A stretch of 64,000 bases of DNA from Gemmatimonadota bacterium. Its GTDB lineage: Bacteria; Gemmatimonadota; Gemmatimonadetes; Gemmatimonadales; GWC2-71-9. This document shows, piece by piece, positions 1 to 64,000 of the stretch. Where the stretch lies: NCBI GenBank assembly GCA_003222135.1, contig QHUM01000052.1, positions 5,335 to 69,334 of the forward strand, in the 5' to 3' direction. Positions within the stretch are counted from its first letter, which is position 1; each line of letters begins with the position of its first letter. A program made the position numbers and the translations under genes. The notes beneath the pieces were generated by a model that had not been told where the DNA came from, ran no database searches, and saw nothing but the letters and a program-made list of their open reading frames with translations.

Positions 1-429
1 CGCACCCTGGACCCCGTACATCGCCGTGGCGCTGGCATCCTTCAGGATATCGATCTGTTCGATGTCACCCGGGTTAAGCCACGACAGCCCGTGCCCGGTG
101 GTTACTTGCACGGGCATTCCGTCCACCACATACAGGGGCTCGGTGTCGCCGTAGATGGAGCCGCGGCCCCGGATTCGGACCGAAATGCCCCCGCTCGGCA
201 GCCGGATGACCTGCACGCCGGCGCTCCGACCTTCGAGCAGCTCTTCGACCTGCGCGGCGGGGATGCCGTGCAGGTCGGCGGCGCGCACCGTGGAGACAGC
301 ACTCGCGGTCATTTCCTCCGAGGGGGCGCCGGCCGGCGGCGCGGACGCCGGCGGGTGGGCGCACCCCCACCACGCCAGCGGCGTGGCGACGAGCGCCACG
401 CGCGCGGCGCTCCCAGGGGTGCCCCGCAT
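1..429 (-). CDS. TonB-dependent-receptor plug-domain-only lipoprotein (3' end cut by window edge)
   Basis: Absent from the ORF track because no stop falls inside the window. My reverse-strand translation of 1-429 gives MRGTPGSAARVALVATPLAWWGC (lipobox) ...GGISVRIRGRGSIYGDTEPLYVVDGMPVQ...LNPGDIEQIDILKDASATAMYGVQGA, which are plug-domain motifs. The ATG at 429 lies 7 nt after the SusD stop. Paralog of 44153-44596. Confidence 0.7.
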   Translation of the reverse strand, partial: MRGTPGSAARVALVATPLAWWGCAHPPASAPPAGAPSEEMTASAVSTVRAADLHGIPAAQVEELLEGRSAGVQVIRLPSGGISVRIRGRGSIYGDTEPLYVVDGMPVQVTTGHGLSWLNPGDIEQIDILKDASATAMYGVQGA

Positions 430-436
430 CACCGCT

Positions 437-2308
437 CTAGTACCCGGGGTTCTGCTGCAGGCCTGCGATAGCCGCTTCACCGGCTGGGATCGGGTACAAC
501 GTGTCCCGCGCCGCGAAGGCCGCACCCATGAGCAACGCGGCCCGGCCCGGAACCACGCCGTTCTGCCGGATAATGTCGAACCAGCGCTGTTGCTCCATCC
601 CCAGCTCGACGCGGCGCTCCTGCCAAATGGCATCGAGCAGCGCCTGTCCCGTGGCCGCCACATTGGGGAGCAACGTTTGCGCCGCGATGGTGATGGCCAG
701 CGTTTGCGTGGTGATGACCCCGGTGACGGAGTCCTGTCTCAGGCGCAGCACATCGAGCGCCACGTTGACGCCGGGCGTTTTCGCGTTCACCGCGGTGAAA
801 TAATCGGCCATCGTGGCAATCGGCGTCCCATCGATCGCGCGGACGATGTCGATCGTGTCGACCCGCACCGGCGGGATCGTGGCCGAGGCGCAGCCGGCGA
901 CGCAGCGTGACTTGAAGGTACGGAGACCCGCAGTGTAGGCCGGACTGGTCGGATTGACGTAGCGTACGAACACGCGGCTCTCTCCCGAGGGTCGAGCGAG
1001 CACGGCCGAGTCGATCGGCGCAGCGAGCAGCTCGGGCGTGAAGCCGAGCGTCACCGTTTGAGTGCCGCGCGCCCGTGCGCGCACCTGGTTCAGGTAATTC
1101 TGCGCCTTGGCGATGTCCCCCGTCTGATACGCCGCCTCGGCCCCGATCAGCAGCACGTCGGCGTAGCGGAGGCGCCGGAGGTTGATCCCGGAGTTGAAGG
1201 CCCCGCCGACGTTGCTGGGAGACATGAACGCCTTCTGGTTGTACCGGTTGTTCAGCATGCTCGGATTCAGGTAGACCACCAGGCCGCTCCCGTCCGGGAG
1301 CAACTCCCACGGGTAGAGGATCGTCGTCACGAGGCGCGGGTCACCCGGCTCGTAGGCGGCTTCGAGACTGGGTGACGGCGTGTTAAATCCCCAACCGATG
1401 TTGGGCGTGCCTCGCACGCCCTGCACCTCGGCATACTGAATGTTCGCCCCTCCCTGGTCCGGTGCCTTGCCGCCACCCGGCGTCACCGCTGCCTCCACCT
1501 CCCATACCGACTCGCTGGAGTTTTCTCCTGCGTCGGTGAAGAGCGTCGCGTAATCGGAGAAGAGACCGTAGCCGGGCTTGCCGATGACCGAATCGGCGTA
1601 CGCCAGCGCGTGGGCGTAGTCCTTGCGATAGAGGTATACCTCCGCCAGCATGCCCTGGGCGGCGCCCTTAGTGGCGCGGCCCACGTCCGCGGCGGCGTAC
1701 TGCAACTTGGTCGGCAGGACCCCGCTGGCGTCCTGGAGATCCTGCTCGATCAGCGCGTACACCTGGTCGACCGTGGCCCGCGGCTGGATGAACTGGTCCG
1801 GGGTGAGCGGCTGGGTGAAGAGCGGCACGCCTCCGAACGCGCGCGCCAGGAAAAAGTAGTAGTAGGCGCGCAGGAACTTGTTCTCACCGATGAGGCGCGC
1901 CTTGAGGGTCGCATCCATCGGCACGTCGGGGATGTGCTGAATCGCCACGTTCGCGCGGTACACCCCTTTGTAATAGCCGGCCCAGGGATCGGCGAAGGCG
2001 AGGTTGCCGGGATCGAAGGTGAGGTTGTCCAGATCGCCCAGAAAGCTGGCGTCACCCGGCGTGCTCCCCTTGGTGGCGTCGTCCGACACGATGTCGGTCA
2101 GCCCGAGCCACGAGAAAACGTGCACCTGCCACTCGCGTAGCATGTTGTAGGTGGCGTTGGTGGCGGCAACGGCCTGGTCGGAGGTCTTGAAGAAGTTCTC
2201 CGTGGTAAGCACGCCCTTCGGCGCGGTCGAGAGGAAGTCGCATCCCGCCGCCAGGCCGAGGACGGCGAGGAGACAAAGCCCGTGCGTTGCGGTCGGTGAA
2301 GTTCTCAT
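437..2308 (-). CDS. RagB/SusD-family nutrient-binding outer-membrane lipoprotein
   Basis: Lipoprotein signal ...LLAVLGLAAGC, SusD-like length, and C-terminus ...AIAGLQQNPGY typical of the family. Lies directly downstream of SusC. The track start at 2335 is GTG; I prefer the ATG at 2308 (MRTSPTATHGLCLL...). Confidence 0.9.
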   Translation of the reverse strand: MRTSPTATHGLCLLAVLGLAAGCDFLSTAPKGVLTTENFFKTSDQAVAATNATYNMLREWQVHVFSWLGLTDIVSDDATKGSTPGDASFLGDLDNLTFDPGNLAFADPWAGYYKGVYRANVAIQHIPDVPMDATLKARLIGENKFLRAYYYFFLARAFGGVPLFTQPLTPDQFIQPRATVDQVYALIEQDLQDASGVLPTKLQYAAADVGRATKGAAQGMLAEVYLYRKDYAHALAYADSVIGKPGYGLFSDYATLFTDAGENSSESVWEVEAAVTPGGGKAPDQGGANIQYAEVQGVRGTPNIGWGFNTPSPSLEAAYEPGDPRLVTTILYPWELLPDGSGLVVYLNPSMLNNRYNQKAFMSPSNVGGAFNSGINLRRLRYADVLLIGAEAAYQTGDIAKAQNYLNQVRARARGTQTVTLGFTPELLAAPIDSAVLARPSGESRVFVRYVNPTSPAYTAGLRTFKSRCVAGCASATIPPVRVDTIDIVRAIDGTPIATMADYFTAVNAKTPGVNVALDVLRLRQDSVTGVITTQTLAITIAAQTLLPNVAATGQALLDAIWQERRVELGMEQQRWFDIIRQNGVVPGRAALLMGAAFAARDTLYPIPAGEAAIAGLQQNPGY

Positions 2309-2346
2309 GGCTCGCCCCGAATCGAATGAATTCACGTTAATAGGTG

Positions 2347-5300
2347 TCAGAAGGCCACATCCAGACCCACCGTGAACGTCCGCGCCGGTGGGAAGATCCC
2401 CCCGAAGGTATCGATCCCGCTCGCGATCACCGACCCTCCCGGCAGCTCGGGGGTGTAGCCGGAGTAGTTCGTGGCGTTGAACAGGTTGGTGCCGCTCAGG
2501 TAGATCCTGGCCTGCCCGATGCCGAGTCCGTTCGTGGCGCTCACGGGCAAGCGGTAACCGATCTGCACGTTCTGCAGCTTGAGGAAGGAGCCGTCTTCGA
2601 TGAAGCGATCGGAGGCGACGTAATTGGTTCCGGCCGTGGTCACCCGCGGCTCGGTGTTGCTCGTGCCCGGCCCGTGCCAGCGGTTCAGGTACGAGGCCTC
2701 GAAGTTCTCGACCCCGAAGCGAACCGCCTTCTTCCCGTTGAACACCTTGTTGCCCGCCTGTCCGCTGAAGTTGGCCGAGACATCGAAATCGCCAAAACGC
2801 AGACGACCGTTGAAGCCGTACACGACATCCGGAATGGGGCAGCCGAGGAACTGCTTGTCCGCGTCCGTGATCTTGCCGTCGCCGTTGGTATCGGCGTACC
2901 GCAGGTCCCCAGGCTGCTCGCCGACGTTGCGATTCGGTGAGCTGGCGATCTCCGCCGCTGTCTGGAAGACGCCTTGCACCTTCAGGCCCCAGAAGCAGCC
3001 GATCGGCTGGCCGACCGCCGTGCGCGTCGTGAACTGCACCTCGTTGCCGAGCCCGCCGGCGAGGATCTGGCTGTTGCCCTGGCCGAGTGCCTTCACCGTA
3101 TTGCTAATCGTGCTGCCGTTGAGACCCAGATCGAGGTCGGCGGCGCCTATCTTGTGGCGCCAGACGAACGAGCCCTCGATCCCCGTGTTCACCACCTTGG
3201 CGGCGTTGACGTAGGGCTGGGTTGACACGCCGATGTACGTGGGGATCGGCACCTGCACCAAGATGCCGTCGGTAAGGCGGTGATAGTAGTCAAGCGTGGC
3301 CTCGAGCTGGCCGTTGAACAGCACCATGTCGGCGCCGACGTCGGTCTGGGTCGTCTTCTCCCATTTGACCTGCGGGTTAGCCAGCTCGATGGGGCTGGCG
3401 CCGTATTGCAGCGTCTCGCCGGTCCCGAACACGGCGTTCAGGTTGCCGGTCACGATCGGCACGCCGGGATACGCACCGATCTTGTCGTTGCCGGTCTCCC
3501 CCCAACTGGCGCGCAGCTTCAGGGCCGAGAAGGGCCCTTTCTCCTTCATGAACGGCTCTTCCTTCAGATTCCACGCGACCGCGAACGACGGGAACGAGCC
3601 GTAGCGGTTGTCCGGCCCGAACCGCGACGATCCGTCCACACGCATCGTTCCGGTGAACGAGTAGCGGTCCTTGAGGGTGTAATTGGCGCGGAAGAGATAG
3701 GAGAGCATCTTCCAGTCTGATGCTCGGTTGAAGTTCGTTTGCCCCGTCGTGGCGCCGGCGTCGCAATACCACAGACTCGGGTCCTCGCCGGCGATGTTGG
3801 TGCGCGTGCAGCCGAGCACCTCGTTGTAGAACGACTGCGCCGTGGTACCAGCGAGGAGGTTCAGCCGGTGGCGCTCCGACTGATACGTGTAGGCGAGCGT
3901 GTTCTCCCATAGCCAGGAGCTGCTGGTGCCCGTCTCGACGTCCACGCTGGAGATGTCGTTCTTCTGAAGGGTTGAAACGGAGTACACGGGTACGAAGCTC
4001 CGGAACTGCGAGCGACCGAGGTCCAGGCCAAAGCTCGAGCGGAACGTGAGGCTGTGGGGGAGATTCAGCTCGCCGAAGAAGTTGCCGATCAGGCGCGCGT
4101 TGTTCTCGGTATTGCGCGTGTAGAAAACCGTGGCCGCAGGATTGCCCGCCGAAGAGCGCACCGTGCCATCGGCGAAGGTGCCGGCGGGGTTGTAAGGCGG
4201 GACAGTCGGGTCCGCGCGATAGAGCACACTCAACACGTCCGGGGGTCGGTCGTCGCCCGTATACGAGATCGCGAGGTTGTGCCCCAGGAGGAGGTGGTTG
4301 GTCAAGCGGTAGTCGTTGTTGAGACGCAGCGTGACCCGGTGGAAGTCCGACTTGGGGACGACACCCGCCTGGCGAAAGTAATCGCCGCTGAAGTAGTACG
4401 TGACCTTGTCCGTGCCTCCCGAGCTCGAGAGTTGGTAATTCTGTATCGGCGCGGTTGCGAACATCGCCTTCTGCCAGTCCGTGCCCGCGCCGATGGTGTC
4501 CGGATTCGTGAAGTAGGCCGGCGCTCCGAGATTCGTGGCCAGCTCATTGGCGAGGATCGCGTAGTTGTGCGCGTTGACGAGATCGACCCGATGCTCCACG
4601 GCCTGCGACCCGGCGTACGCGTTGAAGCTGAAGTGCGTCGGGCGCTCAAGACCCCCACGCTTGGTGGAAATGATGATGACCCCGTTCGCGCCGCGCGAGC
4701 CGTAGATCGCCGTGGCCGAGGCGTCCTTGAGCACCTCGACGGACGACACGTCATTCGCCTGCAGGAATGACACGTCGTCGGTCAGCATGCCGTCGACGAC
4801 GTAGAGCGGGGAGGCGTCGTTGAGCGTGCCGACTCCGCGGATGCGCACGACGGCGCTGGCGCCCGGCCGGCCCGACGAGGGCGTGACCTGTGCGCCGGCG
4901 ACCCGACCCTGCAGCGTCTGGTCGACCGATGCCGTGGGGACCGGCGTCAGGTCCTCGGCATTCACGGTCGTCACGGCTCCGGTGACGTCGCGCCGCTGCT
5001 GCGTGCCGTAGCCCGTCACGACGACCTCTTCCATCATGATCGCCGCGGCCTCCATGGTGGCGTTCACCACCGACCGGCCCGCGATCGCAACCTCGATCGG
5101 GCGGTAGCCAATGAACGCGAAGGTCAACGTGTCGTTGGTACTCCGGGCATCGATCGTGTACCGGCCGTTGGTGCCGGTGAGCGTACCGATGCTCGTGCCC
5201 TTCACAACGACCCGTGCCCCGGGCAACGGGCTGCCGTCCGCCGTCGAGGTCACCGTGCCAGTCACGCGCACCGGCGGGGTCTGACCCCGAGCGGGTCCGG

Positions 5301-5349
5301 CCGACGCAAGCGAGAGCAGCGCGAGGATGCCGAAGAGTGTCCGGCGCAT
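2347..5349 (-). CDS. SusC/RagA-family TonB-linked outer-membrane receptor
   Basis: Signal peptide MRRTLFGILALLSLASAGPARGQ and a CarboxypepD_reg-like N-domain (VTGTVTSTADGSPLPGARVVVKGT). Plug motifs are present (NDASPLYVVDGM, VEVLKDASATAIYGSRGANGVIIISTKRG). Long beta-barrel ends in ...TFTVGLDVAF. Track start 5490 trimmed to ATG 5349, which is preceded by GGAGA. Confidence 0.93.
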   Translation of the reverse strand: MRRTLFGILALLSLASAGPARGQTPPVRVTGTVTSTADGSPLPGARVVVKGTSIGTLTGTNGRYTIDARSTNDTLTFAFIGYRPIEVAIAGRSVVNATMEAAAIMMEEVVVTGYGTQQRRDVTGAVTTVNAEDLTPVPTASVDQTLQGRVAGAQVTPSSGRPGASAVVRIRGVGTLNDASPLYVVDGMLTDDVSFLQANDVSSVEVLKDASATAIYGSRGANGVIIISTKRGGLERPTHFSFNAYAGSQAVEHRVDLVNAHNYAILANELATNLGAPAYFTNPDTIGAGTDWQKAMFATAPIQNYQLSSSGGTDKVTYYFSGDYFRQAGVVPKSDFHRVTLRLNNDYRLTNHLLLGHNLAISYTGDDRPPDVLSVLYRADPTVPPYNPAGTFADGTVRSSAGNPAATVFYTRNTENNARLIGNFFGELNLPHSLTFRSSFGLDLGRSQFRSFVPVYSVSTLQKNDISSVDVETGTSSSWLWENTLAYTYQSERHRLNLLAGTTAQSFYNEVLGCTRTNIAGEDPSLWYCDAGATTGQTNFNRASDWKMLSYLFRANYTLKDRYSFTGTMRVDGSSRFGPDNRYGSFPSFAVAWNLKEEPFMKEKGPFSALKLRASWGETGNDKIGAYPGVPIVTGNLNAVFGTGETLQYGASPIELANPQVKWEKTTQTDVGADMVLFNGQLEATLDYYHRLTDGILVQVPIPTYIGVSTQPYVNAAKVVNTGIEGSFVWRHKIGAADLDLGLNGSTISNTVKALGQGNSQILAGGLGNEVQFTTRTAVGQPIGCFWGLKVQGVFQTAAEIASSPNRNVGEQPGDLRYADTNGDGKITDADKQFLGCPIPDVVYGFNGRLRFGDFDVSANFSGQAGNKVFNGKKAVRFGVENFEASYLNRWHGPGTSNTEPRVTTAGTNYVASDRFIEDGSFLKLQNVQIGYRLPVSATNGLGIGQARIYLSGTNLFNATNYSGYTPELPGGSVIASGIDTFGGIFPPARTFTVGLDVAF

Positions 5350-5381
5350 GGAACTGTCTCCACTGGAGTGCGTTGCCCTCC

Positions 5382-5432
5382 TTATCACGCGCGTTAGGTG
5401 GTTTGTCAAGTCCGCCGGAGCCCGCGTAGATT
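5382..5432. promoter_or_regulatory. Candidate bidirectional sigma70-type promoter sharing one TTGTCAA -35 core
   Basis: Plus strand: TTGTCA (5403-5408), 18-nt spacer, TAGATT (5427-5432), upstream of GH3. Minus strand: TTGACA (5409-5404), 17-nt spacer, GATAAG (5386-5381), upstream of SusC. Motif-only call. Confidence 0.25.
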
Positions 5433-5478
5433 CTGTGCACCGCGTTTCACTCTTCGACCTCTCATCAACAGGATCTCG

Positions 5479-7686
5479 ATGCGCATGCATAACCGCTTCT
5501 GCACGGCGCTAGTCGCCCTCGGCCTCGCCGCCGGCCCCGCTGCCGCGCAGCGCGCCGCTCCCGGGCGACTGATCGACTCGCTCGTCGCCCGCATGACCCT
5601 GGAGGAAAAGCTCGGCCAGCTCAACCTGCCCTCAGTCGATAACCAGCCGAGCCCCGCGCAGCTCGAGCAGGTGCGCAAGGGCCTGATCGGGGGGTTCCTG
5701 AACCTGGCGGGCGCCCAGGCGACCCGCGACGCCCAGCACATCGCGGTCACCGAGTCGCGCCTCCATATCCCGCTGCTGCTGGGCCTGGATGTGATCCACG
5801 GCTATCGCACGATCTTCCCGATCCCGCTCGCCGAAGCGGCGACGTGGGACCCCGCGGCGGCGGAGAGCACGGCGCGCGCCGCGGCGCGCGAAGCCGCAGC
5901 GGCCGGCGTGAACTGGACGTTTGCGCCCATGGTCGACATCGCGCGCGACCCGCGGTGGGGCCGCATCGCCGAGGGCGCGGGCGAGGATCCCTACCTGGGA
6001 TCGGCCATGGCGGCGGCGCGGGTGCGCGGATTTCAGGGAAAGGACCTGCGCGCGCCCGACGCGGTGATGGCCACGGTCAAACACTTCGCCGCGTACGGCG
6101 GCGCCGAAGCGGGCCGCGACTACAACACCGTGGACGTCTCCGAGCGCACCCTGCGGGAGATCTACCTGCCGCCGTTCCGGGCGGCAGTGGACGCGGGCGC
6201 CGGCAGCATCATGACCTCGTTCAACGAGATCGGCGGCATCCCGAGCCACGCCAACCGCTGGCTCGTGACCACGCTGCTGCGCGACGAGTGGAAGTTCCCG
6301 GGGTTCGTCGTGAGTGACTGGACGGGCGTCGAAGAGCTGCGCAACCACGGCGTCGCGGGCTCGCGCGCCGATGCGGGCAAGGTCGCGCTCGAAGCGGGCG
6401 TCGACATGGACATGGTGAGCCGCATCTACGTCGAAGACCTGCCCGCCCTGGTCCGCGCGGGACGTATCCCGATCGCGACGGTCGACGCCGCGGTGCGACG
6501 CGTGCTCGCGGGCAAGCGTGCCTTGGGCCTGTTCGACGACCCGTACCGCGGATCGAGCGTCGAGCGCGAGCGCAGCGTGCTGCTCGCGCCAGAGCAGCGC
6601 CAGCTCGCCCGCACCGTGGCGCAAGAGGCGATCGTGCTGCTCAAGAAAGACGGCAATCTGCTCCCGCTCGGGCCCACGCGGCACACGCTCGCGGTGATCG
6701 GTCCGTTGGCGGACGATCACGTGGCGGCGCTCGGCGCGTGGGCGGGCCGCGGCGACCCGCGCGACGCCGTCACTCCCTTGGAGGGCATCAAGACCCGAGC
6801 CGGAACCGGTACGGAGGTTCGCTACGCCAAGGGCTGCGGCATCGTCGATACGACGACCGCCGGCTTCGCCGAGGCCGTCGCGCTGGCGCGGCAGTCTGAG
6901 GTCGCGCTCCTCGTCCTCGGGGAGATGGGAGACATGAGCGGCGAGGCCGCGAGCCGATCGACCCTCGGGCTCCCGGGCGTGCAGCAACAGTTGCTCGAGG
7001 CCGTCCAGGCCACCGGTACGCCGGTGGTGCTCATATTAATGAATGGGCGGCCGCTCACGGTGCCGTGGGCGGCGGACCACGTGCCGGCCATCCTCGAGAC
7101 GTGGGCCCTCGGCGTCGAGACCGGCCCCGCCCTCGCGGCCGTCGTGTTCGGCGACGTGAGTCCCAGCGGCAAGCTGCCCGTGACCTTCCCCCGGGCCGTG
7201 GGCCAGATTCCGATCTACTACAATCACAAGAACACGGGACGGCCGGCGGGAGCGGACAAGTACACCTCGAAGTACACCGACCTGCCGTCGAGCCCGCTGT
7301 TTCCCTTTGGGTACGGGCTGAGCTACACGTCGTTCGAGTACAGGGATCTCAAGCTGAGCGCTCCCACCATCCCGCCGGGCGGGACGCTCAAGGTATCCGT
7401 CACGGTCACGAACACGGGGGCGCGTGAAGGCGCCGAAGTTGCGCAGCTGTACGTGGACGACGAGGTGGCGAGCGTCACCCGGCCGGTGCGTGCGCTCGCC
7501 GGGTTCCGGCGGGTGTCCTTGAAGCCCGGCGAATCGCGTACGGTAGAGTTCGAGCTGACGCCCAAGGAGCTCGGGTTGTACGATCAGCGCATGAAGTTCG
7601 TCGTCGAGCCCGGGAAGTTTCGGGTGTACGTGGGGGGGAGCTCGGTGGGAGGGCTTGAGGGAGAGTTCGAGGTTGCGCCTCGCTGA
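5479..7686 (+). CDS. bglX: Glycoside hydrolase family 3 beta-glucosidase (periplasmic BglX-like)
   Basis: Signal MRMHNRFCTALVALGLAAGPAAAQ. GH3 N-domain motifs are present (KLGQL, GLDVIHG, KHFAAYG, and GFVVSDW containing the nucleophile Asp). C-terminal sandwich and FnIII-like domain follow. AGGA lies 7 nt upstream of ATG 5479. Confidence 0.93.
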   Translation: MRMHNRFCTALVALGLAAGPAAAQRAAPGRLIDSLVARMTLEEKLGQLNLPSVDNQPSPAQLEQVRKGLIGGFLNLAGAQATRDAQHIAVTESRLHIPLLLGLDVIHGYRTIFPIPLAEAATWDPAAAESTARAAAREAAAAGVNWTFAPMVDIARDPRWGRIAEGAGEDPYLGSAMAAARVRGFQGKDLRAPDAVMATVKHFAAYGGAEAGRDYNTVDVSERTLREIYLPPFRAAVDAGAGSIMTSFNEIGGIPSHANRWLVTTLLRDEWKFPGFVVSDWTGVEELRNHGVAGSRADAGKVALEAGVDMDMVSRIYVEDLPALVRAGRIPIATVDAAVRRVLAGKRALGLFDDPYRGSSVERERSVLLAPEQRQLARTVAQEAIVLLKKDGNLLPLGPTRHTLAVIGPLADDHVAALGAWAGRGDPRDAVTPLEGIKTRAGTGTEVRYAKGCGIVDTTTAGFAEAVALARQSEVALLVLGEMGDMSGEAASRSTLGLPGVQQQLLEAVQATGTPVVLILMNGRPLTVPWAADHVPAILETWALGVETGPALAAVVFGDVSPSGKLPVTFPRAVGQIPIYYNHKNTGRPAGADKYTSKYTDLPSSPLFPFGYGLSYTSFEYRDLKLSAPTIPPGGTLKVSVTVTNTGAREGAEVAQLYVDDEVASVTRPVRALAGFRRVSLKPGESRTVEFELTPKELGLYDQRMKFVVEPGKFRVYVGGSSVGGLEGEFEVAPR

Positions 7687-9226
7687 TCTCGTCGCCACGT
7701 CCCAGCAGGTCGCCCGGACGAGCGGCCGCCTCGAGAAGATCGGCTTGCTGGCGGCGCTACTGGCCCGCGTCGAGCTGGCGGAGATCGAGATCGCGACGGC
7801 GTTCCTGTGCGGCGTGGTGCGGCAGCCAAAACTCGGGGTCGGATATGCCAGTGTGCGCGCCGCTCTGCCCGAGTCGGCTGCCGAGTCGGCCACGCTGGAG
7901 CTATCGGCCGTGGATCGCGCGTTCGAGCAGATCGCGCGGCTCGCCGGGAAGGGCTCGGCGGATGCCAGGATGCGATTGCTGCGGGAGCTGCTCCTCTCCG
8001 CGACGCGCGACGAGCAGCGCTTTCTCACGAGTCTGGTGATCGGCGAGGTGCGCCAGGGAGCACTCGAGGGGCTCGTGCTCGAGGCCGTGGCGCAAGCCGC
8101 TCGAGTGCCGAGCGAGACGGTGCGGCGCGCCGCCATGGCGGCGGGCGACTTGCCGAGCGTGGCGCGCGTGGCACTCGCCGAGGGAGCGGCGGGGCTGTCC
8201 CGCTTCAGCGTTCGCCTGTTCCGTCCCGTGCTCCCGATGCTCGCCCAAACCGCGGACGACGCAGCCGACGCGGTGGCGCGGCTCGGTCGCGCCGCGCTCG
8301 AGTTCAAGCTGGACGGCGCCCGGGTGCAACTCCACAAGCGGGACGATGAGGTGAAAGTCTACTCCCGCAGCCTGAAGGACGTGACCGCGGCCGTGCCCGA
8401 GCTGGTGGAGTGGGCGCGCACCCTCCCCGCACGGGAGCTGATCCTGGACGGCGAGGTCATCGCGCTCCGCGCCGACGGCACGCCACTCCCGTTTCAGACC
8501 ACGATGCGCCGCTTCGGCCGCAGGCTGGACGTCGACCGCCTGCGGCGCGAGCTGCCGCTCACCCCGTTCTTCTTCGACCTCTTGTATCTCGATGGACAGC
8601 CGCTGCTCGCTGAGCCGGAGGAACGCCGCTTTGCGGCGCTCAGCGAGGTCACGTCGGGTGGGCTGCTGGTGCCGCGTACGGTGACCGCCTTGGCCGACGG
8701 AGCTCAGGCATTCCTCGATCAGGCATTGGCCCACGGGCACGAGGGGATCATGGCCAAAGCGCTGGACGCGCCGTACGAGGCCGGCGGGCGGGGCCAGCGG
8801 TGGCTCAAGGTAAAGCCCGCGCACACACTCGACCTCGTGGTGCTCGCGGCGGAGTGGGGGCACGGACGCCGCCAGGGGTGGCTCTCGAATCTGCATCTCG
8901 GTGCGCGCGACCCGGAGACCGGCGGCTTCGTCATGCTGGGGAAGACGTTCAAGGGCATGACCGACGAGATGCTCGCGTGGCAGACCAAGCGGCTGCTCGA
9001 GGTCGAGATCGGGCGGGACGCCCATACCGTGCATGTCCGCCCGGAGCTCGTGGTGGAAGTGGCCTTCAACGACGTGCAGGCGAGCTCGCACTATGCGGGC
9101 GGCCTGGCGCTTCGCTTCGCGCGCGTCAAGCGTTATCGCACCGACAAGACCGCCGCGCAGGCGGACACGGTCGCCACGGTACGGCGGATCCTGCACCGCA
9201 GTCACGACCCAGCCGCCGCCGATTGA
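7673..9226 (+). CDS. ATP-dependent DNA ligase (Lig1/LigB-type with N-terminal DNA-binding domain)
   Basis: Adenylation motif I is EFKLDGARVQLHK (KxDG). Also EGIMAK, a WLKVK-type motif and an OB-fold tail. The N-terminus LRLADLVATSQQVA is typical of the family. Start is TTG 7673 (or TTG 7655 as in the track); either overlaps the GH3 stop. Confidence 0.88.
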   Translation: MRLADLVATSQQVARTSGRLEKIGLLAALLARVELAEIEIATAFLCGVVRQPKLGVGYASVRAALPESAAESATLELSAVDRAFEQIARLAGKGSADARMRLLRELLLSATRDEQRFLTSLVIGEVRQGALEGLVLEAVAQAARVPSETVRRAAMAAGDLPSVARVALAEGAAGLSRFSVRLFRPVLPMLAQTADDAADAVARLGRAALEFKLDGARVQLHKRDDEVKVYSRSLKDVTAAVPELVEWARTLPARELILDGEVIALRADGTPLPFQTTMRRFGRRLDVDRLRRELPLTPFFFDLLYLDGQPLLAEPEERRFAALSEVTSGGLLVPRTVTALADGAQAFLDQALAHGHEGIMAKALDAPYEAGGRGQRWLKVKPAHTLDLVVLAAEWGHGRRQGWLSNLHLGARDPETGGFVMLGKTFKGMTDEMLAWQTKRLLEVEIGRDAHTVHVRPELVVEVAFNDVQASSHYAGGLALRFARVKRYRTDKTAAQADTVATVRRILHRSHDPAAAD

Positions 9227-9258
9227 TTCGACCGGCGTCGCGTGACAAGTTGAGTCTC

Positions 9259-10008
9259 ATGGGTACGCGCCGCCGTGCGGTCTATCCCATCATCCTCTCC
9301 GGGATGGTGGCCGTGGCGTGCACGCCCTCGGCCACGCCTGCGTCGCTCCATCCGGCCGGGGACCCGGCCAACGGCCGCTCGGCGTCGGAAACGGTGACGG
9401 TCCGGGACCCACAGCTCGAGCAGCGGATCGCGCGGCTCGAGCTGCGGCTGCTCGAGCGCGATGCGCAGCTCGACGACCTGCAGGCCCGGCTGGACGAGGC
9501 GAGGCGGGAAGTGGTGCGGGCGATGGCGAAGCTGCAGACGCTCGCCAGCCGGGCCGAAGCCGCCTCCGCGATGGCCGAAGCGGAAATCGCGCTGCAGTCG
9601 CTCAAGACCGCCGCCGCACCGCAAGCGGCTCCGGAAATCGGCCAGGCCACGCAGCTGTTGCAACAGAGCACCGCGGAGTTCAACAAGCGGAACTACGGCG
9701 GTGCGTTGTACCTCGCCAACCAGGCGAAGAGCGTCGTCGGGGCGAGCCGAGAACGCGTGGCGAGCGGTGTGCGCGGGTCTCCGCGGCCCGGCGAAGTGCT
9801 GTTCGCCCTGCCGCTGCGTCTCGAGACGGTGAGTCGTAGCAACGTCCGGGAGGGACCAGGCGCAGGTTACGCCGTGGTGTTCACCCTCGAGACGGGAGCG
9901 CCGGTCATCGGCTATTCGTACGACGACCAGTGGGTGCACGTCGGCGACGACAGCGGGCGGAGCGGCTGGATTTTCGAGACCTTGGTCGGCCGACGGCAGG
10001 CCCGGTGA
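9259..10008 (+). CDS. Lipoprotein with coiled-coil region and C-terminal bacterial SH3 domain
   Basis: ATG 9259 gives MGTRRRAVYPIILSGMVAVAC (lipobox). A heptad-like stretch LEQRIARLELRLLERDAQLDDLQARLDEARREV follows. The C-terminus VREGPGAGYAVVFTLETGAPVIGYSYDDQWVHVGDDSGRSGWI is SH3b-like. Track ORF 8800 is an upstream over-extension inside the ligase gene. Confidence 0.6.
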   Translation: MGTRRRAVYPIILSGMVAVACTPSATPASLHPAGDPANGRSASETVTVRDPQLEQRIARLELRLLERDAQLDDLQARLDEARREVVRAMAKLQTLASRAEAASAMAEAEIALQSLKTAAAPQAAPEIGQATQLLQQSTAEFNKRNYGGALYLANQAKSVVGASRERVASGVRGSPRPGEVLFALPLRLETVSRSNVREGPGAGYAVVFTLETGAPVIGYSYDDQWVHVGDDSGRSGWIFETLVGRRQAR

Positions 10009-10012
10009 CAGG

Positions 10013-10060
10013 ACTGTGCTTCAGCACAGTGTCACGCCGAGCCCACCCTTCAGGGTGTGG
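10013..10060 (+). repeat. REP-like double-hairpin element, copy 1 (divergent)
   Basis: Hairpin 1: ACTGTGC-TTCA-GCACAGT. Hairpin 2: CCCACCC-TTCA-GGGTGTGG. Lies between convergent genes, and the GGDEF gene stop codon (10050-10052) is the TCA of the second TTCA loop. Confidence 0.6.
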
Positions 10061-11729
10061 AGGCGCGCTTTGCCGGTCCGCCGGCCCGCACCACACGGTC
10101 GCGCCCTTCCCGCTTGGCCCGGTATAGCGCACCATCGGCGGCGGCGATCATCGACTCCGGGGAGTCGCCGTGGGTCGGGAACTCCGCGATGCCGACGCTG
10201 AGAGTGATCGAGCCTCCGGCCAGATCTTCCGCCGCTACGCGGGCGCGAATGCGCTCGGCCGTCTCGACTGCTTGATCCGCATCGGTCTCGGGCAACAGCA
10301 CGACGAATTCTTCGCCTCCGTAGCGCACCACACAGTCCACCTCGCGCGTCGAGTCGCGCAGCGCGCGCGCCACCTTGATGAGCATCTCGTCTCCCGCGAG
10401 GTGGCCGAGCGCGTCGTTGTATTCCTTGAAGTGATCGATGTCCGCCATCAGCAGCGCGCAGCGGTGCTCCAGGCGTCGCGAGCGACGGATCTCGTTGGCG
10501 AGCGCGTCCAGCAGATAGCGCCGGTTGTACAGTCCCGTCAGGTCATCGGTGACGGACAAGCGCTCGAGCTCGCGACGTCCGTCGCGCAGCCGGGTGACCA
10601 TGTGGTTGAACACCTCGGTGAGCGACCCGACCTCGCCGCCGCTCACCACGGGGAGATCCACGGCGAGATCGCCGGCGGCCACCTTCGCCGCCCCAGTCGT
10701 CAGCCGATCGAGCGGGCGCACGATCAAGACGCCCAGCAGGTACGCCAGCAGACCGACGCCGAGCAGCAGCGCCGCGACGATCAGGACCGTCAGATTGCGG
10801 AGGCGCGCGGCCTGGCGATACGCCATATCCGCCGGGATCGCCGCCACCACCGCCCACGAGAGGCGCGGCACGCGCTCCAACGTCCCCACGGCTTCCTCCC
10901 CCTCGAGTCCGCGGTACCGGACCGCGCTGCCCGCTCGGTCGAACAGCAACCTGACACTTTCCGGCGGCAGCTTGGCGGTCATGGGCGCCGCGTCGCCTGA
11001 TCCGGAGCCGGCGAGCAGCGTGCCGTCGGCCGTGACGACGAGCATCCCGCCCAGGCCGCCCGCCGCGAAGCGCCGGCTGATCTGTTGGACCGCGCGGAGG
11101 TTCAGTTTCGCGGTCAGCGCACCGATGAGGCGTCCGTTGGACGGGTAGATCGGGACGGCCACGATCATCGCGGGCTGGCGCGCAATGCTGTCACGATACG
11201 GCTCGCCGACAAAGGCGTTGTCGGTCTTCAGGACGCGCAGCCAGTCCGGCGGCAACGCCACGGCGCCCGCTTGCGCCGCCCCTGCGTTCGAGGTATTGGC
11301 CACGATCCGCGCGTCCGGGTCGATGACCATGAGCTCCAAGTAGTCGGCGAAGCGATCCCTCACCGAGTTGAGGTAATCGCGCAGCCGGCCGTACGCCGGA
11401 CCCTGGCGCACCGGCGCTCCCGCCTTCGAGGTACGCGGCATCCGCTCGAGATTCTCCGACACTTCGTAGGAGCTGGCGAACACGCGCAGCTCGTAGAGCC
11501 GCTCCTTGAGCCACAGATCGAGCTCGCGGGCTGCCTGGGCGGAGAGGCTGTGCTGCTCGCCCGTGATCTTCTCGGTGAGCGAGCGCTGACTGTGTACGTA
11601 GGAGACCCACACCGTGGAGAGCGACGGAATGAGCGTGGCCAATACCGCGAACGCGAGCAGCTTGTTCCGGATGCTCTCGAGCCCCAGCGCGTGCAGGCCT
11701 CGCGAGACCGTCCGCTCCCAGGTGCGCAC
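10050..11729 (-). CDS. Sensor diguanylate cyclase (TM - Cache-like periplasmic domain - HAMP - GGDEF)
   Basis: GGDEF domain with [11 protein letters not shown], and HAMP ([21 protein letters not shown]). Two TM segments flank a periplasmic sensor region of about 270 aa. Start set to GTG 11729, directly after the DinB stop (11731-11733); the track start 11789 would overlap DinB. Confidence 0.88.
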
Positions 11730-11730
11730 G

Positions 11731-12243
11731 CTACGCCCGGAACCCCTGCTCGTCGGCCGACGGCCCGTAGATCGCCGGCACCGGCACATCGTTCATGCGC
11801 AAATAGACCGTCAGCTGCCCCCGGTGGTGCACCAGGTGGTTCACTACGTTGCGGTAGACGTCCCGCTTCGTCTTGCTCCACACGGCACGGCCGCCGTACT
11901 TGAACGTCCACGGCTTGGCGAACTCGGCATCGCTCGTGGCCGCGAGGGCCGTGCGAGCGGCCTGCACGTTGCGGTCGAGCAGCTCCAGGATCTCCTTGCC
12001 GCTTTCCAAAATGACGGGCCGGAACGGCGGTCCTCCCGGCGGGGCGATATCGAGCTCGTCCAGCGTCACGGCGTTCAGCGCCCAGCTGGGCAGCTCGGCG
12101 AGCAGCGTCGCGAGCCGGCCCAGCGGCATCGACTTCGGGTGCGGCTTCCACGCCGCCTTGCCGGTGGGGACGCGCTCGAGCGCCCGGCGGGTCGCCGCCA
12201 TCTCTTCGTCGAACTCGGGGATCAGCGTTTGGGCAATGGGCAC
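11731..12243 (-). CDS. DinB-family (four-helix-bundle, metal-binding) protein
   Basis: Length of 170 aa and the pattern ...[20 protein letters not shown]...[30 protein letters not shown] are typical of the DinB/YfiT superfamily. Confidence 0.85.
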
Positions 12244-12357
12244 GGCTCGTCTCCCTCGGACCGAGCCGCAAGCTTAGCGCCGCGCCACCCCCTGTTGCAA
12301 GGCAACCACAGCGCAGTTCGTGACGTACCTTTCAGCGTACTCCGGAGTGAGGCCAAT

Positions 12358-12933
12358 ATGTTGCGAACCGCCCTGGTGGTGCTCGTGCTCCTCGGTTTCG
12401 GGCTCGCGGGCGCGCTGCCCGCCGGCGCGCTCCATGCCCAGACGCAAGGTGCGAAGCCCCTGTCAACCGGCAAGCCGAGCGACGCGGCGCTGCGCCAAGC
12501 CCTAAGCCCGCTGCAGTATGACGTCACACAGCACGCGGCCACCGAGCCGCCGTTCCACAACGAGTACTGGGACAACCACCGTGCCGGCATTTACGTGGAT
12601 GTCGTTTCGGGTGAGCCGTTGTTCAGCTCGCTCGACAAGTTCGAGTCGGGCACTGGATGGCCGAGCTTCACGCGGCCACTCGAGGAGGCGAACGTCCGCC
12701 GGCACACCGACCGCTCGCTCTTCCTGGTGCGGATCGAGGTCCGCTCCGCCGGCGCCGATTCCCACTTGGGGCACCTATTCGACGACGGCCCGCCGCCCAG
12801 CGGCTTGCGCTACTGCATCAACTCGGCGGCGCTCCGGTTCATTCCGGTCGAGCGGCTCAAGGCAGAAGGGTACGAGAAGTATCTGGCGCTGTTCGCGCGG
12901 TCTGGTCCCGCCGATTCGACACGCCGGCGGTAA
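12358..12933 (+). CDS. msrB: Peptide-methionine (R)-S-oxide reductase MsrB, secreted form
   Basis: Signal [28 protein letters not shown]. MsrB motifs are present: [50 protein letters not shown], and [11 protein letters not shown] (catalytic Cys). Track ORF 11614 is over-extended. Confidence 0.93.
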
Positions 12934-12962
12934 CGACGCCACTCTTCCACCCGAGGTCTCGG

Positions 12963-14621
12963 ATGTCGCCTGTCACTCAAGACATCACGCGTCGTGACTT
13001 TCTAGAGCTGGGTGCCGCGGCGGGGCTCGCCTGCGTCGCGAACGCCGCATGCCGTAGCGCCGGGCCGGCCGGCGCGGCACGCGGCCTGGCCGGCCCGGCG
13101 ATCCCCCCGTTCGCGCTGCAAGAGGCGACGATCGCGGACCTGCAGCGCGGGATGGAGAGCGGCAAGTACACCGCCCGCGCCCTGTGTGAGTACTATCTGG
13201 CCCGCATCGACGAGATGGACCAACGGGGCGCTACGTTGCGCTCTGTGATCGAAACCAATCCCGACGCGCTCCGCATCGCCGCGGAGCTCGATGCCGAGCG
13301 GAAGACGAAGGGCCCGCGTGGTCCCCTCCACGGCATCCCGATTCTCGTCAAAGACAACGTCGCCACGGCCGACCGGATGGCCACCACCGCCGGCTCACTG
13401 GCGCTCGTGGGCGCGAAGCCTCCGGGGGACGCCGCCGTCGCCGGCCGGCTACGCGCCGCGGGAGCCGTCCTACTCGGCAAGGCGAACCTCTCGGAATGGG
13501 CCAACTTCCGGTCCAACAGCTCGTCCAGCGGCTGGAGCGCGCGGGGAGGCCAATGCAAGAATCCCTACGCACTCGACCGCAGCCCCTGCGGCTCGAGCTC
13601 CGGCACCGCGGCCGCGATCGCGGCGAACTTCGCCGCGGTCGGCATCGGCACCGAGACCGACGGCTCGATCGTCTGCCCGTCGGCGGCGTGCTCGCTCGTC
13701 GGGATCAAGCCGACGCTGGGTCTCGTCTCACGCACGGGCATCGTGCCGATCGCCCACAGCCAGGACACGGCGGGGCCGATGACCCGCACCGTGCGCGACG
13801 CCGCCATCCTGCTCGGCGCCCTGGTGGGCCCGGATCCTAAAGACGCGGCGACCGCCGCGGCGCCGGCGCCGCTGCCCGACTACACCAGATTCCTCGACCC
13901 GCAGGGGCTCACGGGGGCGCGTCTCGGGGTCGCGCGCACCAAGCTGTTCGGCTACCACCCGGCGACCGATGCGCTGGTGACTCAGGCGATCGACGTGCTG
14001 CGGCGATCCGGCGCAGTGATCGTGGATCCGGCGGACATTCCTCACCTCGGCGAGTACGACGACGCCGAGCTCACGGTGCTGCTGTACGAGTTCAAAGCGG
14101 ACTTGAATCGCTACCTCGCCGAGTTCGCACCGGGTGCGCCCGTGAAGACGCTGCAGGACGTCATCGAATTCAACGAGCGGAACAAGCAACGGGAGATGCC
14201 TTACTTCGGACAGGAACTGTTCCTCAAGGCGCAGGACAAAGGACCGCTCAGCGATCAGGCCTACCGTGATGCGCTGGACAAGTGCCGCAAGCTCGGACGC
14301 GAAGAGGGGCTCCAGGCGATTCTCGACCGGGAGAAGCTGGACGCCATCGTGGCCCCGACCGGGAATCCGGCGTGGCCGATCGACCTGGTGAACGGCGACC
14401 ACTTCCTGGGAGGGAGCTCCACTCCCGCTGCGGTCGCGGGCTTCCCCCACGTGACCGTGCCGGCGGGCTATGTCTCCGGTTTGCCGGTGGGCGTGTCGTT
14501 CATCGGTGCGCCGTGGAGTGAGGGCACGCTTGTTAGGCTGGCATACGCGTACGAGCAGGCGACGATGCTGCGCCGCCCGCCGCGGTTTCTGCCTACGATG
14601 AGTGTGTCGCTGGGCGGTTGA
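12963..14621 (+). CDS. Amidase-signature family amidase with Tat-type signal
   Basis: Twin-arginine signal TRRDFLELGAAAG. AS-family motifs are present: GIPILVKDNVATAD (Lys), GGQCKNPYALDRSPCGSSSGTAAAIAA (Ser-cisSer), and GTETDGSIVCPS. Confidence 0.9.
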   Translation: MSPVTQDITRRDFLELGAAAGLACVANAACRSAGPAGAARGLAGPAIPPFALQEATIADLQRGMESGKYTARALCEYYLARIDEMDQRGATLRSVIETNPDALRIAAELDAERKTKGPRGPLHGIPILVKDNVATADRMATTAGSLALVGAKPPGDAAVAGRLRAAGAVLLGKANLSEWANFRSNSSSSGWSARGGQCKNPYALDRSPCGSSSGTAAAIAANFAAVGIGTETDGSIVCPSAACSLVGIKPTLGLVSRTGIVPIAHSQDTAGPMTRTVRDAAILLGALVGPDPKDAATAAAPAPLPDYTRFLDPQGLTGARLGVARTKLFGYHPATDALVTQAIDVLRRSGAVIVDPADIPHLGEYDDAELTVLLYEFKADLNRYLAEFAPGAPVKTLQDVIEFNERNKQREMPYFGQELFLKAQDKGPLSDQAYRDALDKCRKLGREEGLQAILDREKLDAIVAPTGNPAWPIDLVNGDHFLGGSSTPAAVAGFPHVTVPAGYVSGLPVGVSFIGAPWSEGTLVRLAYAYEQATMLRRPPRFLPTMSVSLGG

Positions 14622-14630
14622 CCCGGACCC

Positions 14631-15179
14631 TCACCACACGTGTGACAGTTGCAGCTTCAGCGCGACAGTGCGAAGCAGCGACCACTCCCCGACCGGCCGG
14701 ATGTCGTCGTCCGAATCGAGCGCGAGCCCGATGTCGTACGGCGCACCGTACACGGTGGCCTGGGCGAACCGCCACAGCTGGCGCTGGTGGGCGATCCAGA
14801 TCGCATTCTCCCCGACCGTCGGGATCCGGTTGCCGTGGGGCGCGAAGAACGTGATGTACAGCCGCTTGGGCTGGCCGCCGCCCACGAGCACCGAATCGAC
14901 GGCGATCTTCGCCTCGTAGGCATCGGGGGGGCCCTCGTCACGGAACAGCGCCCGCATGAGCCACCCACCGCGCTGCTCGTACAAATTCGCCCGCTCAACG
15001 TTCTCGACCTTTCCCGCCACGACGTACTGGGCGTCGATCAGCCGTTCGCCGAGGATGCGATCGCGGGACGCCGGCAGCAGCGTCAGCCGGTCGTGCCATT
15101 GCGACGATCCGGCCGCGCAGGCGGCGAGCAGTCCTGCGAGCGCCGCGAGGGCGCCGACGTGGTTACGGGTTCTGGTCAT
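14631..15179 (-). CDS. Hypothetical lipoprotein
   Basis: ATG 15179 gives MTRTRNHVGALAALAGLLAAC (lipobox). Coding-like composition, but I recognise no family. Confidence 0.5.
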   Translation of the reverse strand: MTRTRNHVGALAALAGLLAACAAGSSQWHDRLTLLPASRDRILGERLIDAQYVVAGKVENVERANLYEQRGGWLMRALFRDEGPPDAYEAKIAVDSVLVGGGQPKRLYITFFAPHGNRIPTVGENAIWIAHQRQLWRFAQATVYGAPYDIGLALDSDDDIRPVGEWSLLRTVALKLQLSHVW

Positions 15180-15367
15180 GGCACCAACGCTCCATCGCAT
15201 AACCCTTGCCAACGTGGAACGTGGCTGCCAGACCGCGGCCTCCGCCGCCACTGTGGCGTGGCTGCAGCAAGTGAATTCGGCCCGCCGTGCTTCGGTTTCC
15301 ACGCTAGTGGCGAAGCCGACACAACCCGTTAGGCTTGGCCCGGACGCCTTAGCTCAAGGGGGAGCCC

Positions 15368-15724
15368 GTGTGGTACCGCTGGGCCGATGTACCGAAGGAA
15401 CAGCTGTCCGAGCGACTGTCACGCCGCCTGATCACCGGGGACCGCGTCATGCTGGCGCACGTGTACTTGAAGCGCGGGTGCGTCGTGCCCAGGCACGCGC
15501 ACGAAAACGAGCAGTTCACCTACATCCTCGAAGGCGCGTTGCGGTTTCTCATCGGGGAAGACGGAAGCCAGGAAGTCGTCGTGCGGGCCGGCGAGGTGCT
15601 GCACCTCGCGTCGAACGTGCCGCACGAAGCGCACGCCCTCGAGGACACGCTCGATATGGACGTGTTCTCGCCGCCGCGCGAAGACTGGCTCAAGGGGACC
15701 GACGCCTATCTGCGGAAGACCTGA
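15368..15724 (+). CDS. Cupin-domain protein
   Basis: 118 aa with cupin motifs GCVVPRHAHENEQFTYILEG ... GEVLHLASNVPHEAHAL. GTG start preceded by GGGGGAG. Confidence 0.8.
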   Translation: MWYRWADVPKEQLSERLSRRLITGDRVMLAHVYLKRGCVVPRHAHENEQFTYILEGALRFLIGEDGSQEVVVRAGEVLHLASNVPHEAHALEDTLDMDVFSPPREDWLKGTDAYLRKT

Positions 15725-15742
15725 GCGGGCCTCCGCGACTCG

Positions 15743-16867
15743 TCACGTTGCGTGTCCCATGGCCCGCAGAAACTCCCGGTCCCACGCCGCGGAAATCCCC
15801 TCGCGCGGCGAGTAGGGACCCGGCACGTACGCCCGCGACGTGATGCCGGCGTGGCTCTGCTCGCAGATGTGCCAGTCCTGGCGGTTGGTCTCATCCCAGA
15901 ATCGCACGGCGTCGTCGGGATCGAACCCCGGCTCGGCGAACGAGTCGGGGTGAAATAGCCACTCGCACGTGATGCGCGTCCGCCCCGGGCCGTCGGGCCA
16001 CAGGGTGTGGAACATCACGTAGTCCGGGTGCAGGGAGAGCAGCAGGTTGGGGAAGATCGAATAGAAGTAGACGCGGTTCAGATCCTCCTCGGGAAGCCGG
16101 CCCACGGGCGTCCCACAGGCGCGGCCGCTCAGCGTGAGGCTGCCACCCTCTTTGGTGAGCACCATGTAGCCACCCAGGAACGGCCCTTTGAACAGGTCGT
16201 TCTCGCCGCTCAAGTATGGTGTGAGCTTCGCGAGGCCCGGGTGGATGACGGGGCAGTGCAGGCATTCGGAGTAATTCTGAAAGATGAGCTTCCAGTTGGC
16301 CGCGACGTCGTAGTAGACGCGGCCAGCGGCCTTGAGGGCGGAGAGGTTGAAGCGAGCGAACCGCCCGACGAGCGGCGCGAAGGCATGGGCGAACGGCTCC
16401 CCGTCCCGGGCGAGGTTGACGAAGAGGAAACCGTCCCACGTCTCGAGCGGCACGCCGTGGAGCGGGTAATCGCCCTTGTCGAACCCCTGGACCTCGTTCA
16501 TATGGGGCGCGCCGATCAGCTGCCCGTCGATGGTGTAGGTCCAAGCGTGGTAGGGGCACTGGATCGTCTCTGAGAACCGGCCGCGTGGCTCCTCGCACAG
16601 CCGCGTCCCGCGGTGGCGGCACACGTTGTAGAACGCCCGCACGGCGCCGTCGCGCCCTCGGACCACGATCACGCTCTCGCTCGCGATGGTGCGCAGCAGA
16701 TAGTCCCCCGCCACGGGGATCTCGGCCGCCCGCCCGATGCAGATCCAGCGCGCGGTGAAGATGCGCTCCTGCTCCTCCGCATAGATCTCGGCCGACGTGT
16801 AGTAGCGGCCGGGGAGCGTGCGCTGGCCCTGCTGGTAGGTTGCAGTGGCTTTGACGAACGTGCTCAT
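15743..16867 (-). CDS. Rieske [2Fe-2S] aromatic-ring-hydroxylating / N-demethylating oxygenase, alpha subunit
   Basis: Rieske motif CRHRGTRLC...CPYHAWTY. Catalytic domain carries NWKLIFQNYSECLHCPVIHP (mononuclear-iron His pair), as in GbcA/CntA/choline-monooxygenase-like enzymes. Confidence 0.88.
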   Translation of the reverse strand: MSTFVKATATYQQGQRTLPGRYYTSAEIYAEEQERIFTARWICIGRAAEIPVAGDYLLRTIASESVIVVRGRDGAVRAFYNVCRHRGTRLCEEPRGRFSETIQCPYHAWTYTIDGQLIGAPHMNEVQGFDKGDYPLHGVPLETWDGFLFVNLARDGEPFAHAFAPLVGRFARFNLSALKAAGRVYYDVAANWKLIFQNYSECLHCPVIHPGLAKLTPYLSGENDLFKGPFLGGYMVLTKEGGSLTLSGRACGTPVGRLPEEDLNRVYFYSIFPNLLLSLHPDYVMFHTLWPDGPGRTRITCEWLFHPDSFAEPGFDPDDAVRFWDETNRQDWHICEQSHAGITSRAYVPGPYSPREGISAAWDREFLRAMGHAT

Positions 16868-16876
16868 GAAGGAACG

Positions 16877-18079
16877 CTAGGGAACGCCCCGCCCGAACGC
16901 CACCCCCCGGCGCTCCCGGCCGAGCAGCGCCACGACGGCGCCGAGCGCGAACACCATCGCCGCAGAGAACGCCATCGAGCGCGCGTAGCTCGAGCCGACG
17001 GCGAACAGCGCCTGCACGTGCGGGAGCTTGCTGGCGATCGCCACACCGCATTGGTACGCGAAGCCGGGGAGGAAGCCACGCACCGCATCGGGGGAGAGCT
17101 CGGTGATGTGCGCCGGGATGACGCCCCACGCCCCCTGAACGAAGAACTGCATGATGAAGGCGCCGGCCACGAGCAGTGGTAACGACGGCGCGAACGCCCA
17201 GATCGGGATGGCCAGCACGGCGCCCAACAGGGCGAGCGCGATGGTGCGCCGCCGCCCGAGGCGGTCGGAGTACAGCCCGCACAGGATCCCGCCGGTGAGC
17301 GCGCCGACCTGCGAGAACGCCGTCAGGGCGGCGCGTGCGGTCGGGCTGAAACCCCAGTCGCGCTGCAGGAAGGTCGGGTACATGTCCTGGGTCCCGTGCG
17401 ACACCATGTTCATCATCGCCATCAGGACGGTGAGGTAGAGGAACCCTTTCCAGTTCGCGGCGATGGCGCGACCGAGCCCGCGCCAGTTGTCGTGTCGGGT
17501 CTGCCGCCATACCTCGGACTCCCGCACGCGTGCGCGCACGAACAGCGCCAGCAGCGCCGGCAGGCCGCCGATGAAGAACAACGGGCGCCAGCCCCAGTGC
17601 GGGAACACGAAGAAGTAGCACAGCGCCGCGAGCAGATAGCCGGCGGCGTATCCCTGTTGCAGCAGCCCGGAGACCACGCCGCGCAGCCGCGCGGGGACCT
17701 TTTCCATTACGAGCGAGGCCCCGACGCCCCATTCCGCGCCCATCCCGATGCCGAACAGCGCCCGCAGCACGAGGAACGTCGTGTAGTTCTGGGCGAGCCC
17801 GGACAACACCTCCACCACCGAGTAGAAGACGAGATCCGCCATCAGCGGGATCTTGCGGCCGTAGCGATCGGCGATCAGCCCGAAGATGAACGCGCCGATC
17901 GGTCGGCACGCGAGGGTGAGCGTGAGCGTGTACGCGACGTCGGCGTCCGAGCGACCGAAGTCCTTCGCGATGGCCGTGAGCGTCATCACGACCAGGAAGA
18001 AATCGAACGCGTCCAGCGTCCAGCCGAGGAAGCCGGCGACGACGGCCGCGCGCTGGTCGTCGCGCGCCGGCGCGGTCAC
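16877..18079 (-). CDS. MFS transporter (metabolite:H+ symporter-like)
   Basis: 12-TM profile with MFS loop motif GLIADRYGRKIPLM. Start set at GTG 18079, forming a GTGA overlap with the upstream stop (18076-18078). Confidence 0.85.
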   Translation of the reverse strand: MTAPARDDQRAAVVAGFLGWTLDAFDFFLVVMTLTAIAKDFGRSDADVAYTLTLTLACRPIGAFIFGLIADRYGRKIPLMADLVFYSVVEVLSGLAQNYTTFLVLRALFGIGMGAEWGVGASLVMEKVPARLRGVVSGLLQQGYAAGYLLAALCYFFVFPHWGWRPLFFIGGLPALLALFVRARVRESEVWRQTRHDNWRGLGRAIAANWKGFLYLTVLMAMMNMVSHGTQDMYPTFLQRDWGFSPTARAALTAFSQVGALTGGILCGLYSDRLGRRRTIALALLGAVLAIPIWAFAPSLPLLVAGAFIMQFFVQGAWGVIPAHITELSPDAVRGFLPGFAYQCGVAIASKLPHVQALFAVGSSYARSMAFSAAMVFALGAVVALLGRERRGVAFGRGVP

Positions 18080-20382
18080 GGACCTCCGATCCGGTCGAGC
18101 CAGAACTGGACGGCCAGATCGGTCAGGCTCCACAACTGCACGTCCGAGCTCGTCCCGTACCGCACCGGCAGGAGTCGCCCGTTCTCGATGCGGTAGCTCC
18201 ACAGCTCGGCGTGCCGCAGTCCCGAGCGATCCACCGCCGTGACGGTGCGCTGGAGCGCGTCACGTAATGGCGCGACGTCGGCACCGGACCGGGAGGGCGC
18301 CGCCGCGATCTGCTTCGCCAGGCCGGCGAGCAGCGCGTTCACGTCCCGACCCCACACGACGGTCGGCGAATGATACGGGTCCTGACGAAACCGCTCCCAC
18401 ACATCCCGCGACGCATAGGCGTCGTTGGCGACCAGCGGACCTAGATCGTCGACGAACAGCCCCCAGGGGTGCGGCCGCATGATCGGGCTCACGAGCTCGA
18501 GCGTCCGATCGCGACCGAGCGGCTCGAGCAGCAGCAGCATGGCCGGATCGGTGTTGACGATCGGGATCGGCCGGCCGTTCTCATCGAGCGAGAGGGCGAG
18601 GAACCGCAGCGTATCCCCGGGGATTCCGGTCCGCTGGACGACGGCGTCCCAGTACTCCCGGTCCGCCCGCGGCAGCCAGCGCAGCCGGTCCGCGACCGGA
18701 CGCCCGACGTCGCCGACCGCGACCCGGAAGTGCCGCTCGGCACCCCGCCACACGGCGATGGCGCGCTCGAGTGCCGCGCGATCGCGCACGAAGCTCCCGA
18801 GCGGCTCGTCGCGAATGGCCGGCGTCAGGCCGAGCTGTTTCAGGGCGTCGAGGATCGTCCCCACGGCCTCGAGCGCGTGCGGCACCCAGATGACGTTCAC
18901 ATCCATGGCGAACCGCCCGCCGCCGTAGCCGTCCCGGGAGTCGCGCCAGCTCGCGGAGATCCACCGGCCCTCGGCATCCCGGGGAAACCCGACCAGATTC
19001 GTCGCCACCGGGTTGCGGGTGTACGCGGCTGCCTGCCGCGTCACGTACGCGAGGTTCGAGACGAGCCGCTGGAGGTGGCGCTCCTCGAGCAGAAACGCGC
19101 GCTTACGCGCGGCCGGCACCCGCTGGTCGCTCAAGTAGCGGGCCGCGACCACCGGCAGCTGGAAGTCGTCGTCCACCATCACGTAGTTCTCGCGCACCGC
19201 CTGCAGGTCCTTGAGCACCGCTCGGGCCTGCGCCACCTGTCCGGCGTCGAGCAGCCGGTTGTACTCGGACGCATGCTCGCGGATCGCCTGGCCGCCGAGC
19301 GCCTCCTCGTGGCTCACGTCGCCCGTGGACGAGAGCTTGCGCAGCGCGCTGGCGATGACGTGCTCCGGCATCGCCGGCGCCCACACCGGCTCCATCAGCA
19401 GGGCGGTCATCAACATGTCGCGGCCGAAGTAGGTCGCGAAGTTCGGCAGCCCCGCCATCAGCTTCTCGCGCGAGCACAGCAGCTCCATGCCGCGCACCTC
19501 GCGCTCGAGCCGCCGGAACCGATCGGGGTGGGCCGAATCGCCGCGGACGGTCTCGGCAAAGTGGCGGAAGTCGTCGTTGAACATCTCGGTGCGGGAGAGC
19601 GGCGTCAGGGCGGCGGCGTCGGTGGTCACACGGACCGTGAAGCGGACGAGGCCGCCGGCGGGCCGGCGGATCGTGATGGTGCGTCCCGTGACTGCGGCCA
19701 CCGTCTCCCGGGCGTCGCCTTCCAGCGCGAGCCAGAGGTGGCTCTTGCCGTCGAAGCTCACCTGCTCGACCCGCACCACCCAGACCGTGTCGCCGCGCTG
19801 CGCGGTGATCCGCGGCAGGAGCCGCGCGCGCAGCGCCTCCAGGCTCGTCACGCCGAGCAGGGACAGATGGCGCGCGCGCTCGGCGGACCGCAACTTCGCG
19901 ATATGGTCGATCAGCTGCGACAGCTCCGCCTGCGGAAACGGCACGGCGTCGAGCGGCAGGGAGTCGCGCCTCGCGTACTGCAGATCGCGCTCCACCCGCA
20001 TAGAGCCGAGCAGGAAGAGACCGAGCGTGACGGAGGACGGGGTTTCCAGACCATAGGACACCGACCGGGTCTGTCCCGACGCACCCACGATGGCCCCGCC
20101 CGAGCTCCAGGCGAGCTCGGCCGGCGTGCCGGCCGAGTCGCGGGCGGTGAAGCCGGCGCTCTCGTTGACCGCGTCGGCCCAGAGGTGCACCACACGTCCC
20201 TTGCTGCGATTCAGATAGACCTGGAAGGCGTTCCCGCTGGCGTCCCGATACACCCGCGTCTCGTAGCCCTCGTACGCGGCCGGGTCGTCGAGTCCCGGCT
20301 CGGGGAAGGAGAGATATGGTGGAACCGTGTCCACGGGCGGGGCGCTCTGGACCACGAGCAGCAGCAACTTGAGCAGGGTCAT
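18076..20382 (-). CDS. Secreted hypothetical protein, possibly (alpha/alpha)6-barrel glycosidase-like (GDE_C-like)
   Basis: ATG 20382 gives MTLLKLLLLVVQSAPP (signal). The internal GLPNFATYFGRDMLMTALLMEPVW resembles the xFGRD motif of amylo-alpha-1,6-glucosidase/GH63-like barrels. The CDS is well supported by length and composition, but the function is a weak guess. Confidence 0.55.
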   Translation of the reverse strand: MTLLKLLLLVVQSAPPVDTVPPYLSFPEPGLDDPAAYEGYETRVYRDASGNAFQVYLNRSKGRVVHLWADAVNESAGFTARDSAGTPAELAWSSGGAIVGASGQTRSVSYGLETPSSVTLGLFLLGSMRVERDLQYARRDSLPLDAVPFPQAELSQLIDHIAKLRSAERARHLSLLGVTSLEALRARLLPRITAQRGDTVWVVRVEQVSFDGKSHLWLALEGDARETVAAVTGRTITIRRPAGGLVRFTVRVTTDAAALTPLSRTEMFNDDFRHFAETVRGDSAHPDRFRRLEREVRGMELLCSREKLMAGLPNFATYFGRDMLMTALLMEPVWAPAMPEHVIASALRKLSSTGDVSHEEALGGQAIREHASEYNRLLDAGQVAQARAVLKDLQAVRENYVMVDDDFQLPVVAARYLSDQRVPAARKRAFLLEERHLQRLVSNLAYVTRQAAAYTRNPVATNLVGFPRDAEGRWISASWRDSRDGYGGGRFAMDVNVIWVPHALEAVGTILDALKQLGLTPAIRDEPLGSFVRDRAALERAIAVWRGAERHFRVAVGDVGRPVADRLRWLPRADREYWDAVVQRTGIPGDTLRFLALSLDENGRPIPIVNTDPAMLLLLEPLGRDRTLELVSPIMRPHPWGLFVDDLGPLVANDAYASRDVWERFRQDPYHSPTVVWGRDVNALLAGLAKQIAAAPSRSGADVAPLRDALQRTVTAVDRSGLRHAELWSYRIENGRLLPVRYGTSSDVQLWSLTDLAVQFWLDRIGGP

Positions 20383-20468
20383 CCGAAAATCGTACGGCCT
20401 ACAGGGACGTTGCGCCACCCGCGTGGGCTCTTGACGGCTCGCGGCGCCCCGGCGATTCTAGCCGCCGA

Positions 20469-20526
20469 AGCGTGGTGTGCTTCAGCACAGTGCTGTGCCG
20501 AGCCCACGCTTCAGCGTGGGGAATCG
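20469..20526 (+). repeat. REP-like double-hairpin element, copy 2
   Basis: AGCGTGGTGTGC-TTCA-GCACAGTGCTGTGCCGAG-CCCACGC-TTCA-GCGTGGG-GAATCG. About 93% identical to copy 3. Lies in the 5' leader of the AhpD-like operon. Confidence 0.75.
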
Positions 20527-20554
20527 ACGTCTGGACGGAGGTGGTGGTCTCGAC

Positions 20555-20896
20555 ATGCGTGAGCTGAGCGGGCGGTACGCCACTTTCACACAGCGACTGA
20601 TCGACAGCGTGCTGGGCGCGCCGGGCGACACGTCGAGCGAGCAGCGTCGCGCCGCGCTGGCGCGTGCGGCGCGGCCCGGCGGGCCGGCGGACGGCCTGGC
20701 GGCCCCGCTCGGGCGCTACGTCGACACTGTGGCCCGCCACGCCTACAAGCTCACGGACGACGACGTCGCCGCCCTGCAACGCGCGGGCAACTCGGAAGAC
20801 GCGATCTTCGAGATCACGGTTTCTGCGGCACTGGGCGCCGCGCTCGGCCGGCTCGAGCGCGGGCTGGCCGCGCTCCGCGGCGAGGAGCCGGACTGA
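20555..20896 (+). CDS. Small AhpD/CMD-like helical protein (no Cys)
   Basis: ATG 20555 is preceded by GGAGGTGG. 113 aa with ...VARHAYKLTDDDVAALQRAGNSEDAIFEITVSAALGAALGRL, resembling the C-terminal half of CMD-family proteins. Its stop overlaps the next ATG (TGATG at 20894-20898). Confidence 0.6.
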   Translation: MRELSGRYATFTQRLIDSVLGAPGDTSSEQRRAALARAARPGGPADGLAAPLGRYVDTVARHAYKLTDDDVAALQRAGNSEDAIFEITVSAALGAALGRLERGLAALRGEEPD

Positions 20897-21483
20897 TGCG
20901 TCTCCGTGCGGTCGAGCACCGCCATCGCCTGCCGCAGCGGCTCAAGCTCATGCTCATCCGGCTGGTGAGCGCGCGTCGCGTGCCCGACGTCGTCAAGACG
21001 TTGCTCTACCGGCCGGAATTCTTCGGCCGGCCGATGTGCGCCTGGACGCAGGCGGTCATGCGCGGGCCGTCGACGTGGAGCGTCGGCGAGCGGGAGCTGT
21101 TTGCCGCGTTCACGTCGCGCCTGAACCAATGTCTGTTCTGAACCGGTGCCCACGGCGCGGTCGCGTCGCTGGCCCTGAAAGACGCCCCGCTCGTCGAGGC
21201 GGTGCTGACCGATTGGCGCACCGCCCCGGTCGATCCCAAGGTCCGAGCCGCCCTCGGCTTTCTGGAGAAGCTCACGCTCGCCCCGGCGGACGTGCGGCCG
21301 GCGGATGTGGAGCTCCTCCGCGTCGCCGGCGTGAGCGATGAGGGCATCGAGGACGCGATTCAGGTCTGCGTGCTGTTCAATATCTACGACCGCCTCGCCG
21401 ATTCGCTCAGCTTCCATCTGCCTGGCCCCGACGGTTACGCGGCGTCGGGACGCTCCCTCATGAAGCGCGGGTACGTGCTCTAG
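20896..21483 (+). CDS. AhpD/carboxymuconolactone-decarboxylase-family (COG2128-type) protein with in-frame TGA at 21139-21141: candidate CxxU selenoprotein (alternative: nonsense pseudogene)
   Basis: Track ORFs 20896-21141 and 21202-21483 share a frame and are separated by one TGA only. The read-through product (195 aa) contains ...GERELFAAFTSRLNQCLF[TGA]TGAHGAV..., matching the family CxxCxxxH signature with TGA in place of the second Cys. Confidence 0.6.
21150..21172 (+). other. SECIS-like hairpin downstream of the in-frame UGA
   Basis: CCA-CGGCGC-[GGTC]-GCGTCG-(C)-TGG: 9 bp including one G-U pair and one bulged C. The GGUC tetraloop starts 17 nt after the UGA. Confidence 0.45.
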
Positions 21484-21484
21484 C

Positions 21485-21541
21485 AGCGTGTTGTGCTTCA
21501 GCACAGCGCTGTGCCGAGCCCACGCTTCAGTGTGGGAATCG
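21485..21541 (+). repeat. REP-like double-hairpin element, copy 3
   Basis: AGCGTGTTGTGC-TTCA-GCACAGCGCTGTGCCGAG-CCCACGC-TTCA-GTGTGGG-AATCG. It starts 1 nt after the AhpD-like stop (21481-21483). The stop of the convergent 1184-aa gene (21527-21529) is the TCA of the second loop. Confidence 0.75.
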
Positions 21542-24500
21542 GTTCGAGGTTTCCAGGATGGCCCGGTGCCGCACCACGCGCCGCGTGTTGTAGGTCTCCA
21601 GGTACCGCGTGTGCGCCGCGTCGCTGGGATATCCCTCGTCCGCGCCGTAGGGATAGCGCGACATGCCGTGGAACGGCAGCGGGTCGACGGTCGCGCCTGC
21701 AGCGGTGTTCCGGTCGGAGTCCTTGAGCCACGCGTCGGTATACAGGAGGAAGTCACGCGTCCAGCCCTGGGGCAGCTGGGGTGCGGCGCTCGCGTCGAAC
21801 GTCAGCGTGGTCTCGTCTCCGGGCGCGATGATCACGTACATGTCGTCGGGCACGCGCACCAGCGGCAGGACGTCGCCGTAGCGCGTGAACCGGCCCACGA
21901 TCGGCTCCCACGGCGACTCGCGGGACAGGTCCTCGTAGACGGCCCATTGCGGTCCGTAACGCCCGCCCTTGCGGTACAGTCGCGAGAAGCCGCGGTAGTG
22001 GAGATCGGCCTTGACGGGATCGAGCGTGGTGATCGATGCGGCGCTCTCCGGGGAGTGGCTCGCGGCGGCGACGAAGGCTTGGTCCCAGTAAATCTCCATG
22101 TTCGTGCGGATGCGCACGCGATGGTCGGCACTCAGGAACTTCCCCGTCAGGTCGACGATCACCGTCTTGTTCTTACCCGACGGGAACGGCACATCGGCCA
22201 CGCGGCGCCACACACTCTGGCGATCCTTCACGTCCAGGTACGGGAAGATGACACCGGGTTTCCCCGACTGGGCCAAGGCGATGTTGATACTGGCGTCGGT
22301 CGGGTAGATCCACCCCGCGAGGAATAGGTAGACGCTGTCGCTCTCCAGGCCCTTCAGGTCGCCCAAGTCGAGAATGAGGTCGTGGAGCGTGGCCAGTCCC
22401 TGGTAGCGCGTGAGCGTGAGCGGCGCCACGTAGCGGTCATCGCGCGCGCGCAGGGCAGGGAGCCAGTCGGTACCGTGCTCGTCGGTCGCGGAGACCGGCG
22501 GCCGGGGGTGCGAGACGGGGAACAGCCGCAGCGCCGCGGGCCCCGGGGCGGGCGGCACGAACCCCTCGTCCACGTACACTTCACCCGAGTCCGGGTGATC
22601 CACCGCGAGCAGCTTCACCTGGTCGAGATAGGCGGTCTCCCACAGCTCCTCGGTGATCTGTACGATGTAGCGGCCGTCTTGCGGCACGAGCGCGCGGCCC
22701 GGGATCCGCATGTATTCTCGCGAGGCGTGCGGCGGCGCGGACGCGATATCGGTGCCCCCCCCGCTGGCCATGATGCCGAGCGGCATGCCGAGCGCGCTGC
22801 GCCACATCACGTCCGTCACGAACCGGAAGGCCGTGCCGTCCCAGGCGTACAGAAACGGGCATGACCCCTTGAGGATCTGCTGCTCGAGGATGTCCGCGTC
22901 GGTCCCCGGGTAGTAGACCGTCTGCGCGACTCCGTTGGGCCACCGCACGCGCAGCACGTCGGCCTTGACGCGTTGGCCCAGCCCGAAGTGCGTCACGGGA
23001 CCCGTCACGACGCGCGACTGGTACAGCTTACCCGCCCGCAGCTCGAGCGTCGCGCCGATGCCGAAGCGGTTGTTCTTGCCGTTCCCCGTCCGCAGGGCGG
23101 CGAGCTCGACCTTCACGTACTGGTTCGCGTTGCCGCCGTCGTTCAAGAGCAGCCGCGGTCGACCGTCGTCTCCTACGACGATCAAATCCAAGTCGCCGTC
23201 GCGATCGTAGTCCACTGCGGCGACGCGGCGGGCGGCGTGCAGGTCGTCCGGCAGAATCGACGAGTGATCCGTGAAACGACCGGTCTGGTCGTTCCGGAAC
23301 AGGTAGACACCGCGCGCTCCCGGCTTGGTTGGCGCGCCGACGACCACCAGATCCAGGAAGCCGTCGTTGTCGAAATCGCAGAAGACAGCGGCGCGCGCCG
23401 CGAGGGTGCGCAGCGCCGCGAACGCGGCGCTGCGGCGATCGGGTTCGAAGGTCCCGTCCCCGCGGTTGTGGTAGAGGACGGGGACCATTCCGCCCGGCGC
23501 AGCGACAAACAGGTCGAGGAACCCGTCGTTATCGTAGTCGCCGACCGCGACCGCCGCGGCGTGGCCCTGCGCTCCGCCTTGCGTCAGGCCGCTCGCCGCG
23601 GTCGCATCCTCGAAGCGGCCCTGTCCGGCGTTCCGGAACAGCGTGAGCCGCTCGTCGTTTCCCACGACGACCAGGTCCACGAGTCCGTCGCCGTCCAAGT
23701 CGCCGAAGGCGGCGTCGCGGGTGCCCCCGACGCTTGCCAGGCCCATCGGGCCGGCCATTTCCCGGAATTGCCCGTTCGGGACGTTACGGTACAGCCGATT
23801 CCCGGCGGGCGTGGCGAGGAACAGGTCCAAGTCGCCATCGTGATCCAGATCCACGAACAGCGCGGTCGCGGCCGGCGGGGCGCCACTCAGGCCGGCGGCG
23901 GCGGTGACGTCTGTGAACGTCGAGTCGCCGCTGTTGCGGAACAGGGCGCCGCCGCCCGTAGTCGCCACGTACAGGTCGGGCCGCCCGTCGTTGTCGTAGT
24001 CACCGAACGTCGCGCCGACCGCCCGATCGCGCAGCCGGATGCCGGCGCGGGTGGTCGTTTCGGTGGCGTGTGCCAGCTCGTTGTGGAACAGGTGTCCCGC
24101 GACGAACACATCCTCCGCGCCGTCGCCGTCGTAATCGCCGGTCGCGAGCGCCACGTCGCCGGTGGTATCAGGGAGCGGCGGCAAGCCGCCCAAGCCAACC
24201 GTGGTCGTCACGTCGCTGAAACGGATCGCCGCCGCGATGGTGCGCGCGTCCTGCGCGGGCGGCGTGATGACCGGGTTGAACGTGAGGATCGGGTAGCCGG
24301 GCGGCGCGCCGGTCGCGCCCCGCAGCTTCTCGAGGCTCGCCTGGTAGGGCGCCGTGGTTTCCATGAAGCGATGGAACGTCGCGGCGGGCGCGGCCGCGGC
24401 GGCGGCGCGACCGGCGCGCGCCAGGGCGAGGGCCTGCTGGAAGAACCGATTGGCCTCACGCGGCAGCTCGGGGAGCTGCCGCTCGAGCGCCTCCAGGTGC

Positions 24501-25081
24501 GCGGCTGCCGAGTCCGCTGCGCTACGCGTGAGCAGTACGTCCACGAGCTCGAGCCGGGCCGCCACGTTGCCGGGCGCGCGCTGCACGATCCGCCGGAGGT
24601 AGGTCTCCTTGGCCGCGGGGTCGAGCGCCACCAGCTCGTACAGCGCGCGGAGGTCGTCGGCACTGTGGCGCAGCACCCGATCCACCTCGCGGCGCGCCTC
24701 GGCCGTGCGGCCGGTGAGCTCGTAGACTTTGGCGAGCGTCAGGGCGATGTCGTCGCTCGTGGTGTCCAGGGCCGCCGCGCGTCGGATCTCCTGCTCGGCC
24801 CGGTCGTAGCGGCCCAATCGCAGATGCACCAGGCCAAGATTCGCGTAGCCCAGCGCCTGATCGGGCGCCAGCGCGACGATCTTCGCGAACGCGGTTTCTG
24901 CCTGGGCGAACTGCTGGCTCCGCAGGTAGGCGAGGCCGAGCGTCCGCGCGGTGAGGATGGCGGCATCGCGCTCAAGGCCCGCCCCCGGCGCCGGCTCCCG
25001 CTCGCGGCAGTTGACGAGGAGCAGCGTCGTCGCGACGCCGAGACACTTCAGGGCATTTGGGATCATGGAGGCAGGCAACAT
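21527..25081 (-). CDS. TPR + FG-GAP/VCBS repeat + ASPIC/UnbV protein with a C-terminal extension of about 480 aa of unknown function
   Basis: N-terminal TPR-like helices (LGLAYLRSQQFAQAETAFAKIVALAPDQALGYANLGLVHLRLGRYDRAEQ). Multiple FG-GAP units follow (GDYDGDGAEDVFV, GDYDNDGRPDLYV, VDLDHDGDLDLFL, GDLDGDGLVDLVV, GDYDNDGFLDLFV, CDFDNDGFLDLVV, VDYDRDGDLDLIV). UnbV_ASPIC-like block NRFGIGATLELRAG...VRWPNGV, then SCPFLYAWDG... through to the end. Start is ATG 25081 (MLPASMIPNALKCLGVATTLLLVNC) or GTG 25111. Confidence 0.85.
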   Translation of the reverse strand: MLPASMIPNALKCLGVATTLLLVNCREREPAPGAGLERDAAILTARTLGLAYLRSQQFAQAETAFAKIVALAPDQALGYANLGLVHLRLGRYDRAEQEIRRAAALDTTSDDIALTLAKVYELTGRTAEARREVDRVLRHSADDLRALYELVALDPAAKETYLRRIVQRAPGNVAARLELVDVLLTRSAADSAAAHLEALERQLPELPREANRFFQQALALARAGRAAAAAAPAATFHRFMETTAPYQASLEKLRGATGAPPGYPILTFNPVITPPAQDARTIAAAIRFSDVTTTVGLGGLPPLPDTTGDVALATGDYDGDGAEDVFVAGHLFHNELAHATETTTRAGIRLRDRAVGATFGDYDNDGRPDLYVATTGGGALFRNSGDSTFTDVTAAAGLSGAPPAATALFVDLDHDGDLDLFLATPAGNRLYRNVPNGQFREMAGPMGLASVGGTRDAAFGDLDGDGLVDLVVVGNDERLTLFRNAGQGRFEDATAASGLTQGGAQGHAAAVAVGDYDNDGFLDLFVAAPGGMVPVLYHNRGDGTFEPDRRSAAFAALRTLAARAAVFCDFDNDGFLDLVVVGAPTKPGARGVYLFRNDQTGRFTDHSSILPDDLHAARRVAAVDYDRDGDLDLIVVGDDGRPRLLLNDGGNANQYVKVELAALRTGNGKNNRFGIGATLELRAGKLYQSRVVTGPVTHFGLGQRVKADVLRVRWPNGVAQTVYYPGTDADILEQQILKGSCPFLYAWDGTAFRFVTDVMWRSALGMPLGIMASGGGTDIASAPPHASREYMRIPGRALVPQDGRYIVQITEELWETAYLDQVKLLAVDHPDSGEVYVDEGFVPPAPGPAALRLFPVSHPRPPVSATDEHGTDWLPALRARDDRYVAPLTLTRYQGLATLHDLILDLGDLKGLESDSVYLFLAGWIYPTDASINIALAQSGKPGVIFPYLDVKDRQSVWRRVADVPFPSGKNKTVIVDLTGKFLSADHRVRIRTNMEIYWDQAFVAAASHSPESAASITTLDPVKADLHYRGFSRLYRKGGRYGPQWAVYEDLSRESPWEPIVGRFTRYGDVLPLVRVPDDMYVIIAPGDETTLTFDASAAPQLPQGWTRDFLLYTDAWLKDSDRNTAAGATVDPLPFHGMSRYPYGADEGYPSDAAHTRYLETYNTRRVVRHRAILETSNRFPH

Positions 25082-25116
25082 CGTCCGATCCTTGCCGGGG
25101 GACAAGGCCACGCGAT

Positions 25117-26907
25117 ATGGTTCACGGCGTGACGACCCTACGCGTGCGGAAGCTCGCCCTCACCACGGTGTTCCTCGGAGCCGTCTTCCTGGTCGTCGCG
25201 CTGAATCGCGGGCGACCGGAAGAGCGGGGCGCTGCCGGAGCCACCCCGCCTGGCTTTTCCCTCCGCGACGTGGCGCACCAGGCAGGGATCGATTTCATCC
25301 ATCACGCGCCCACGCTCGATCCCCGGATCGACAACATCGCCCCGCTCGTGGCGGCGCTCGGGGCATCCGTGTCCGTCAGCGACGTCAACAACGACGGCTG
25401 GCCCGACCTCTATTTCACGAACAGCCGGTTCGGCTTCCCCAACGCGCTCTATTTGAACCGCGGCGACGGGACGTTCGTCGACGTCGCCCGGAGCGCGGGG
25501 CTGGCGGACCTGAACCGCCCGGGCGAGGGGGTGTCGATGGGCGCCGTGTGGGGCGACTACGACAACGACGGGCTCGAGGACGTGCTCGTGTACAAGTGGG
25601 GATATCTGCAGCTGTTCAAGAACCTCGGGAATCTGCACTTCGTGGACGTGACCGCCGCCGCGGGGCTGCGTCACTGGATGAACAGCAATGGAGCGGTGTG
25701 GCTCGACTACGACCGTGACGGGCTGCTCGATCTCTACGTCACCGGCTACTTCCGCTCCGACATCGACTTCTGGCATTTGCAGACGACGCGCATCATGCAC
25801 AACAGCTTCGAGTTCGCGACCAACGGCGGCAAGAATCGCCTGTTCCATAACCTCGGGGGTGGCCGTTTCGAAGACGTCACCGACCAGATGGGGGTGGGCA
25901 GCACGCGCTGGACTCTCGCCGCCGCCGCGGCGGACTTCAATGGCGACGGCTGGCCCGACCTGTTTCTCGCGAACGACTACGGGCCGGAAGAGCTGTTCGT
26001 CAACGATTCCGGCAAGCGGTTCGTCCTGACCAGGGCCGGTCTCGAGAGTGACTCGAAGAGCGGCATGTCCGCCTCGCTCGGTGACGTGTTGAACCGCGGA
26101 CGGCTCGATGCGTTCGTGACCAACATCTCGGAGCGCGCCTACCTGTTTCAGGGCAACAACCTGCGCCTCAACTTCTTGCCGGAGCTGGGGCGCTTCCAGC
26201 AGGGGGCCGAAGGTGCCATCGCCGACGCCGGGTGGGCCTGGGGGGCGCAGCTGGGCGACCTGGACAACGACGGGCGCAACGAGCTGTTCGTCGTCAACGG
26301 CTACGTCTCGGGGGACCGGGACCGGAGCTACTGGTACGCGATGTCGAAGGTCGCGGGGGCGAACGGGAACGTGTTCGAAGACGCCAAGAACTGGCCCGCC
26401 GTCGGCAGCGCCAGCCTGTCCGGGTACGAGCGGTCGCGGGTGTTCGTCAACCGCGGCCTCACGGGCTGGACGGACGTGGCCGCGGCCGTCGGCGTGACCG
26501 ACGAGTCCGACGGCCGCGCCGTCGCGCTGGTCGACCTGTTCAACCGCGGGGTGCTCGACGTAGTGGTCGCGAACCAGAACCAGCCGGCCCTGATCTATAA
26601 GAATACCGTCGCGCCGGGCAACCATTGGATCGCGTTCCAGCTCGTGGGCACGCGGAGCAACCGCAGCGCCATCGGCGCCGAGGTGACGGTCGAAGCGGGC
26701 GGCGCGCGCCAGCTGAAGGTCGTGGACGGCGGGATGGGGTTCGCGAGCCAGAACGACCGGCGGCTGCACTTCGGCCTGGGCGGGACGACGCTCGTAGACC
26801 GGGTGGTGATCCGCTGGCCTTCGGGCACGCGCCAGGTGATCGAGCGCCCTCCCCTGGACCGCCTCAACGTCATTACCGAGCCGCCCGCCGCCGGCGCAGT
26901 GCCGTGA
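25117..26907 (+). CDS. CRTAC1-family protein (N-terminal TM anchor, FG-GAP/VCBS repeats, ASPIC/UnbV domain)
   Basis: ATG 25117 gives MVHGVTTLRVRKLALTTVFLGAVFLVVALN. FG-GAP units include SDVNNDGWPDLYFTN, GDYDNDGLEDVLV, LDYDRDGLLDLYV, ADFNGDGWPDLFLAN and GDLDNDGRNELFV. C-terminal ASPIC/UnbV block NRSAIGAEVTVEAGG...RVVIRWPSG. Confidence 0.88.
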   Translation: MVHGVTTLRVRKLALTTVFLGAVFLVVALNRGRPEERGAAGATPPGFSLRDVAHQAGIDFIHHAPTLDPRIDNIAPLVAALGASVSVSDVNNDGWPDLYFTNSRFGFPNALYLNRGDGTFVDVARSAGLADLNRPGEGVSMGAVWGDYDNDGLEDVLVYKWGYLQLFKNLGNLHFVDVTAAAGLRHWMNSNGAVWLDYDRDGLLDLYVTGYFRSDIDFWHLQTTRIMHNSFEFATNGGKNRLFHNLGGGRFEDVTDQMGVGSTRWTLAAAAADFNGDGWPDLFLANDYGPEELFVNDSGKRFVLTRAGLESDSKSGMSASLGDVLNRGRLDAFVTNISERAYLFQGNNLRLNFLPELGRFQQGAEGAIADAGWAWGAQLGDLDNDGRNELFVVNGYVSGDRDRSYWYAMSKVAGANGNVFEDAKNWPAVGSASLSGYERSRVFVNRGLTGWTDVAAAVGVTDESDGRAVALVDLFNRGVLDVVVANQNQPALIYKNTVAPGNHWIAFQLVGTRSNRSAIGAEVTVEAGGARQLKVVDGGMGFASQNDRRLHFGLGGTTLVDRVVIRWPSGTRQVIERPPLDRLNVITEPPAAGAVP

Positions 26908-27779
26908 CCGCCGCGGCGCTCGCGGCGCTCCGCGGGCGGAGCCGCACGCTCTGGGCCCGGTTGGGCGAGGTCGATCCCCGCTACCTGGTGTCCTTCCTCA
27001 TCACGCTCATCCTGGTGGTGGGGGAGGTGCGCTACGGCATCCTGGGTGGCTACGACCGCCTCGTCATCAGCCTCGGCGTGTGTGTGGCGACCGAGCTCGC
27101 GCTGGCGCGCCTGGTGGGGGGCCGCGGCGCCGCGCTCCAGAGCGCGTATGTCACCGGCATCAGTCTCGCGCTGCTGCTCAAGCCGCGGGCCGGCCTGCTC
27201 TGGCCGTTTGCCCTGGGTGCGTTCCTGGCCATCGCCTCGAAGTACGTGCTCGCCTATCGCGGCCGGCACCTGTGGAACCCCAGCAACTTCGCCATCAGCC
27301 TGCTGCTCCTAATCGCCCCGGGTAGCGTGGCGATTCTGAGCCACCAGTGGGGCAATCATGTCGCCACCAATGCGGTGATCTGGGCCTTCGGGCTGTTGAT
27401 CGCCTCCCGGGTGCGGGTGCTGCACGTGACCCTCACATACGTCGTGTGTTACCTGCTCCTCGCCGCGGCGCGCAGCGCGATCGTCGGTACGCCGCTCCAG
27501 GCCGAGCTCGCGCCGATCACGGGCCCCATGTACCAGCTGTTCATCTTCTTTATGATCACCGACCCGAAGACGACCGTCGGCTCGGTGCGGGGGCGGATCG
27601 TGGTGGCCGCGCTCGTCGCGGTGGTGGAGGCCGCGATCCGGCTGGCGGCCGATCACCAGGTGGCCGCGCTTAGCGCGCTGTATCCCGCGCCGCCGATCCT
27701 CGCGCTCGCGATCGTGGGCCCCGTCGCGAAGGCCGTCGACCTTTGTGCTTTTTTTCACAAACATCGTCCGTCTCCTTGA
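26904..27779 (+). CDS. Polytopic membrane protein of the NqrB/RnfD-like superfamily (stand-alone)
   Basis: GTG 26904 overlaps the upstream stop (GTGA). About 8 TM segments. SAYVTGISLALLLKP...GAFLAIASKYVL...HLWNPSNFAISLLLLIAP...FIFFMITDPKTT resembles conserved RnfD/NqrB blocks (xTGlLLAL, K..fGG..NPA, FFMxTDP). Assignment by motif recall only. Confidence 0.65.
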   Translation: MTAAALAALRGRSRTLWARLGEVDPRYLVSFLITLILVVGEVRYGILGGYDRLVISLGVCVATELALARLVGGRGAALQSAYVTGISLALLLKPRAGLLWPFALGAFLAIASKYVLAYRGRHLWNPSNFAISLLLLIAPGSVAILSHQWGNHVATNAVIWAFGLLIASRVRVLHVTLTYVVCYLLLAAARSAIVGTPLQAELAPITGPMYQLFIFFMITDPKTTVGSVRGRIVVAALVAVVEAAIRLAADHQVAALSALYPAPPILALAIVGPVAKAVDLCAFFHKHRPSP

Positions 27780-27806
27780 CAGGGCGACTGATGACGCGTC
27801 TTTTAT
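27776..27806 (+). promoter_or_regulatory. Candidate internal promoter ahead of the YdjC-SusC-SusD genes
   Basis: Perfect TTGACA (27776-27781, overlapping the upstream stop) followed by a T-rich TCTTTTAT (27799-27806) at 17-19 nt, in the only 90-bp gap of this operon. The -10 is weak. Confidence 0.2.
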
Positions 27807-27869
27807 TGCCCGGCGTCGGCAACGTGCTTCCTGCCGTCGCAGGTTGTGGGACGCCCTGAGGACTGGCCT

Positions 27870-28784
27870 ATGCGTGCGGTACCCATGCTCGCCGCGTACA
27901 GTTGTGTGCTGCTTGCCGGCTTGCCGACTCCCGTCGTCGGTCAGGCCGGCACGACGCATCGTGTGAGTTCGTCCAGTCCCGTCTACTTGATCATCCGCAC
28001 CGACGACGCCGGCATGAGTCACAGCGTCAACATGGGTCTCCAACGACTCATCGACGCGCGCCTGCCCATTTCCGTGTCGGTGATGTTTCCCTGTCCCTGG
28101 TACCAGGAAACCGTCGAGATCCTGAAGCGGCATCCTGAGGTCGCGGTCGGGATTCACTTGACGCTCAATTCGGAGTGGAGGAATTATCGGTGGGGACCAG
28201 TCACGGGTCGTGAAGCCGTGCCGACCCTGGTGGACTCCAACGGATACTTCTTCCAGTCCGCCGAAGCCCTGCACGACAACCACCCCGACGTCCGGCAGAT
28301 CGAGAAGGAGCTGCGCGCGCAGATCGAGCGGGCGCGCCGATCGGGGCTCAAGATCGACTACGTCGACTATCACATGGGCACGGCGACGCGCTACGCCGAG
28401 TTTCGGGAGGTCGCGGAGCGGCTGGCGAGCGAATTCGGTCTCGGCATGTCCGAGTACTTCGGCGAGACGATGGATGCACCCCAGTACTCGGCGGCTCCGC
28501 GCCAGAAGGCGGACAGCCTGGTCGCGATGATCGATCGCCTGAAGCCCGGCTTCAATGTCGTGGTCACCCATGTAGGCATAGACGATGCGGAGCTGGGCGC
28601 CCTGGTGGACATGAACACCGACCAGCCGCTCCCCGAGATGAGCAAGAATCGTCAGGGGGAGCTGGATGCGCTCACGTCGGACCGATTTGCCGGGGCCGTG
28701 AAGGCCCGAAACGTACTGCTCATCACGTATCGCGAGCTGATCACCAAGCAAGGCCTCAAGGCCATGCGACGACCCGCAGGATGA
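27870..28784 (+). CDS. YdjC/ChbG-family carbohydrate deacetylase, secreted
   Basis: Signal MRAVPMLAAYSCVLLAGLPTPVVGQ. YdjC motifs are present: YLIIRTDDAGMSHSVNMG, and VGIHLTLNSEW. Confidence 0.85.
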   Translation: MRAVPMLAAYSCVLLAGLPTPVVGQAGTTHRVSSSSPVYLIIRTDDAGMSHSVNMGLQRLIDARLPISVSVMFPCPWYQETVEILKRHPEVAVGIHLTLNSEWRNYRWGPVTGREAVPTLVDSNGYFFQSAEALHDNHPDVRQIEKELRAQIERARRSGLKIDYVDYHMGTATRYAEFREVAERLASEFGLGMSEYFGETMDAPQYSAAPRQKADSLVAMIDRLKPGFNVVVTHVGIDDAELGALVDMNTDQPLPEMSKNRQGELDALTSDRFAGAVKARNVLLITYRELITKQGLKAMRRPAG

Positions 28785-28794
28785 GGGCACCGCC

Positions 28795-31700
28795 ATGAAC
28801 GACATGCTGCAGCGTAGGGGATTCCTTCGTGCCGTGGGGACGAGCTTGACGTTGGCTCTGCTGGTGTGCGCGACGGCAGTCGGCCAGCAGCAGATCGAGA
28901 TCTCCGGCAAGGTCACCGCGCCCGATGGGGAGCGGATTCGGGGCGCCTCGGTCCACATCCGAGGGACCACCACCAGTGCCGTTACCGATGACGCGGGGAA
29001 GTACTCGCTGACGGCTCCCAGCGATGCCGTGTTGGTGTTTGCCCGCATCGGGTATCGCGGCGTCGGGGTGAGCGTCGGCGGACGCACCAACGTCGACGTC
29101 GTCATGGAACGAGCCGTCACCGTGCTGCCCGAGGTGGTCGTCACCGGGTACACGACACAGCGGCGGCAGGACATCACGGGCGCCGAGTCCAGCGTGGACG
29201 TCGCGAGCATTGCCCAGCAGACCTCCACCAGCGTGCTCCAGCGGCTCGATGGCCAGGTCGCTGGCGTGACCGTCGAGAACAGCGGGTCGCCTGGCTCACG
29301 CACCACGGTGCGGATCCGCGGCGTCAGCTCGTTCCAGAACAACGATCCGCTGTACATCGTGGACGGCACTCCCGTGGAGGACACCTACCTGAACTGGTTG
29401 AACCCGAGCGAGATCGGATCCATCCAGGTCCTGAAGGATGCGTCGGCAGCGTCGATCTACGGCTCGCGCGCCAGCAACGGGGTCATCATCATCGAAACGC
29501 GGCGCGGCAGGCCAGGACCGCGCCGCGTCACGGTGGACGTCAGGACCGGAGTGGCGACGCCGACCAACGGGATGGATAAGATCCTGACGCTGAACGCGCT
29601 CGACTATTTCAACGTCGTCAAGACCGCCTACCAGAATGCCGGGACCGCCGTGCCGAGGAACATCTACGGGGATCCCAACAGTCCGTCGGTGCCCGCCTAT
29701 ATCTGGCCGAACGATGGCAAGGGCCAGAGTTGCACCGCCGCCGGCCCCACCTGCACGACCGTCGTGGATCCGGCGAGCTACAAGTACCCCAGCAACCTCA
29801 TCATGCCGGGCAGCCCCGGGACGAACTGGTGGAAGGCGGTGTTCGGGTCCGGTCAGTACCGCGACGCGAATATCGCGGTGTCGGGCGGCGGGGACGACAA
29901 CGCGTACCACGTGTCGTTCAATTTCCTCGATCAGGAAGGGACGGCCGCGTATAACCGGCTCCAGCGGGGGGGCGTGCGCATCAACACGGCGTTCAACATG
30001 GGGCAGGTGAGCGTCGGGGAGAACATCACGCTGTCGCGCGAGCGAAAATACGGCGGGCTGGACGACAACAACCTGGGCGAGAACAACATCGTCGGCAAGA
30101 ACATCATGCAGCAGCCGGTGGTCCCGATCTACGACATCGGGGGGAACTTCGCTTCGGGCAAGGCCGTTGGCTTGAGCAACCTGACCAATCCGCTCAAGAT
30201 CGCCTGGGCCGGCCAGCACGACATCAACACCAACGACCGCATCTTCGGCAACGTGTTCGCCGGGTTCGACCCCGGCCACTCCGTGTCCCTGAAGACGCGG
30301 CTCGGGTTCAACCTGGCTCAGGGCTCATTTCACGGCTTCTCGCCCACCACGCCCGAGAACTCGGAGGTGACGGACGTCAACGGCATCAACGAGAACTACA
30401 ACCTGTTCACCGAGTGGACGTGGAGCAACACGCTCAACTATACGCGCACCATCAGCCAGCACAATGTGGCGGTGCTGCTGGGGCAGGAAGCGACCAAGAA
30501 CACCACTCGCTTCGAGGCGGGCAGCTGTGCGAACCTCCTGAACTCGAGCGTGGACTCGCGCTACATCCAGGATGCGCTGTGTGATCCGACCACCAAGAAC
30601 GTCAGCAGCAGCGGTGGGCAGGCCGCGCTGCTGTCGTTCTTCGGCAAGGCCGACTACAACTATGGGGACCGGTACTACCTCAGCGCCACGTTGCGTCGCG
30701 ACGGCTCTTCCCGATTCGGGCCGACGAATCGGTGGGGCACCTTCCCGGCGGTTGGGGCGGGTTGGCGGCTGTCGCGGGAGTCGTTCCTGACGAACAATTC
30801 GCTGTTTTCGAACATGATGCTGCGGGTCGGCTGGGGGGTCACCGGCAATCAGCTGATCCCCGCCGGCCGCATCATCAGTCAGTTCGGCGGCGACCGGGGC
30901 GACACCTTCTACGACATCGGGGGAACGAGCCCGACCACGATTCGACCGGGATTCAAGCAGACGGCGATCGGGAATCCGGTCCTGAAGTGGGAAGAGCAGC
31001 GCTCCACCAACGTCGGCCTGGACCTCGAGTTCCTCCAGGGCCGGGGGACGGCCAGCATCGACGTGTATCGGCGGAACACGAACAATCTGTTGTTCGACCC
31101 GAGGGCACCCGCCGCGGCAGGCTCGGCCGCTCCTCCGATCGTCAACATCGGAAGGATGAGAAACAACGGCATCGATTTTTCGATCGGCTACCGGAGCACG
31201 CTCGGCGCCGGGACGCTGTGGAGCGTCACCTTCAACGGCAGCCACTATCGCAACAAGATCCTCCAGATCGACAACCTCGGAACGCAGTCTTTCGAGGGGC
31301 CGATTTCGCTGCGGGAGCAGAATCCCGTGATCAACATGCTCGGCCAGCCGATCGGGGCGTTTTACGGTCTGGTGGCGGACGGGTACTACAAGGACTCGGC
31401 GGATGCCGCCCCGTTCTGGAACGACGGCGCGCGCCCCGGCCGGATCAAGTTCAAAGACTTGAACGGGGACGGCGCGATCACTGCCGCCGACCGGGCGATC
31501 ATCGGGAGCCCCCATCCGGACTTCACCGGCGGATTGGATTTGAACCTGCGCCGCGGCAACTGGGAAGTCAGCGCGACCGTGTTCGGGACGTTCGGAGGCA
31601 AGATCTTCAACGCGCAGAAGTACTGGTACGTGTTCCGCTATTTCGATACCAACGTGCGGAGCGACCTGCTGGCGAACTCCGTGGTGCTGGATGGACCGTG

Positions 31701-32094
31701 CGCCCCTGCGCCGGCACCGCGGAAGGACTATATCTGCACAGGCAAGGTGACCAACCCGGGCGCCAAGTATCCCAGATTGGACAACAGCGACGCCGCGTTC
31801 AGCCGGCAGTTCTCGAGCTATTGGGTCGAGGACGGCTCGTACGTCAGGCTGCGCAGCCTGCAGGTCGGATATAACCTGCCACCCGCCTGGATCCGGTGGG
31901 TCCCGGCGGCGCGCGTCTATGTGCAGGCGGAAAACCTGTTTACCATCACCGGGTACTCGGGGCTCGATCCCGCCCTGCCGGCCTGGAGCACCTTCGGGGC
32001 GGCCGGCGACATCCGGGACCAATTCCGCGGTGTCGATGAGGGCTCGTATCCGACGAACCGAACGTTCACGATCGGCATCACGACCACGTTCTAG
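28795..32094 (+). CDS. SusC/RagA-family TonB-linked outer-membrane receptor
   Basis: Signal, CarboxypepD_reg-like domain (ISGKVTAPDGERIRGASVHIRGT), and plug (NNDPLYIVDGTPV, IQVLKDASAASIYGSRASNGVIIIETRRG). Barrel ends in ...RTFTIGITTTF. Starts 10 nt after the YdjC stop. Confidence 0.93.
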   Translation: MNDMLQRRGFLRAVGTSLTLALLVCATAVGQQQIEISGKVTAPDGERIRGASVHIRGTTTSAVTDDAGKYSLTAPSDAVLVFARIGYRGVGVSVGGRTNVDVVMERAVTVLPEVVVTGYTTQRRQDITGAESSVDVASIAQQTSTSVLQRLDGQVAGVTVENSGSPGSRTTVRIRGVSSFQNNDPLYIVDGTPVEDTYLNWLNPSEIGSIQVLKDASAASIYGSRASNGVIIIETRRGRPGPRRVTVDVRTGVATPTNGMDKILTLNALDYFNVVKTAYQNAGTAVPRNIYGDPNSPSVPAYIWPNDGKGQSCTAAGPTCTTVVDPASYKYPSNLIMPGSPGTNWWKAVFGSGQYRDANIAVSGGGDDNAYHVSFNFLDQEGTAAYNRLQRGGVRINTAFNMGQVSVGENITLSRERKYGGLDDNNLGENNIVGKNIMQQPVVPIYDIGGNFASGKAVGLSNLTNPLKIAWAGQHDINTNDRIFGNVFAGFDPGHSVSLKTRLGFNLAQGSFHGFSPTTPENSEVTDVNGINENYNLFTEWTWSNTLNYTRTISQHNVAVLLGQEATKNTTRFEAGSCANLLNSSVDSRYIQDALCDPTTKNVSSSGGQAALLSFFGKADYNYGDRYYLSATLRRDGSSRFGPTNRWGTFPAVGAGWRLSRESFLTNNSLFSNMMLRVGWGVTGNQLIPAGRIISQFGGDRGDTFYDIGGTSPTTIRPGFKQTAIGNPVLKWEEQRSTNVGLDLEFLQGRGTASIDVYRRNTNNLLFDPRAPAAAGSAAPPIVNIGRMRNNGIDFSIGYRSTLGAGTLWSVTFNGSHYRNKILQIDNLGTQSFEGPISLREQNPVINMLGQPIGAFYGLVADGYYKDSADAAPFWNDGARPGRIKFKDLNGDGAITAADRAIIGSPHPDFTGGLDLNLRRGNWEVSATVFGTFGGKIFNAQKYWYVFRYFDTNVRSDLLANSVVLDGPCAPAPAPRKDYICTGKVTNPGAKYPRLDNSDAAFSRQFSSYWVEDGSYVRLRSLQVGYNLPPAWIRWVPAARVYVQAENLFTITGYSGLDPALPAWSTFGAAGDIRDQFRGVDEGSYPTNRTFTIGITTTF

Positions 32095-32125
32095 CGGCTC
32101 GTCTTTATTCGGGGGACGGAGGACG

Positions 32126-34021
32126 ATGAACAAGCAAGATTGGAACCGACTGCTGTACGGGATCGCGGGAGTGATGCTCGCCGCCGGGGTCACGTACGCC
32201 TGCTCAAACTTTCTCGATATCCCCGCCCAGGGGACCGTGGAGGTGGCGTCGCTCGAGACCAAGGCCGGCGTCGAGGGCTCCCTGATCGCCGCCTACCGGT
32301 CACTGGACTGCAGCTCGAGCTCCGCCGGTTCGTGGGGATGCGCGGCCAGCAACTGGGTGTGGGGGAGCGTCCCGAGCGGCGACGCCCACAAGGGGTCCAA
32401 CGCGGGCGACCAGCAACCGATCAACGACATCGAGACGTTCTCCTGGGCGGTGGGGGAGGCCGAAGGCTACCTGAACCAGAAATGGAGCCAGGCCTACGAG
32501 GGCGTGTTCCGAGCCAATGAGACCCTCAACCTGCTGAACAGCGTGCAGGCCCTGAAGCCGCTCGAGATCCCCACCGCCGACGCGAACAGCATCAAGGGTG
32601 AGGCGCTGTTCCTGCGGGCCCATTATCATTTCGAAGCGTACCGGATGTGGGGACATATACCGTACTACTTCGAAACCGATACGACCCCGGTCGTGCTGGG
32701 CGGTTTCCGCAAGGCGAACGACCTCCCGCTCGATTCGATCGTGAAGCTCATCGTCGCCGACCTGAATAGCGCCATCGCGCTGCTCCCGGCGACGCCGCGC
32801 AACGGGGACGTGGGACGTGCGACCTTGTGGACCGCGAAGGCCTACAAGGGCCGCGTGCAGGCGTACGGCGCCGCGCGGAACCCCGCCCTCTGGGACGCGG
32901 CGCTCACGACGTTGCGAGACGTGCAAACGAATGGCCCCTACCGACTGGAAACGAGCTTCGATCACGTCTGGACCGGCTTTACGCAGTATCGCAACGGTCC
33001 GGAGACGATCCTCGCGTTTCAGGCTTCCGTCAAAGATGGGGAGCCGAGCGGCTGGAACTCGAACTGGGGCGAACGGCTGAACTTCCCGCATTCGGGCAGT
33101 CACTTCGGCTGCTGCGGGTTCCACCAACCGTCGTACCAACTCGTCAACTTCTACGCGGTGGACGCGACCGGCTTGCCGTTGGCGTTGACCAACCCGCAAT
33201 GGAATGGGACCAGCGCCTTGACCGCAGCGCAGGGCGATACGAACTTCGCGGCCGGCGCGCCGGGCAGCCTGGCGCCGGTGGACCCGCGGCTCGATTGGAC
33301 CGTCGGCCGGGACAGAGTGCCCTACAAGGACTGGGGCCTGCACGCTCGAGGATGGATCCGAGATGCCTCGTACAGCGGCCCGTTCAGCCCCAAGCGGAAC
33401 GTCCACGAGAAGGGCGCCAACGCCGAGAATAACGTGGGCTGGCAGGCGACCCAGACGAACGATGTGAACATGCACATCTTCCGCTACGCCGACATGCTGC
33501 TGCTCCTGGCCGAGGCGGAGATCCATGCCACCACGGGCACCCCCGACAACGCCAGAACGATCATCAATCAGATCAGGGCGCGGGCCGGAAAAATGGCGCA
33601 AGGGTGCGGGACGACGACCGACTCGGCGACTGTGGCGACGTATCCCACCTGCGCGACAAATCCTGCCATCCAGCCCATGGCCCTCCCGTTGGTGGCGGTC
33701 ACGCCGACACTGGATACGCTGGCGACGCCCTGGGCAGTATATAAGATCGGCCTCTATACCACGCCGTTTGCCAGCGTGGCGCAAGCAGACCAGGCCATTC
33801 AGTATGAGCGGCGGCTCGAATTGGCGATGGAAGGCCAGCGGTTCTTCGACCTGCGGCGCTGGCGCACCGCGGACGCGGAGATAAACGGCTACATCACGGT
33901 CGAGCGGACCCGGATCCCCTACCTCGCGGGCGTAACGTACACCGCGCGGGATTCACTGTATCCGATCCCGTCCATCCAGATCGATTTGGCCCCCGCGCTG
34001 GTACAGAATCCGGGGTGGTGA
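32126..34021 (+). CDS. RagB/SusD-family nutrient-binding outer-membrane lipoprotein
   Basis: ATG 32126 is preceded by GGAGGA. MNKQDWNRLLYGIAGVMLAAGVTYAC (lipobox). SusD-type core (RAHYHFEAYRMWGHIPY, FRYADMLLLLAEAE, RRLELAMEGQRFFDLRRW). C-terminus is ...ALVQNPGW. Confidence 0.9.
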   Translation: MNKQDWNRLLYGIAGVMLAAGVTYACSNFLDIPAQGTVEVASLETKAGVEGSLIAAYRSLDCSSSSAGSWGCAASNWVWGSVPSGDAHKGSNAGDQQPINDIETFSWAVGEAEGYLNQKWSQAYEGVFRANETLNLLNSVQALKPLEIPTADANSIKGEALFLRAHYHFEAYRMWGHIPYYFETDTTPVVLGGFRKANDLPLDSIVKLIVADLNSAIALLPATPRNGDVGRATLWTAKAYKGRVQAYGAARNPALWDAALTTLRDVQTNGPYRLETSFDHVWTGFTQYRNGPETILAFQASVKDGEPSGWNSNWGERLNFPHSGSHFGCCGFHQPSYQLVNFYAVDATGLPLALTNPQWNGTSALTAAQGDTNFAAGAPGSLAPVDPRLDWTVGRDRVPYKDWGLHARGWIRDASYSGPFSPKRNVHEKGANAENNVGWQATQTNDVNMHIFRYADMLLLLAEAEIHATTGTPDNARTIINQIRARAGKMAQGCGTTTDSATVATYPTCATNPAIQPMALPLVAVTPTLDTLATPWAVYKIGLYTTPFASVAQADQAIQYERRLELAMEGQRFFDLRRWRTADAEINGYITVERTRIPYLAGVTYTARDSLYPIPSIQIDLAPALVQNPGW

Positions 34022-34028
34022 GCTAGAG

Positions 34029-37000
34029 TTAACGGTTTCGGATGGTAAACGCCTGCAGGGAATCGCCGTTGTTCGCAATCAGCACGGCCTTCCCTGCAGG
34101 CGTTTTGATCAGCGCCAGCCCCGTGACGTCCCCGGGCGCCAGGAAGCCGCTCGCCACCGGCGGGACCGGCGTGAAGTGCCCCCGACCGTCCCCCTTGAGC
34201 CAGAGACCGTTGCCGGCGTCAGCCGGCGTGGTGTTCGGCTCGGTATCGTACAGGTTGCCCGCCACGATCAGGTCGAGGTTTCCATCACCGTCCACGTCGT
34301 GGGCGAGGATGCCGCGGATCGGCGAGATCTGCGCCAGATTGGGCAGCGCTACTGCCGTGAACGTGCCGTCGCCGTTGTTCTGTAGATAGAGGCTGGCAAA
34401 CGTATCCGTCTGATAGTGGAGGGCGTGCTGTAATGGGGCGGCGCCGAACAGCTGTGCGACGGAAGCCGCGGCAAACGACGCGTAGCTCGGGAATCGTAGC
34501 GCAGCCGGATAGATGGTCGGTCCCAATTTCGCCCGCCCGAAGAGAGGATACTCGGTGCCGGCGATCTCCTGTGTCAGGACGATGTCGGTGGTCCGACCCC
34601 CGGTGAAGTCGGCGGCATACACCCCGAACCGGCTGTGCGGCGACGTCGTGTACGAGAAGTTCAGCCCCACATTGCCCGCGACGAGATCGGGATGCCCGTC
34701 GTGATTGAAGTCCCCCGTGGCGAGACTGTACCACCACCCCCGCGTGGGTGGCAGGCCCATGGACGCCGTCACGTTGCGCAATCTGCCGCCCTCGTTGTGG
34801 AAAAACTGCAGCGGCATCCATTCCCCCGCCGTAACCAGGTCCAAACGGCCGTCGCCGTCAAAATCGATCCACACCGCGGCGGTGATCATGCCTCCCCCTC
34901 CCGGGTGGGCCAGCTCCGGGGCCACCTCCTCGGTGACGTCCGTGAACTTGCCGCCGTCGTTGCGTAACAGGTAGCTGCGGGCGGGATAGGGATAGTTTCT
35001 CGGCGCCAGGCGGCCGCCGACGAACAGATCCGGTTTGCCGTCGCCCGTAAAATCCCCGGCCGCTACGGCGGCCGTGCTGGTCGGCATCGCCGGGAGTGCC
35101 TGGCTGTCTCTCACAAACCTGCCGCCTCCCCGGTTGATGTAGAGACGGTCCTGCAACAGACGCGAAACCGGTGAGAGCTGATACCCGCCGCTCGCCACGT
35201 ACAGGTCGGGACGTCCGTCCCCGTTGGCATCGAAGAACACGGCTCCCCAGTCTTCGTACTCCTTGTCGGCTGCCCAGGGCTGCCCCTCGCTGGACTCGAT
35301 GAAGCTGCCGTCCCGCCGTTGGAGGAACAGCCTGCCCGGGACCCCTCGGGCGCCGCCGATGAACACATCGTCCAGGCCGTCGCCGTTCACGTCGGCCACG
35401 GCGATGGGAGGGCCGTGCCGGGACGGCTCGTACGGCAAGAGCGGTTGTACCTCGTAATCGACGAACGCCCCCGTCTGGTGCCGGTATTTCAAGGCCCGAT
35501 CGAGGGGCTCGAAGATGCGGGATGCGTTGTTGCATGTATCACACCTCCCGGCTCCCGCCTCCCGCCTCCCGTGTCTTGCATCCCCCTGCTTCAAGGTCAC
35601 CATCCGATCCACGTCCAGATCCGTCACTACTTGCGACCGCCCGTCCGGCCAAATCACCTCCAGGCTGTCCACGCGCCGGGCATGGCCGAGCCCGAAATGC
35701 TCGCGGGTGTCCATCGTGGACATGTAGCCGCGGTACGGGGAATGGTAGAGGTACTGCTTCTGACCCCCCGCCGTGAGGATCAACGTCGATCCGATGCCCC
35801 GTTTGTTGGGAGACTCGCCGTCCAGTGTGACCTCGAGATAGTGATGGGCGCTGTCCTGCGGCTGGATGTTTTGGTAGATGGACGCGGGCGCGTCGATGTT
35901 GTTGACTACGAGGTCGAGCTTGCCGTCGTTATTGAGATCGGCATATGCCGCGCCGAACGAAAAACCCGGCTGATCCATGCCCCACGCTTTGGTCTTGTCG
36001 GTGAACGTCAGGTCCCCGTTGTTCCGAAAGACATAGTTGGACAGCCGGTAACTGCGCAGGTTCTTGAGGAGCGCCAGCGCCCTCCCATGGTCGCCGGCTC
36101 GGCGCGCCCCGAATGCCGCCGTCTGGTAATCGAGATCATTGGCCGCTTTGGGATAGCCGTTGGTGATGAAGATGTCCTTGTATCCATCGTTGTCGACGTC
36201 GGCGAACAGGGCACTCCAGCTCCAGTCCGTGTACGCCACGCCCGCCAGGCCGGCGATTTCACTGAAGCTGACATCCCCGTTCTGGGCGACGCCGTTGCTC
36301 AATTGCAGCGAGTTGACGTCGTAATCGTCACGAAATCCCCTACGCCGCAGCTCGATGCGACCGCCATAGGTGAGGTACCCGCTCATCCGCTTGCGTTGAT
36401 CCAGGGCCGCCGGCATCATGTCCATCTGCACAATGTCGGGCCAGCCGTCGTTATTGAAATCGGCGATATCGACGCCCATGCCCGCAAAACTCGTATGCTT
36501 GAGCCACGCGCCGGCCCGGTCGGTAAACGTGCCATCGCCGTTGTTGATGTAGAGGACATCATTGGGGGCGACGTCGTTGGAGACGTAGATGTCCGGCCAT
36601 CCATCCCCGTTCACGTCGGCAACCGCTACCCCGAGTCCATACCCGACCTGCTCTAACATCCCGGCTTCCCGGGATACATCCGTAAAGGTCCCATCCCCGT
36701 TGTTGCGATACAGCTTACTGTAGCCGCCGGGGCTGTTACTGCGGACGCCGAGCGGGTGCGTGTCTGCCGCGCCCCGGGCAAAGTCCTTGGGTGAGTTGTT
36801 GAGCAAGAACAGGTCGAGGTATCCATCACCGTTGTAATCAAGGAAGACGGCGTGCGTGGTGAAGCCGGTATCGGCGACGCCGTACCGTGCCGCCGCCTCC
36901 GTGAACGTGTGATCCCCGTTATTGATGAACAACAGGTTGGCCCGATCTTTCCCATGGGACCCCTCGGATCCGGAGACCGAGACGTAGATGTCCAGATAGC

Positions 37001-37373
37001 CGTCGTTATTGATGTCCACCATGGTGGCGCCGGTGGCCCACCTGCTGGTCTTGATTCCCGCTCGTTCCGTGATGTCTTCGAACCGCAGGTCGCCTTTGTT
37101 CACGTACAGGCGGCTCGAAACCATGTTGCCGCTGAAGAACAGGTCCGGCAATCCGTCGTTATCGATGTCCCCGACGGCCACCCCCGCGCCGTTGTACACG
37201 TAGGGGTCGGTCTGAACATTCACCGAGTCGTTGGTGGTGATGGTATTGGCGAACGTGACGCCGGTGCGATCCGGGGACAACCGCTGGAACAGCGGCGGCT
37301 GTTGCGGTTGACGACTACATCCCTCGGACAAGAGCAGTGGGATGAACAGGGGGAGCAGCGGTCCGGACCTCAC
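34029..37373 (-). CDS. CRTAC1-family lipoprotein (FG-GAP/VCBS repeats - ASPIC/UnbV - second FG-GAP block), paralog 1
   Basis: GTG 37373 forms GTGA with the upstream MFS stop. VNVRSGPLLPLFIPLLLSEGC (lipobox). Repeats include GDIDNDGLPDLFFSGN, VDINNDGYLDIYV, LDYNGDGYLDLFL and ADVNGDGWPDIYVSN. ASPIC block NKRGIGSTLILTAGG...LEVIWPDG, followed by further FG-GAP units. Track ORF 34029-37928 is over-extended into the MFS gene. Confidence 0.88.
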   Translation of the reverse strand: MRSGPLLPLFIPLLLSEGCSRQPQQPPLFQRLSPDRTGVTFANTITTNDSVNVQTDPYVYNGAGVAVGDIDNDGLPDLFFSGNMVSSRLYVNKGDLRFEDITERAGIKTSRWATGATMVDINNDGYLDIYVSVSGSEGSHGKDRANLLFINNGDHTFTEAAARYGVADTGFTTHAVFLDYNGDGYLDLFLLNNSPKDFARGAADTHPLGVRSNSPGGYSKLYRNNGDGTFTDVSREAGMLEQVGYGLGVAVADVNGDGWPDIYVSNDVAPNDVLYINNGDGTFTDRAGAWLKHTSFAGMGVDIADFNNDGWPDIVQMDMMPAALDQRKRMSGYLTYGGRIELRRRGFRDDYDVNSLQLSNGVAQNGDVSFSEIAGLAGVAYTDWSWSALFADVDNDGYKDIFITNGYPKAANDLDYQTAAFGARRAGDHGRALALLKNLRSYRLSNYVFRNNGDLTFTDKTKAWGMDQPGFSFGAAYADLNNDGKLDLVVNNIDAPASIYQNIQPQDSAHHYLEVTLDGESPNKRGIGSTLILTAGGQKQYLYHSPYRGYMSTMDTREHFGLGHARRVDSLEVIWPDGRSQVVTDLDVDRMVTLKQGDARHGRREAGAGRCDTCNNASRIFEPLDRALKYRHQTGAFVDYEVQPLLPYEPSRHGPPIAVADVNGDGLDDVFIGGARGVPGRLFLQRRDGSFIESSEGQPWAADKEYEDWGAVFFDANGDGRPDLYVASGGYQLSPVSRLLQDRLYINRGGGRFVRDSQALPAMPTSTAAVAAGDFTGDGKPDLFVGGRLAPRNYPYPARSYLLRNDGGKFTDVTEEVAPELAHPGGGGMITAAVWIDFDGDGRLDLVTAGEWMPLQFFHNEGGRLRNVTASMGLPPTRGWWYSLATGDFNHDGHPDLVAGNVGLNFSYTTSPHSRFGVYAADFTGGRTTDIVLTQEIAGTEYPLFGRAKLGPTIYPAALRFPSYASFAAASVAQLFGAAPLQHALHYQTDTFASLYLQNNGDGTFTAVALPNLAQISPIRGILAHDVDGDGNLDLIVAGNLYDTEPNTTPADAGNGLWLKGDGRGHFTPVPPVASGFLAPGDVTGLALIKTPAGKAVLIANNGDSLQAFTIRNR
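35544..35571 (-). repeat. Four tandem heptamers (CCTCCCG/GCTCCCG on plus strand) inside the CRTAC1 paralog-1 linker
   Basis: cctcccg gctcccg cctcccg cctcccg, encoding ...HGRREAGAGRC... between the ASPIC block and the second FG-GAP block. Confidence 0.6.
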
Positions 37374-38695
37374 GTTGACGGGCCCGCCGTGGCCCCCACG
37401 TCGCGCACCAGCCCAACGCAGGCGGCCGCCGCCAGCAGACAGACGCCCCCCAGCATCACCACGTCCAGCGGCGCGTTGGGGTTGCCCGCGCCGAACACCA
37501 GCCGGATGAGCGGCCCGAAGCCGATCGCGGCTACGATCTCCGGGATGACGATGAAGAAGTTGAACACGCCCATGTAGACGCCCATCCGCTGGGGCGGCAC
37601 GGCGGTGGAGAGGATCGCGTACGGCATCGACAGGATGGACGCCCACGCGATTCCCACGCCCACCATGCTGAGCGGCAGCAGATACTTGTCGTGAATCAGG
37701 TAGAGCGAGAGCAACCCCGCCCCCCCGCACACGAGCGCGGCGGCGTGCACCGTCTTGCGGCTGGTGCGCTGGGCGAGTTGCGGCAGCACGAGCGCTACCA
37801 GGAAGCAGGTGATCGAATAGAACGCGAAGGTGAAGCCGCCCCACTCGATGCCCTGGGTGTAGCGCGCCGACTGGGGATCGGTGGCCCCGAACACGTGCCG
37901 CGCCGTAGCGGGCACGAAGAAGAGCCACATGCAGAACAGGCCAAGCCAGGTGAAGAGCTGGACCACGGCGAGCTGCCGCATCGTGGCGGGCATCTCGCGA
38001 ATGGACGCGACGATCTCGGCGACGAGCGGTCTAAGCCCGAGCCGGCCCCGCCGCGCGCGGTCCCACGCGGCCGGGTCCTCCGGCGGGAACTCGCTGGTCG
38101 TCACGATCGTCCACAGCACGGCGAGGAAGAAGACCACCGCGCCGACCTGAAAGGAGTACTTCACCGACAGCGGGACACCACCGACCGTGCTCCCCTGCAC
38201 GCCCATCCAGCTGAACACGAGCGGCAGGGCGTTGGCCAGGCTGGCGCCCACGCCGATGAAGAATGACTGCATCACGAACCCGGCGGTCCGCTGGGACACG
38301 GCGAGCTTGTCGGCGACGAACGCGCGGAACGGCTCCATCGAGATGTTGATGGAGGCATCGAGGATCCAGAGCAGCGACGCGGCCGTCCACAACGCGCTCG
38401 AGGTGGGCATGACGAAGAGCGCGATCGAGGCCAGCACGGCACCGGTGAGGAAGTAGGGACGGCGGCGCCCCAGCCGTCCCCACGTCCGGTCGCTCAAGGC
38501 CCCGACGATCGGCTGCACCAGGAGCCCCGTGAGCGGCGCGGCCAGCCACAACAGCGGCACCTGGTCCGATCGGGCGCCCAGCCGCTCGTACACCGCCGAC
38601 ATGTTGGCGAGCTGCAGCCCCCAGCCGAACTGGATGCCGAGGAATCCGAAGCTCATGTTGAACATCTGCCAGAACCGCAAACGCGGCCGTTCCAT
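37370..38695 (-). CDS. MFS sugar:H+ symporter, SLC45/sucrose-maltose-transporter-like (GPH-related)
   Basis: ATG 38695 gives MERPRLRFWQMFNMSFGFLGIQFGWGLQ. Signature loop GALSDRTWGRLGRRRPYFL (the D-R-x-GRRRP motif of SUT/SLC45 carriers). 12 TM segments. Track ORF 37370-39502 is over-extended. Confidence 0.88.
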   Translation of the reverse strand: MERPRLRFWQMFNMSFGFLGIQFGWGLQLANMSAVYERLGARSDQVPLLWLAAPLTGLLVQPIVGALSDRTWGRLGRRRPYFLTGAVLASIALFVMPTSSALWTAASLLWILDASINISMEPFRAFVADKLAVSQRTAGFVMQSFFIGVGASLANALPLVFSWMGVQGSTVGGVPLSVKYSFQVGAVVFFLAVLWTIVTTSEFPPEDPAAWDRARRGRLGLRPLVAEIVASIREMPATMRQLAVVQLFTWLGLFCMWLFFVPATARHVFGATDPQSARYTQGIEWGGFTFAFYSITCFLVALVLPQLAQRTSRKTVHAAALVCGGAGLLSLYLIHDKYLLPLSMVGVGIAWASILSMPYAILSTAVPPQRMGVYMGVFNFFIVIPEIVAAIGFGPLIRLVFGAGNPNAPLDVVMLGGVCLLAAAACVGLVRDVGATAGPST

Positions 38696-38709
38696 GGGCA
38701 CGAAGCCGT

Positions 38710-41700
38710 TCACCGGAGTGGGCGCAGAATCTGCAGCTTGTCGTCGTTGCGCGCCACGACGATCAGACGGCTGCCGTCGGCCCGCTGCACGAGCCCCAGG
38801 TGCCGCACCTGCCCGGCGATCATGAGACCGCTCTGCTCCACGTCGACCGCTGCGAAGCGACCGTCGCCCGTGCCGGAGAGCAGCAGGCCGAAGCTCGCGT
38901 CGTAGCGTCCGAGCGCGGGCTGCACGCCGTAGAGGTTCCCCGCGAGCAGCAGATCGGTGTGCCCGTCGCCGTCCCAGTCTGCCGCGAGCGAGGCATAGAC
39001 GGGTGCGAACTGCGCTTCGACGGGGAGCGGCCGGAGCGTGAACGTGCCGTCTCCGTTGTTCAGCGCGATCGAGCTCGCGAACACACGTGCTTCCAGCACC
39101 GTGGCCTGCTTCAGCGTCGACGCCGGGAAAATGTCGTCGAGGCGGCTGGCGCCGAAGTCGGCATACGACGGGTAGCGGCTGCCGAGCTGCGGGATCAGGC
39201 GGACCAGCTCGTCTCGGCCCACGAGCGGGTAGCTCACGCCGTGCTGGTAGAACGTGAGGATCTGCTCCAGCGTGCCGGTGTGGCCGAAGTCGTGCACGTA
39301 CAACCGCGCGGGCTCGGTGGGGGATGCCCGGAGGTAGGAGTTGAGCCCCAGGTTGCCGAGCACGAGATCGTCGCGGCCGTCGCCGTTCACGTCGACTGGC
39401 AGGACGCTGTTCCACCAGCCCTCCGTTCCCGCGAGCCCGGCCTCTCGGGTCCGGTCCACGAACCGGCCGTCCTCCTGATGGAACACGCGAACCGCCATCC
39501 ACTCACCCGTGACGATCAAGTCGAGCCGGCCGTCGTGGTCGTAGTCGATCCAGGTCGCCGCGGTGACCATCCCCACCTGGGCGAGCGCCGGAGCCTTCTC
39601 GAGCGTGACGTCGCGGAAATGTCCCGTGCCGTCGTTCTCGAGCAGATAGCTGCGGGGCGCCAGACCGTACTTGCCCGCGACGACCCGCCTGCCCACGAAC
39701 AGGTCGGGATGGCCGTCGCCGTTGTAATCGCCCACCGCGACGCACGAGCCGGTCTCCAAAACCCGGGGGAGGGCCGCCGCATCCCGGTGGAAATTCCCGT
39801 GGCCGTCGTTGACGTAGAGTCGGTCCTGGAGCGCAGCGTGATCTCCCCAGAACTCGTTGCCGCCGCTCACGACGTACAGATCGGGATGGCCGTCGCCGTT
39901 GGCATCGAAGAAGGTCGCGGCGACGTCCTCGGATAGGCTGTCGGTCTGGAATGCGGGCTCTGCGCTTCGGCGGAACGTCCCGTCCCGCTGCTGGACGAAG
40001 AGTGCGCCGGCTTGCCATTTGGCGCCGCCGACGTAGATGTCGTCCAGCCCGTCGCCGTTCACGTCCGCGACCGCCAGGGCAGGGCCTTCGCGCGACAGCA
40101 CGTGGGGAACGAGCGGCTCGCGGCTGTAGTCGTAGAACGAGTTCTCCTGGTGCTGGAAATCGAGGGCGACCCGGTCCGTCACGTCGGCGAACAGCGGCCG
40201 CGCGGCCCCGCGCGGATACCTATACCGCCCAGCGGCATCCCCCTGCGAGAGCGTGAGCGTGCGGTCGGCGGGCACGTGCGTCAGCACCTGATAGCGCCGA
40301 TCGGGCCAGATGACGGTCAGCGAGTCGATCTGCGTCGCCGCGCCGAGCCCGAAGTGCAGGCGCGGATCGACCGAGGATTCGAAGCCGCGGGTGGGCATTT
40401 GCTCCACGAGCTGGGTCGTGCCGTGCTGCCTGACGATGACCTTCGCGCCGATCCCTCCGGTGTTGGCTCCAGAGCCGCGGAGCGCGACGGTCAGATAGGC
40501 GTTGTGGTTGATCTCGCGCGCGTGGTTGCGGTAGATCGCGGCGGGGGCGTTGAGGTTGTTCACGACCAAGTCGAGCGCGCCGCTGTTGTTCAGGTCGGCG
40601 TACACGGCGCCGTTCGTGAACCCGGGCTGCGCCAGGCCCCAGGCCTTCGCCATGTTCGTGAACGTCAGGTCGCCGTTGTTGCGATAGGCGTAGTTCGCGA
40701 TGGGGACGTGGGGCATCAGATGCGTCAGGCGCCGCAGCAGCCCCGAGCTGATGCCGGTCGCCAGAGCAGCCTGGATGGCGGGGTCGCGCACCGCTGCGAG
40801 GTAGTCGAGGTCGTTGGGCCGGCGATAGATGCCGTTGGTAATGAAGAGGTCTTTGTTCCCGTCGTTGTCCAGGTCCGCGAACAGGGGCGCCCAGCTCCAG
40901 TCGGTCGCGTGCACGCCGGCCAGATAGCCGATCTCGCTGAAGCGCACCGCTCCTCCCACCGGGCCGCGGTTGAGCTGCAGGGTGTTGCGGGCGTACTGCG
41001 GGTAGTAGCCGGCTTGCTCCTTCATGTGTTCGATCGGCCACGGGTCGGCGTTGACGGAGGTCTTGAGGACGTCCTCTCGCTCGGGCAGCATGTCGAGCAC
41101 CATCAGGTCGGGTCGCCCGTCGTTGTTGTAGTCGGCGACATCGACGCCCATAGAGGCATGGCTGGTGTGCCCCAGCGCCGTGGCGCCGGACTCGGTAAAC
41201 GTGCCGTCACAGTTGTTGATGTAGAGAAAGTCGTCCTCCTGGAAGTCATTGGCGACGTACAGGTCGGGGCAGCCATCGAGGTTCACGTCGCTCGCGACCA
41301 CGCCCAGGCCGTACCCCTCGACGCCCCCGTAGATGTGGGCTTGGGCGCTCACATCCACGAAATGGCCCCCGTCGTTGCGGAACAGCCGGTCGCCGGCCCG
41401 AGGATGGCGTGGCTCGCGCTGCGGGTGCGCGCGCTGCCCGCGCTCGGCGTGGGTGGAGTAGTTGAGGAGGTACATGTCCAGGTCGCCGTCGCCATCGTAG
41501 TCGAAGAACACGGCCTGGGTGGAGTAGCCGGCGAAGTCGAGCCCGTACTCTTTGGTCCGGTCGGTGAAGGTGCCGTCCCCGTTGTTGATGTAGAGCACGT
41601 TGTGGCCGTGCATCGTGAGAGAGCTCATGGCAGAGACGTAGATGTCCAGGCGCCCGTCGCCGTTGACGTCGGCCATGGTGACGCCGGTCTTCCAGCCAGC

Positions 41701-42081
41701 GGGATCCGCCACGCCGGCGCGCTCGGTGACGTCCTCGAACCGGTAGTTCCCCAGGTTCCGGTACAGCCGATTGGGACCCACGTTCGAGGTGAAGTAGAGA
41801 TCCGGAAGCCCGTCGCCGTCGACATCGCCCACGGCGACACCGCCGCCGTCGTAGTAGTTGAGGAAGTTGATGATGTTGAGCGCGGTATCTTGCTCCGGGA
41901 CTGCGTTGACGAACGTGACGCCGGTGGCGCTGGGGGGCAGGAGCTCGAACAGCGGCGGGGCGTGCGCGCTCCGGCCACAGGCGGCCAGCAGCAGAAGCAA
42001 ACGCGGAACGCGGAAGTCGGAACGGGGAACTCGGAGCGTCTTTCGCGCCCCGGTTCCGCGTTCCGCGTTCCGCGCTCCCAC
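38710..42081 (-). CDS. CRTAC1-family lipoprotein, paralog 2
   Basis: ...RVPRLLLLLAAC (lipobox), then PLFELLPPSATGVTFVNAV, GDVDGDGLPDLYFTSN and many FG-GAP units. ASPIC block TGGIGAKVIVRQHG...LTVIWPDR, then a second FG-GAP block. The only upstream in-frame starts are GTG 42081 (preferred, because it supplies a charged n-region) and TTG 42000. Confidence 0.85.
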   Translation of the reverse strand: MGARNAERGTGARKTLRVPRSDFRVPRLLLLLAACGRSAHAPPLFELLPPSATGVTFVNAVPEQDTALNIINFLNYYDGGGVAVGDVDGDGLPDLYFTSNVGPNRLYRNLGNYRFEDVTERAGVADPAGWKTGVTMADVNGDGRLDIYVSAMSSLTMHGHNVLYINNGDGTFTDRTKEYGLDFAGYSTQAVFFDYDGDGDLDMYLLNYSTHAERGQRAHPQREPRHPRAGDRLFRNDGGHFVDVSAQAHIYGGVEGYGLGVVASDVNLDGCPDLYVANDFQEDDFLYINNCDGTFTESGATALGHTSHASMGVDVADYNNDGRPDLMVLDMLPEREDVLKTSVNADPWPIEHMKEQAGYYPQYARNTLQLNRGPVGGAVRFSEIGYLAGVHATDWSWAPLFADLDNDGNKDLFITNGIYRRPNDLDYLAAVRDPAIQAALATGISSGLLRRLTHLMPHVPIANYAYRNNGDLTFTNMAKAWGLAQPGFTNGAVYADLNNSGALDLVVNNLNAPAAIYRNHAREINHNAYLTVALRGSGANTGGIGAKVIVRQHGTTQLVEQMPTRGFESSVDPRLHFGLGAATQIDSLTVIWPDRRYQVLTHVPADRTLTLSQGDAAGRYRYPRGAARPLFADVTDRVALDFQHQENSFYDYSREPLVPHVLSREGPALAVADVNGDGLDDIYVGGAKWQAGALFVQQRDGTFRRSAEPAFQTDSLSEDVAATFFDANGDGHPDLYVVSGGNEFWGDHAALQDRLYVNDGHGNFHRDAAALPRVLETGSCVAVGDYNGDGHPDLFVGRRVVAGKYGLAPRSYLLENDGTGHFRDVTLEKAPALAQVGMVTAATWIDYDHDGRLDLIVTGEWMAVRVFHQEDGRFVDRTREAGLAGTEGWWNSVLPVDVNGDGRDDLVLGNLGLNSYLRASPTEPARLYVHDFGHTGTLEQILTFYQHGVSYPLVGRDELVRLIPQLGSRYPSYADFGASRLDDIFPASTLKQATVLEARVFASSIALNNGDGTFTLRPLPVEAQFAPVYASLAADWDGDGHTDLLLAGNLYGVQPALGRYDASFGLLLSGTGDGRFAAVDVEQSGLMIAGQVRHLGLVQRADGSRLIVVARNDDKLQILRPLR
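42001..42075 (-). repeat. Heptamer-repeat inverted structure (15-bp perfect stem) at the GH97/CRTAC1 junction
   Basis: Plus strand: (CGCGGAA)x2 plus three degenerate units (42002-42036), then (TTCCGCG)x3 (42054-42074). 42001-42015 is the exact reverse complement of 42054-42068. Confidence 0.7.
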
Positions 42082-42086
42082 TTGCC

Positions 42087-44168
42087 TTATCGCGCCGGTC
42101 GGATTCGGATCGCCTGGCCGCCTCCGGGGGCCAGGACGAGACGCAAGCGAGAAGCGGCGGTGACGGCGCGCTGGGAGATCGAGACCGGGAGCGGGTTCGT
42201 GAGCCAATTGGCCCCGGGTCCGTCGGCGTAGATCTCGGCGACGTAATGTCGTCCGGGCGTGAGGAACGACAGCGGAATATCGAAGGTCCGCCCTGCTTCG
42301 TCCGTGATCGCGCCGATGAACCAGGTCGGGCCGTTGCGCTCCCGCCGCGCCACCACCACGTAGTCGCCGATCTTCCCGTCGAGCACGCGCGTCGTGTCCC
42401 AGTCGACCGCCACGTCGCGGATGAACTGAAATGCGGGCTGGTGCGCGTAGTTTTCCGGGAGGTCCGCCGCCATCTGGAGCGGCGAGTAGAGCACCACGTA
42501 GAGCGCCAGCTGCTTGGCGAGCGTGGTGCGCGGCCGCGGCTCCTCGGGGCGGCGCGCGCGGCCGGTGCCCCGCTCGAGCAGGATATCGAAGATGCCCGGC
42601 GTGAAGTCCATGGGCCCGGCGAGCAGGCGCGTGAAGAAGAGAATCGTCTCGTGCTCCGGCGGGTTGCCCCCTTCGCCCCCCCAGGCGTTGTACTCCTGGC
42701 CCCGCGCGCCCTCGCGGGTCATCATGTTCGGGTAGGTGCGCCGCTCGCCGGTGTCGTGAATCGGCTCGTGGACGTCCAGCATGATGCCGTACTTCGCGGC
42801 CGTCTCGATCACCCGGCGGTAGTGCCGTATCATGTATTGCCCGTGGTGCGAGTGGCCCTCGCTGGTCAGGTCCGCCACGTACCCCGACTTGACGGCGTCG
42901 AGGCCGAGCGATTGGTAGAGGGCGAAGGCGCTGTCCAGCTGCCGCTCGTAGTTCTCGATTCCGCCCGACGTTTCGTTGTGGACGATCAGCTTCACGCCCT
43001 TCGCGTGAGCGTACCGGGCCACCTCCCGCAGGTCGTAATCGGGGTAGGCTTGGGTGAACGAGAAGGCGTTGCGGTTCTGGATCCAATCGCCGTCCCACCC
43101 CAAGTTCCAGCCCTCGACCAGCACGCCCCCCAGCCCGTTGGCGGCCGCGAAATCGATGTAGCGTTTCGCATTCGCGGTCGTGGCGCCGTGCTTGGGTCCC
43201 GAGCTCCACGTCATCGCGCCGAGGTGCATGCCCCACCAGATGCCCACGTACTTCATCGGCTTGATCCAGCTCGTGTTCGCGATGACGCTGGGCGGGTTCA
43301 GGTTCAAGCCGAGTACCGCCGGCACCAGGTCGGTCGCCCGGTCGGCCAGCTGAATCGTGCGCCACGGGGTCACGAACGGCGTGCGGCCCCGCACCTTGAT
43401 GCCGTCGGCGTACGGCGCCAGCGCCGCGTGCAGCGTGCGATTCTCCATGCGCGCCCCCCGCAGGTTCATGCGCGCGTAATCCACCAGATTCGCTTCGTGG
43501 ATCACGATGAACGTGCTGCCGTCGCGGGTCTCGAGCGTCAGCGGGGTCTGCACACTGTCGATCACGCTCACGGGCGAAGACGAGTACAGCATCTCCGAGC
43601 GGTCCAGCCTCGGTCGATTCGACGGGATCCACCACGCCCGGGCGTCGTCCGCCAACGCGAACTCGGTGAGCTCGTCCGTGATGGCGAAATCCCGAAGACC
43701 GGGCTGCTCGGGGAGCTCATAGCGGAACCCGACGCCGTCGTTGAACACCCGGAGCACCACGGCGAACCGCCGGCCCGGCGGTGCCGCTTCGGCGACGGAG
43801 ACCCGCAGCTCGTTGTGATGGTCCCGCACGCGCGCGACTTCGCCCCACGGCTGCGTCCAGGTCTCGTCGACCGCGCTCCGTGTCGTGTCCACCAGGCGCA
43901 GCCCGTCGCGCAGCGGCGGTGCCCCCTGCAGCTCGAAACCGAGCAGCGACGGCAGCAGCAGCGCTCGACCGTCCCGTCGCACGCTGTAGTACAGCCTGCG
44001 CTCGCGGATTTCGACCGTGGCCTCGTTCCGGCCGTCGGGTGAGGCGACGCGGAGCTGGGCCTGGGCGGGGGCGGCGCAGAGAGCGAGCGGCAGAACCATG
44101 GAAACGAGGTATATTCTGCGATCGGCCTGCGCTCTCTTACCGGGGGATTCCAATGACCTTGCTTTCAT
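42087..44168 (-). CDS. Glycoside hydrolase family 97 alpha-glucosidase (SusB-like)
   Basis: The N-terminal beta-sandwich start QLRVASPDGRNEATVEI...YYSVRRDG parallels SusB. Catalytic-barrel motifs are present: VLVEGWNLGWDGDW, VKLIVHNETSG, GLDAVKSGYV, and MLDVHEPIHDTGERRTYPN. ATG 44168 has a GAGGGAG RBS; the alternative ATG 44099 lacks a charged n-region. Confidence 0.9.
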   Translation of the reverse strand: MKARSLESPGKRAQADRRIYLVSMVLPLALCAAPAQAQLRVASPDGRNEATVEIRERRLYYSVRRDGRALLLPSLLGFELQGAPPLRDGLRLVDTTRSAVDETWTQPWGEVARVRDHHNELRVSVAEAAPPGRRFAVVLRVFNDGVGFRYELPEQPGLRDFAITDELTEFALADDARAWWIPSNRPRLDRSEMLYSSSPVSVIDSVQTPLTLETRDGSTFIVIHEANLVDYARMNLRGARMENRTLHAALAPYADGIKVRGRTPFVTPWRTIQLADRATDLVPAVLGLNLNPPSVIANTSWIKPMKYVGIWWGMHLGAMTWSSGPKHGATTANAKRYIDFAAANGLGGVLVEGWNLGWDGDWIQNRNAFSFTQAYPDYDLREVARYAHAKGVKLIVHNETSGGIENYERQLDSAFALYQSLGLDAVKSGYVADLTSEGHSHHGQYMIRHYRRVIETAAKYGIMLDVHEPIHDTGERRTYPNMMTREGARGQEYNAWGGEGGNPPEHETILFFTRLLAGPMDFTPGIFDILLERGTGRARRPEEPRPRTTLAKQLALYVVLYSPLQMAADLPENYAHQPAFQFIRDVAVDWDTTRVLDGKIGDYVVVARRERNGPTWFIGAITDEAGRTFDIPLSFLTPGRHYVAEIYADGPGANWLTNPLPVSISQRAVTAASRLRLVLAPGGGQAIRIRPAR

Positions 44169-44596
44169 CGCGCTCCCTCTTGCCCGTTGGTCTCGTGGTT
44201 CAAGTCGTTGCCGGATGCGCCCATTCCAGCGGAACGCGCCAGACCAGCCCGCCTGGCCCCCAGACCGTGACGTCCGAAGACATCGAGCGCAATCCCGGCC
44301 AGCCCATTGAAAAGGTGCTGCAAGGACGGTTCGCCGGCGTCGAGGTCAGCCGGACCTCGGACGGCGGCATCGCGGTGCGCATTCGTGGCGCCGCGTCTTT
44401 TAACGCCAGTGCGCAGCCGCTGTACGTGGTCGACGGGATCCCAATGCAGCCGGGGCCAAACGGGAGCCTGACCGGGATCAATCCGTACGACATTGAATCG
44501 ATCCAGGTCTTGAAGGACGCCGCCGATACCGCGATCTACGGGATGCGCGGCGCCAACGGGGTGATCGTCATCAAGACGAAGCGGCCGGGTCGCTGA
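44153..44596 (+). CDS. TonB-dependent-receptor plug-domain-only lipoprotein (147 aa)
   Basis: MTLLSSRSLLPVGLVVQVVAGC (lipobox), then only a plug domain: IEKVLQGRFAGVEV, GIAVRIRGAASFNASAQPLYVVDGIPM, NPYDIESIQVLKDAADTAIYGMRGANGVIVIKTKRPGR, then stop. No barrel follows. Track ORF 43781 is over-extended. Confidence 0.8.
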   Translation: MTLLSSRSLLPVGLVVQVVAGCAHSSGTRQTSPPGPQTVTSEDIERNPGQPIEKVLQGRFAGVEVSRTSDGGIAVRIRGAASFNASAQPLYVVDGIPMQPGPNGSLTGINPYDIESIQVLKDAADTAIYGMRGANGVIVIKTKRPGR

Positions 44597-44601
44597 CACG
44601 C

Positions 44602-47600
44602 TCAGGGACGCGCGGCCACTGAGCGGCTCGTCGGGGCAGCGCGGAACACGAGTGGCCGGTCGTTGTTCCGGGTGACCACGTAGCGGGGGCCATCCCGGGT
44701 CCGGATGCGCGCAATATCGCGCGCCTGTCCGGGCACCAGAAAGCCGCTCTCGGCGGTGCGCACCGGCGTGAAGGTCCCCTTCCCGTCGCCGCGTAGCAAC
44801 AGACCGTAGCTCGCGCTCATGCGTCCGATTTCCGGTTGCACACCGTCGAAATTCCCCGCCAGCAGCAGATCCAGCGTGCCGTTCCCGTCCAGGTCGGCTG
44901 CGAGCATGCCGTACACCGGCGCCTGCTGGGCCGCGAGCGGCAGCGGCACGAGCGTAAACGAGCCGTCGCCGTTGTTCCGCGCCAGGGCTGTGGCGAACGT
45001 GTACGCCCGCCGCTCGACCGCGCCCGCCAAGTCCGCCGCCGAGAAGATGTCGTTCACCGTCTGCCCGGCGTACTCCTGGTACGTGAGATAGCGCGTCTTG
45101 AGCTGAGGGAGGGCGTTCACGAGCTCGTCGCGCATCGCGAGGGGATGGCTCACGCCCCCGCTGTAGGTCGCTACGATCTGTTGGGCGAAGCCGCTCCCCG
45201 CGAAGTCCTTGACGTACATCGTCACCGGCTCGGTTGCGGTCGCGCGCAAGCGCGTGTTGAGTCCCAGGTTGCCGACGATGAAGTCGACGCGGCCCCCGTC
45301 ACCACGCCCCCCCCCGTGGCCCGTGAAGTCACCGGCCACGATGCGATTCCACCAGCCGTTGCTCTGCTCGAGGCCGGGGGTGTTCAAGCGAACGAGCTTC
45401 CCGCCGCCCGCGTTGTGAAAGATGGTGATCGGCATCCACTCGCCCACCACCACGAGATCCAACCGACCGTCACCATCCACGTCCTGCCAGACCGCGTCCG
45501 TGACCATGCCGACCCGCGCCAGCTCGGGTGCCAGTTGCGCGGTGACGTCGGTGAAATGACCGTGGCCGTCGTTCTGGAGCAGCATGCTCTGGGGATCGGC
45601 GCCGTAACGCCACGGGACGACGCGCCCGCCGACGAACAGGTCGATGTCGCCATCCCCGTCGTAGTCGGCGGCCACGACGCGTGATCCGCTGATGTATTCG
45701 GACGGCAGGTTGGCGGTCGCTTTGCGGAAATGGCCTCGCCCGTCGTTCAGGTACAGCCGGTCCTGCAGCGCCGGCGACATGCTGGAGAACTCGTTGCCAC
45801 CGCTCACAACGTAGAGGTCGGGGTGACCGTCGCCGTCCGCGTCGAAGAACACGGCGCCCAGGTCCTCCGACACGCGATCCGACTCGAAGACGCCGCGGTC
45901 GCTGCTCACGAAGCGGCCGTCGGGCTGCTGGATCAGCAGCTCGCCCGGCTGATCTCTCGCGCCCCCGATGAACAGGTCGTCGAGCCCGTCGCCGTTCACG
46001 TCCGCCACGGCCAGATACGGTCCCTCGGTCGAGAGCAGCTTGGGGATGAGGGGTTCCCGGTCGAAATCGACGAAGTCGTTCTCCCGGTGCACGTACGGCA
46101 ACTTGACGCGGTCCGTGACGTCGGTGAAAAGAGGGGTCAGGGGCTGGGGTTTAGGGACGATCGCCGCCACCGCCTCCGACTGGCGGATGGTGAGGCGCTG
46201 GTTCGTCGCGACGCGCTGCGAGACGCTCACGCGGCCATCCGGCCACCGCACAGTCACCGAATCGATGGTATCGCGCCGCCCGACGCCGAAGGTCAGCATG
46301 TAATCCACGCTCGACTGGAAGCCGCGCGTGGGCGCTTCCTCCTGGAAGAACTGCTCCTTCCCGCTCCAGAGCGTCACCTTGGCCCCGATGGCGAAGCGAT
46401 TGCCGCCTTCCCCCGCGAGCTGCACCTGGAGGTAGTGGTTCGGGAGCAGCGTCCGGGCGTTGTTGCGATACACGAAGGCTTCCTGGTTCACGTTGTTCAC
46501 GACCAGGTCGAGAGCCCCGTCGCCGTCCAGGTCGCCATAGGCCGCGCCGTTGCCAAAGCTCGGTGTGTTCAGGCCCCAGGCAGCGCTCTGGTTGGTAAAG
46601 GTCAGATCGCCGTTGTTACGGAACGCGTAATGCGGCAGCTTGGTCGAGCTCATCGCGGCGGTGAGCTTCAGGAAATCGACTCGCTTGCCCCGCGTCGCCG
46701 CGCGCATCGTCGCGTTGTTCGCCAGGAAAGCGATGTAATCCTGCGACGTGACGTCCTTGGCGAGCCCGTTCGTCACATAGATGTCCTTGTAGCCGTCGAG
46801 ATCGAGGTCTGCGATCAGCGCGCTCCAGCTCCAGTCGGTCCGGGCCACGCCGGCCAGCTGGCCGATGTCCGAGAACGTGCCGTTGCCGTTGTTGAGATGC
46901 AGCATGTTGCGCGTGAACTGGTAGTGAAAGCCGTTGCGGACCTCGGCCTGGAGGCGGTGCCAGTCTTCGAAGGACGTGGTGGTCTTGAGCCGGTGCTCGT
47001 CGTCGGGCAACATGTCGACCACGTAGATATCGGGCCAACCGTCGTTGTTCACGTCCGCGATATCGAGCCCCATGGACGACAGGCTGATGTACGGCATCTC
47101 TTGCTCGAGCCGCTCGGCGAACGTGCCGTCGCGCTTGTTGACGTACAGATAGTCGCGCTCGAAGAAGTCGTTCGCCACGTAGATATCGGGCCACCCGTCC
47201 GAGTTCACGTCGCTCACGACCACGCCCAGGCCCAATCCGATCTCGCCCCCGTAGATCCCGGCCGCCGCGCTCACGTCCACGAACTGCCCGCCGTCGTTGC
47301 GGTACAGCCGGTCGCCGCCCAGCGGGTCGCGCAACGCCCGCGTGTTCTCGAGTGGCATGCTCGAGACCGGGCGAGGCGAGTTGTTGATGACGAGCAGGTC
47401 GAGATCGCCGTCGCGGTCGTAGTCGAAGAACACCGCCTGGGTCGAGTACCCTGTATCGGCGACGCCGTAGGCGGCCGCCATCTCGACGAAGGTCGGCACG
47501 CCGCGCGCATTCAAGCCCTGATTGATCCAGAGCTCGTTGGCGCGGAGCGCTCCCGGCACCTTGCCGGCCTTGCACAGGTAGATGTCGAGGCGCCCATCGC

Positions 47601-48051
47601 CGTTCACGTCGGCGAGCGTGACGCCCGTGGTCCAGGACCCGTCCTTGTTCACGAGGCCCGCTTCGTCGGTCACGTCCCGGAAGCGGAACTTTCCCTCGTC
47701 CAGGTACAGGCGCGGACCGCCCTGGTTGGAGGTGAGCACGATCTCCGGCAGGCCGTCCCCCGTCAAGTCACCGATCCCGACGCCGCCGCCGTTGTAGAAG
47801 TTGCGATAGGTGAAGACGTTCACGTCGTTGGTCTCAGTGAGGCGGTTCTCGAATCGCACGCCCGTGTAGCTGGAGGGGAGCAGCGTGAACAGCCGGCCGT
47901 CGGCGGCGGGCGCGGCGGCGGACCCGGCGGCGCCGGAGCAGGCGGCGACGAGACATCCTGCTGACATGAGAAGTTGTAGGGGCGCAAGAAAACGTAGGGG
48001 CGCAGCATGCTGCGCCCCTACCGCGACCTCCACACCCTTCACACCCTTCAC
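44602..48051 (-). CDS. CRTAC1-family lipoprotein, paralog 3
   Basis: ...LRFLAPLQLLMSAGCLVAAC (lipobox VAAC), then RLFTLLPSSYTGVRFENRL, GDLTGDGLPEIVLTSN and many FG-GAP units. ASPIC block GNRFAIGAKVTLWSG...VTVRWPDG, then a second FG-GAP block. Start is GTG 48051, 48042 or 48033. ATG 47967 would leave only a 10-aa signal. Confidence 0.85.
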   Translation of the reverse strand: MKGVKGVEVAVGAQHAAPLRFLAPLQLLMSAGCLVAACSGAAGSAAAPAADGRLFTLLPSSYTGVRFENRLTETNDVNVFTYRNFYNGGGVGIGDLTGDGLPEIVLTSNQGGPRLYLDEGKFRFRDVTDEAGLVNKDGSWTTGVTLADVNGDGRLDIYLCKAGKVPGALRANELWINQGLNARGVPTFVEMAAAYGVADTGYSTQAVFFDYDRDGDLDLLVINNSPRPVSSMPLENTRALRDPLGGDRLYRNDGGQFVDVSAAAGIYGGEIGLGLGVVVSDVNSDGWPDIYVANDFFERDYLYVNKRDGTFAERLEQEMPYISLSSMGLDIADVNNDGWPDIYVVDMLPDDEHRLKTTTSFEDWHRLQAEVRNGFHYQFTRNMLHLNNGNGTFSDIGQLAGVARTDWSWSALIADLDLDGYKDIYVTNGLAKDVTSQDYIAFLANNATMRAATRGKRVDFLKLTAAMSSTKLPHYAFRNNGDLTFTNQSAAWGLNTPSFGNGAAYGDLDGDGALDLVVNNVNQEAFVYRNNARTLLPNHYLQVQLAGEGGNRFAIGAKVTLWSGKEQFFQEEAPTRGFQSSVDYMLTFGVGRRDTIDSVTVRWPDGRVSVSQRVATNQRLTIRQSEAVAAIVPKPQPLTPLFTDVTDRVKLPYVHRENDFVDFDREPLIPKLLSTEGPYLAVADVNGDGLDDLFIGGARDQPGELLIQQPDGRFVSSDRGVFESDRVSEDLGAVFFDADGDGHPDLYVVSGGNEFSSMSPALQDRLYLNDGRGHFRKATANLPSEYISGSRVVAADYDGDGDIDLFVGGRVVPWRYGADPQSMLLQNDGHGHFTDVTAQLAPELARVGMVTDAVWQDVDGDGRLDLVVVGEWMPITIFHNAGGGKLVRLNTPGLEQSNGWWNRIVAGDFTGHGGGRGDGGRVDFIVGNLGLNTRLRATATEPVTMYVKDFAGSGFAQQIVATYSGGVSHPLAMRDELVNALPQLKTRYLTYQEYAGQTVNDIFSAADLAGAVERRAYTFATALARNNGDGSFTLVPLPLAAQQAPVYGMLAADLDGNGTLDLLLAGNFDGVQPEIGRMSASYGLLLRGDGKGTFTPVRTAESGFLVPGQARDIARIRTRDGPRYVVTRNNDRPLVFRAAPTSRSVAARP
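47986..48021 (-). terminator. Intrinsic-terminator-like / attenuator hairpin after SusD (perfect 28-nt palindrome + U-tract)
   Basis: On the minus strand: GTAGGGGCGCAGCA|TGCTGCGCCCCTAC (48021-47994) followed by GTTTTCTT (47993-47986). It lies 54 nt after the SusD stop, but inside the most plausible 5' coding region of the next gene, so its role is ambiguous. Confidence 0.4.
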
Positions 48052-48074
48052 AACCTGTTACGTGCCTTCTGCGC

Positions 48075-49649
48075 TCAGTAGCCGGGATTCTGCTTCAACA
48101 ACGGGTTCGCGTCCAGCTGCGTCTGCGGAATCGGCAGCAGCATGCGGAACGCCGCGCTTGCCGGCTTGTATCCCCACGGCAGCGTGTACTTGCCGTGCCG
48201 GATCAGATCCTGGCGCCGCTTGGCTTCGCCGGTGAGCTCGAACCGGCGCTCCTGGAGGATGAGGTCGTGGGTAATGGGCCCCGCGAGCGCCGGCGCGACG
48301 GTTTCTTTGGGACGGGCGCGCAGCTGATTCAGCAACGCCAGCGCATTGGGATCCCCCGGCGTCAGCTCGTTCATCGCCTCCGCCTTGATCAGCAGGATCT
48401 CGCCCAGGCGGAACCAGGCGAAGTCGTTGCCGTTGTTCTGGGCCACGTGTTTCGGATCGGCCGGCCACTTGTAGAGTCGAGGGCCTTCGCCTTCGGTGGC
48501 CTGCGTCTCATCAGCGATGTTGATGGTGAACACCAACGGGTTGCCGGCCCGGTCTTTGGCCGGAAGGCCGGTCTCCACGTTGTTCTGCACGCCTTGCAGG
48601 ATGACGTTGCGGCGCCGGTCGGCGGCATCGAACGCGTTGTACGTCTCCGCCAGGATCGCGAAGCCGTTCCAGGGCGTGGGCGTGTACTGGTTGTAGTGCA
48701 GCGACCGCATCACGAAGTTGAGGCCGATGTCCGCCACGGGCGCGAACTTGATGACCAGGATGTTCTCCTTCGACGCGCTGTTGGCCCGGAAGCTTTGCGC
48801 GAACGAGTCAGCCAATTGATAGCCGGCGGTAGAGTTCAGGATATTGTTCGCGGTAGCGATAGCGGCTTGGCACGCGTTCTGAGACCCGATCGTTACCGTC
48901 GTGCACGAGTTGTAGGACGTGGCACTGACGCCCGCGTCCTTGTCGAACACCGCGGCGTTCAGATACATACTGGCCAGGATGGCATCGACGGCGCCTTGGG
49001 TCAGGCGCCCGTTGCTCGCCGCCGGCCACGTGGCTGGCAGCACGGCGCGGGCCGCCGTCAGCTCCGCCTGGATGAACCGGAATACCGAGTCGCGCGTCAC
49101 GCGCGGCCGCGCCTGGATCTGAGTCGTGGTGGCGATCGGCACGCCGCCGAACGTGTCCATCAGGAAGTAGTAGTAGAATGCCCGCAGCGTCCTGGCCTCG
49201 GCGGCGACCGTGTCTCGGCTCGCGAACGTCAGGCTCGGCAGCACCTCGAGCAGCGCGTTGGCCCGCGCGATCCCGGTAAACGCGGTGACCCAGATACCGT
49301 TCCCAAAACCGTTGCCGACGGGGCTGACTGGCGTCCAGGTCTGGTGGTGCAACTCGAGCCATTGACCGCCGTCGTACCAGTCCGAGCCACGCGTCGGCAC
49401 GATCATCTCGTCGGTGCTGATCTCGCTCACGTTGTAGTAGTCGTCCAGCGTACCGCGCAGCTGAGCGTAAATCCCTGCCAGGCTGCTGAGCACTTCCCCC
49501 TCGTTGCGGTAGAAGTTGGCCGGGGTAATGGCGCTGGGGGGGTTTTCGTCCAGGTTGGTGCACGCCAGGGGCACGAGCACCATGCCCAGGAGCAATACCC
49601 TGAAGAGCCCCACCGCTCCGATCGGTTTCGTCACAAGTGATGTCGTCAT
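48075..49649 (-). CDS. RagB/SusD-family nutrient-binding outer-membrane lipoprotein
   Basis: MTTSLVTKPIGAVGLFRVLLLGMVLVPLAC (lipobox). SusD-type core (RAFYYYFLMDTFGGVPI, FRLGEILLIKAEAMNE, ERRFELTGEAKRRQDLIRHG). C-terminus is ...LLKQNPGY. Confidence 0.9.
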   Translation of the reverse strand: MTTSLVTKPIGAVGLFRVLLLGMVLVPLACTNLDENPPSAITPANFYRNEGEVLSSLAGIYAQLRGTLDDYYNVSEISTDEMIVPTRGSDWYDGGQWLELHHQTWTPVSPVGNGFGNGIWVTAFTGIARANALLEVLPSLTFASRDTVAAEARTLRAFYYYFLMDTFGGVPIATTTQIQARPRVTRDSVFRFIQAELTAARAVLPATWPAASNGRLTQGAVDAILASMYLNAAVFDKDAGVSATSYNSCTTVTIGSQNACQAAIATANNILNSTAGYQLADSFAQSFRANSASKENILVIKFAPVADIGLNFVMRSLHYNQYTPTPWNGFAILAETYNAFDAADRRRNVILQGVQNNVETGLPAKDRAGNPLVFTINIADETQATEGEGPRLYKWPADPKHVAQNNGNDFAWFRLGEILLIKAEAMNELTPGDPNALALLNQLRARPKETVAPALAGPITHDLILQERRFELTGEAKRRQDLIRHGKYTLPWGYKPASAAFRMLLPIPQTQLDANPLLKQNPGY

Positions 49650-49663
49650 AGGACTCGAGATCC

Positions 49664-52600
49664 TCAGAACGTGAGTCGGAGGCCGCCCGTAACGGTGCGG
49701 GGGCGCGGATAGCTGAGATAGTCGATACTACGCGCTTGCAGCCCGGCGCTCGGGTTGAGCCCCGACGCCAGGTTCGAGACCTCCGGATCCAAGCCCGAAT
49801 AGCCGGTCAGTACGAACAAGTTGTCGGCCGACACGTACAGCCGGGCACTTCGGGCCGATCCGCTCAACAGCGGCACGTCGAGTCGGTAGTCTACCGTGAG
49901 ATTCTGCAGCCGCACAAACGAGGCGCCTTCGACCCAGCGGGACGAGTAAATGGCCGGCTCGTGGATCCCGGTCGGATCGCTCAGGGCCGAGGCCAGGAAG
50001 TTCTTGTCCTGCAACGCATCGCTCTTCGTACCGAACACGAGCGCGGTATTGTTGAACACGTCCTGCCCGACGGAAGCCCGGAGGAGGAAGCTGATGTCGA
50101 ACTTGCCCCAATTCACCTGGCTGTGCAGGCCGACCGTGAAGTCCGGGTTGGCATTGCCGATGATGGTATAGTCGTTGGCGGTCGGGCTCAGCGACTCCCC
50201 GTTGACACATCCCGCGCTTGCTGCGACACAGGCGAACACCTGCTGTCCCTGCGCGTTCACGCGGAGAAAGCGCGGTCCGAAGAACGTGCCGATCGGCTGA
50301 CCGGGCAGGATGCGTTGGGCGTTCACGTTGGACTGGCCCTGACCGCTCACGGTACCGGTGGCGATGGAGCTGTAGGGGCCCAGATCGACGACCCTGTTGC
50401 GTTCCGCCGCGAACACCAGTCCGGCCCGCCAGGTGAAATTTGGTCGGGACAGCGCCAGGGCGTCGACCGAGATCTCGAGGCCCTTGTTGCGAACCTTGCC
50501 GACGTTCGTGAGCCGCTCCGACGCGAAAGCCGGCTGCGCGTTCGACACCTGCAACAGCAGATCGGAGGTGTTCTTGACGTAGTACTCCACGCTCCCGGAG
50601 ACCCGGTTATTCAGGAAGCCGTAGTCGAGGGCCACATTGAACTGCGCCGTCTGCTCCCATTTCAGGGTCGGGTTGGCATCTCGGGTCGGGATGACGCCGG
50701 ACACCGGTACACCGCCGAACGGGTAGCGCGCGCCAGGGTCAGGATTGAGCGTCAGCAACGAGGAATAGGGGGGGACGCCCGGATTGCCCTGCAGGCCGTA
50801 ACCGGCGCGCAAGCGCAGCTCCGAGAACCCGCGATCGCGCATGAACGGCTCTTCGCTGATGCGCCACGACCCCGACACCGCCGGGAACAGCGCCCATTTG
50901 TGTCCCACCGCGAAGCGGGACGAGCCGTCGTACCGGAGCACCCCGGTCAGGAAGTAGCGATCCTTGAGGCCGTAGTTGGCCCGGCTGAAGAACGCGACTT
51001 GGCGGCTCAACTCGCGCCCCGAGAAATCCGTGATGGTTTGGGCGGCGCCTGGGCTGTTGAAGAGCAACGCATCGGTCACGTATCCCTGACCTTGAGTCGT
51101 CAGGTTACCGGTGTTGAATTTGCTGAACTCGTACCCGCCCACGACGTCGAGACTGTGGATATCGCCGAGCTGCCGGCGCAACGTCAGCAGCGTTTGCAGC
51201 GTCACGGTGGTGTTGTCGAGACTCGATTGGCGCGCCAGCCCGCCAAACGAGGCTCCCACCGGGCTTGCCTTCGGGAGGTAGATGTTGCGCGAGCCATCCG
51301 AGCGGTCCACCCCGACATTCACTTGCGCCGTGAGCCCCGGCACGAGGTCCAGCTCGGCCGTCGCGTTGCCCAGTGTGCGGGTCGTCTGGCCGATGTCCGT
51401 GATCTGGTTCGCCAGCGCCACGGGGTTGCGCACCGAAGTCTGACCCAGCAGCTCGTAGTACGTCTGCTGCCCGCTGGTCGGGTCGACCACCCTCACCGGC
51501 TGCGTCGGGTTGAAGATCGCCACGTTCTGGAACACCCCGCCTTCGAACCCCGCCGTGCTCTCGAACGTGATGTAGTCGTTCTTGGTATGCGACGTCGTCA
51601 CATTGAGCCCGAGGCGCAGGCGGTTGTCGAACGCGTTGTGGGTCGCGTTGAGGCGCCCCTGCACGCGCTGGAAGGCGTTGGAGATCGCTACCCCCTCCTG
51701 GTTCATGAAATTGAGCGACGCGCGATAGCGTGTGTCCTCGCCCCCGCCGGAGAACGACAGGTTGTGATTGTGCGTCACGGCGGTGCGCTCCAGCTCGTTC
51801 TCCCAGTTTGTGTTCGCCGTCCCCAGTGCCGCGAGGTGCGAGGGACTCAGGCCGCCCAACTTGCCCGCCACCGAGTCCTTGAAGACCTGGGCCGTCTGGC
51901 AGAGCGTCGGCCGGCTCGTACAGGCGGAAGTCGAATCTGACCGCCAAACGCCAACCTGGCCGTTAGCGAACAGCCGGTATTGATCTCCGTTCAGCACGTC
52001 CAGGTGCTTCGACGCACTCGCCATCGCCACGTAGCCGTCATACTCGACGCCGGCTCCCCCTCCCGCGGCGTTGGAGCCCTTCTTTGTTTCGATCAGCACG
52101 ACGCCGTTGGCGGCGCGGCTGCCGTAGATGGCCGTGGCCGCGGCGTCTTTCAGAATCGTGATCGAGGCGACGTCCGAGGGGTTGATCAGGTTGAGCGGAC
52201 TGCGGGGCAGCGGCGGCTCTCCGCCGACACCGAAGCCGCCCGGTTCGGTCGGGACGTTGTTGATGGGGACGCCGTCGATCACGTACAACGGCTCGTTGCT
52301 GGCGCTGATCGATGTGCCACCGCGGATCCGGACCTGCGCGCCGGCCCCCGGCTCGCCGTTGTTCTGAATGATGGTGACGCCGGCGGCACGACCCTGGACC
52401 ATATTGTTGACGTTGTCGACCACGCCGACGTTCGCGGCGTTCCCGTCGATGGTCGAGACCGATCCGGTGATGGCCTCGCGCCGTTGCGTGCCGTATCCGG
52501 TCACCACCACCGCTTCGAGAATCGCGGCCGCCGGCACCAGCGTGATGTTCGCCGTGACCGTCCCGCCCGGCGTGATGGTGACGTCCTGCAGCTGCGGGCT

Positions 52601-52852
52601 GTACCCGATCCGCGTCGCCCGCAGACGGTGGATGCCGGCCGGTAGGCCGCTCAAGAGGAAGCCGCCATCGGTGCGGGTGAGCATGCGGTGCGGCGTTCCC
52701 GCGATCGCGACTTCGACACTGGGGAGGGCCTGTTGCGTAGTGGCGTCGATGACCTTACCCGAGACGGCGCCGGTCGAGTCCTGCGCGCCGAGCTGCGCCG
52801 CGCACAACAAGCCACTGAAGAGCACCGGGATGACATGACGGACGAGTGCCAT
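49664..52852 (-). CDS. SusC/RagA-family TonB-linked outer-membrane receptor
   Basis: ATG 52852 gives MALVRHVIPVLFSGLLCAAQLGAQ. CarboxypepD_reg-like domain (VSGKVIDATTQQALPSVEVAIAGT) and plug (SNEPLYVIDGVPI, ITILKDAAATAIYGSRAANGVVLIETKKG). Barrel ends in ...VTGGLRLTF. Confidence 0.93.
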   Translation of the reverse strand: MALVRHVIPVLFSGLLCAAQLGAQDSTGAVSGKVIDATTQQALPSVEVAIAGTPHRMLTRTDGGFLLSGLPAGIHRLRATRIGYSPQLQDVTITPGGTVTANITLVPAAAILEAVVVTGYGTQRREAITGSVSTIDGNAANVGVVDNVNNMVQGRAAGVTIIQNNGEPGAGAQVRIRGGTSISASNEPLYVIDGVPINNVPTEPGGFGVGGEPPLPRSPLNLINPSDVASITILKDAAATAIYGSRAANGVVLIETKKGSNAAGGGAGVEYDGYVAMASASKHLDVLNGDQYRLFANGQVGVWRSDSTSACTSRPTLCQTAQVFKDSVAGKLGGLSPSHLAALGTANTNWENELERTAVTHNHNLSFSGGGEDTRYRASLNFMNQEGVAISNAFQRVQGRLNATHNAFDNRLRLGLNVTTSHTKNDYITFESTAGFEGGVFQNVAIFNPTQPVRVVDPTSGQQTYYELLGQTSVRNPVALANQITDIGQTTRTLGNATAELDLVPGLTAQVNVGVDRSDGSRNIYLPKASPVGASFGGLARQSSLDNTTVTLQTLLTLRRQLGDIHSLDVVGGYEFSKFNTGNLTTQGQGYVTDALLFNSPGAAQTITDFSGRELSRQVAFFSRANYGLKDRYFLTGVLRYDGSSRFAVGHKWALFPAVSGSWRISEEPFMRDRGFSELRLRAGYGLQGNPGVPPYSSLLTLNPDPGARYPFGGVPVSGVIPTRDANPTLKWEQTAQFNVALDYGFLNNRVSGSVEYYVKNTSDLLLQVSNAQPAFASERLTNVGKVRNKGLEISVDALALSRPNFTWRAGLVFAAERNRVVDLGPYSSIATGTVSGQGQSNVNAQRILPGQPIGTFFGPRFLRVNAQGQQVFACVAASAGCVNGESLSPTANDYTIIGNANPDFTVGLHSQVNWGKFDISFLLRASVGQDVFNNTALVFGTKSDALQDKNFLASALSDPTGIHEPAIYSSRWVEGASFVRLQNLTVDYRLDVPLLSGSARSARLYVSADNLFVLTGYSGLDPEVSNLASGLNPSAGLQARSIDYLSYPRPRTVTGGLRLTF

Positions 52853-52929
52853 ACGTCTGCCCCTTGACGGAATGGGGAATGGAAGGATCATCACCCGCGA
52901 CCCCCCGCACATGAGACTCGGAACGGGTT

Positions 52930-52980
52930 GATTCTTCCCCAAAACCGGGAGTTGTCAAGGATCGTGAAAAAGGGCACAAT
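52930..52980. promoter_or_regulatory. Candidate bidirectional promoter sharing a TTGTCAA -35 core (SusC operon / trehalase)
   Basis: Plus strand: TTGTCA (52952-52957), 17-nt spacer, CACAAT (52975-52980), which places the TSS about 3 nt before the treA ATG (near-leaderless). Minus strand: TTGACA (52958-52953), 16-nt spacer, AAGAAT. This is the same GTTGTCAAG core as at 5402-5410. Confidence 0.25.
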
Positions 52981-52989
52981 GTCGGATCC

Positions 52990-54600
52990 ATGCCTCGTCT
53001 CGCTGACCCTCGCCCTGCGCCCGTCATCGGGCTGCTCGCGGCCCTCGCTCTGGCCATCGGATGCCGGACCGCGCCGCCCTCCGTCGCACGCTACGACCCC
53101 GCGCACGACCTGGGCCCCCTGTTTCAGGACGTCCAGCTCGCGGGGATCTTCCCGGACTCGAAGACGTTCGTCGACGCCCGCCCCCTGCAGGCTCCGGCCG
53201 AGCTCGCCGGTCGCTACCCCGCCGCGCGCGACTCTGCCGGGTTCAACCTGCGACGCTTCGTGGAGCAGAACTTCGAGCTGCCGCGGCCGGTGGGCGAAGG
53301 CTTCCACGCCGACACCGCCCGCACGATGGAGGACCACATCCGCGCGCTCTGGCCGGTGCTCACCCGCCGGCCCGACACGGCGGACGCGCGCTCGTCGCTG
53401 ATCCCCTTGCCGCAGCCGTACGTCGTCCCCGGCGGCCGCTTTCGCGAGGTCTACTACTGGGATTCGTACTTCACGATGCTCGGGCTCATCGCGAGCGGCC
53501 GGACCGATCTGGTGCGCAGCATGCTCGACAACTTCGCGTACCTGATCGCGACCGTCGGGCACATCCCCAACGGCAACCGGACGTACTATCTCAGCCGCAG
53601 CCAGCCGCCCTTCTTCGGCGCCATGGTCGGGCTGTACGCCGCGGCGACCGATACCACGCAGGCGCTGCGCTACCTCGACGCGCTCGAGGCGGAGCACGCG
53701 TTCTGGATGGATGGCGCGGAGCGCCTCGCGCCGGCCCAGTTTTATCGTCGCGTCGTGCGGTTGCCCGACGGATCGGTGCTGAACCGCTACTGGGACGACC
53801 GCGCCGAGCCGCGGCCCGAGTCGTATCGCCCGGACTACGAGCTGGCGCAGACGCTGCCGCAAGCGGAGCGCGAGGCGTTCTACCGGAACGTCCGGGCCAC
53901 GGCCGAGAGCGGCTGGGACTTCTCGAGCCGCTGGCTGCGCGACCCGAAAGACCTGCGTACGCTGGAGACGACGGAGCTGCTCCCGGTCGATCTCAACTGC
54001 CTCCTCTACTACGCCGAAGGGACGATCGCTGGGTTGCGACGCTTCCGCGGGCAGCCGGGCGACCGGGACGTCGGGGACCGGTTCGCGCGGGCCGCCGAGA
54101 CCCGCCGCCAGGCGCTGCTCACCGCCGCGTATGACCCGAGTGCCGGTTTCTTCTTCGACGTCCGCTGGCGCACGGGCGTGCGGGTCACGGATCGCCCCAC
54201 CGTCGCCGCCGCGGCGCCGCTCTACTTCGGGCTCGCCACGCCGGAGCAGGGTCGCAAGGTGGCCGCGCAGCTCGAGCGGCTCTTCTTGAAGCCCGGCGGA
54301 TTCGTGCCGACCCTGGTCTCCTCGGGTCAGCAGTGGGACGCGCCCAACGGGTGGGCGCCGCTCGAGTGGCTCGCGATCGAGGGGGTGCGGCGCTACGGGC
54401 GTGCGGACCTGGCCGATGCCGCGCGCGCTCGTTGGCTTGCCTTGAACCGGCGCACGTATCGTGCGACGGGCAAGATGACGGAGAAGTACGACGTCGTGAA
54501 CCTGCAGCGGCGCGCGGGCGGCGGCGAGTACCCGACGCAGGACGGGTTCGGATGGACGAACGGGGTCGCGCTGGCGCTGCTAGTCTCCCTTCGGCCGTAG
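52990..54600 (+). CDS. treA: Periplasmic trehalase, glycoside hydrolase family 37
   Basis: Lipoprotein-type signal ...LLAALALAIGC. Both classical trehalase signatures are present: PGGRFREVYYWDSYF and QQWDAPNGWAPLEW. Confidence 0.93.
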   Translation: MPRLADPRPAPVIGLLAALALAIGCRTAPPSVARYDPAHDLGPLFQDVQLAGIFPDSKTFVDARPLQAPAELAGRYPAARDSAGFNLRRFVEQNFELPRPVGEGFHADTARTMEDHIRALWPVLTRRPDTADARSSLIPLPQPYVVPGGRFREVYYWDSYFTMLGLIASGRTDLVRSMLDNFAYLIATVGHIPNGNRTYYLSRSQPPFFGAMVGLYAAATDTTQALRYLDALEAEHAFWMDGAERLAPAQFYRRVVRLPDGSVLNRYWDDRAEPRPESYRPDYELAQTLPQAEREAFYRNVRATAESGWDFSSRWLRDPKDLRTLETTELLPVDLNCLLYYAEGTIAGLRRFRGQPGDRDVGDRFARAAETRRQALLTAAYDPSAGFFFDVRWRTGVRVTDRPTVAAAAPLYFGLATPEQGRKVAAQLERLFLKPGGFVPTLVSSGQQWDAPNGWAPLEWLAIEGVRRYGRADLADAARARWLALNRRTYRATGKMTEKYDVVNLQRRAGGGEYPTQDGFGWTNGVALALLVSLRP

Positions 54601-56379
54601 CCGCTCCAGCACGTACGCCGTGTTGATCAGCGCGGCGTGGGACAACCCCTGCGGATAGTTGCCGAGCTGCTCCCCCGTGGCGGGATCGATCTCCTCGGCG
54701 AACAGCCCGAGCGGGTTGGCGCGTCGCAGCAGATTGCGGAACAGGCGCTCGCCCTCGTCGAAATCGCCGGCCATGGCGAGCGTCTGCGCTAGCCAGAAGC
54801 TGCAGGCGACGAATGCGCCTTCGTCGCCGCCCATGCCATCGGGTGATCGATACCGATAGATCAGCTCCTCGCACGAGGTGGCGAGCTCGCGCCGCACCGC
54901 AGCGATCGTACTCCGCACGCGGGGATCGGCGCGGGGCAGGAACCGCACTTTGGGAATCACCAGCAACGCGGCGTCGAGCTGGGGCTCGCCATAGACCTGC
55001 ACGAATGTCTGGCGGACGGGGTCCCAGCCCCGCTCCAGCACCTCGGCGTGGACCAGCTCGGCCTCGCGCTGCCAGCGGGCCGTATCGCCCGGGAGGCCGA
55101 GCTCGGCTGCGATGCGGGCGCCGCGCGACAGGGCCACCCAGGCCATGACCTTGCTGAACACGAAGTGCTTCGGCTCCTGCCGCGGCTCCCAGATGCTCAG
55201 ATCCGGCTCGCGCCAGTGGGCCGCGGCCCAATCCACGAGATGCTGCAGCACCTTCCACACGCCTTCGGTCATGGCGTGGTGGCGCCGCCAGATGTCGACC
55301 GTCTCGAGCAGCTCGCCGTAGATGTCGAGCTGGAACTGCTGGGCCGCGCCGTTGCCCACGCGCACCGGCCGGGCGCCCCGGTATCCGTCGAGATGCTCGA
55401 GCACCTGCTCCGGCAGGTCGCGCCGGCCGTCCACGCCGTACATGATCTGCAGGTGCTGCGCGTCGGCCCGGCGACACACCCGCTTGAGGAAGTGCAAGAA
55501 GCCGTCCGCCTCGGCGTAGAACCCCACCCGGTCGAGCGCGAACAGCACGAAGGCGGAATCCCGCAGCCAGGCGTAGCGATAGTCCCAATTCCGACCGCCC
55601 CCGCCGCCTGGCGTTTCCGGCAGCGAGGTCGTGGGCGCGGCGATGATGGCGCCCGAGGGCTCGTAGCAGCACAGCCTGAGCGCCAGGGCGCTGCGCTCCA
55701 CTTCCTGCCGGTAGGGTCCCTGGTACTGCAGCCGCGACGACCACTCGTCCCACCAGCGGGCGGTCGTGTCGAGTTTCTCCTGCGAGCGGTAATGTGCGAC
55801 GGCGTACACCTCGTCGTCGTCACACCGCAATACGAACCACGTGGCCTCGTCCGCCGCCAGGCTCAGGCGCGCGCTGGCGCGCGCCTCCTCGATCTGCCAC
55901 GCCACGTCCGGGCCTGAGGAGAGGGTGGCGACGTCGTCTTCCGCGTCGGTGGCGAGCACGCCGCAGGCGCGCCGGGCCAGCACGGGCTGGCGGGTAGCGT
56001 AGTCGAACCGCGGCTCGAACACGACTTCCACGTCGCAGGCGCCGCGCGTGCACTGCACGCGGCGGTGGATCTCGGTGCGCCCCTCGCGCGCCGCTCCGGC
56101 GGGCATGAAATCGGTGACGACGAGGACGCCGCCGGACTCGATGCGGAATGTCGTCACCAGGACGTTGGTGCCCGGGAGGTAACGGTGCTCGGTGGTCGCG
56201 GGCACGGTCGGCGCGATGCGCCAGCGGCCGCCCCGGACCTGGTCGAGCAGGGCGGCGAACACGCTCGGTGAATCGAACCGGGGCGCGCACAACCAGTCGA
56301 TCGAGCCGTTGCGCCCGACCAACGCTGCGGTGTGCAGGTCACCGATCACACCATAATCGCCCACGGGGAGGAAGCTCAT
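54580..56379 (-). CDS. Glycoside hydrolase family 15 protein (glucoamylase-related; actinobacterial-type trehalase-like)
   Basis: N-terminus MSFLPVGDYGVIGDLHTAALVGRNGSIDWLCAPRFDSPSVFAALLD is the hallmark start of bacterial GH15 proteins. (alpha/alpha)6 region includes NWDYRYAWLRDSAF, and GNYPQGLSHAALI. The 3' end overlaps treA by 21 nt (convergent). Confidence 0.9.
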   Translation of the reverse strand: MSFLPVGDYGVIGDLHTAALVGRNGSIDWLCAPRFDSPSVFAALLDQVRGGRWRIAPTVPATTEHRYLPGTNVLVTTFRIESGGVLVVTDFMPAGAAREGRTEIHRRVQCTRGACDVEVVFEPRFDYATRQPVLARRACGVLATDAEDDVATLSSGPDVAWQIEEARASARLSLAADEATWFVLRCDDDEVYAVAHYRSQEKLDTTARWWDEWSSRLQYQGPYRQEVERSALALRLCCYEPSGAIIAAPTTSLPETPGGGGGRNWDYRYAWLRDSAFVLFALDRVGFYAEADGFLHFLKRVCRRADAQHLQIMYGVDGRRDLPEQVLEHLDGYRGARPVRVGNGAAQQFQLDIYGELLETVDIWRRHHAMTEGVWKVLQHLVDWAAAHWREPDLSIWEPRQEPKHFVFSKVMAWVALSRGARIAAELGLPGDTARWQREAELVHAEVLERGWDPVRQTFVQVYGEPQLDAALLVIPKVRFLPRADPRVRSTIAAVRRELATSCEELIYRYRSPDGMGGDEGAFVACSFWLAQTLAMAGDFDEGERLFRNLLRRANPLGLFAEEIDPATGEQLGNYPQGLSHAALINTAYVLERLRPKGD

Positions 56380-56478
56380 CGCGCCGGTACCTACGTACCC
56401 CGGAGGCGAGGGGACGGCGGTGCATTCCGGCGGCGCCGCCGGTAGATTACTCGAGCCGTCGTCTTCCGAGAGGTTGCC

Positions 56479-56907
56479 GTGCGCCCGCGTGGTTTCATGC
56501 TGTGCCTGTCAGGTCTCCTCGCCGCGTTCCCGGTCGTCGCGCAGTCGCCGGCGCGCGCCGGTCTGGTAGTGCTCAATCTGCGGTTCGACGGGGCGTACGC
56601 CAACGTGCTCGAGCCGGGTGACACCGCCGTGGTCTGGGCCGCGACGAGCCGGCTGCTCGCCACGCTGCGCGCGTTCGACGGCGTCGCCGTCGTCGATTCC
56701 GGTATGGTGGCCGCCGCGGTGACCGCCGCCGAGGCCGACGGGAACCCGTGCGGCACCGCGTGCGCGCAGGCTGTCGCGCGGCGGCTCGGTGCCCGCTGGG
56801 TGGTGAAGGGCATGGTGTTGAAGACGAGCAACCTGGTCTGGATCCTGCGCGCGGAGCTGCTGGAGCGGGCCGTCACCGAGCACCCCACCTCCGCCGTGGA
56901 TCCATAA
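56479..56907 (+). CDS. Hypothetical secreted protein (142 aa)
   Basis: GTG start. Signal MRPRGFMLCLSGLLAAFPVVAQSPA. Coding-like composition, but no recognisable family. Confidence 0.5.
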   Translation: MRPRGFMLCLSGLLAAFPVVAQSPARAGLVVLNLRFDGAYANVLEPGDTAVVWAATSRLLATLRAFDGVAVVDSGMVAAAVTAAEADGNPCGTACAQAVARRLGARWVVKGMVLKTSNLVWILRAELLERAVTEHPTSAVDP

Positions 56908-56953
56908 CCGCAATTTCTCCCTTTTCTTCTCATGGTGAATTAGGAGGTCCTCC

Positions 56954-59035
56954 ATGCGTCCCGCGCTGCTGCTCTCGCTGCTGCTCGTCGCTGGCACCCC
57001 CGGCACCCCCGGCGCCGTCGCCGCTCAGGAGACGGCGTCGGACTCGTTCCTCACGGTCGCGCATTACCTCGACTGGGAGCAGGCGAGCGATCCGCAGATC
57101 TCCCCCGACGGCGCGCAGATCATCTACACCCGCCGCTGGGTGAACAAGCTGGAAGACAAGTGGGAGTCGGCGCTGTGGATCATGAACGGTGACGGGTCGC
57201 ATCAACGCTTCCTCGTCAAGGGATCGAGCGCCCGCTGGTCCCCGGACGGGACGCGGATCGTCTATCTCGCCGACGGCGAGCCCAAGGGGACGCAGGTCTT
57301 CGTGCGCTGGATGGATGCCGAGGGTGCGGTCACTCAGGTCACGCGCGTGGAGGAGACGCCCGCCGACGCGCGCTGGTCGCCCGACGGCAAGACGATCTCA
57401 TTTGCGATGCTGGTGCCGGACTCGACCACCTGGAAGATCTCCATGCCGCAGCCGCCCCAGGGCGCAAAATGGACTCCGGCACCCCGCGTGATCGACGACC
57501 TCCACTACCGGCAGGATCGCGTCGGCTTTATGAAGCAAGGTTTCACTCACCTGTTCCTCGTCCCGGCGGAGGGCGGAACGCCGCGCCAGCTCACCGCTGG
57601 GCACTGGAACGCGGGGGCGCGGTTCGACGGCTTGTCGGGTCGGGTGGGTTACGACTGGACGCCGGACGGCAAGACGCTGCTGTTCGACGGGCTGCGCGAC
57701 ACGACGGGAGATGATCAGTACCGGGTGTCCCGCATCTACACGCTCGATGTCGCCACCGGAGCGATCCGGACGCTCGTGTCCCGCCCAGGCTATTGGGCCG
57801 ATCCGAGCGTGTCCCCCGACGGCCGGACGGTGGCGTTCGCGGGAGCCGATTCCAGCGACCAGACCCACCGCACGTCCGACCTGTACATCATCGGGATCGA
57901 CGGCTCGGGCCTGCGTGATCTCTCGCGTACGCTCGATCGCGATCCGGGCGACCTCATGTGGGCGCCGGACGGCAAAGCGATCTACTTCACCGCGCCCGAT
58001 CGCGGCGCCATCAACGTCCACGTGGCGGACCTGGCCGGTGGCGTGCGCGACGTGACGCAGGGGGTGCAGGTGGTGTCGCTCGCATCCCTGGCGCGCAACC
58101 TCACGGCGGTCGGGGTCCAGAGCGATCCGACACATCCCGCCGACGTGGTGCGGCTCGATCTGCGCAAGCCACAGGGCGTCGCGCGGCTCACGCACGTGAA
58201 CGACGACGTCGTTGGGGACAAACGTCTCGCGCGCACCGAGGAGGTCTGGTTCGGCTCGAGCGGCGGCACGCGGATCCAGGGCTGGATCGTCACCCCGCCG
58301 TCATTCACCACGGGAAAGAAGTATCCCCTGCTGCTGGAGATCCACGGCGGCCCGTTCGCGATGTACAACGTGGGGTTCAGCTACATGTTCCAGAACTTCG
58401 CGGCGAACGGCTACGTGGTGCTGTTCGTCAATCCGCGGGGCAGCACCGGCTACGGGGACCGCTTCTCCAACGGGATCGATCACAACTATCCCGGCCCCGA
58501 TTACGACGACCTCATGGCCGGGGTGGACCACGTGATCGGGCGCGGCTTCGTCGACACGACCCGGATGTACGTGTCGGGATGCTCGGGCGGTGGCGTGCTC
58601 TCGAGCTGGGTGATCGGTCACACGACGCGCTTCGCCGCCGCCGCGGTGCGCTGCCCCGTGATCGACTGGATCGCCATGGCCGGCCAGACCGACATCCCGC
58701 TTTTCACCTACAGCTTCTTTCACCAGCCGTTCTGGGAGAAGCCCGACGAGTGGCTGGCGCATTCATCGCTCATGTACGTGGGCCACGTGACGACGCCGAC
58801 GCTCCTGATGACGGGGGAGCTGGATCGCCGCACGCCGATCCCGCAGACTGAGGAGTACTACGCGGCGCTCAAGATGCGGCACGTCCCGGCCGTGATGCTG
58901 CGCTTCAACGAAGAGTTCCACGGCACGGGATCGAAGCCGTCCAACTTCATGCGCACCCAGCTGTACATGCTGAGCTGGTTCGAGAAGCACAAGGCGGCCG
59001 GGGAGGCCGCGGCCAGCAGTCAGGGCACGAAGTAA
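56954..59035 (+). CDS. S9-family serine peptidase (beta-propeller N-domain + prolyl-oligopeptidase/acylaminoacyl-peptidase catalytic domain)
   Basis: AGGAGG RBS at 56941-56946, and a signal peptide. TolB-like WD40 repeats (SPDGAQIIY, SPDGTRIVY, SPDGKTISF, SPDGRTVAF, APDGKAIYF). Catalytic domain has VSGCSGGG (GxSxG nucleophile), and EEFHG. Confidence 0.9.
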   Translation: MRPALLLSLLLVAGTPGTPGAVAAQETASDSFLTVAHYLDWEQASDPQISPDGAQIIYTRRWVNKLEDKWESALWIMNGDGSHQRFLVKGSSARWSPDGTRIVYLADGEPKGTQVFVRWMDAEGAVTQVTRVEETPADARWSPDGKTISFAMLVPDSTTWKISMPQPPQGAKWTPAPRVIDDLHYRQDRVGFMKQGFTHLFLVPAEGGTPRQLTAGHWNAGARFDGLSGRVGYDWTPDGKTLLFDGLRDTTGDDQYRVSRIYTLDVATGAIRTLVSRPGYWADPSVSPDGRTVAFAGADSSDQTHRTSDLYIIGIDGSGLRDLSRTLDRDPGDLMWAPDGKAIYFTAPDRGAINVHVADLAGGVRDVTQGVQVVSLASLARNLTAVGVQSDPTHPADVVRLDLRKPQGVARLTHVNDDVVGDKRLARTEEVWFGSSGGTRIQGWIVTPPSFTTGKKYPLLLEIHGGPFAMYNVGFSYMFQNFAANGYVVLFVNPRGSTGYGDRFSNGIDHNYPGPDYDDLMAGVDHVIGRGFVDTTRMYVSGCSGGGVLSSWVIGHTTRFAAAAVRCPVIDWIAMAGQTDIPLFTYSFFHQPFWEKPDEWLAHSSLMYVGHVTTPTLLMTGELDRRTPIPQTEEYYAALKMRHVPAVMLRFNEEFHGTGSKPSNFMRTQLYMLSWFEKHKAAGEAAASSQGTK

Positions 59036-59043
59036 GACGCCGC

Positions 59044-60000
59044 TCAGCGTCCCGTGAAGGTCAGGCCGAGGCGGTGCTGGCTGCTCAGCAGCTCCGAGCC
59101 CTGATAGGCATAGTCGAGCGACACCTGGTGGAAGCGCAGGCCCAGGCCGAGCGTCAGGGGCCGCTGGTCGAAGTCGCCGCCGGCGCGCGAGAGGTAGCCG
59201 ATCCGCGCGACCGCGAGCAGCCGGGTTGCGGGGTCCGCCACTCCGGCCTCCACGCCGCCGCCCAGTCGCCCCGGCGCCCCTCGGACCGCGGAGTAGTCCG
59301 CCGCCAGGAGGAGATGGACCCGCTCATGGCCGGGTCCTAGAGGACGGAGCTCGGCGCCGGCGCGCACCGTGCGGGGGAGCGGCGCGCCGAAGCCGCCGAC
59401 GTCCACCCGGCCGCCCAAGTACTGCACGCTCGCCCCGACCACGAGCTTCGACGACAGCCGGCCGCGCACGCCGGCCGAGACGCTCGCCGCGCCACCCGAC
59501 GCCTCGGCGAGCGTGGTCGCGTAATAGTTCACGGCCGCGCCCACGCTCGCGTGCCCTACCTCGACGGCGCCGACCAGCGCAAACGCCTGCTCGTTCGCCG
59601 AGAGGCGCTGTCCCGTGGTCGTGCCGCGCCCGCCGCAGCCGTTGCATACCACTTCGTCGACGCTGCCGAGATCGAGATACCGGATGCCGAGCGCGAGACC
59701 CACCGCGTGCAGCCGCACGCCAAGCGCCATCGAGCCCGCCTTCGACCCCTCGAACAGGGTCTGGCCGGCGAGCTGCGCCTCGAGGTGCTGCACCGTCACG
59801 GCGCCCGCGGGATTGGCGAAGATGCTCGTGACCCCGGCAGCCGCCGCGAGCGCGCCCCCCAACGCGGCCGCTCGGGGCGTGGTCGTGAGCTGCAGGATCG
59901 GCGCGCCGGCCTCCCCGTTGGAGCGATCGATCGTCTGCGCGGGCGCGGCGGCCGGCGCGGCGGTCAGGGCCAGAGCGACGAGAGCGGGACCCGGTTTCAT
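59044..60000 (-). CDS. PorV/PorQ-like outer-membrane beta-barrel protein
   Basis: Signal MKPGPALVALALTAAPAAAPAQ. The N-terminal block ...TTTPRAAALGGALAAAAGVTSIFANPAGA matches my recollection of the PorV/PorQ signature (ARaaAmGGA...NPAG). Alternating beta-strand pattern ends in ...HRLGLTFTGR. Starts 10 nt after the S8 peptidase stop. Confidence 0.6.
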   Translation of the reverse strand: MKPGPALVALALTAAPAAAPAQTIDRSNGEAGAPILQLTTTPRAAALGGALAAAAGVTSIFANPAGAVTVQHLEAQLAGQTLFEGSKAGSMALGVRLHAVGLALGIRYLDLGSVDEVVCNGCGGRGTTTGQRLSANEQAFALVGAVEVGHASVGAAVNYYATTLAEASGGAASVSAGVRGRLSSKLVVGASVQYLGGRVDVGGFGAPLPRTVRAGAELRPLGPGHERVHLLLAADYSAVRGAPGRLGGGVEAGVADPATRLLAVARIGYLSRAGGDFDQRPLTLGLGLRFHQVSLDYAYQGSELLSSQHRLGLTFTGR

Positions 60001-60010
60001 GTCGACTGCC

Positions 60011-62806
60011 TCAGCGTGCGGGACTCAGGATCATGAGGCGCTGTCGCACGACCTGCGAGCCGGTGTTCACGACCAGGATGTACATCCCATTTGGCAGGCC
60101 GGGCGACTCGCCGCGCACATCCCACGTGAAGCCGTTCACCGGGAGGGCGCTGAAATCCCGCACCCGCAGCCCCGCGAAGTTGTACAGCGCAATCGAGCGC
60201 GGAATCGAGTCGTAGCTGAAGATCACCCGGCCGCTGCGGACGGGATTCTCCGACACGAGAATCGCTTCGCCTTGCAGCAGCGACGCCCGGCCGAAGTGGC
60301 TCGCCACCGGCGCCGGAATGATCGCTTTGGCGCGGCGCGCCGACGGCGTCCCCGTGCCGAGCACCGTGCTCACGTGCAGACCGAGCGAGTCTCCCTGGCG
60401 CAGGTGATCGTTCACCCTGACGGCGAGCAGGTAGGTGAGCCGGCCCCCCGAGGGGAGACTCGAGCTCAGACCGGTGAAGCTCGGCGTGGCGCCGCTGGCG
60501 AACGGCGCGGGCACCACCACGAGCGGCGGCCCCGGCGGGATCGCGCCGCCTCCGGTCGAATCGCGGTATAGATCGAGCTCCGTCACGAAGTCGCTCAGCG
60601 CATGATTGCTCACTCCGGTAACCCTGATCGTGTCGAGCTGCACCCCCTCGACCGGCCACGCCGTGACGACGAACTGGAGGGCGGGGTTGGCCCCGATGCG
60701 CAACCGCTGGCCGGTGGGCGAGGTCGTCCCCGGCATCACCGTCAAAGCGGCCGGTACCTGGGCGAGCGCCGCCTGCACATCCAGTTTGCCCGCGCCCCAA
60801 GACGCGTTGGGCGATCCGCTCGACACGCCGGACCCCGTCTCGTACGACGTGGCGGTGAAGCCGTCCTGCCGGGCGGTCCCCGTTAAGACCGTGCGCACCT
60901 GCTCGGGCGTCAGGTCGGACCGGCGCTCCAGCAGCAGGGCGATTGACCCGGTCACCATCGGCGTGGACATCGAGGTGCCGCTGAACAGCACGTGCGTGCC
61001 GTCGGTGGCGAGCAGCGCGCCCGGAGCCGGCGGAGTGCTGGTGCTCGAGTAAACCGAGAACACCCCTTTGCCGGGAGCGGAGAGCTCCGGCTTCGGCCGC
61101 GACGGCAGGCTGTCGCGCACGGGGCGGGTGGGTCCGGAAGATGAGAATGTCGCGAGGTCCCCCACCTGCTCGCGCACAAGGAACTGGAAGCGGCCGGCCT
61201 GCGCCGTCCAATTGACCCGGTTCACGTGGGCGGCCACGGTAATGGCGCGGGCGGCGTTGCCCGGAGAGCCCACGAGATACCCGTTGTCGCCACCGCTCGA
61301 GATCTGCGAGTTGCCCAGGCTCGAGCTGGTGGCGTATTCCCACAGGTCGAACCGGCCCGAGCCCCCGCGCTGGTCGAGCCGCAGCGTGATCACCCAGCGT
61401 CCCGGGGCGGGCGGCTGGGTGGGATCCCCGTCGTACATCTCGATTTCGCCCTGCCGGTCGCCGTTCTGCCCCGATGGTCCGCCGGCTGCGTTGTAAATGA
61501 AGATGCGGCCCTGCGCGGCGTCGCTCGAGTCGACGGGGTCCCCCGTGCGCCGCGAGAACGTGGTGCCGTCCGGGCGCCGCACGGTGACGGTGATGGAATC
61601 GCGTCCGTCGTACCACAGCGTGAACAGCATGAAGTCGTTCTGGTCCCCCGTGGCGGGCGTGTACGGGGGCACCGTGTCGCCGATCTGCGCCGTGTCCCCC
61701 ACGGCCGCGAGCGTGCGGGTCGCGTGCACTAGGAAGAACGGCGTGTTGCCGGTCGTGGCGGTGGGGTTACTGCCGTCGTTCCCGGCGGCGATCACGACGA
61801 TGTGCCCGGGCCCGGACAGGGCGTCGATCGCTTGTTCTTCTGCTTCGGTGCCGTCGTGCGGTCCGAACAGCGTGCCGAGGCTCAGGTTCACGACTGCCGG
61901 CCGGCCGAGCTGGTCGGCGCGGGCGAAGATGTACTGGAGGCCCGAAATGATGTCGAGCGTCGAAAAGCCGAAGTCACCGCCTTTCACGGCGATGATGTCC
62001 GCTTCCGGCGCCACCCCCGCGTACTGGAACGCGCTCCCGCTCGAGCCGTCTCCCGCGGCGATGCCGGCGACGTGCGAGCCGTGCGCTGCGACGTCGTGCT
62101 CGGTACAGCTCCTGGCGTTGATCACAGCGGCGCTGCACTCGTTACCACCCGTGAAATCCACCCCGCCGATGGTGCCGGGCGCCGTGCCGGTCGTCGTCAG
62201 GTCCCAGATGTAGAGAATCCGCGTGGTGCCGTCGGGGTTTTGGAAGTCTGGGTGCGACCAGTCGATGCCCGTGTCGAACACGCCCACGATCACCCCGCTG
62301 CCGGTCGCCCCGGTGAAGACCCCGTTGCTCACGGTCCGAACCTGGCTCGCCCGGATGTCTTGCATCGCCAGGTCGTTGGTGGGCTTTACCCGGCGGGCGG
62401 CCTGCACGTACCGCACCCGCCCGTCGGCGCGCAGTGCGGAAAGCGCCGACAGTGGGACGCGTGCGCCCAGCAGACTGCCGACTCGCGCGACGACGCGACC
62501 GCCCAGGGCCTCGATCATGTCGGGCGACGGTCCGGTCAGCGACACGAATACGTCCACCAGCGTCTGGGTCAGGCCCGGCTCGCGACGCAACACGAGAAGG
62601 TCGGCGAGCGACCGGCGCAGTGCGGGACCGACCCCGGCGATGCGAGGGGTCCGTTCGATCCGTGCCACGACGGCGGGATCGAGCAGCGGTCGCAACAGGG
62701 GGTCGAGTTTGTTGGCCTGCACCTGGGCGCTGGTGGCGCACGGCAGCGCAGCCGCGGCGAGCAGGCTGAGTACGAAGGCCGGAGGGACCGGGAGGGAGCG
62801 CGGCAC
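60011..62806 (-). CDS. S8-family (subtilisin-like) serine peptidase with C-terminal T9SS-type sorting domain
   Basis: Catalytic triad motifs VGVFDTGIDWSHPDF (Asp), HGSHVAGIAAG (His) and GTSMSTPMVTGSIALLL (Ser). The last ~80 aa, ...LVSENPVRSGRVIFSYDSIPRSIALYNFAGLRVRDFS...NGMYILVVNTGSQVVRQRLMIL, resemble the Por_Secre_tail/T9SS CTD. Confidence 0.92.
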   Translation of the reverse strand: MPRSLPVPPAFVLSLLAAAALPCATSAQVQANKLDPLLRPLLDPAVVARIERTPRIAGVGPALRRSLADLLVLRREPGLTQTLVDVFVSLTGPSPDMIEALGGRVVARVGSLLGARVPLSALSALRADGRVRYVQAARRVKPTNDLAMQDIRASQVRTVSNGVFTGATGSGVIVGVFDTGIDWSHPDFQNPDGTTRILYIWDLTTTGTAPGTIGGVDFTGGNECSAAVINARSCTEHDVAAHGSHVAGIAAGDGSSGSAFQYAGVAPEADIIAVKGGDFGFSTLDIISGLQYIFARADQLGRPAVVNLSLGTLFGPHDGTEAEEQAIDALSGPGHIVVIAAGNDGSNPTATTGNTPFFLVHATRTLAAVGDTAQIGDTVPPYTPATGDQNDFMLFTLWYDGRDSITVTVRRPDGTTFSRRTGDPVDSSDAAQGRIFIYNAAGGPSGQNGDRQGEIEMYDGDPTQPPAPGRWVITLRLDQRGGSGRFDLWEYATSSSLGNSQISSGGDNGYLVGSPGNAARAITVAAHVNRVNWTAQAGRFQFLVREQVGDLATFSSSGPTRPVRDSLPSRPKPELSAPGKGVFSVYSSTSTPPAPGALLATDGTHVLFSGTSMSTPMVTGSIALLLERRSDLTPEQVRTVLTGTARQDGFTATSYETGSGVSSGSPNASWGAGKLDVQAALAQVPAALTVMPGTTSPTGQRLRIGANPALQFVVTAWPVEGVQLDTIRVTGVSNHALSDFVTELDLYRDSTGGGAIPPGPPLVVVPAPFASGATPSFTGLSSSLPSGGRLTYLLAVRVNDHLRQGDSLGLHVSTVLGTGTPSARRAKAIIPAPVASHFGRASLLQGEAILVSENPVRSGRVIFSYDSIPRSIALYNFAGLRVRDFSALPVNGFTWDVRGESPGLPNGMYILVVNTGSQVVRQRLMILSPAR

Positions 62807-62857
62807 GGGGTTGGGTAAGATGGCGCCGCCCGGTCGAGGCAGGCAAGGGTCTGGCGC

Positions 62858-64000
62858 TTACTCGACGCGGGTCAACGCCTGCCTCACGCGCTCCTGCAGC
62901 GTCTTGAGCTGCCCCGTCAACCACCCCTCTTCGCGCATCCCTTCCGATCGAGTCGACGCCACCCATGCCGCCATGATGCCGGCGCGCTCGACGTAGCCGA
63001 CCACCTGTGTGGGGGCGTTCCGCCGCGCCACCGGCAGCGCGTCGACCTCGTACTCGAGCATCCTGGTCATGGCGTGCTCCAGCAGCTCGTCGGCGTATGC
63101 GACGAGGGGGGAGGGCTCGAGCGGTGCCGGCGGGTCGTGCACGGCCGGCTCCATCACGTCTTCGACTCGCAACAGGTGCAGCGGGTTGACACCGTACTCG
63201 CGCATCACGTGCTGGCCCCGCCGCGCCAGCTTCTCGGTGAGGATGGAGCGCTTCATCATCAGCACGGTCACGCCGGTGGCGGCCACGCAACCGATGACCA
63301 GACCGGGAACCGCCGCCAGGTCCCCCGTGAGCTCGAGCATCAGCACGATGGCGGTGAGCGGCATCTGCATCGTCCCGCCCACCAGCGACGCCATCCCGAT
63401 CATGGCCCACAGCCCGGGGTGGGGATTGTGAAGCCAGTGGGCCCCGAGCGCGCCGAGGGCGCCGCCCATGATGAGGAGCGGAGCGAGTACGCCGCCGGCC
63501 GTGCCGGAGCCGAGCGCGATTCCCCAGATCACGGCCTTCACGAGCAGCAACCCGACGAGAAACGCGCCCACCAGTCGGCCGTCGAGCAGATCGTGGATCA
63601 CGTCGTACCCCACACCCAACGCGCGCGGCTCGAGCAGGCCGCCCACGCCCACGAACAGGCCGCCGATGGCAGGCCACCACACCCAATGGACCGGGAGCCG
63701 GGCGAACGCGTCTTCCACGCCGTACAGCAGGGTGGTCACGAGCGTCGCCGCGGCGCCTGCCGCGAGGCCGACGGCCACGCTGCCGAGCAGGCTCGCCAGC
63801 GAGAGCGTCGAATGTGGGATCACCGGAAACAGCGGCCCGGCGCCCAGCAGCGGGATGCGGAGCACAGCCGCCACACCCGCGGCGCAGGCGACCGGGATGA
63901 AGCTCCGGGGCTTCCACTCGAACAGCAGCAGCTCGACCGCGAGCAGCACCGCCGCGACGGGCGTCGCGAAGATGGCCGCCATGCCGCCCGCCGAGCCGGC
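62858..64000 (-). CDS. ClC-family voltage-gated chloride channel/antiporter with C-terminal CBS pair (5' end beyond window)
   Basis: The reading frame stays open to the window edge (...AGSAGGMAAIFATPVAAVLLAVELLL...). ClC motifs GxFxP-type (GGVLAPLLIMG) are present. A C-terminal CBS-like region is LLRVEDVMEP...VDALPVARR...VVGYVE. Confidence 0.88.
   Translation of the reverse strand, partial: AGSAGGMAAIFATPVAAVLLAVELLLFEWKPRSFIPVACAAGVAAVLRIPLLGAGPLFPVIPHSTLSLASLLGSVAVGLAAGAAATLVTTLLYGVEDAFARLPVHWVWWPAIGGLFVGVGGLLEPRALGVGYDVIHDLLDGRLVGAFLVGLLLVKAVIWGIALGSGTAGGVLAPLLIMGGALGALGAHWLHNPHPGLWAMIGMASLVGGTMQMPLTAIVLMLELTGDLAAVPGLVIGCVAATGVTVLMMKRSILTEKLARRGQHVMREYGVNPLHLLRVEDVMEPAVHDPPAPLEPSPLVAYADELLEHAMTRMLEYEVDALPVARRNAPTQVVGYVERAGIMAAWVASTRSEGMREEGWLTGQLKTLQERVRQALTRVE

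What the first reader, a model, noticed from the sequence alone, without database searches (positions are those of the whole stretch)
20896..21483. In-frame TGA at the second Cys of the CxxCxxxH motif of an AhpD/CMD-family gene, followed by an fdhF-like GGUC-loop hairpin: candidate CxxU selenoprotein
Seen directly in the sequence:
- ORFs 20896-21141 and 21202-21483 are in the same frame and are separated by exactly one stop codon, the TGA at 21139-21141.
- Read through, they give a 195-aa protein with a continuous AhpD/carboxymuconolactone-decarboxylase (COG2128-type) sequence: ...WSVGERELFAAFTSRLNQ-C-L-F-[TGA]-T-G-A-H-GAVASLALKD....
- Nine nt after the TGA a hairpin starts: CCA-CGGCGC-[GGUC]-GCGUCG-(C)-UGG (21150-21172). 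Seventeen nt separate the UGA from the GGUC tetraloop.

Established knowledge: the catalytic signature of this family is C-x-x-C-x-x-x-H, so the TGA replaces precisely the second redox Cys. As I recall it, the E. coli fdhF SECIS has 18 nt between the UGA and the same GGUC apical loop. From memory and without a citation, AhpD-like proteins are among the families reported in bacterial selenoproteome surveys.

Inference: this is a Sec-decoding gene rather than a nonsense pseudogene. Codon-exact placement in a redox motif plus a correctly spaced SelB-type hairpin is hard to get by chance.
Basis: partly seen in the sequence, partly recalled or inferred. Interest (0 to 1): 0.8.

Follow-up and report, generated by a model that had tools for sequence, protein, structure and literature searches.

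The report
AhpD-like selenoprotein gene with SECIS
The in-frame TGA is almost certainly a selenocysteine codon in a small redox enzyme of a soil Gemmatimonadota bacterium, read with the help of a hairpin just downstream; the call is sound, but this protein family has been known to use selenocysteine since 2005.

Summary
Window 20896-21483 is one 195-codon gene interrupted only by the TGA at 21139-21141.

**Evidence that the TGA is decoded:**
- The read-through protein passes NCBIfam TIGR01926 (109.6 bits, cutoff 81.8).
- The TGA aligns with the second Cys of CxxC in 102 of 120 homologs and in solved AhpD-like structures.
- All 160 related loci fetched (about 79 species genomes, nearly all Gemmatimonadota, plus 80 soil metagenome contigs, 61-98% protein identity) carry TGA at this codon with the frame intact.
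- The 113 codons after the TGA are under purifying selection (median dN/dS 0.19).

**Evidence for the hairpin:**
- The hairpin CGGCGC-GGUC-GCGUCG (21153-21168) starts 11 nt after the TGA.
- It has essentially no synonymous variation in 151 unique sequences.
- It shows one compensatory pair (G.U in 100 sequences, C-G in 28, none broken).
- It meets every published bacterial SECIS criterion.
- Four Cys-codon homologs with the same H-G-A-V-A-(S/A) residues lack it.

**Limits and novelty:**
- selA, selB, selC and selD could not be checked; none lies in the window.
- "AhpD-like protein, TIGR01926, CxxU" is already catalogued as a selenoprotein family, so this is a new member of a known kind.
- Interest is low to moderate.

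The parts
20555..20896 (+). Upstream partner gene, about 113 aa (an alternative GTG start lies at 20477). It is a divergent CMD/AhpD-fold paralog without the CxxC/CxxU motif. Its TGA stop (20894-20896) overlaps the selenoprotein ATG by one base (TGATG).
   Evidence: Sequence reading. hhalign of 131 orthologs against the selenoprotein alignment gives probability 89%, E 2e-6, aligned to residues 68-167. It is adjacent on the same strand in 140 of 161 loci, with the 1-nt stop/start overlap in 108. No Pfam or NCBIfam hit.
20882..20887 (+). Shine-Dalgarno-like GAGGAG, 8 nt upstream of the ATG at 20896.
   Evidence: Read directly from the sequence. Not otherwise tested.
20896..21483 (+). AhpD-like (TIGR01926, 'peroxidase-related enzyme') selenoprotein gene: 195 codons plus a TAG stop. 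Predicted active-site residues are E67 (21094-21096), C79 (21130-21132), U82 (21139-21141) and H86 (21151-21153).
   Evidence: frame. (TIGR01926 109.6 bits against a cutoff of 81.8). (Pfam CMD 26.3 against 23). (PDB 6K40 E 7e-24; 2PRR, 2OYO, 2PFX, 3C1L). (E67, C79, F81, T83, H86 invariant in A1). (AhpD relay Glu-x11-Cys-x2-Cys-x3-His).
21139..21141 (+). In-frame TGA, the predicted selenocysteine codon (U82), at the position of the second Cys of CxxC.
   Evidence: TGA in 160 of 160 related loci and in 2 of 3 distant 'W' forms checked. Cys in 102 of 120 homologs. Thr +1, Ala +11 and Leu +12 are conserved as amino acids through many synonymous codons, so the frame is translated straight after the TGA. 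dN/dS after the TGA is 0.19.
21153..21168 (+). Core SECIS-type hairpin: 6-bp stem CGGCGC/GCGUCG closing the tetraloop GGUC (21159-21162). Its base is 11 nt after the UGA and its loop 17 nt after.
   Evidence: Folding: -8.1 kcal/mol alone and present in the MFE and centroid structures. 99.9% of cells paired in 128 distinct sequences. Pair 17-28 is G.U in 100 and C-G in 28, with none broken; slid controls give 13-65% paired. Third-position entropy is 0-0.07 bits for codons +4 to +10, against 0.3-1.5 bits in flanking invariant-residue codons. Meets the bSECIS model constraints quoted in PMC13188914.
21150..21172 (+). Optional lower extension of the hairpin in this window and its close relatives: CCA/UGG with C21169 bulged. 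Not universal.
   Evidence: -11.9 kcal/mol for the 23-mer. The pairs hold in 70%, 96% and 87% of sequences. The alternative MFE lower stems hold in 64-75%.

Best explanation
Window 20896-21483 encodes a 195-residue AhpD-like thiol/selenol oxidoreductase of the TIGR01926 'peroxidase-related enzyme' subfamily. The organism is a soil Gemmatimonadota (Gemmatimonadales-like) bacterium.

**Proposed mechanism (inferred from the known bacterial system):**
1. The UGA at 21139-21141 is decoded as selenocysteine (U82).
2. When the ribosome reaches the UGA, the hairpin CGGCGC-GGUC-GCGUCG lies 11 nt downstream in the mRNA. It is bound by the elongation factor SelB carrying Sec-tRNA(Sec).
3. SelB delivers Sec in competition with release factor 2.
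4. Translation then continues for 113 more codons.

**Proposed chemistry (inferred from M. tuberculosis AhpD and P. aeruginosa PA0269):** the product carries a C79-x-x-U82 redox pair inside the AhpD proton-relay constellation E67...C79..U82...H86. Sec sits at the second CxxC position and forms a reversible selenenylsulfide with C79 while reducing an unidentified peroxide, peroxiredoxin or disulfide substrate.

**Operon:** the gene is the second of a translationally coupled pair. The first gene (20555-20896) is a catalytically dead CMD-fold paralog that probably co-assembles with the selenoprotein.

**Shown here:**
- The gene structure and family membership.
- The alignment of the TGA with Cys.
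- Conservation of the TGA and of the frame.
- Purifying selection after the TGA.
- RNA-level constraint and covariation in the hairpin.
- The link between the hairpin and the TGA.

**Inferred, not shown:**
- That the inserted residue is Sec.
- The substrate.
- The heteromer with the partner protein.
For: **Gene and family**
- One TGA in a single frame.
- TIGR01926 at 109.6 bits, above its 81.8-bit cutoff.
- Solved AhpD-like structures 6K40, 2PRR, 2OYO, 2PFX and 3C1L match at E 7e-24 to 9e-17, with CxxC...H aligned on C79/U82/H86.
- The relay spacing Glu-x11-Cys-x2-Cys-x3-His described for AhpD (PMC3141380) matches E67/C79/U82/H86, all invariant in A1.

**The TGA is decoded**
- 160 of 160 loci carry TGA. 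They were retrieved through the peptide pattern ERELFAAF, which does not include the TGA codon. They come from about 79 species-level genomes and 80 soil metagenome contigs at 61-98% identity.
- Every locus has a 112-128-codon ORF after the TGA.
- Median dN/dS against the window is 0.19 after the TGA and 0.13 before it.
- Thr +1 is kept through ACG, ACC, ACA and ACT (107, 28, 13 and 2 sequences).

**TGA is otherwise a stop here**
- TGA ends most long ORFs in the window.
- TGA ends the partner gene 243 nt upstream in 121 of the 140 loci that have it.
- TGA ends 11 of the orthologs themselves.

**SECIS**
- Loop GGUC and 4 of 6 stem pairs are invariant.
- Pair 3 covaries G.U to C-G, and 99.9% of cells are paired.
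- Synonymous sites are frozen in codons +4 to +10 only.
- All four bSECIS criteria from PMC13188914 are met: 4-nt loop, 6-bp stem, G in the first two loop positions, 17-nt spacing, and -8.1 kcal/mol for the core.
- The geometry is one nt off E. coli fdhF, which has the same GGUC loop.
- It agrees with the '6-8 bp stem, conserved loop G about 20 nt from UGA' rule in PMC4605307.

**Link between hairpin and TGA**
- Four distinct TGC homologs encoding H-G-A-V-A-(S/A) use other synonymous codons and lack the hairpin.
- Distant TGA forms P0030 and P0076 keep it.

**Precedent**
- AhpD-like, COG2128/TIGR01926, CxxU is an established selenoprotein family.
Against: - No selA, selB, selD or tRNA-Sec gene lies in the 64-kb window or in the 1.24 Mb of related loci. 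This is uninformative, not negative, because only small parts of each genome were available.
- None of the selenoproteome papers I could read mentions Gemmatimonadota.
- No Rfam family matches the hairpin.
- The hairpin in the single sequence is not energetically exceptional and is largely forced by the protein motif.
- Only one stem pair covaries; four never vary and so say nothing either way.
- Rare relatives have TGG (L172) or AGA (L161) at the site, so the codon is not absolutely fixed.
- No direct chemical evidence for selenium.
Confidence: 0.9

Rival explanations
1. The UGA is bypassed without selenocysteine. Either the hairpin stimulates near-cognate read-through (Trp, Cys or Arg inserted), or the gene yields two polypeptides: an 81-aa N-terminal piece plus a C-terminal piece restarted at GTG 21202.
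For: The Sec machinery was not found in the DNA available. Rare relatives encode Trp (TGG, L172) or Arg (AGA, L161) at this position with the hairpin still present, so a non-Sec residue is at least encodable there. Downstream stem-loops are known to stimulate read-through in other systems (general knowledge, not tested here).
Against: The site is the catalytic second Cys of CxxC in 102 of 120 homologs; Trp or Arg there would abolish the redox pair. The hairpin satisfies every criterion of the SelB-type bSECIS model, including the GGUC loop shared with fdhF. The family is a documented selenoprotein family. The 20 codons between the TGA and GTG 21202 include invariant T83, H86, A88, V89 and A90, and they show synonymous variation at Thr +1, Ala +11 and Leu +12. 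They are therefore translated, which rules out restart at 21202.
Confidence: 0.06
2. The TGA is a nonsense mutation in a decaying pseudogene, or a sequencing or assembly error for TGC/TGT.
For: A single in-frame stop in a single sequence is the usual signature of either. Automatic annotation would split the gene or flag it as a pseudogene.
Against: The same TGA is in 160 of 160 independently assembled relatives down to 61% identity, with no other stops or frameshifts. Purifying selection acts on both sides of it (dN/dS 0.13 and 0.19). A conserved RNA element is tied to it.
Confidence: 0.01
3. The organism reads TGA as a sense codon genome-wide (genetic code 4 or 25), as some database gene calls for relatives assumed by translating it as W.
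For: Fourteen homologs in the protein database show 'W' at this column.
Against: Those W calls are gene-calling artefacts. The same calls read through genuine stop codons and fuse or extend genes (P0011, P0029, P0076), and the DNA of P0030 and P0076 has TGA. In the window TGA is the commonest terminator of long high-GC3 ORFs. It terminates the partner gene 243 nt upstream.
Confidence: 0.01

Closest known systems
AhpD-like selenoprotein family (COG2128 / TIGR01926, CxxU). First described in the Sargasso Sea metagenome (Zhang, Fomenko & Gladyshev 2005, PMC1088965). Listed as 'AhpD-like 1' in the GOS survey (PMC2398784) and catalogued in the 2026 review PMC13188914.
   Same: Same NCBIfam model, passed above its cutoff. 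Same CxxU motif with Sec at the second Cys. Widespread Cys-containing homologs. SECIS immediately downstream with G in the apical loop.
   Different: The published examples are mostly marine metagenome reads, and the papers I could read do not mention Gemmatimonadota. Here the gene is a conserved feature of soil Gemmatimonadales-type genomes. It comes with an invariant GGUC hairpin and a conserved CMD-fold partner gene.
E. coli fdhF SECIS, the archetypal SelB-binding hairpin.
   Same: It lies in the coding region directly after the UGA and has an identical GGUC apical tetraloop. The loop starts at nt 21 from the U of UGA here and at nt 22 in fdhF. The base of the minimal hairpin is 11 nt after the UGA here. 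From my memory of Liu et al. 1998 (not re-checked), that is the spacing required for the minimal fdhF element.
   Different: The stem here is six continuous G/C-rich pairs (-8.1 kcal/mol). fdhF has an A/U-containing stem with a bulged U17 (-4.2 kcal/mol for its 17-mer). No conserved 5'-side bulged U is present here. The lower helix is not conserved.
Mycobacterium tuberculosis AhpD and P. aeruginosa PA0269: CxxC alkylhydroperoxidases with a Glu/Cys/Cys/His proton relay (PMC3141380).
   Same: All-helical CMD/AhpD fold family by sequence. Identical spacing of Glu-x11-Cys-x2-Cys-x3-His.
   Different: Sec replaces the second Cys. No ahpC or peroxiredoxin gene is a conserved neighbour, so a role as AhpC reductase is not supported. 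The middle relay residue (His132 or Tyr50) is Phe81 here.
Avi_7169/Avi_7170-type gene pairs (NCBIfam TIGR04030 alkylhydroperoxidase domain protein plus TIGR04029 CMD domain protein).
   Same: A CxxC-type AhpD-domain protein is encoded next to a CMD-fold protein without the motif. The window protein gives sub-threshold hits to both models (49.4 and 24.3 bits).
   Different: Both scores are far below the curated cutoffs (233 and 101 bits), and the partner gene matches neither model. The resemblance is architectural only. That the two models mark adjacent genes is my recollection, not tested here.

Membership tests
AhpD-like selenoprotein family (TIGR01926, CxxU) | The protein scores above the curated cutoff of NCBIfam TIGR01926 (peroxidase-related enzyme). 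| tested here: met
   109.6 bits against a cutoff of 81.8, residues 8-173 on profile positions 7-173 of 178 (with U modelled as C).
AhpD-like selenoprotein family (TIGR01926, CxxU) | The in-frame TGA aligns with the second Cys of the CxxC motif of Cys-containing homologs. | tested here: met
   102 of 120 homologs have Cys at the column and 118 of 120 have the first Cys. PDB 6K40 and 2PRR align CxxC on C79/U82.
AhpD-like selenoprotein family (TIGR01926, CxxU) | The TGA and the reading frame are conserved among orthologs, with purifying selection downstream. | tested here: met
   160 of 160 loci carry TGA. All have a 112-128-codon ORF after it. dN/dS is 0.19.
AhpD-like selenoprotein family (TIGR01926, CxxU) | [quoted passage not shown] | not testable with these tools
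   None in the window or in 1.24 Mb of loci.
AhpD-like selenoprotein family (TIGR01926, CxxU) | Selenium is actually incorporated at the UGA. | not testable with these tools
   Needs 75Se labelling or mass spectrometry.
Bacterial SECIS element (consensus model quoted in PMC13188914) | [quoted passage not shown] | tested here: met
   Loop GGUC, invariant in 128 distinct sequences.
Bacterial SECIS element (consensus model quoted in PMC13188914) | Upper stem of 4-16 bp. | tested here: met
   6 bp in the window, with 99.9% of cells paired across relatives. It is 5 bp in L050 and 4 bp in L170.
Bacterial SECIS element (consensus model quoted in PMC13188914) | 16-37 nt between the UGA and the apical loop. 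| tested here: met
   17 nt. fdhF has 18 nt.
Bacterial SECIS element (consensus model quoted in PMC13188914) | Minimum free energy of -7.5 kcal/mol or lower. | tested here: met
   -8.1 kcal/mol for the 16-nt core, -11.9 for the 23-mer, -18.0 for the 45 nt from the UGA.
Bacterial SECIS element (consensus model quoted in PMC13188914) | RNA-level selection: covariation, and synonymous-site conservation tied to the UGA. | tested here: met
   Pair 17-28 is G.U in 100 sequences and C-G in 28, with none broken. Third-position entropy is near 0 bits in codons +4 to +10 only. The hairpin is absent from four TGC homologs. Only one pair covaries, so the structural support is modest; the synonymous-site signal is strong.
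Bacterial SECIS element (consensus model quoted in PMC13188914) | Bound by SelB and required for UGA recoding. | not testable with these tools
   Needs a binding or reporter assay.
Canonical AhpD (AhpC-reducing adaptor, M. tuberculosis type) | Proton-relay residues Glu-x11-Cys-x2-Cys-x3-His. | tested here: met
   E67, C79, U82 (in place of Cys) and H86, all invariant in A1.
Canonical AhpD (AhpC-reducing adaptor, M. tuberculosis type) | Genetic linkage with ahpC (a peroxiredoxin). | tested here: not met
   No peroxiredoxin among the window neighbours or among the conserved neighbour clusters of 161 loci. I therefore do not file it as AhpD proper.
NF041238 AhpD_rel_CFYUT (alkylhydroperoxidase-related selenoprotein, 'hypothetical protein 1' of the Sargasso Sea) | Score above the curated cutoff of NF041238. 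| tested here: not met
   29.5 bits against a cutoff of 175. This is a different selenoprotein family.

The most novel reading that the evidence does not exclude
The conserved H-G-A-V-A-S motif that follows CxxC in this AhpD-like subfamily already encodes most of a SelB-type SECIS. Four of the six stem pairs and the G-U of the loop are fixed by first and second codon positions. Cys-type genes therefore sit only two or three point mutations from a working UGA plus SECIS. For example, L168 reads TGC ... CAC GGC GCG GTC GCC TCG, which is one synonymous change plus TGC to TGA away. This pre-adaptation would explain why Cys/Sec switching seems to have happened more than once in the family, and why AhpD-like proteins are among the most abundant environmental selenoproteins. 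It would also document routine selenocysteine use across aerobic soil Gemmatimonadota, a phylum absent from the selenoproteome literature I could search.
Probability: 0.35. Interest if true: 0.45.

Novelty: new member of a known kind. Interest (0 to 1): 0.3.

Why it matters
**Annotation.** The gene will be mis-annotated as two fragments or as a pseudogene. In metagenome catalogues it already appears as a 'Trp'-containing protein called with the wrong genetic code. Recognising it restores a complete redox enzyme.

**Biology.** A recent review describes selenoproteins as rare in aerobes.

**Evolution.** The invariant 16-nt hairpin across proteins as divergent as 61% identity is an unusually clean natural example of overlapping protein and RNA constraints. 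It suggests a simple mutational route from Cys to Sec.

None of this changes the established picture of bacterial Sec decoding.

Tried and rejected
- **Rfam.** No family at gathering thresholds over the whole window. A permissive scan of 21100-21260 gave only chance hits on the opposite strand. Short SECIS hairpins are not captured by curated models.
- **Single-sequence folding statistics.** Not significant for the 62-nt stretch, so I did not rely on them.
- **Sec machinery.** ARAGORN found no tRNA-Sec in the window or in 172 loci. Both are uninformative given the small fraction of each genome held.
- **Literature on Sec in Gemmatimonadota.** No mention in PMC13188914, PMC13326102 (no supplement held), PMC5029168 including its supplements, PMC12013277 or PMC8318568.
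- **Other selenoprotein genes.** A scan for ORF pairs split by one TGA found none in the window. In the loci it found only a second AhpD-like paralog, in L078.
- **Structure prediction.** I dropped it because the PDB sequence matches already settle the fold family.
- **All 'W' and 'R' database forms as hidden TGA.** Partly rejected. P0030 and P0076 are TGA. P0096 is a true TGG, P0017 is AGA, and P0079 is CGC and groups with Cys forms.
- **Conserved functional neighbours such as ahpC.** None found.
- **A fuzzy-regex search for the flanking repeat.** It timed out and was replaced by blastn-short.
Full report
**1. The observation**

Window 20896-21483 (+) is a single reading frame whose only internal stop is the TGA at 21139-21141. 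Read-through gives 195 residues containing ...ERELFAAFTSRLNQ-C-L-F-[TGA]-T-G-A-H-G-A-V-A-S....

| Element | Coordinates |
|---|---|
| Stem 5' arm CGGCGC | 21153-21158 |
| Loop GGTC | 21159-21162 |
| Stem 3' arm GCGTCG | 21163-21168 |
| Optional extension CCA/TGG, C21169 bulged | 21150-21172 |

Seventeen nt lie between the TGA and the loop. The fdhF 41-mer TGACACGGCCCATCGGTTGCAGGTCTGCACC... is 100% identical in 5,419 E. coli genomes under the fdhF annotation and has GGUC 18 nt after the UGA.

On its own the hairpin is weak evidence, for two reasons:
- The window is 67.7% G+C. The 62 nt after the TGA fold no better than shuffles (z +0.89).
- Four of the six stem pairs and the G-U of the loop come from first and second codon positions of G-A-V-A-S. 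Cys-containing relatives share that motif.

**2. What the protein is**

- With U modelled as C, the protein passes NCBIfam TIGR01926 'peroxidase-related enzyme' (109.6 bits, cutoff 81.8) and Pfam CMD (26.3 bits, cutoff 23).
- It is far below the cutoff of the separate selenoprotein family NF041238 (29.5 against 175).
- It matches solved AhpD-like structures 6K40, 2PRR, 2OYO, 2PFX and 3C1L at E 7e-24 to 9e-17. Their CxxC...H aligns on C79/U82/H86.
- The AhpD proton relay described for M. tuberculosis (Glu118, Cys130, Cys133, His137) and PA0269 (Glu36, Cys48, Cys51, His55) has the spacing Glu-x11-Cys-x2-Cys-x3-His (PMC3141380). The window protein has E67, C79, U82 and H86, all invariant among its relatives.
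- Among 120 database homologs, 102 have Cys at the TGA column, 14 have 'W' and 3 have 'R'.

**3. Is the TGA decoded?**

A search with the family alignment used the peptide pattern ERELFAAF, which does not include the TGA codon. It returned two sets of loci:
- 80 loci from species-representative genomes. Almost all are Gemmatimonadales or Gemmatimonadota soil MAGs. A few are labelled Longimicrobiales, Vicinamibacterales/Acidobacteriota or 'ANGP1'.
- 80 soil metagenome contigs.

Protein identity to the window ranges from 61% to 98%. The results:
- All 160 loci carry TGA at the aligned codon.
- All 161 sequences, window included, have an uninterrupted 112-128-codon ORF after the TGA.
- Against the window, median dN/dS is 0.13 for the 60 codons before the TGA and 0.19 (maximum 0.47) for the codons after it. 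Median pS is about 0.44-0.52, so there has been ample divergence.
- Directly after the TGA, Thr +1 is kept through ACG, ACC, ACA and ACT (107, 28, 13 and 2 sequences). Ala +11 and Leu +12 are likewise kept through several codons. The frame is therefore translated from the first codon after the TGA, which excludes restart at GTG 21202.

TGA is a normal terminator in these genomes:
- It ends most long ORFs in the window.
- It ends the gene immediately upstream (TGATG overlap at 20894-20898).
- It ends 11 of the orthologs themselves.

Pseudogene, sequencing error and genome-wide reassignment are thereby excluded.

**4. The 'W' and 'R' database forms**

- P0011, P0029 and P0076 read through real stop codons as W, so they are code-4 gene calls.
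- The DNA of P0030 and P0076 has TGA with the GGUC hairpin: the exact hairpin in P0030 and a 4-bp version in P0076.
- P0096 is a true TGG (L172) and P0017 is AGA (L161). Each is one substitution from TGA and both keep most or all of the hairpin. They are either recent losses or errors on single short contigs.
- P0079 is CGC with different hairpin codons and groups with Cys forms. It looks like TGC to CGC.

**5. The RNA element**

- In 151 unique sequences, codons +4 to +10 (H-G-A-V-A-S-L) have third-position entropy of 0-0.07 bits. Equally invariant residues nearby (E-R-E-L-F-A-A-F, C, F, T) have 0.3-1.5 bits.
- On 128 distinct 45-mers, the 6-bp stem is paired in 99.9% of cells.
- Stem pair 3 is G.U in 100 sequences and C-G in 28, with none broken. 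That double change alters two amino acids (HGAVAS to HAAVAA).
- Sliding the 3' partners by 1-3 columns drops pairing to 13-65%.
- Four stem pairs never vary, so covariation support rests on one pair. The synonymous-site freeze is the stronger signal.

The element meets all constraints of the published bacterial SECIS model quoted in PMC13188914. It also fits the '6-8 bp stem, conserved loop G about 20 nt from UGA' description in PMC4605307.

| bSECIS criterion | Required | Observed here |
|---|---|---|
| Apical loop length | 3-9 nt | 4 nt (GGUC) |
| Upper stem | 4-16 bp | 6 bp |
| G in first two loop positions | yes | yes |
| UGA-to-loop spacing | 16-37 nt | 17 nt |
| Minimum free energy | -7.5 kcal/mol or lower | -8.1 kcal/mol for the core alone |

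The control that ties it to the TGA is the set of four distinct TGC-codon homologs encoding H-G-A-V-A-(S/A): L163, L165, L168 and L169. They use other synonymous codons and do not form the GGUC hairpin. No Rfam family matches.

**6. Surroundings**

- The gene is the second of a pair. The upstream ORF (probably 20555-20896, 113 aa) has no Pfam or NCBIfam hit. By profile-profile comparison it is a divergent CMD-fold paralog lacking CxxC (89%, E 2e-6).
- The partner is adjacent in 140 of 161 loci, and in 108 of them its stop overlaps the selenoprotein start by one base.
- A GAGGAG lies 8 nt before the ATG.
- No peroxiredoxin or other redox partner is a conserved neighbour. The other recurrent neighbour is a convergent gene for a large TPR/beta-propeller protein.
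- No sel gene or tRNA-Sec lies in the window or in the 1.24 Mb of loci. This is uninformative.

**7. Mechanism**

This is a canonical bacterial selenoprotein gene. SelB carrying Sec-tRNA(Sec) recognises the GGUC hairpin 11 nt after the UGA and inserts Sec82. The protein then uses a C79/U82 selenenylsulfide couple within the AhpD Glu/Cys/Sec/His relay, probably in complex with its CMD-fold partner. The substrate is unknown.

Shown here: gene structure, family membership, conservation, selection, and the RNA constraint with its link to the TGA. Inferred: the identity of the inserted residue, the role of SelB, the chemistry and the heteromer. Confidence is 0.9.

**8. Comparison with what is known, and novelty**

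AhpD-like (COG2128, CxxU) was reported as a selenoprotein family in 2005, with 27 Sargasso Sea sequences (PMC1088965). It was among the most abundant families in the GOS survey, with 299 sequences (PMC2398784). The 2026 review lists it explicitly as 'AhpD-like protein, TIGR01926, CxxU' (PMC13188914). The finding is therefore a correct identification of a member of a known selenoprotein family.

What I did not find in the literature available to me:
- Any mention of Gemmatimonadota as Sec users.
- The point that this subfamily's HGAVAS motif pre-encodes most of the SECIS.

A rough neighbour-joining tree puts TGA forms in at least two groups with Cys forms between them. Cys-form L168 is two substitutions from TGA plus the full hairpin. 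Both fit easy, repeated Cys/Sec switching, but the tree has no support values and this remains tentative.

**9. Verdict**

The gene is a new member of a known kind, of low to moderate interest (0.3).

Noticed in passing
window 20469-20520 and 21485-21536; partial copy at 10015-10053; also L081:1885-1936, L083:1184-1235, L084:3637-3688, L087:3637-3687, L040:12068-12112: A 52-nt direct repeat (94% identical, two small TTCA-loop hairpins) brackets the two-gene AhpD-like unit, 1,016 nt apart. Copies occur beside the ortholog in a few close relatives and elsewhere in one locus. It looks like a short dispersed REP/MITE-like intergenic element of this lineage, not something specific to the operon.
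   Followed up: partly
L078:7248 (TGA); first copy at L078:4822. L057 and L068 are two contigs of one MAG.: Some genomes carry two AhpD-like selenoprotein paralogs. In L078 a second gene 2.4 kb downstream reads ...NECVF-TGA-IGSHAAVAA with the same GGUC hairpin in its C-G variant.
   Followed up: partly
L161:1332-1913 (AGA); L172:153-716 (TGG): Two single short metagenome contigs have a sense codon one substitution away from TGA (Arg AGA, Trp TGG). They still carry all or most of the hairpin. These are either recent losses of Sec that kill the CxxU pair, or sequencing errors.
   Followed up: partly
database proteins P0011, P0029, P0076 (and other 'W' forms); L170:900-1490: Public metagenome gene calls translate this TGA as Trp (genetic code 4). 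In doing so they read through genuine stops, fusing the partner gene to the selenoprotein or extending its C-terminus. The selenoprotein is hidden in protein catalogues as a 'CxxW' protein.
   Followed up: yes
L005:6180-6261, L023:6180-6261, L041:2718-2799, L123:3180-3261: ARAGORN calls an 82-nt 'tRNA-Val(cac)' inside the coding sequence, spanning the TGA and the hairpin, in four orthologs. This is almost certainly a false positive caused by the G/C-rich palindromic stretch.
   Followed up: no
L168:1001-1588: A Cys-form homolog reads TGC ... CAC GGC GCG GTC GCC TCG. That is one synonymous change (GCC to GCG) plus TGC to TGA away from the complete Sec codon and SECIS of the window.
   Followed up: partly
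window 28000-38000: G+C drops to 63-65%, against 67-71% elsewhere. My GC3-based ORF filter found no long high-GC3 ORF between about 32.1 and 42.1 kb, apart from a 102-codon ORF at 38151-38456. This may be a compositionally distinct segment.
   Followed up: no
window 15743-16876 (-), 16877-18259 (-), 10050-11792 (-): Neighbouring genes include a Rieske-type oxygenase large-subunit-like protein, a sialate/aromatic-acid-type MFS transporter and a GGDEF diguanylate cyclase. The large proteins at 18076-20457 and 25015-26907 have no NCBIfam hit.
   Followed up: no
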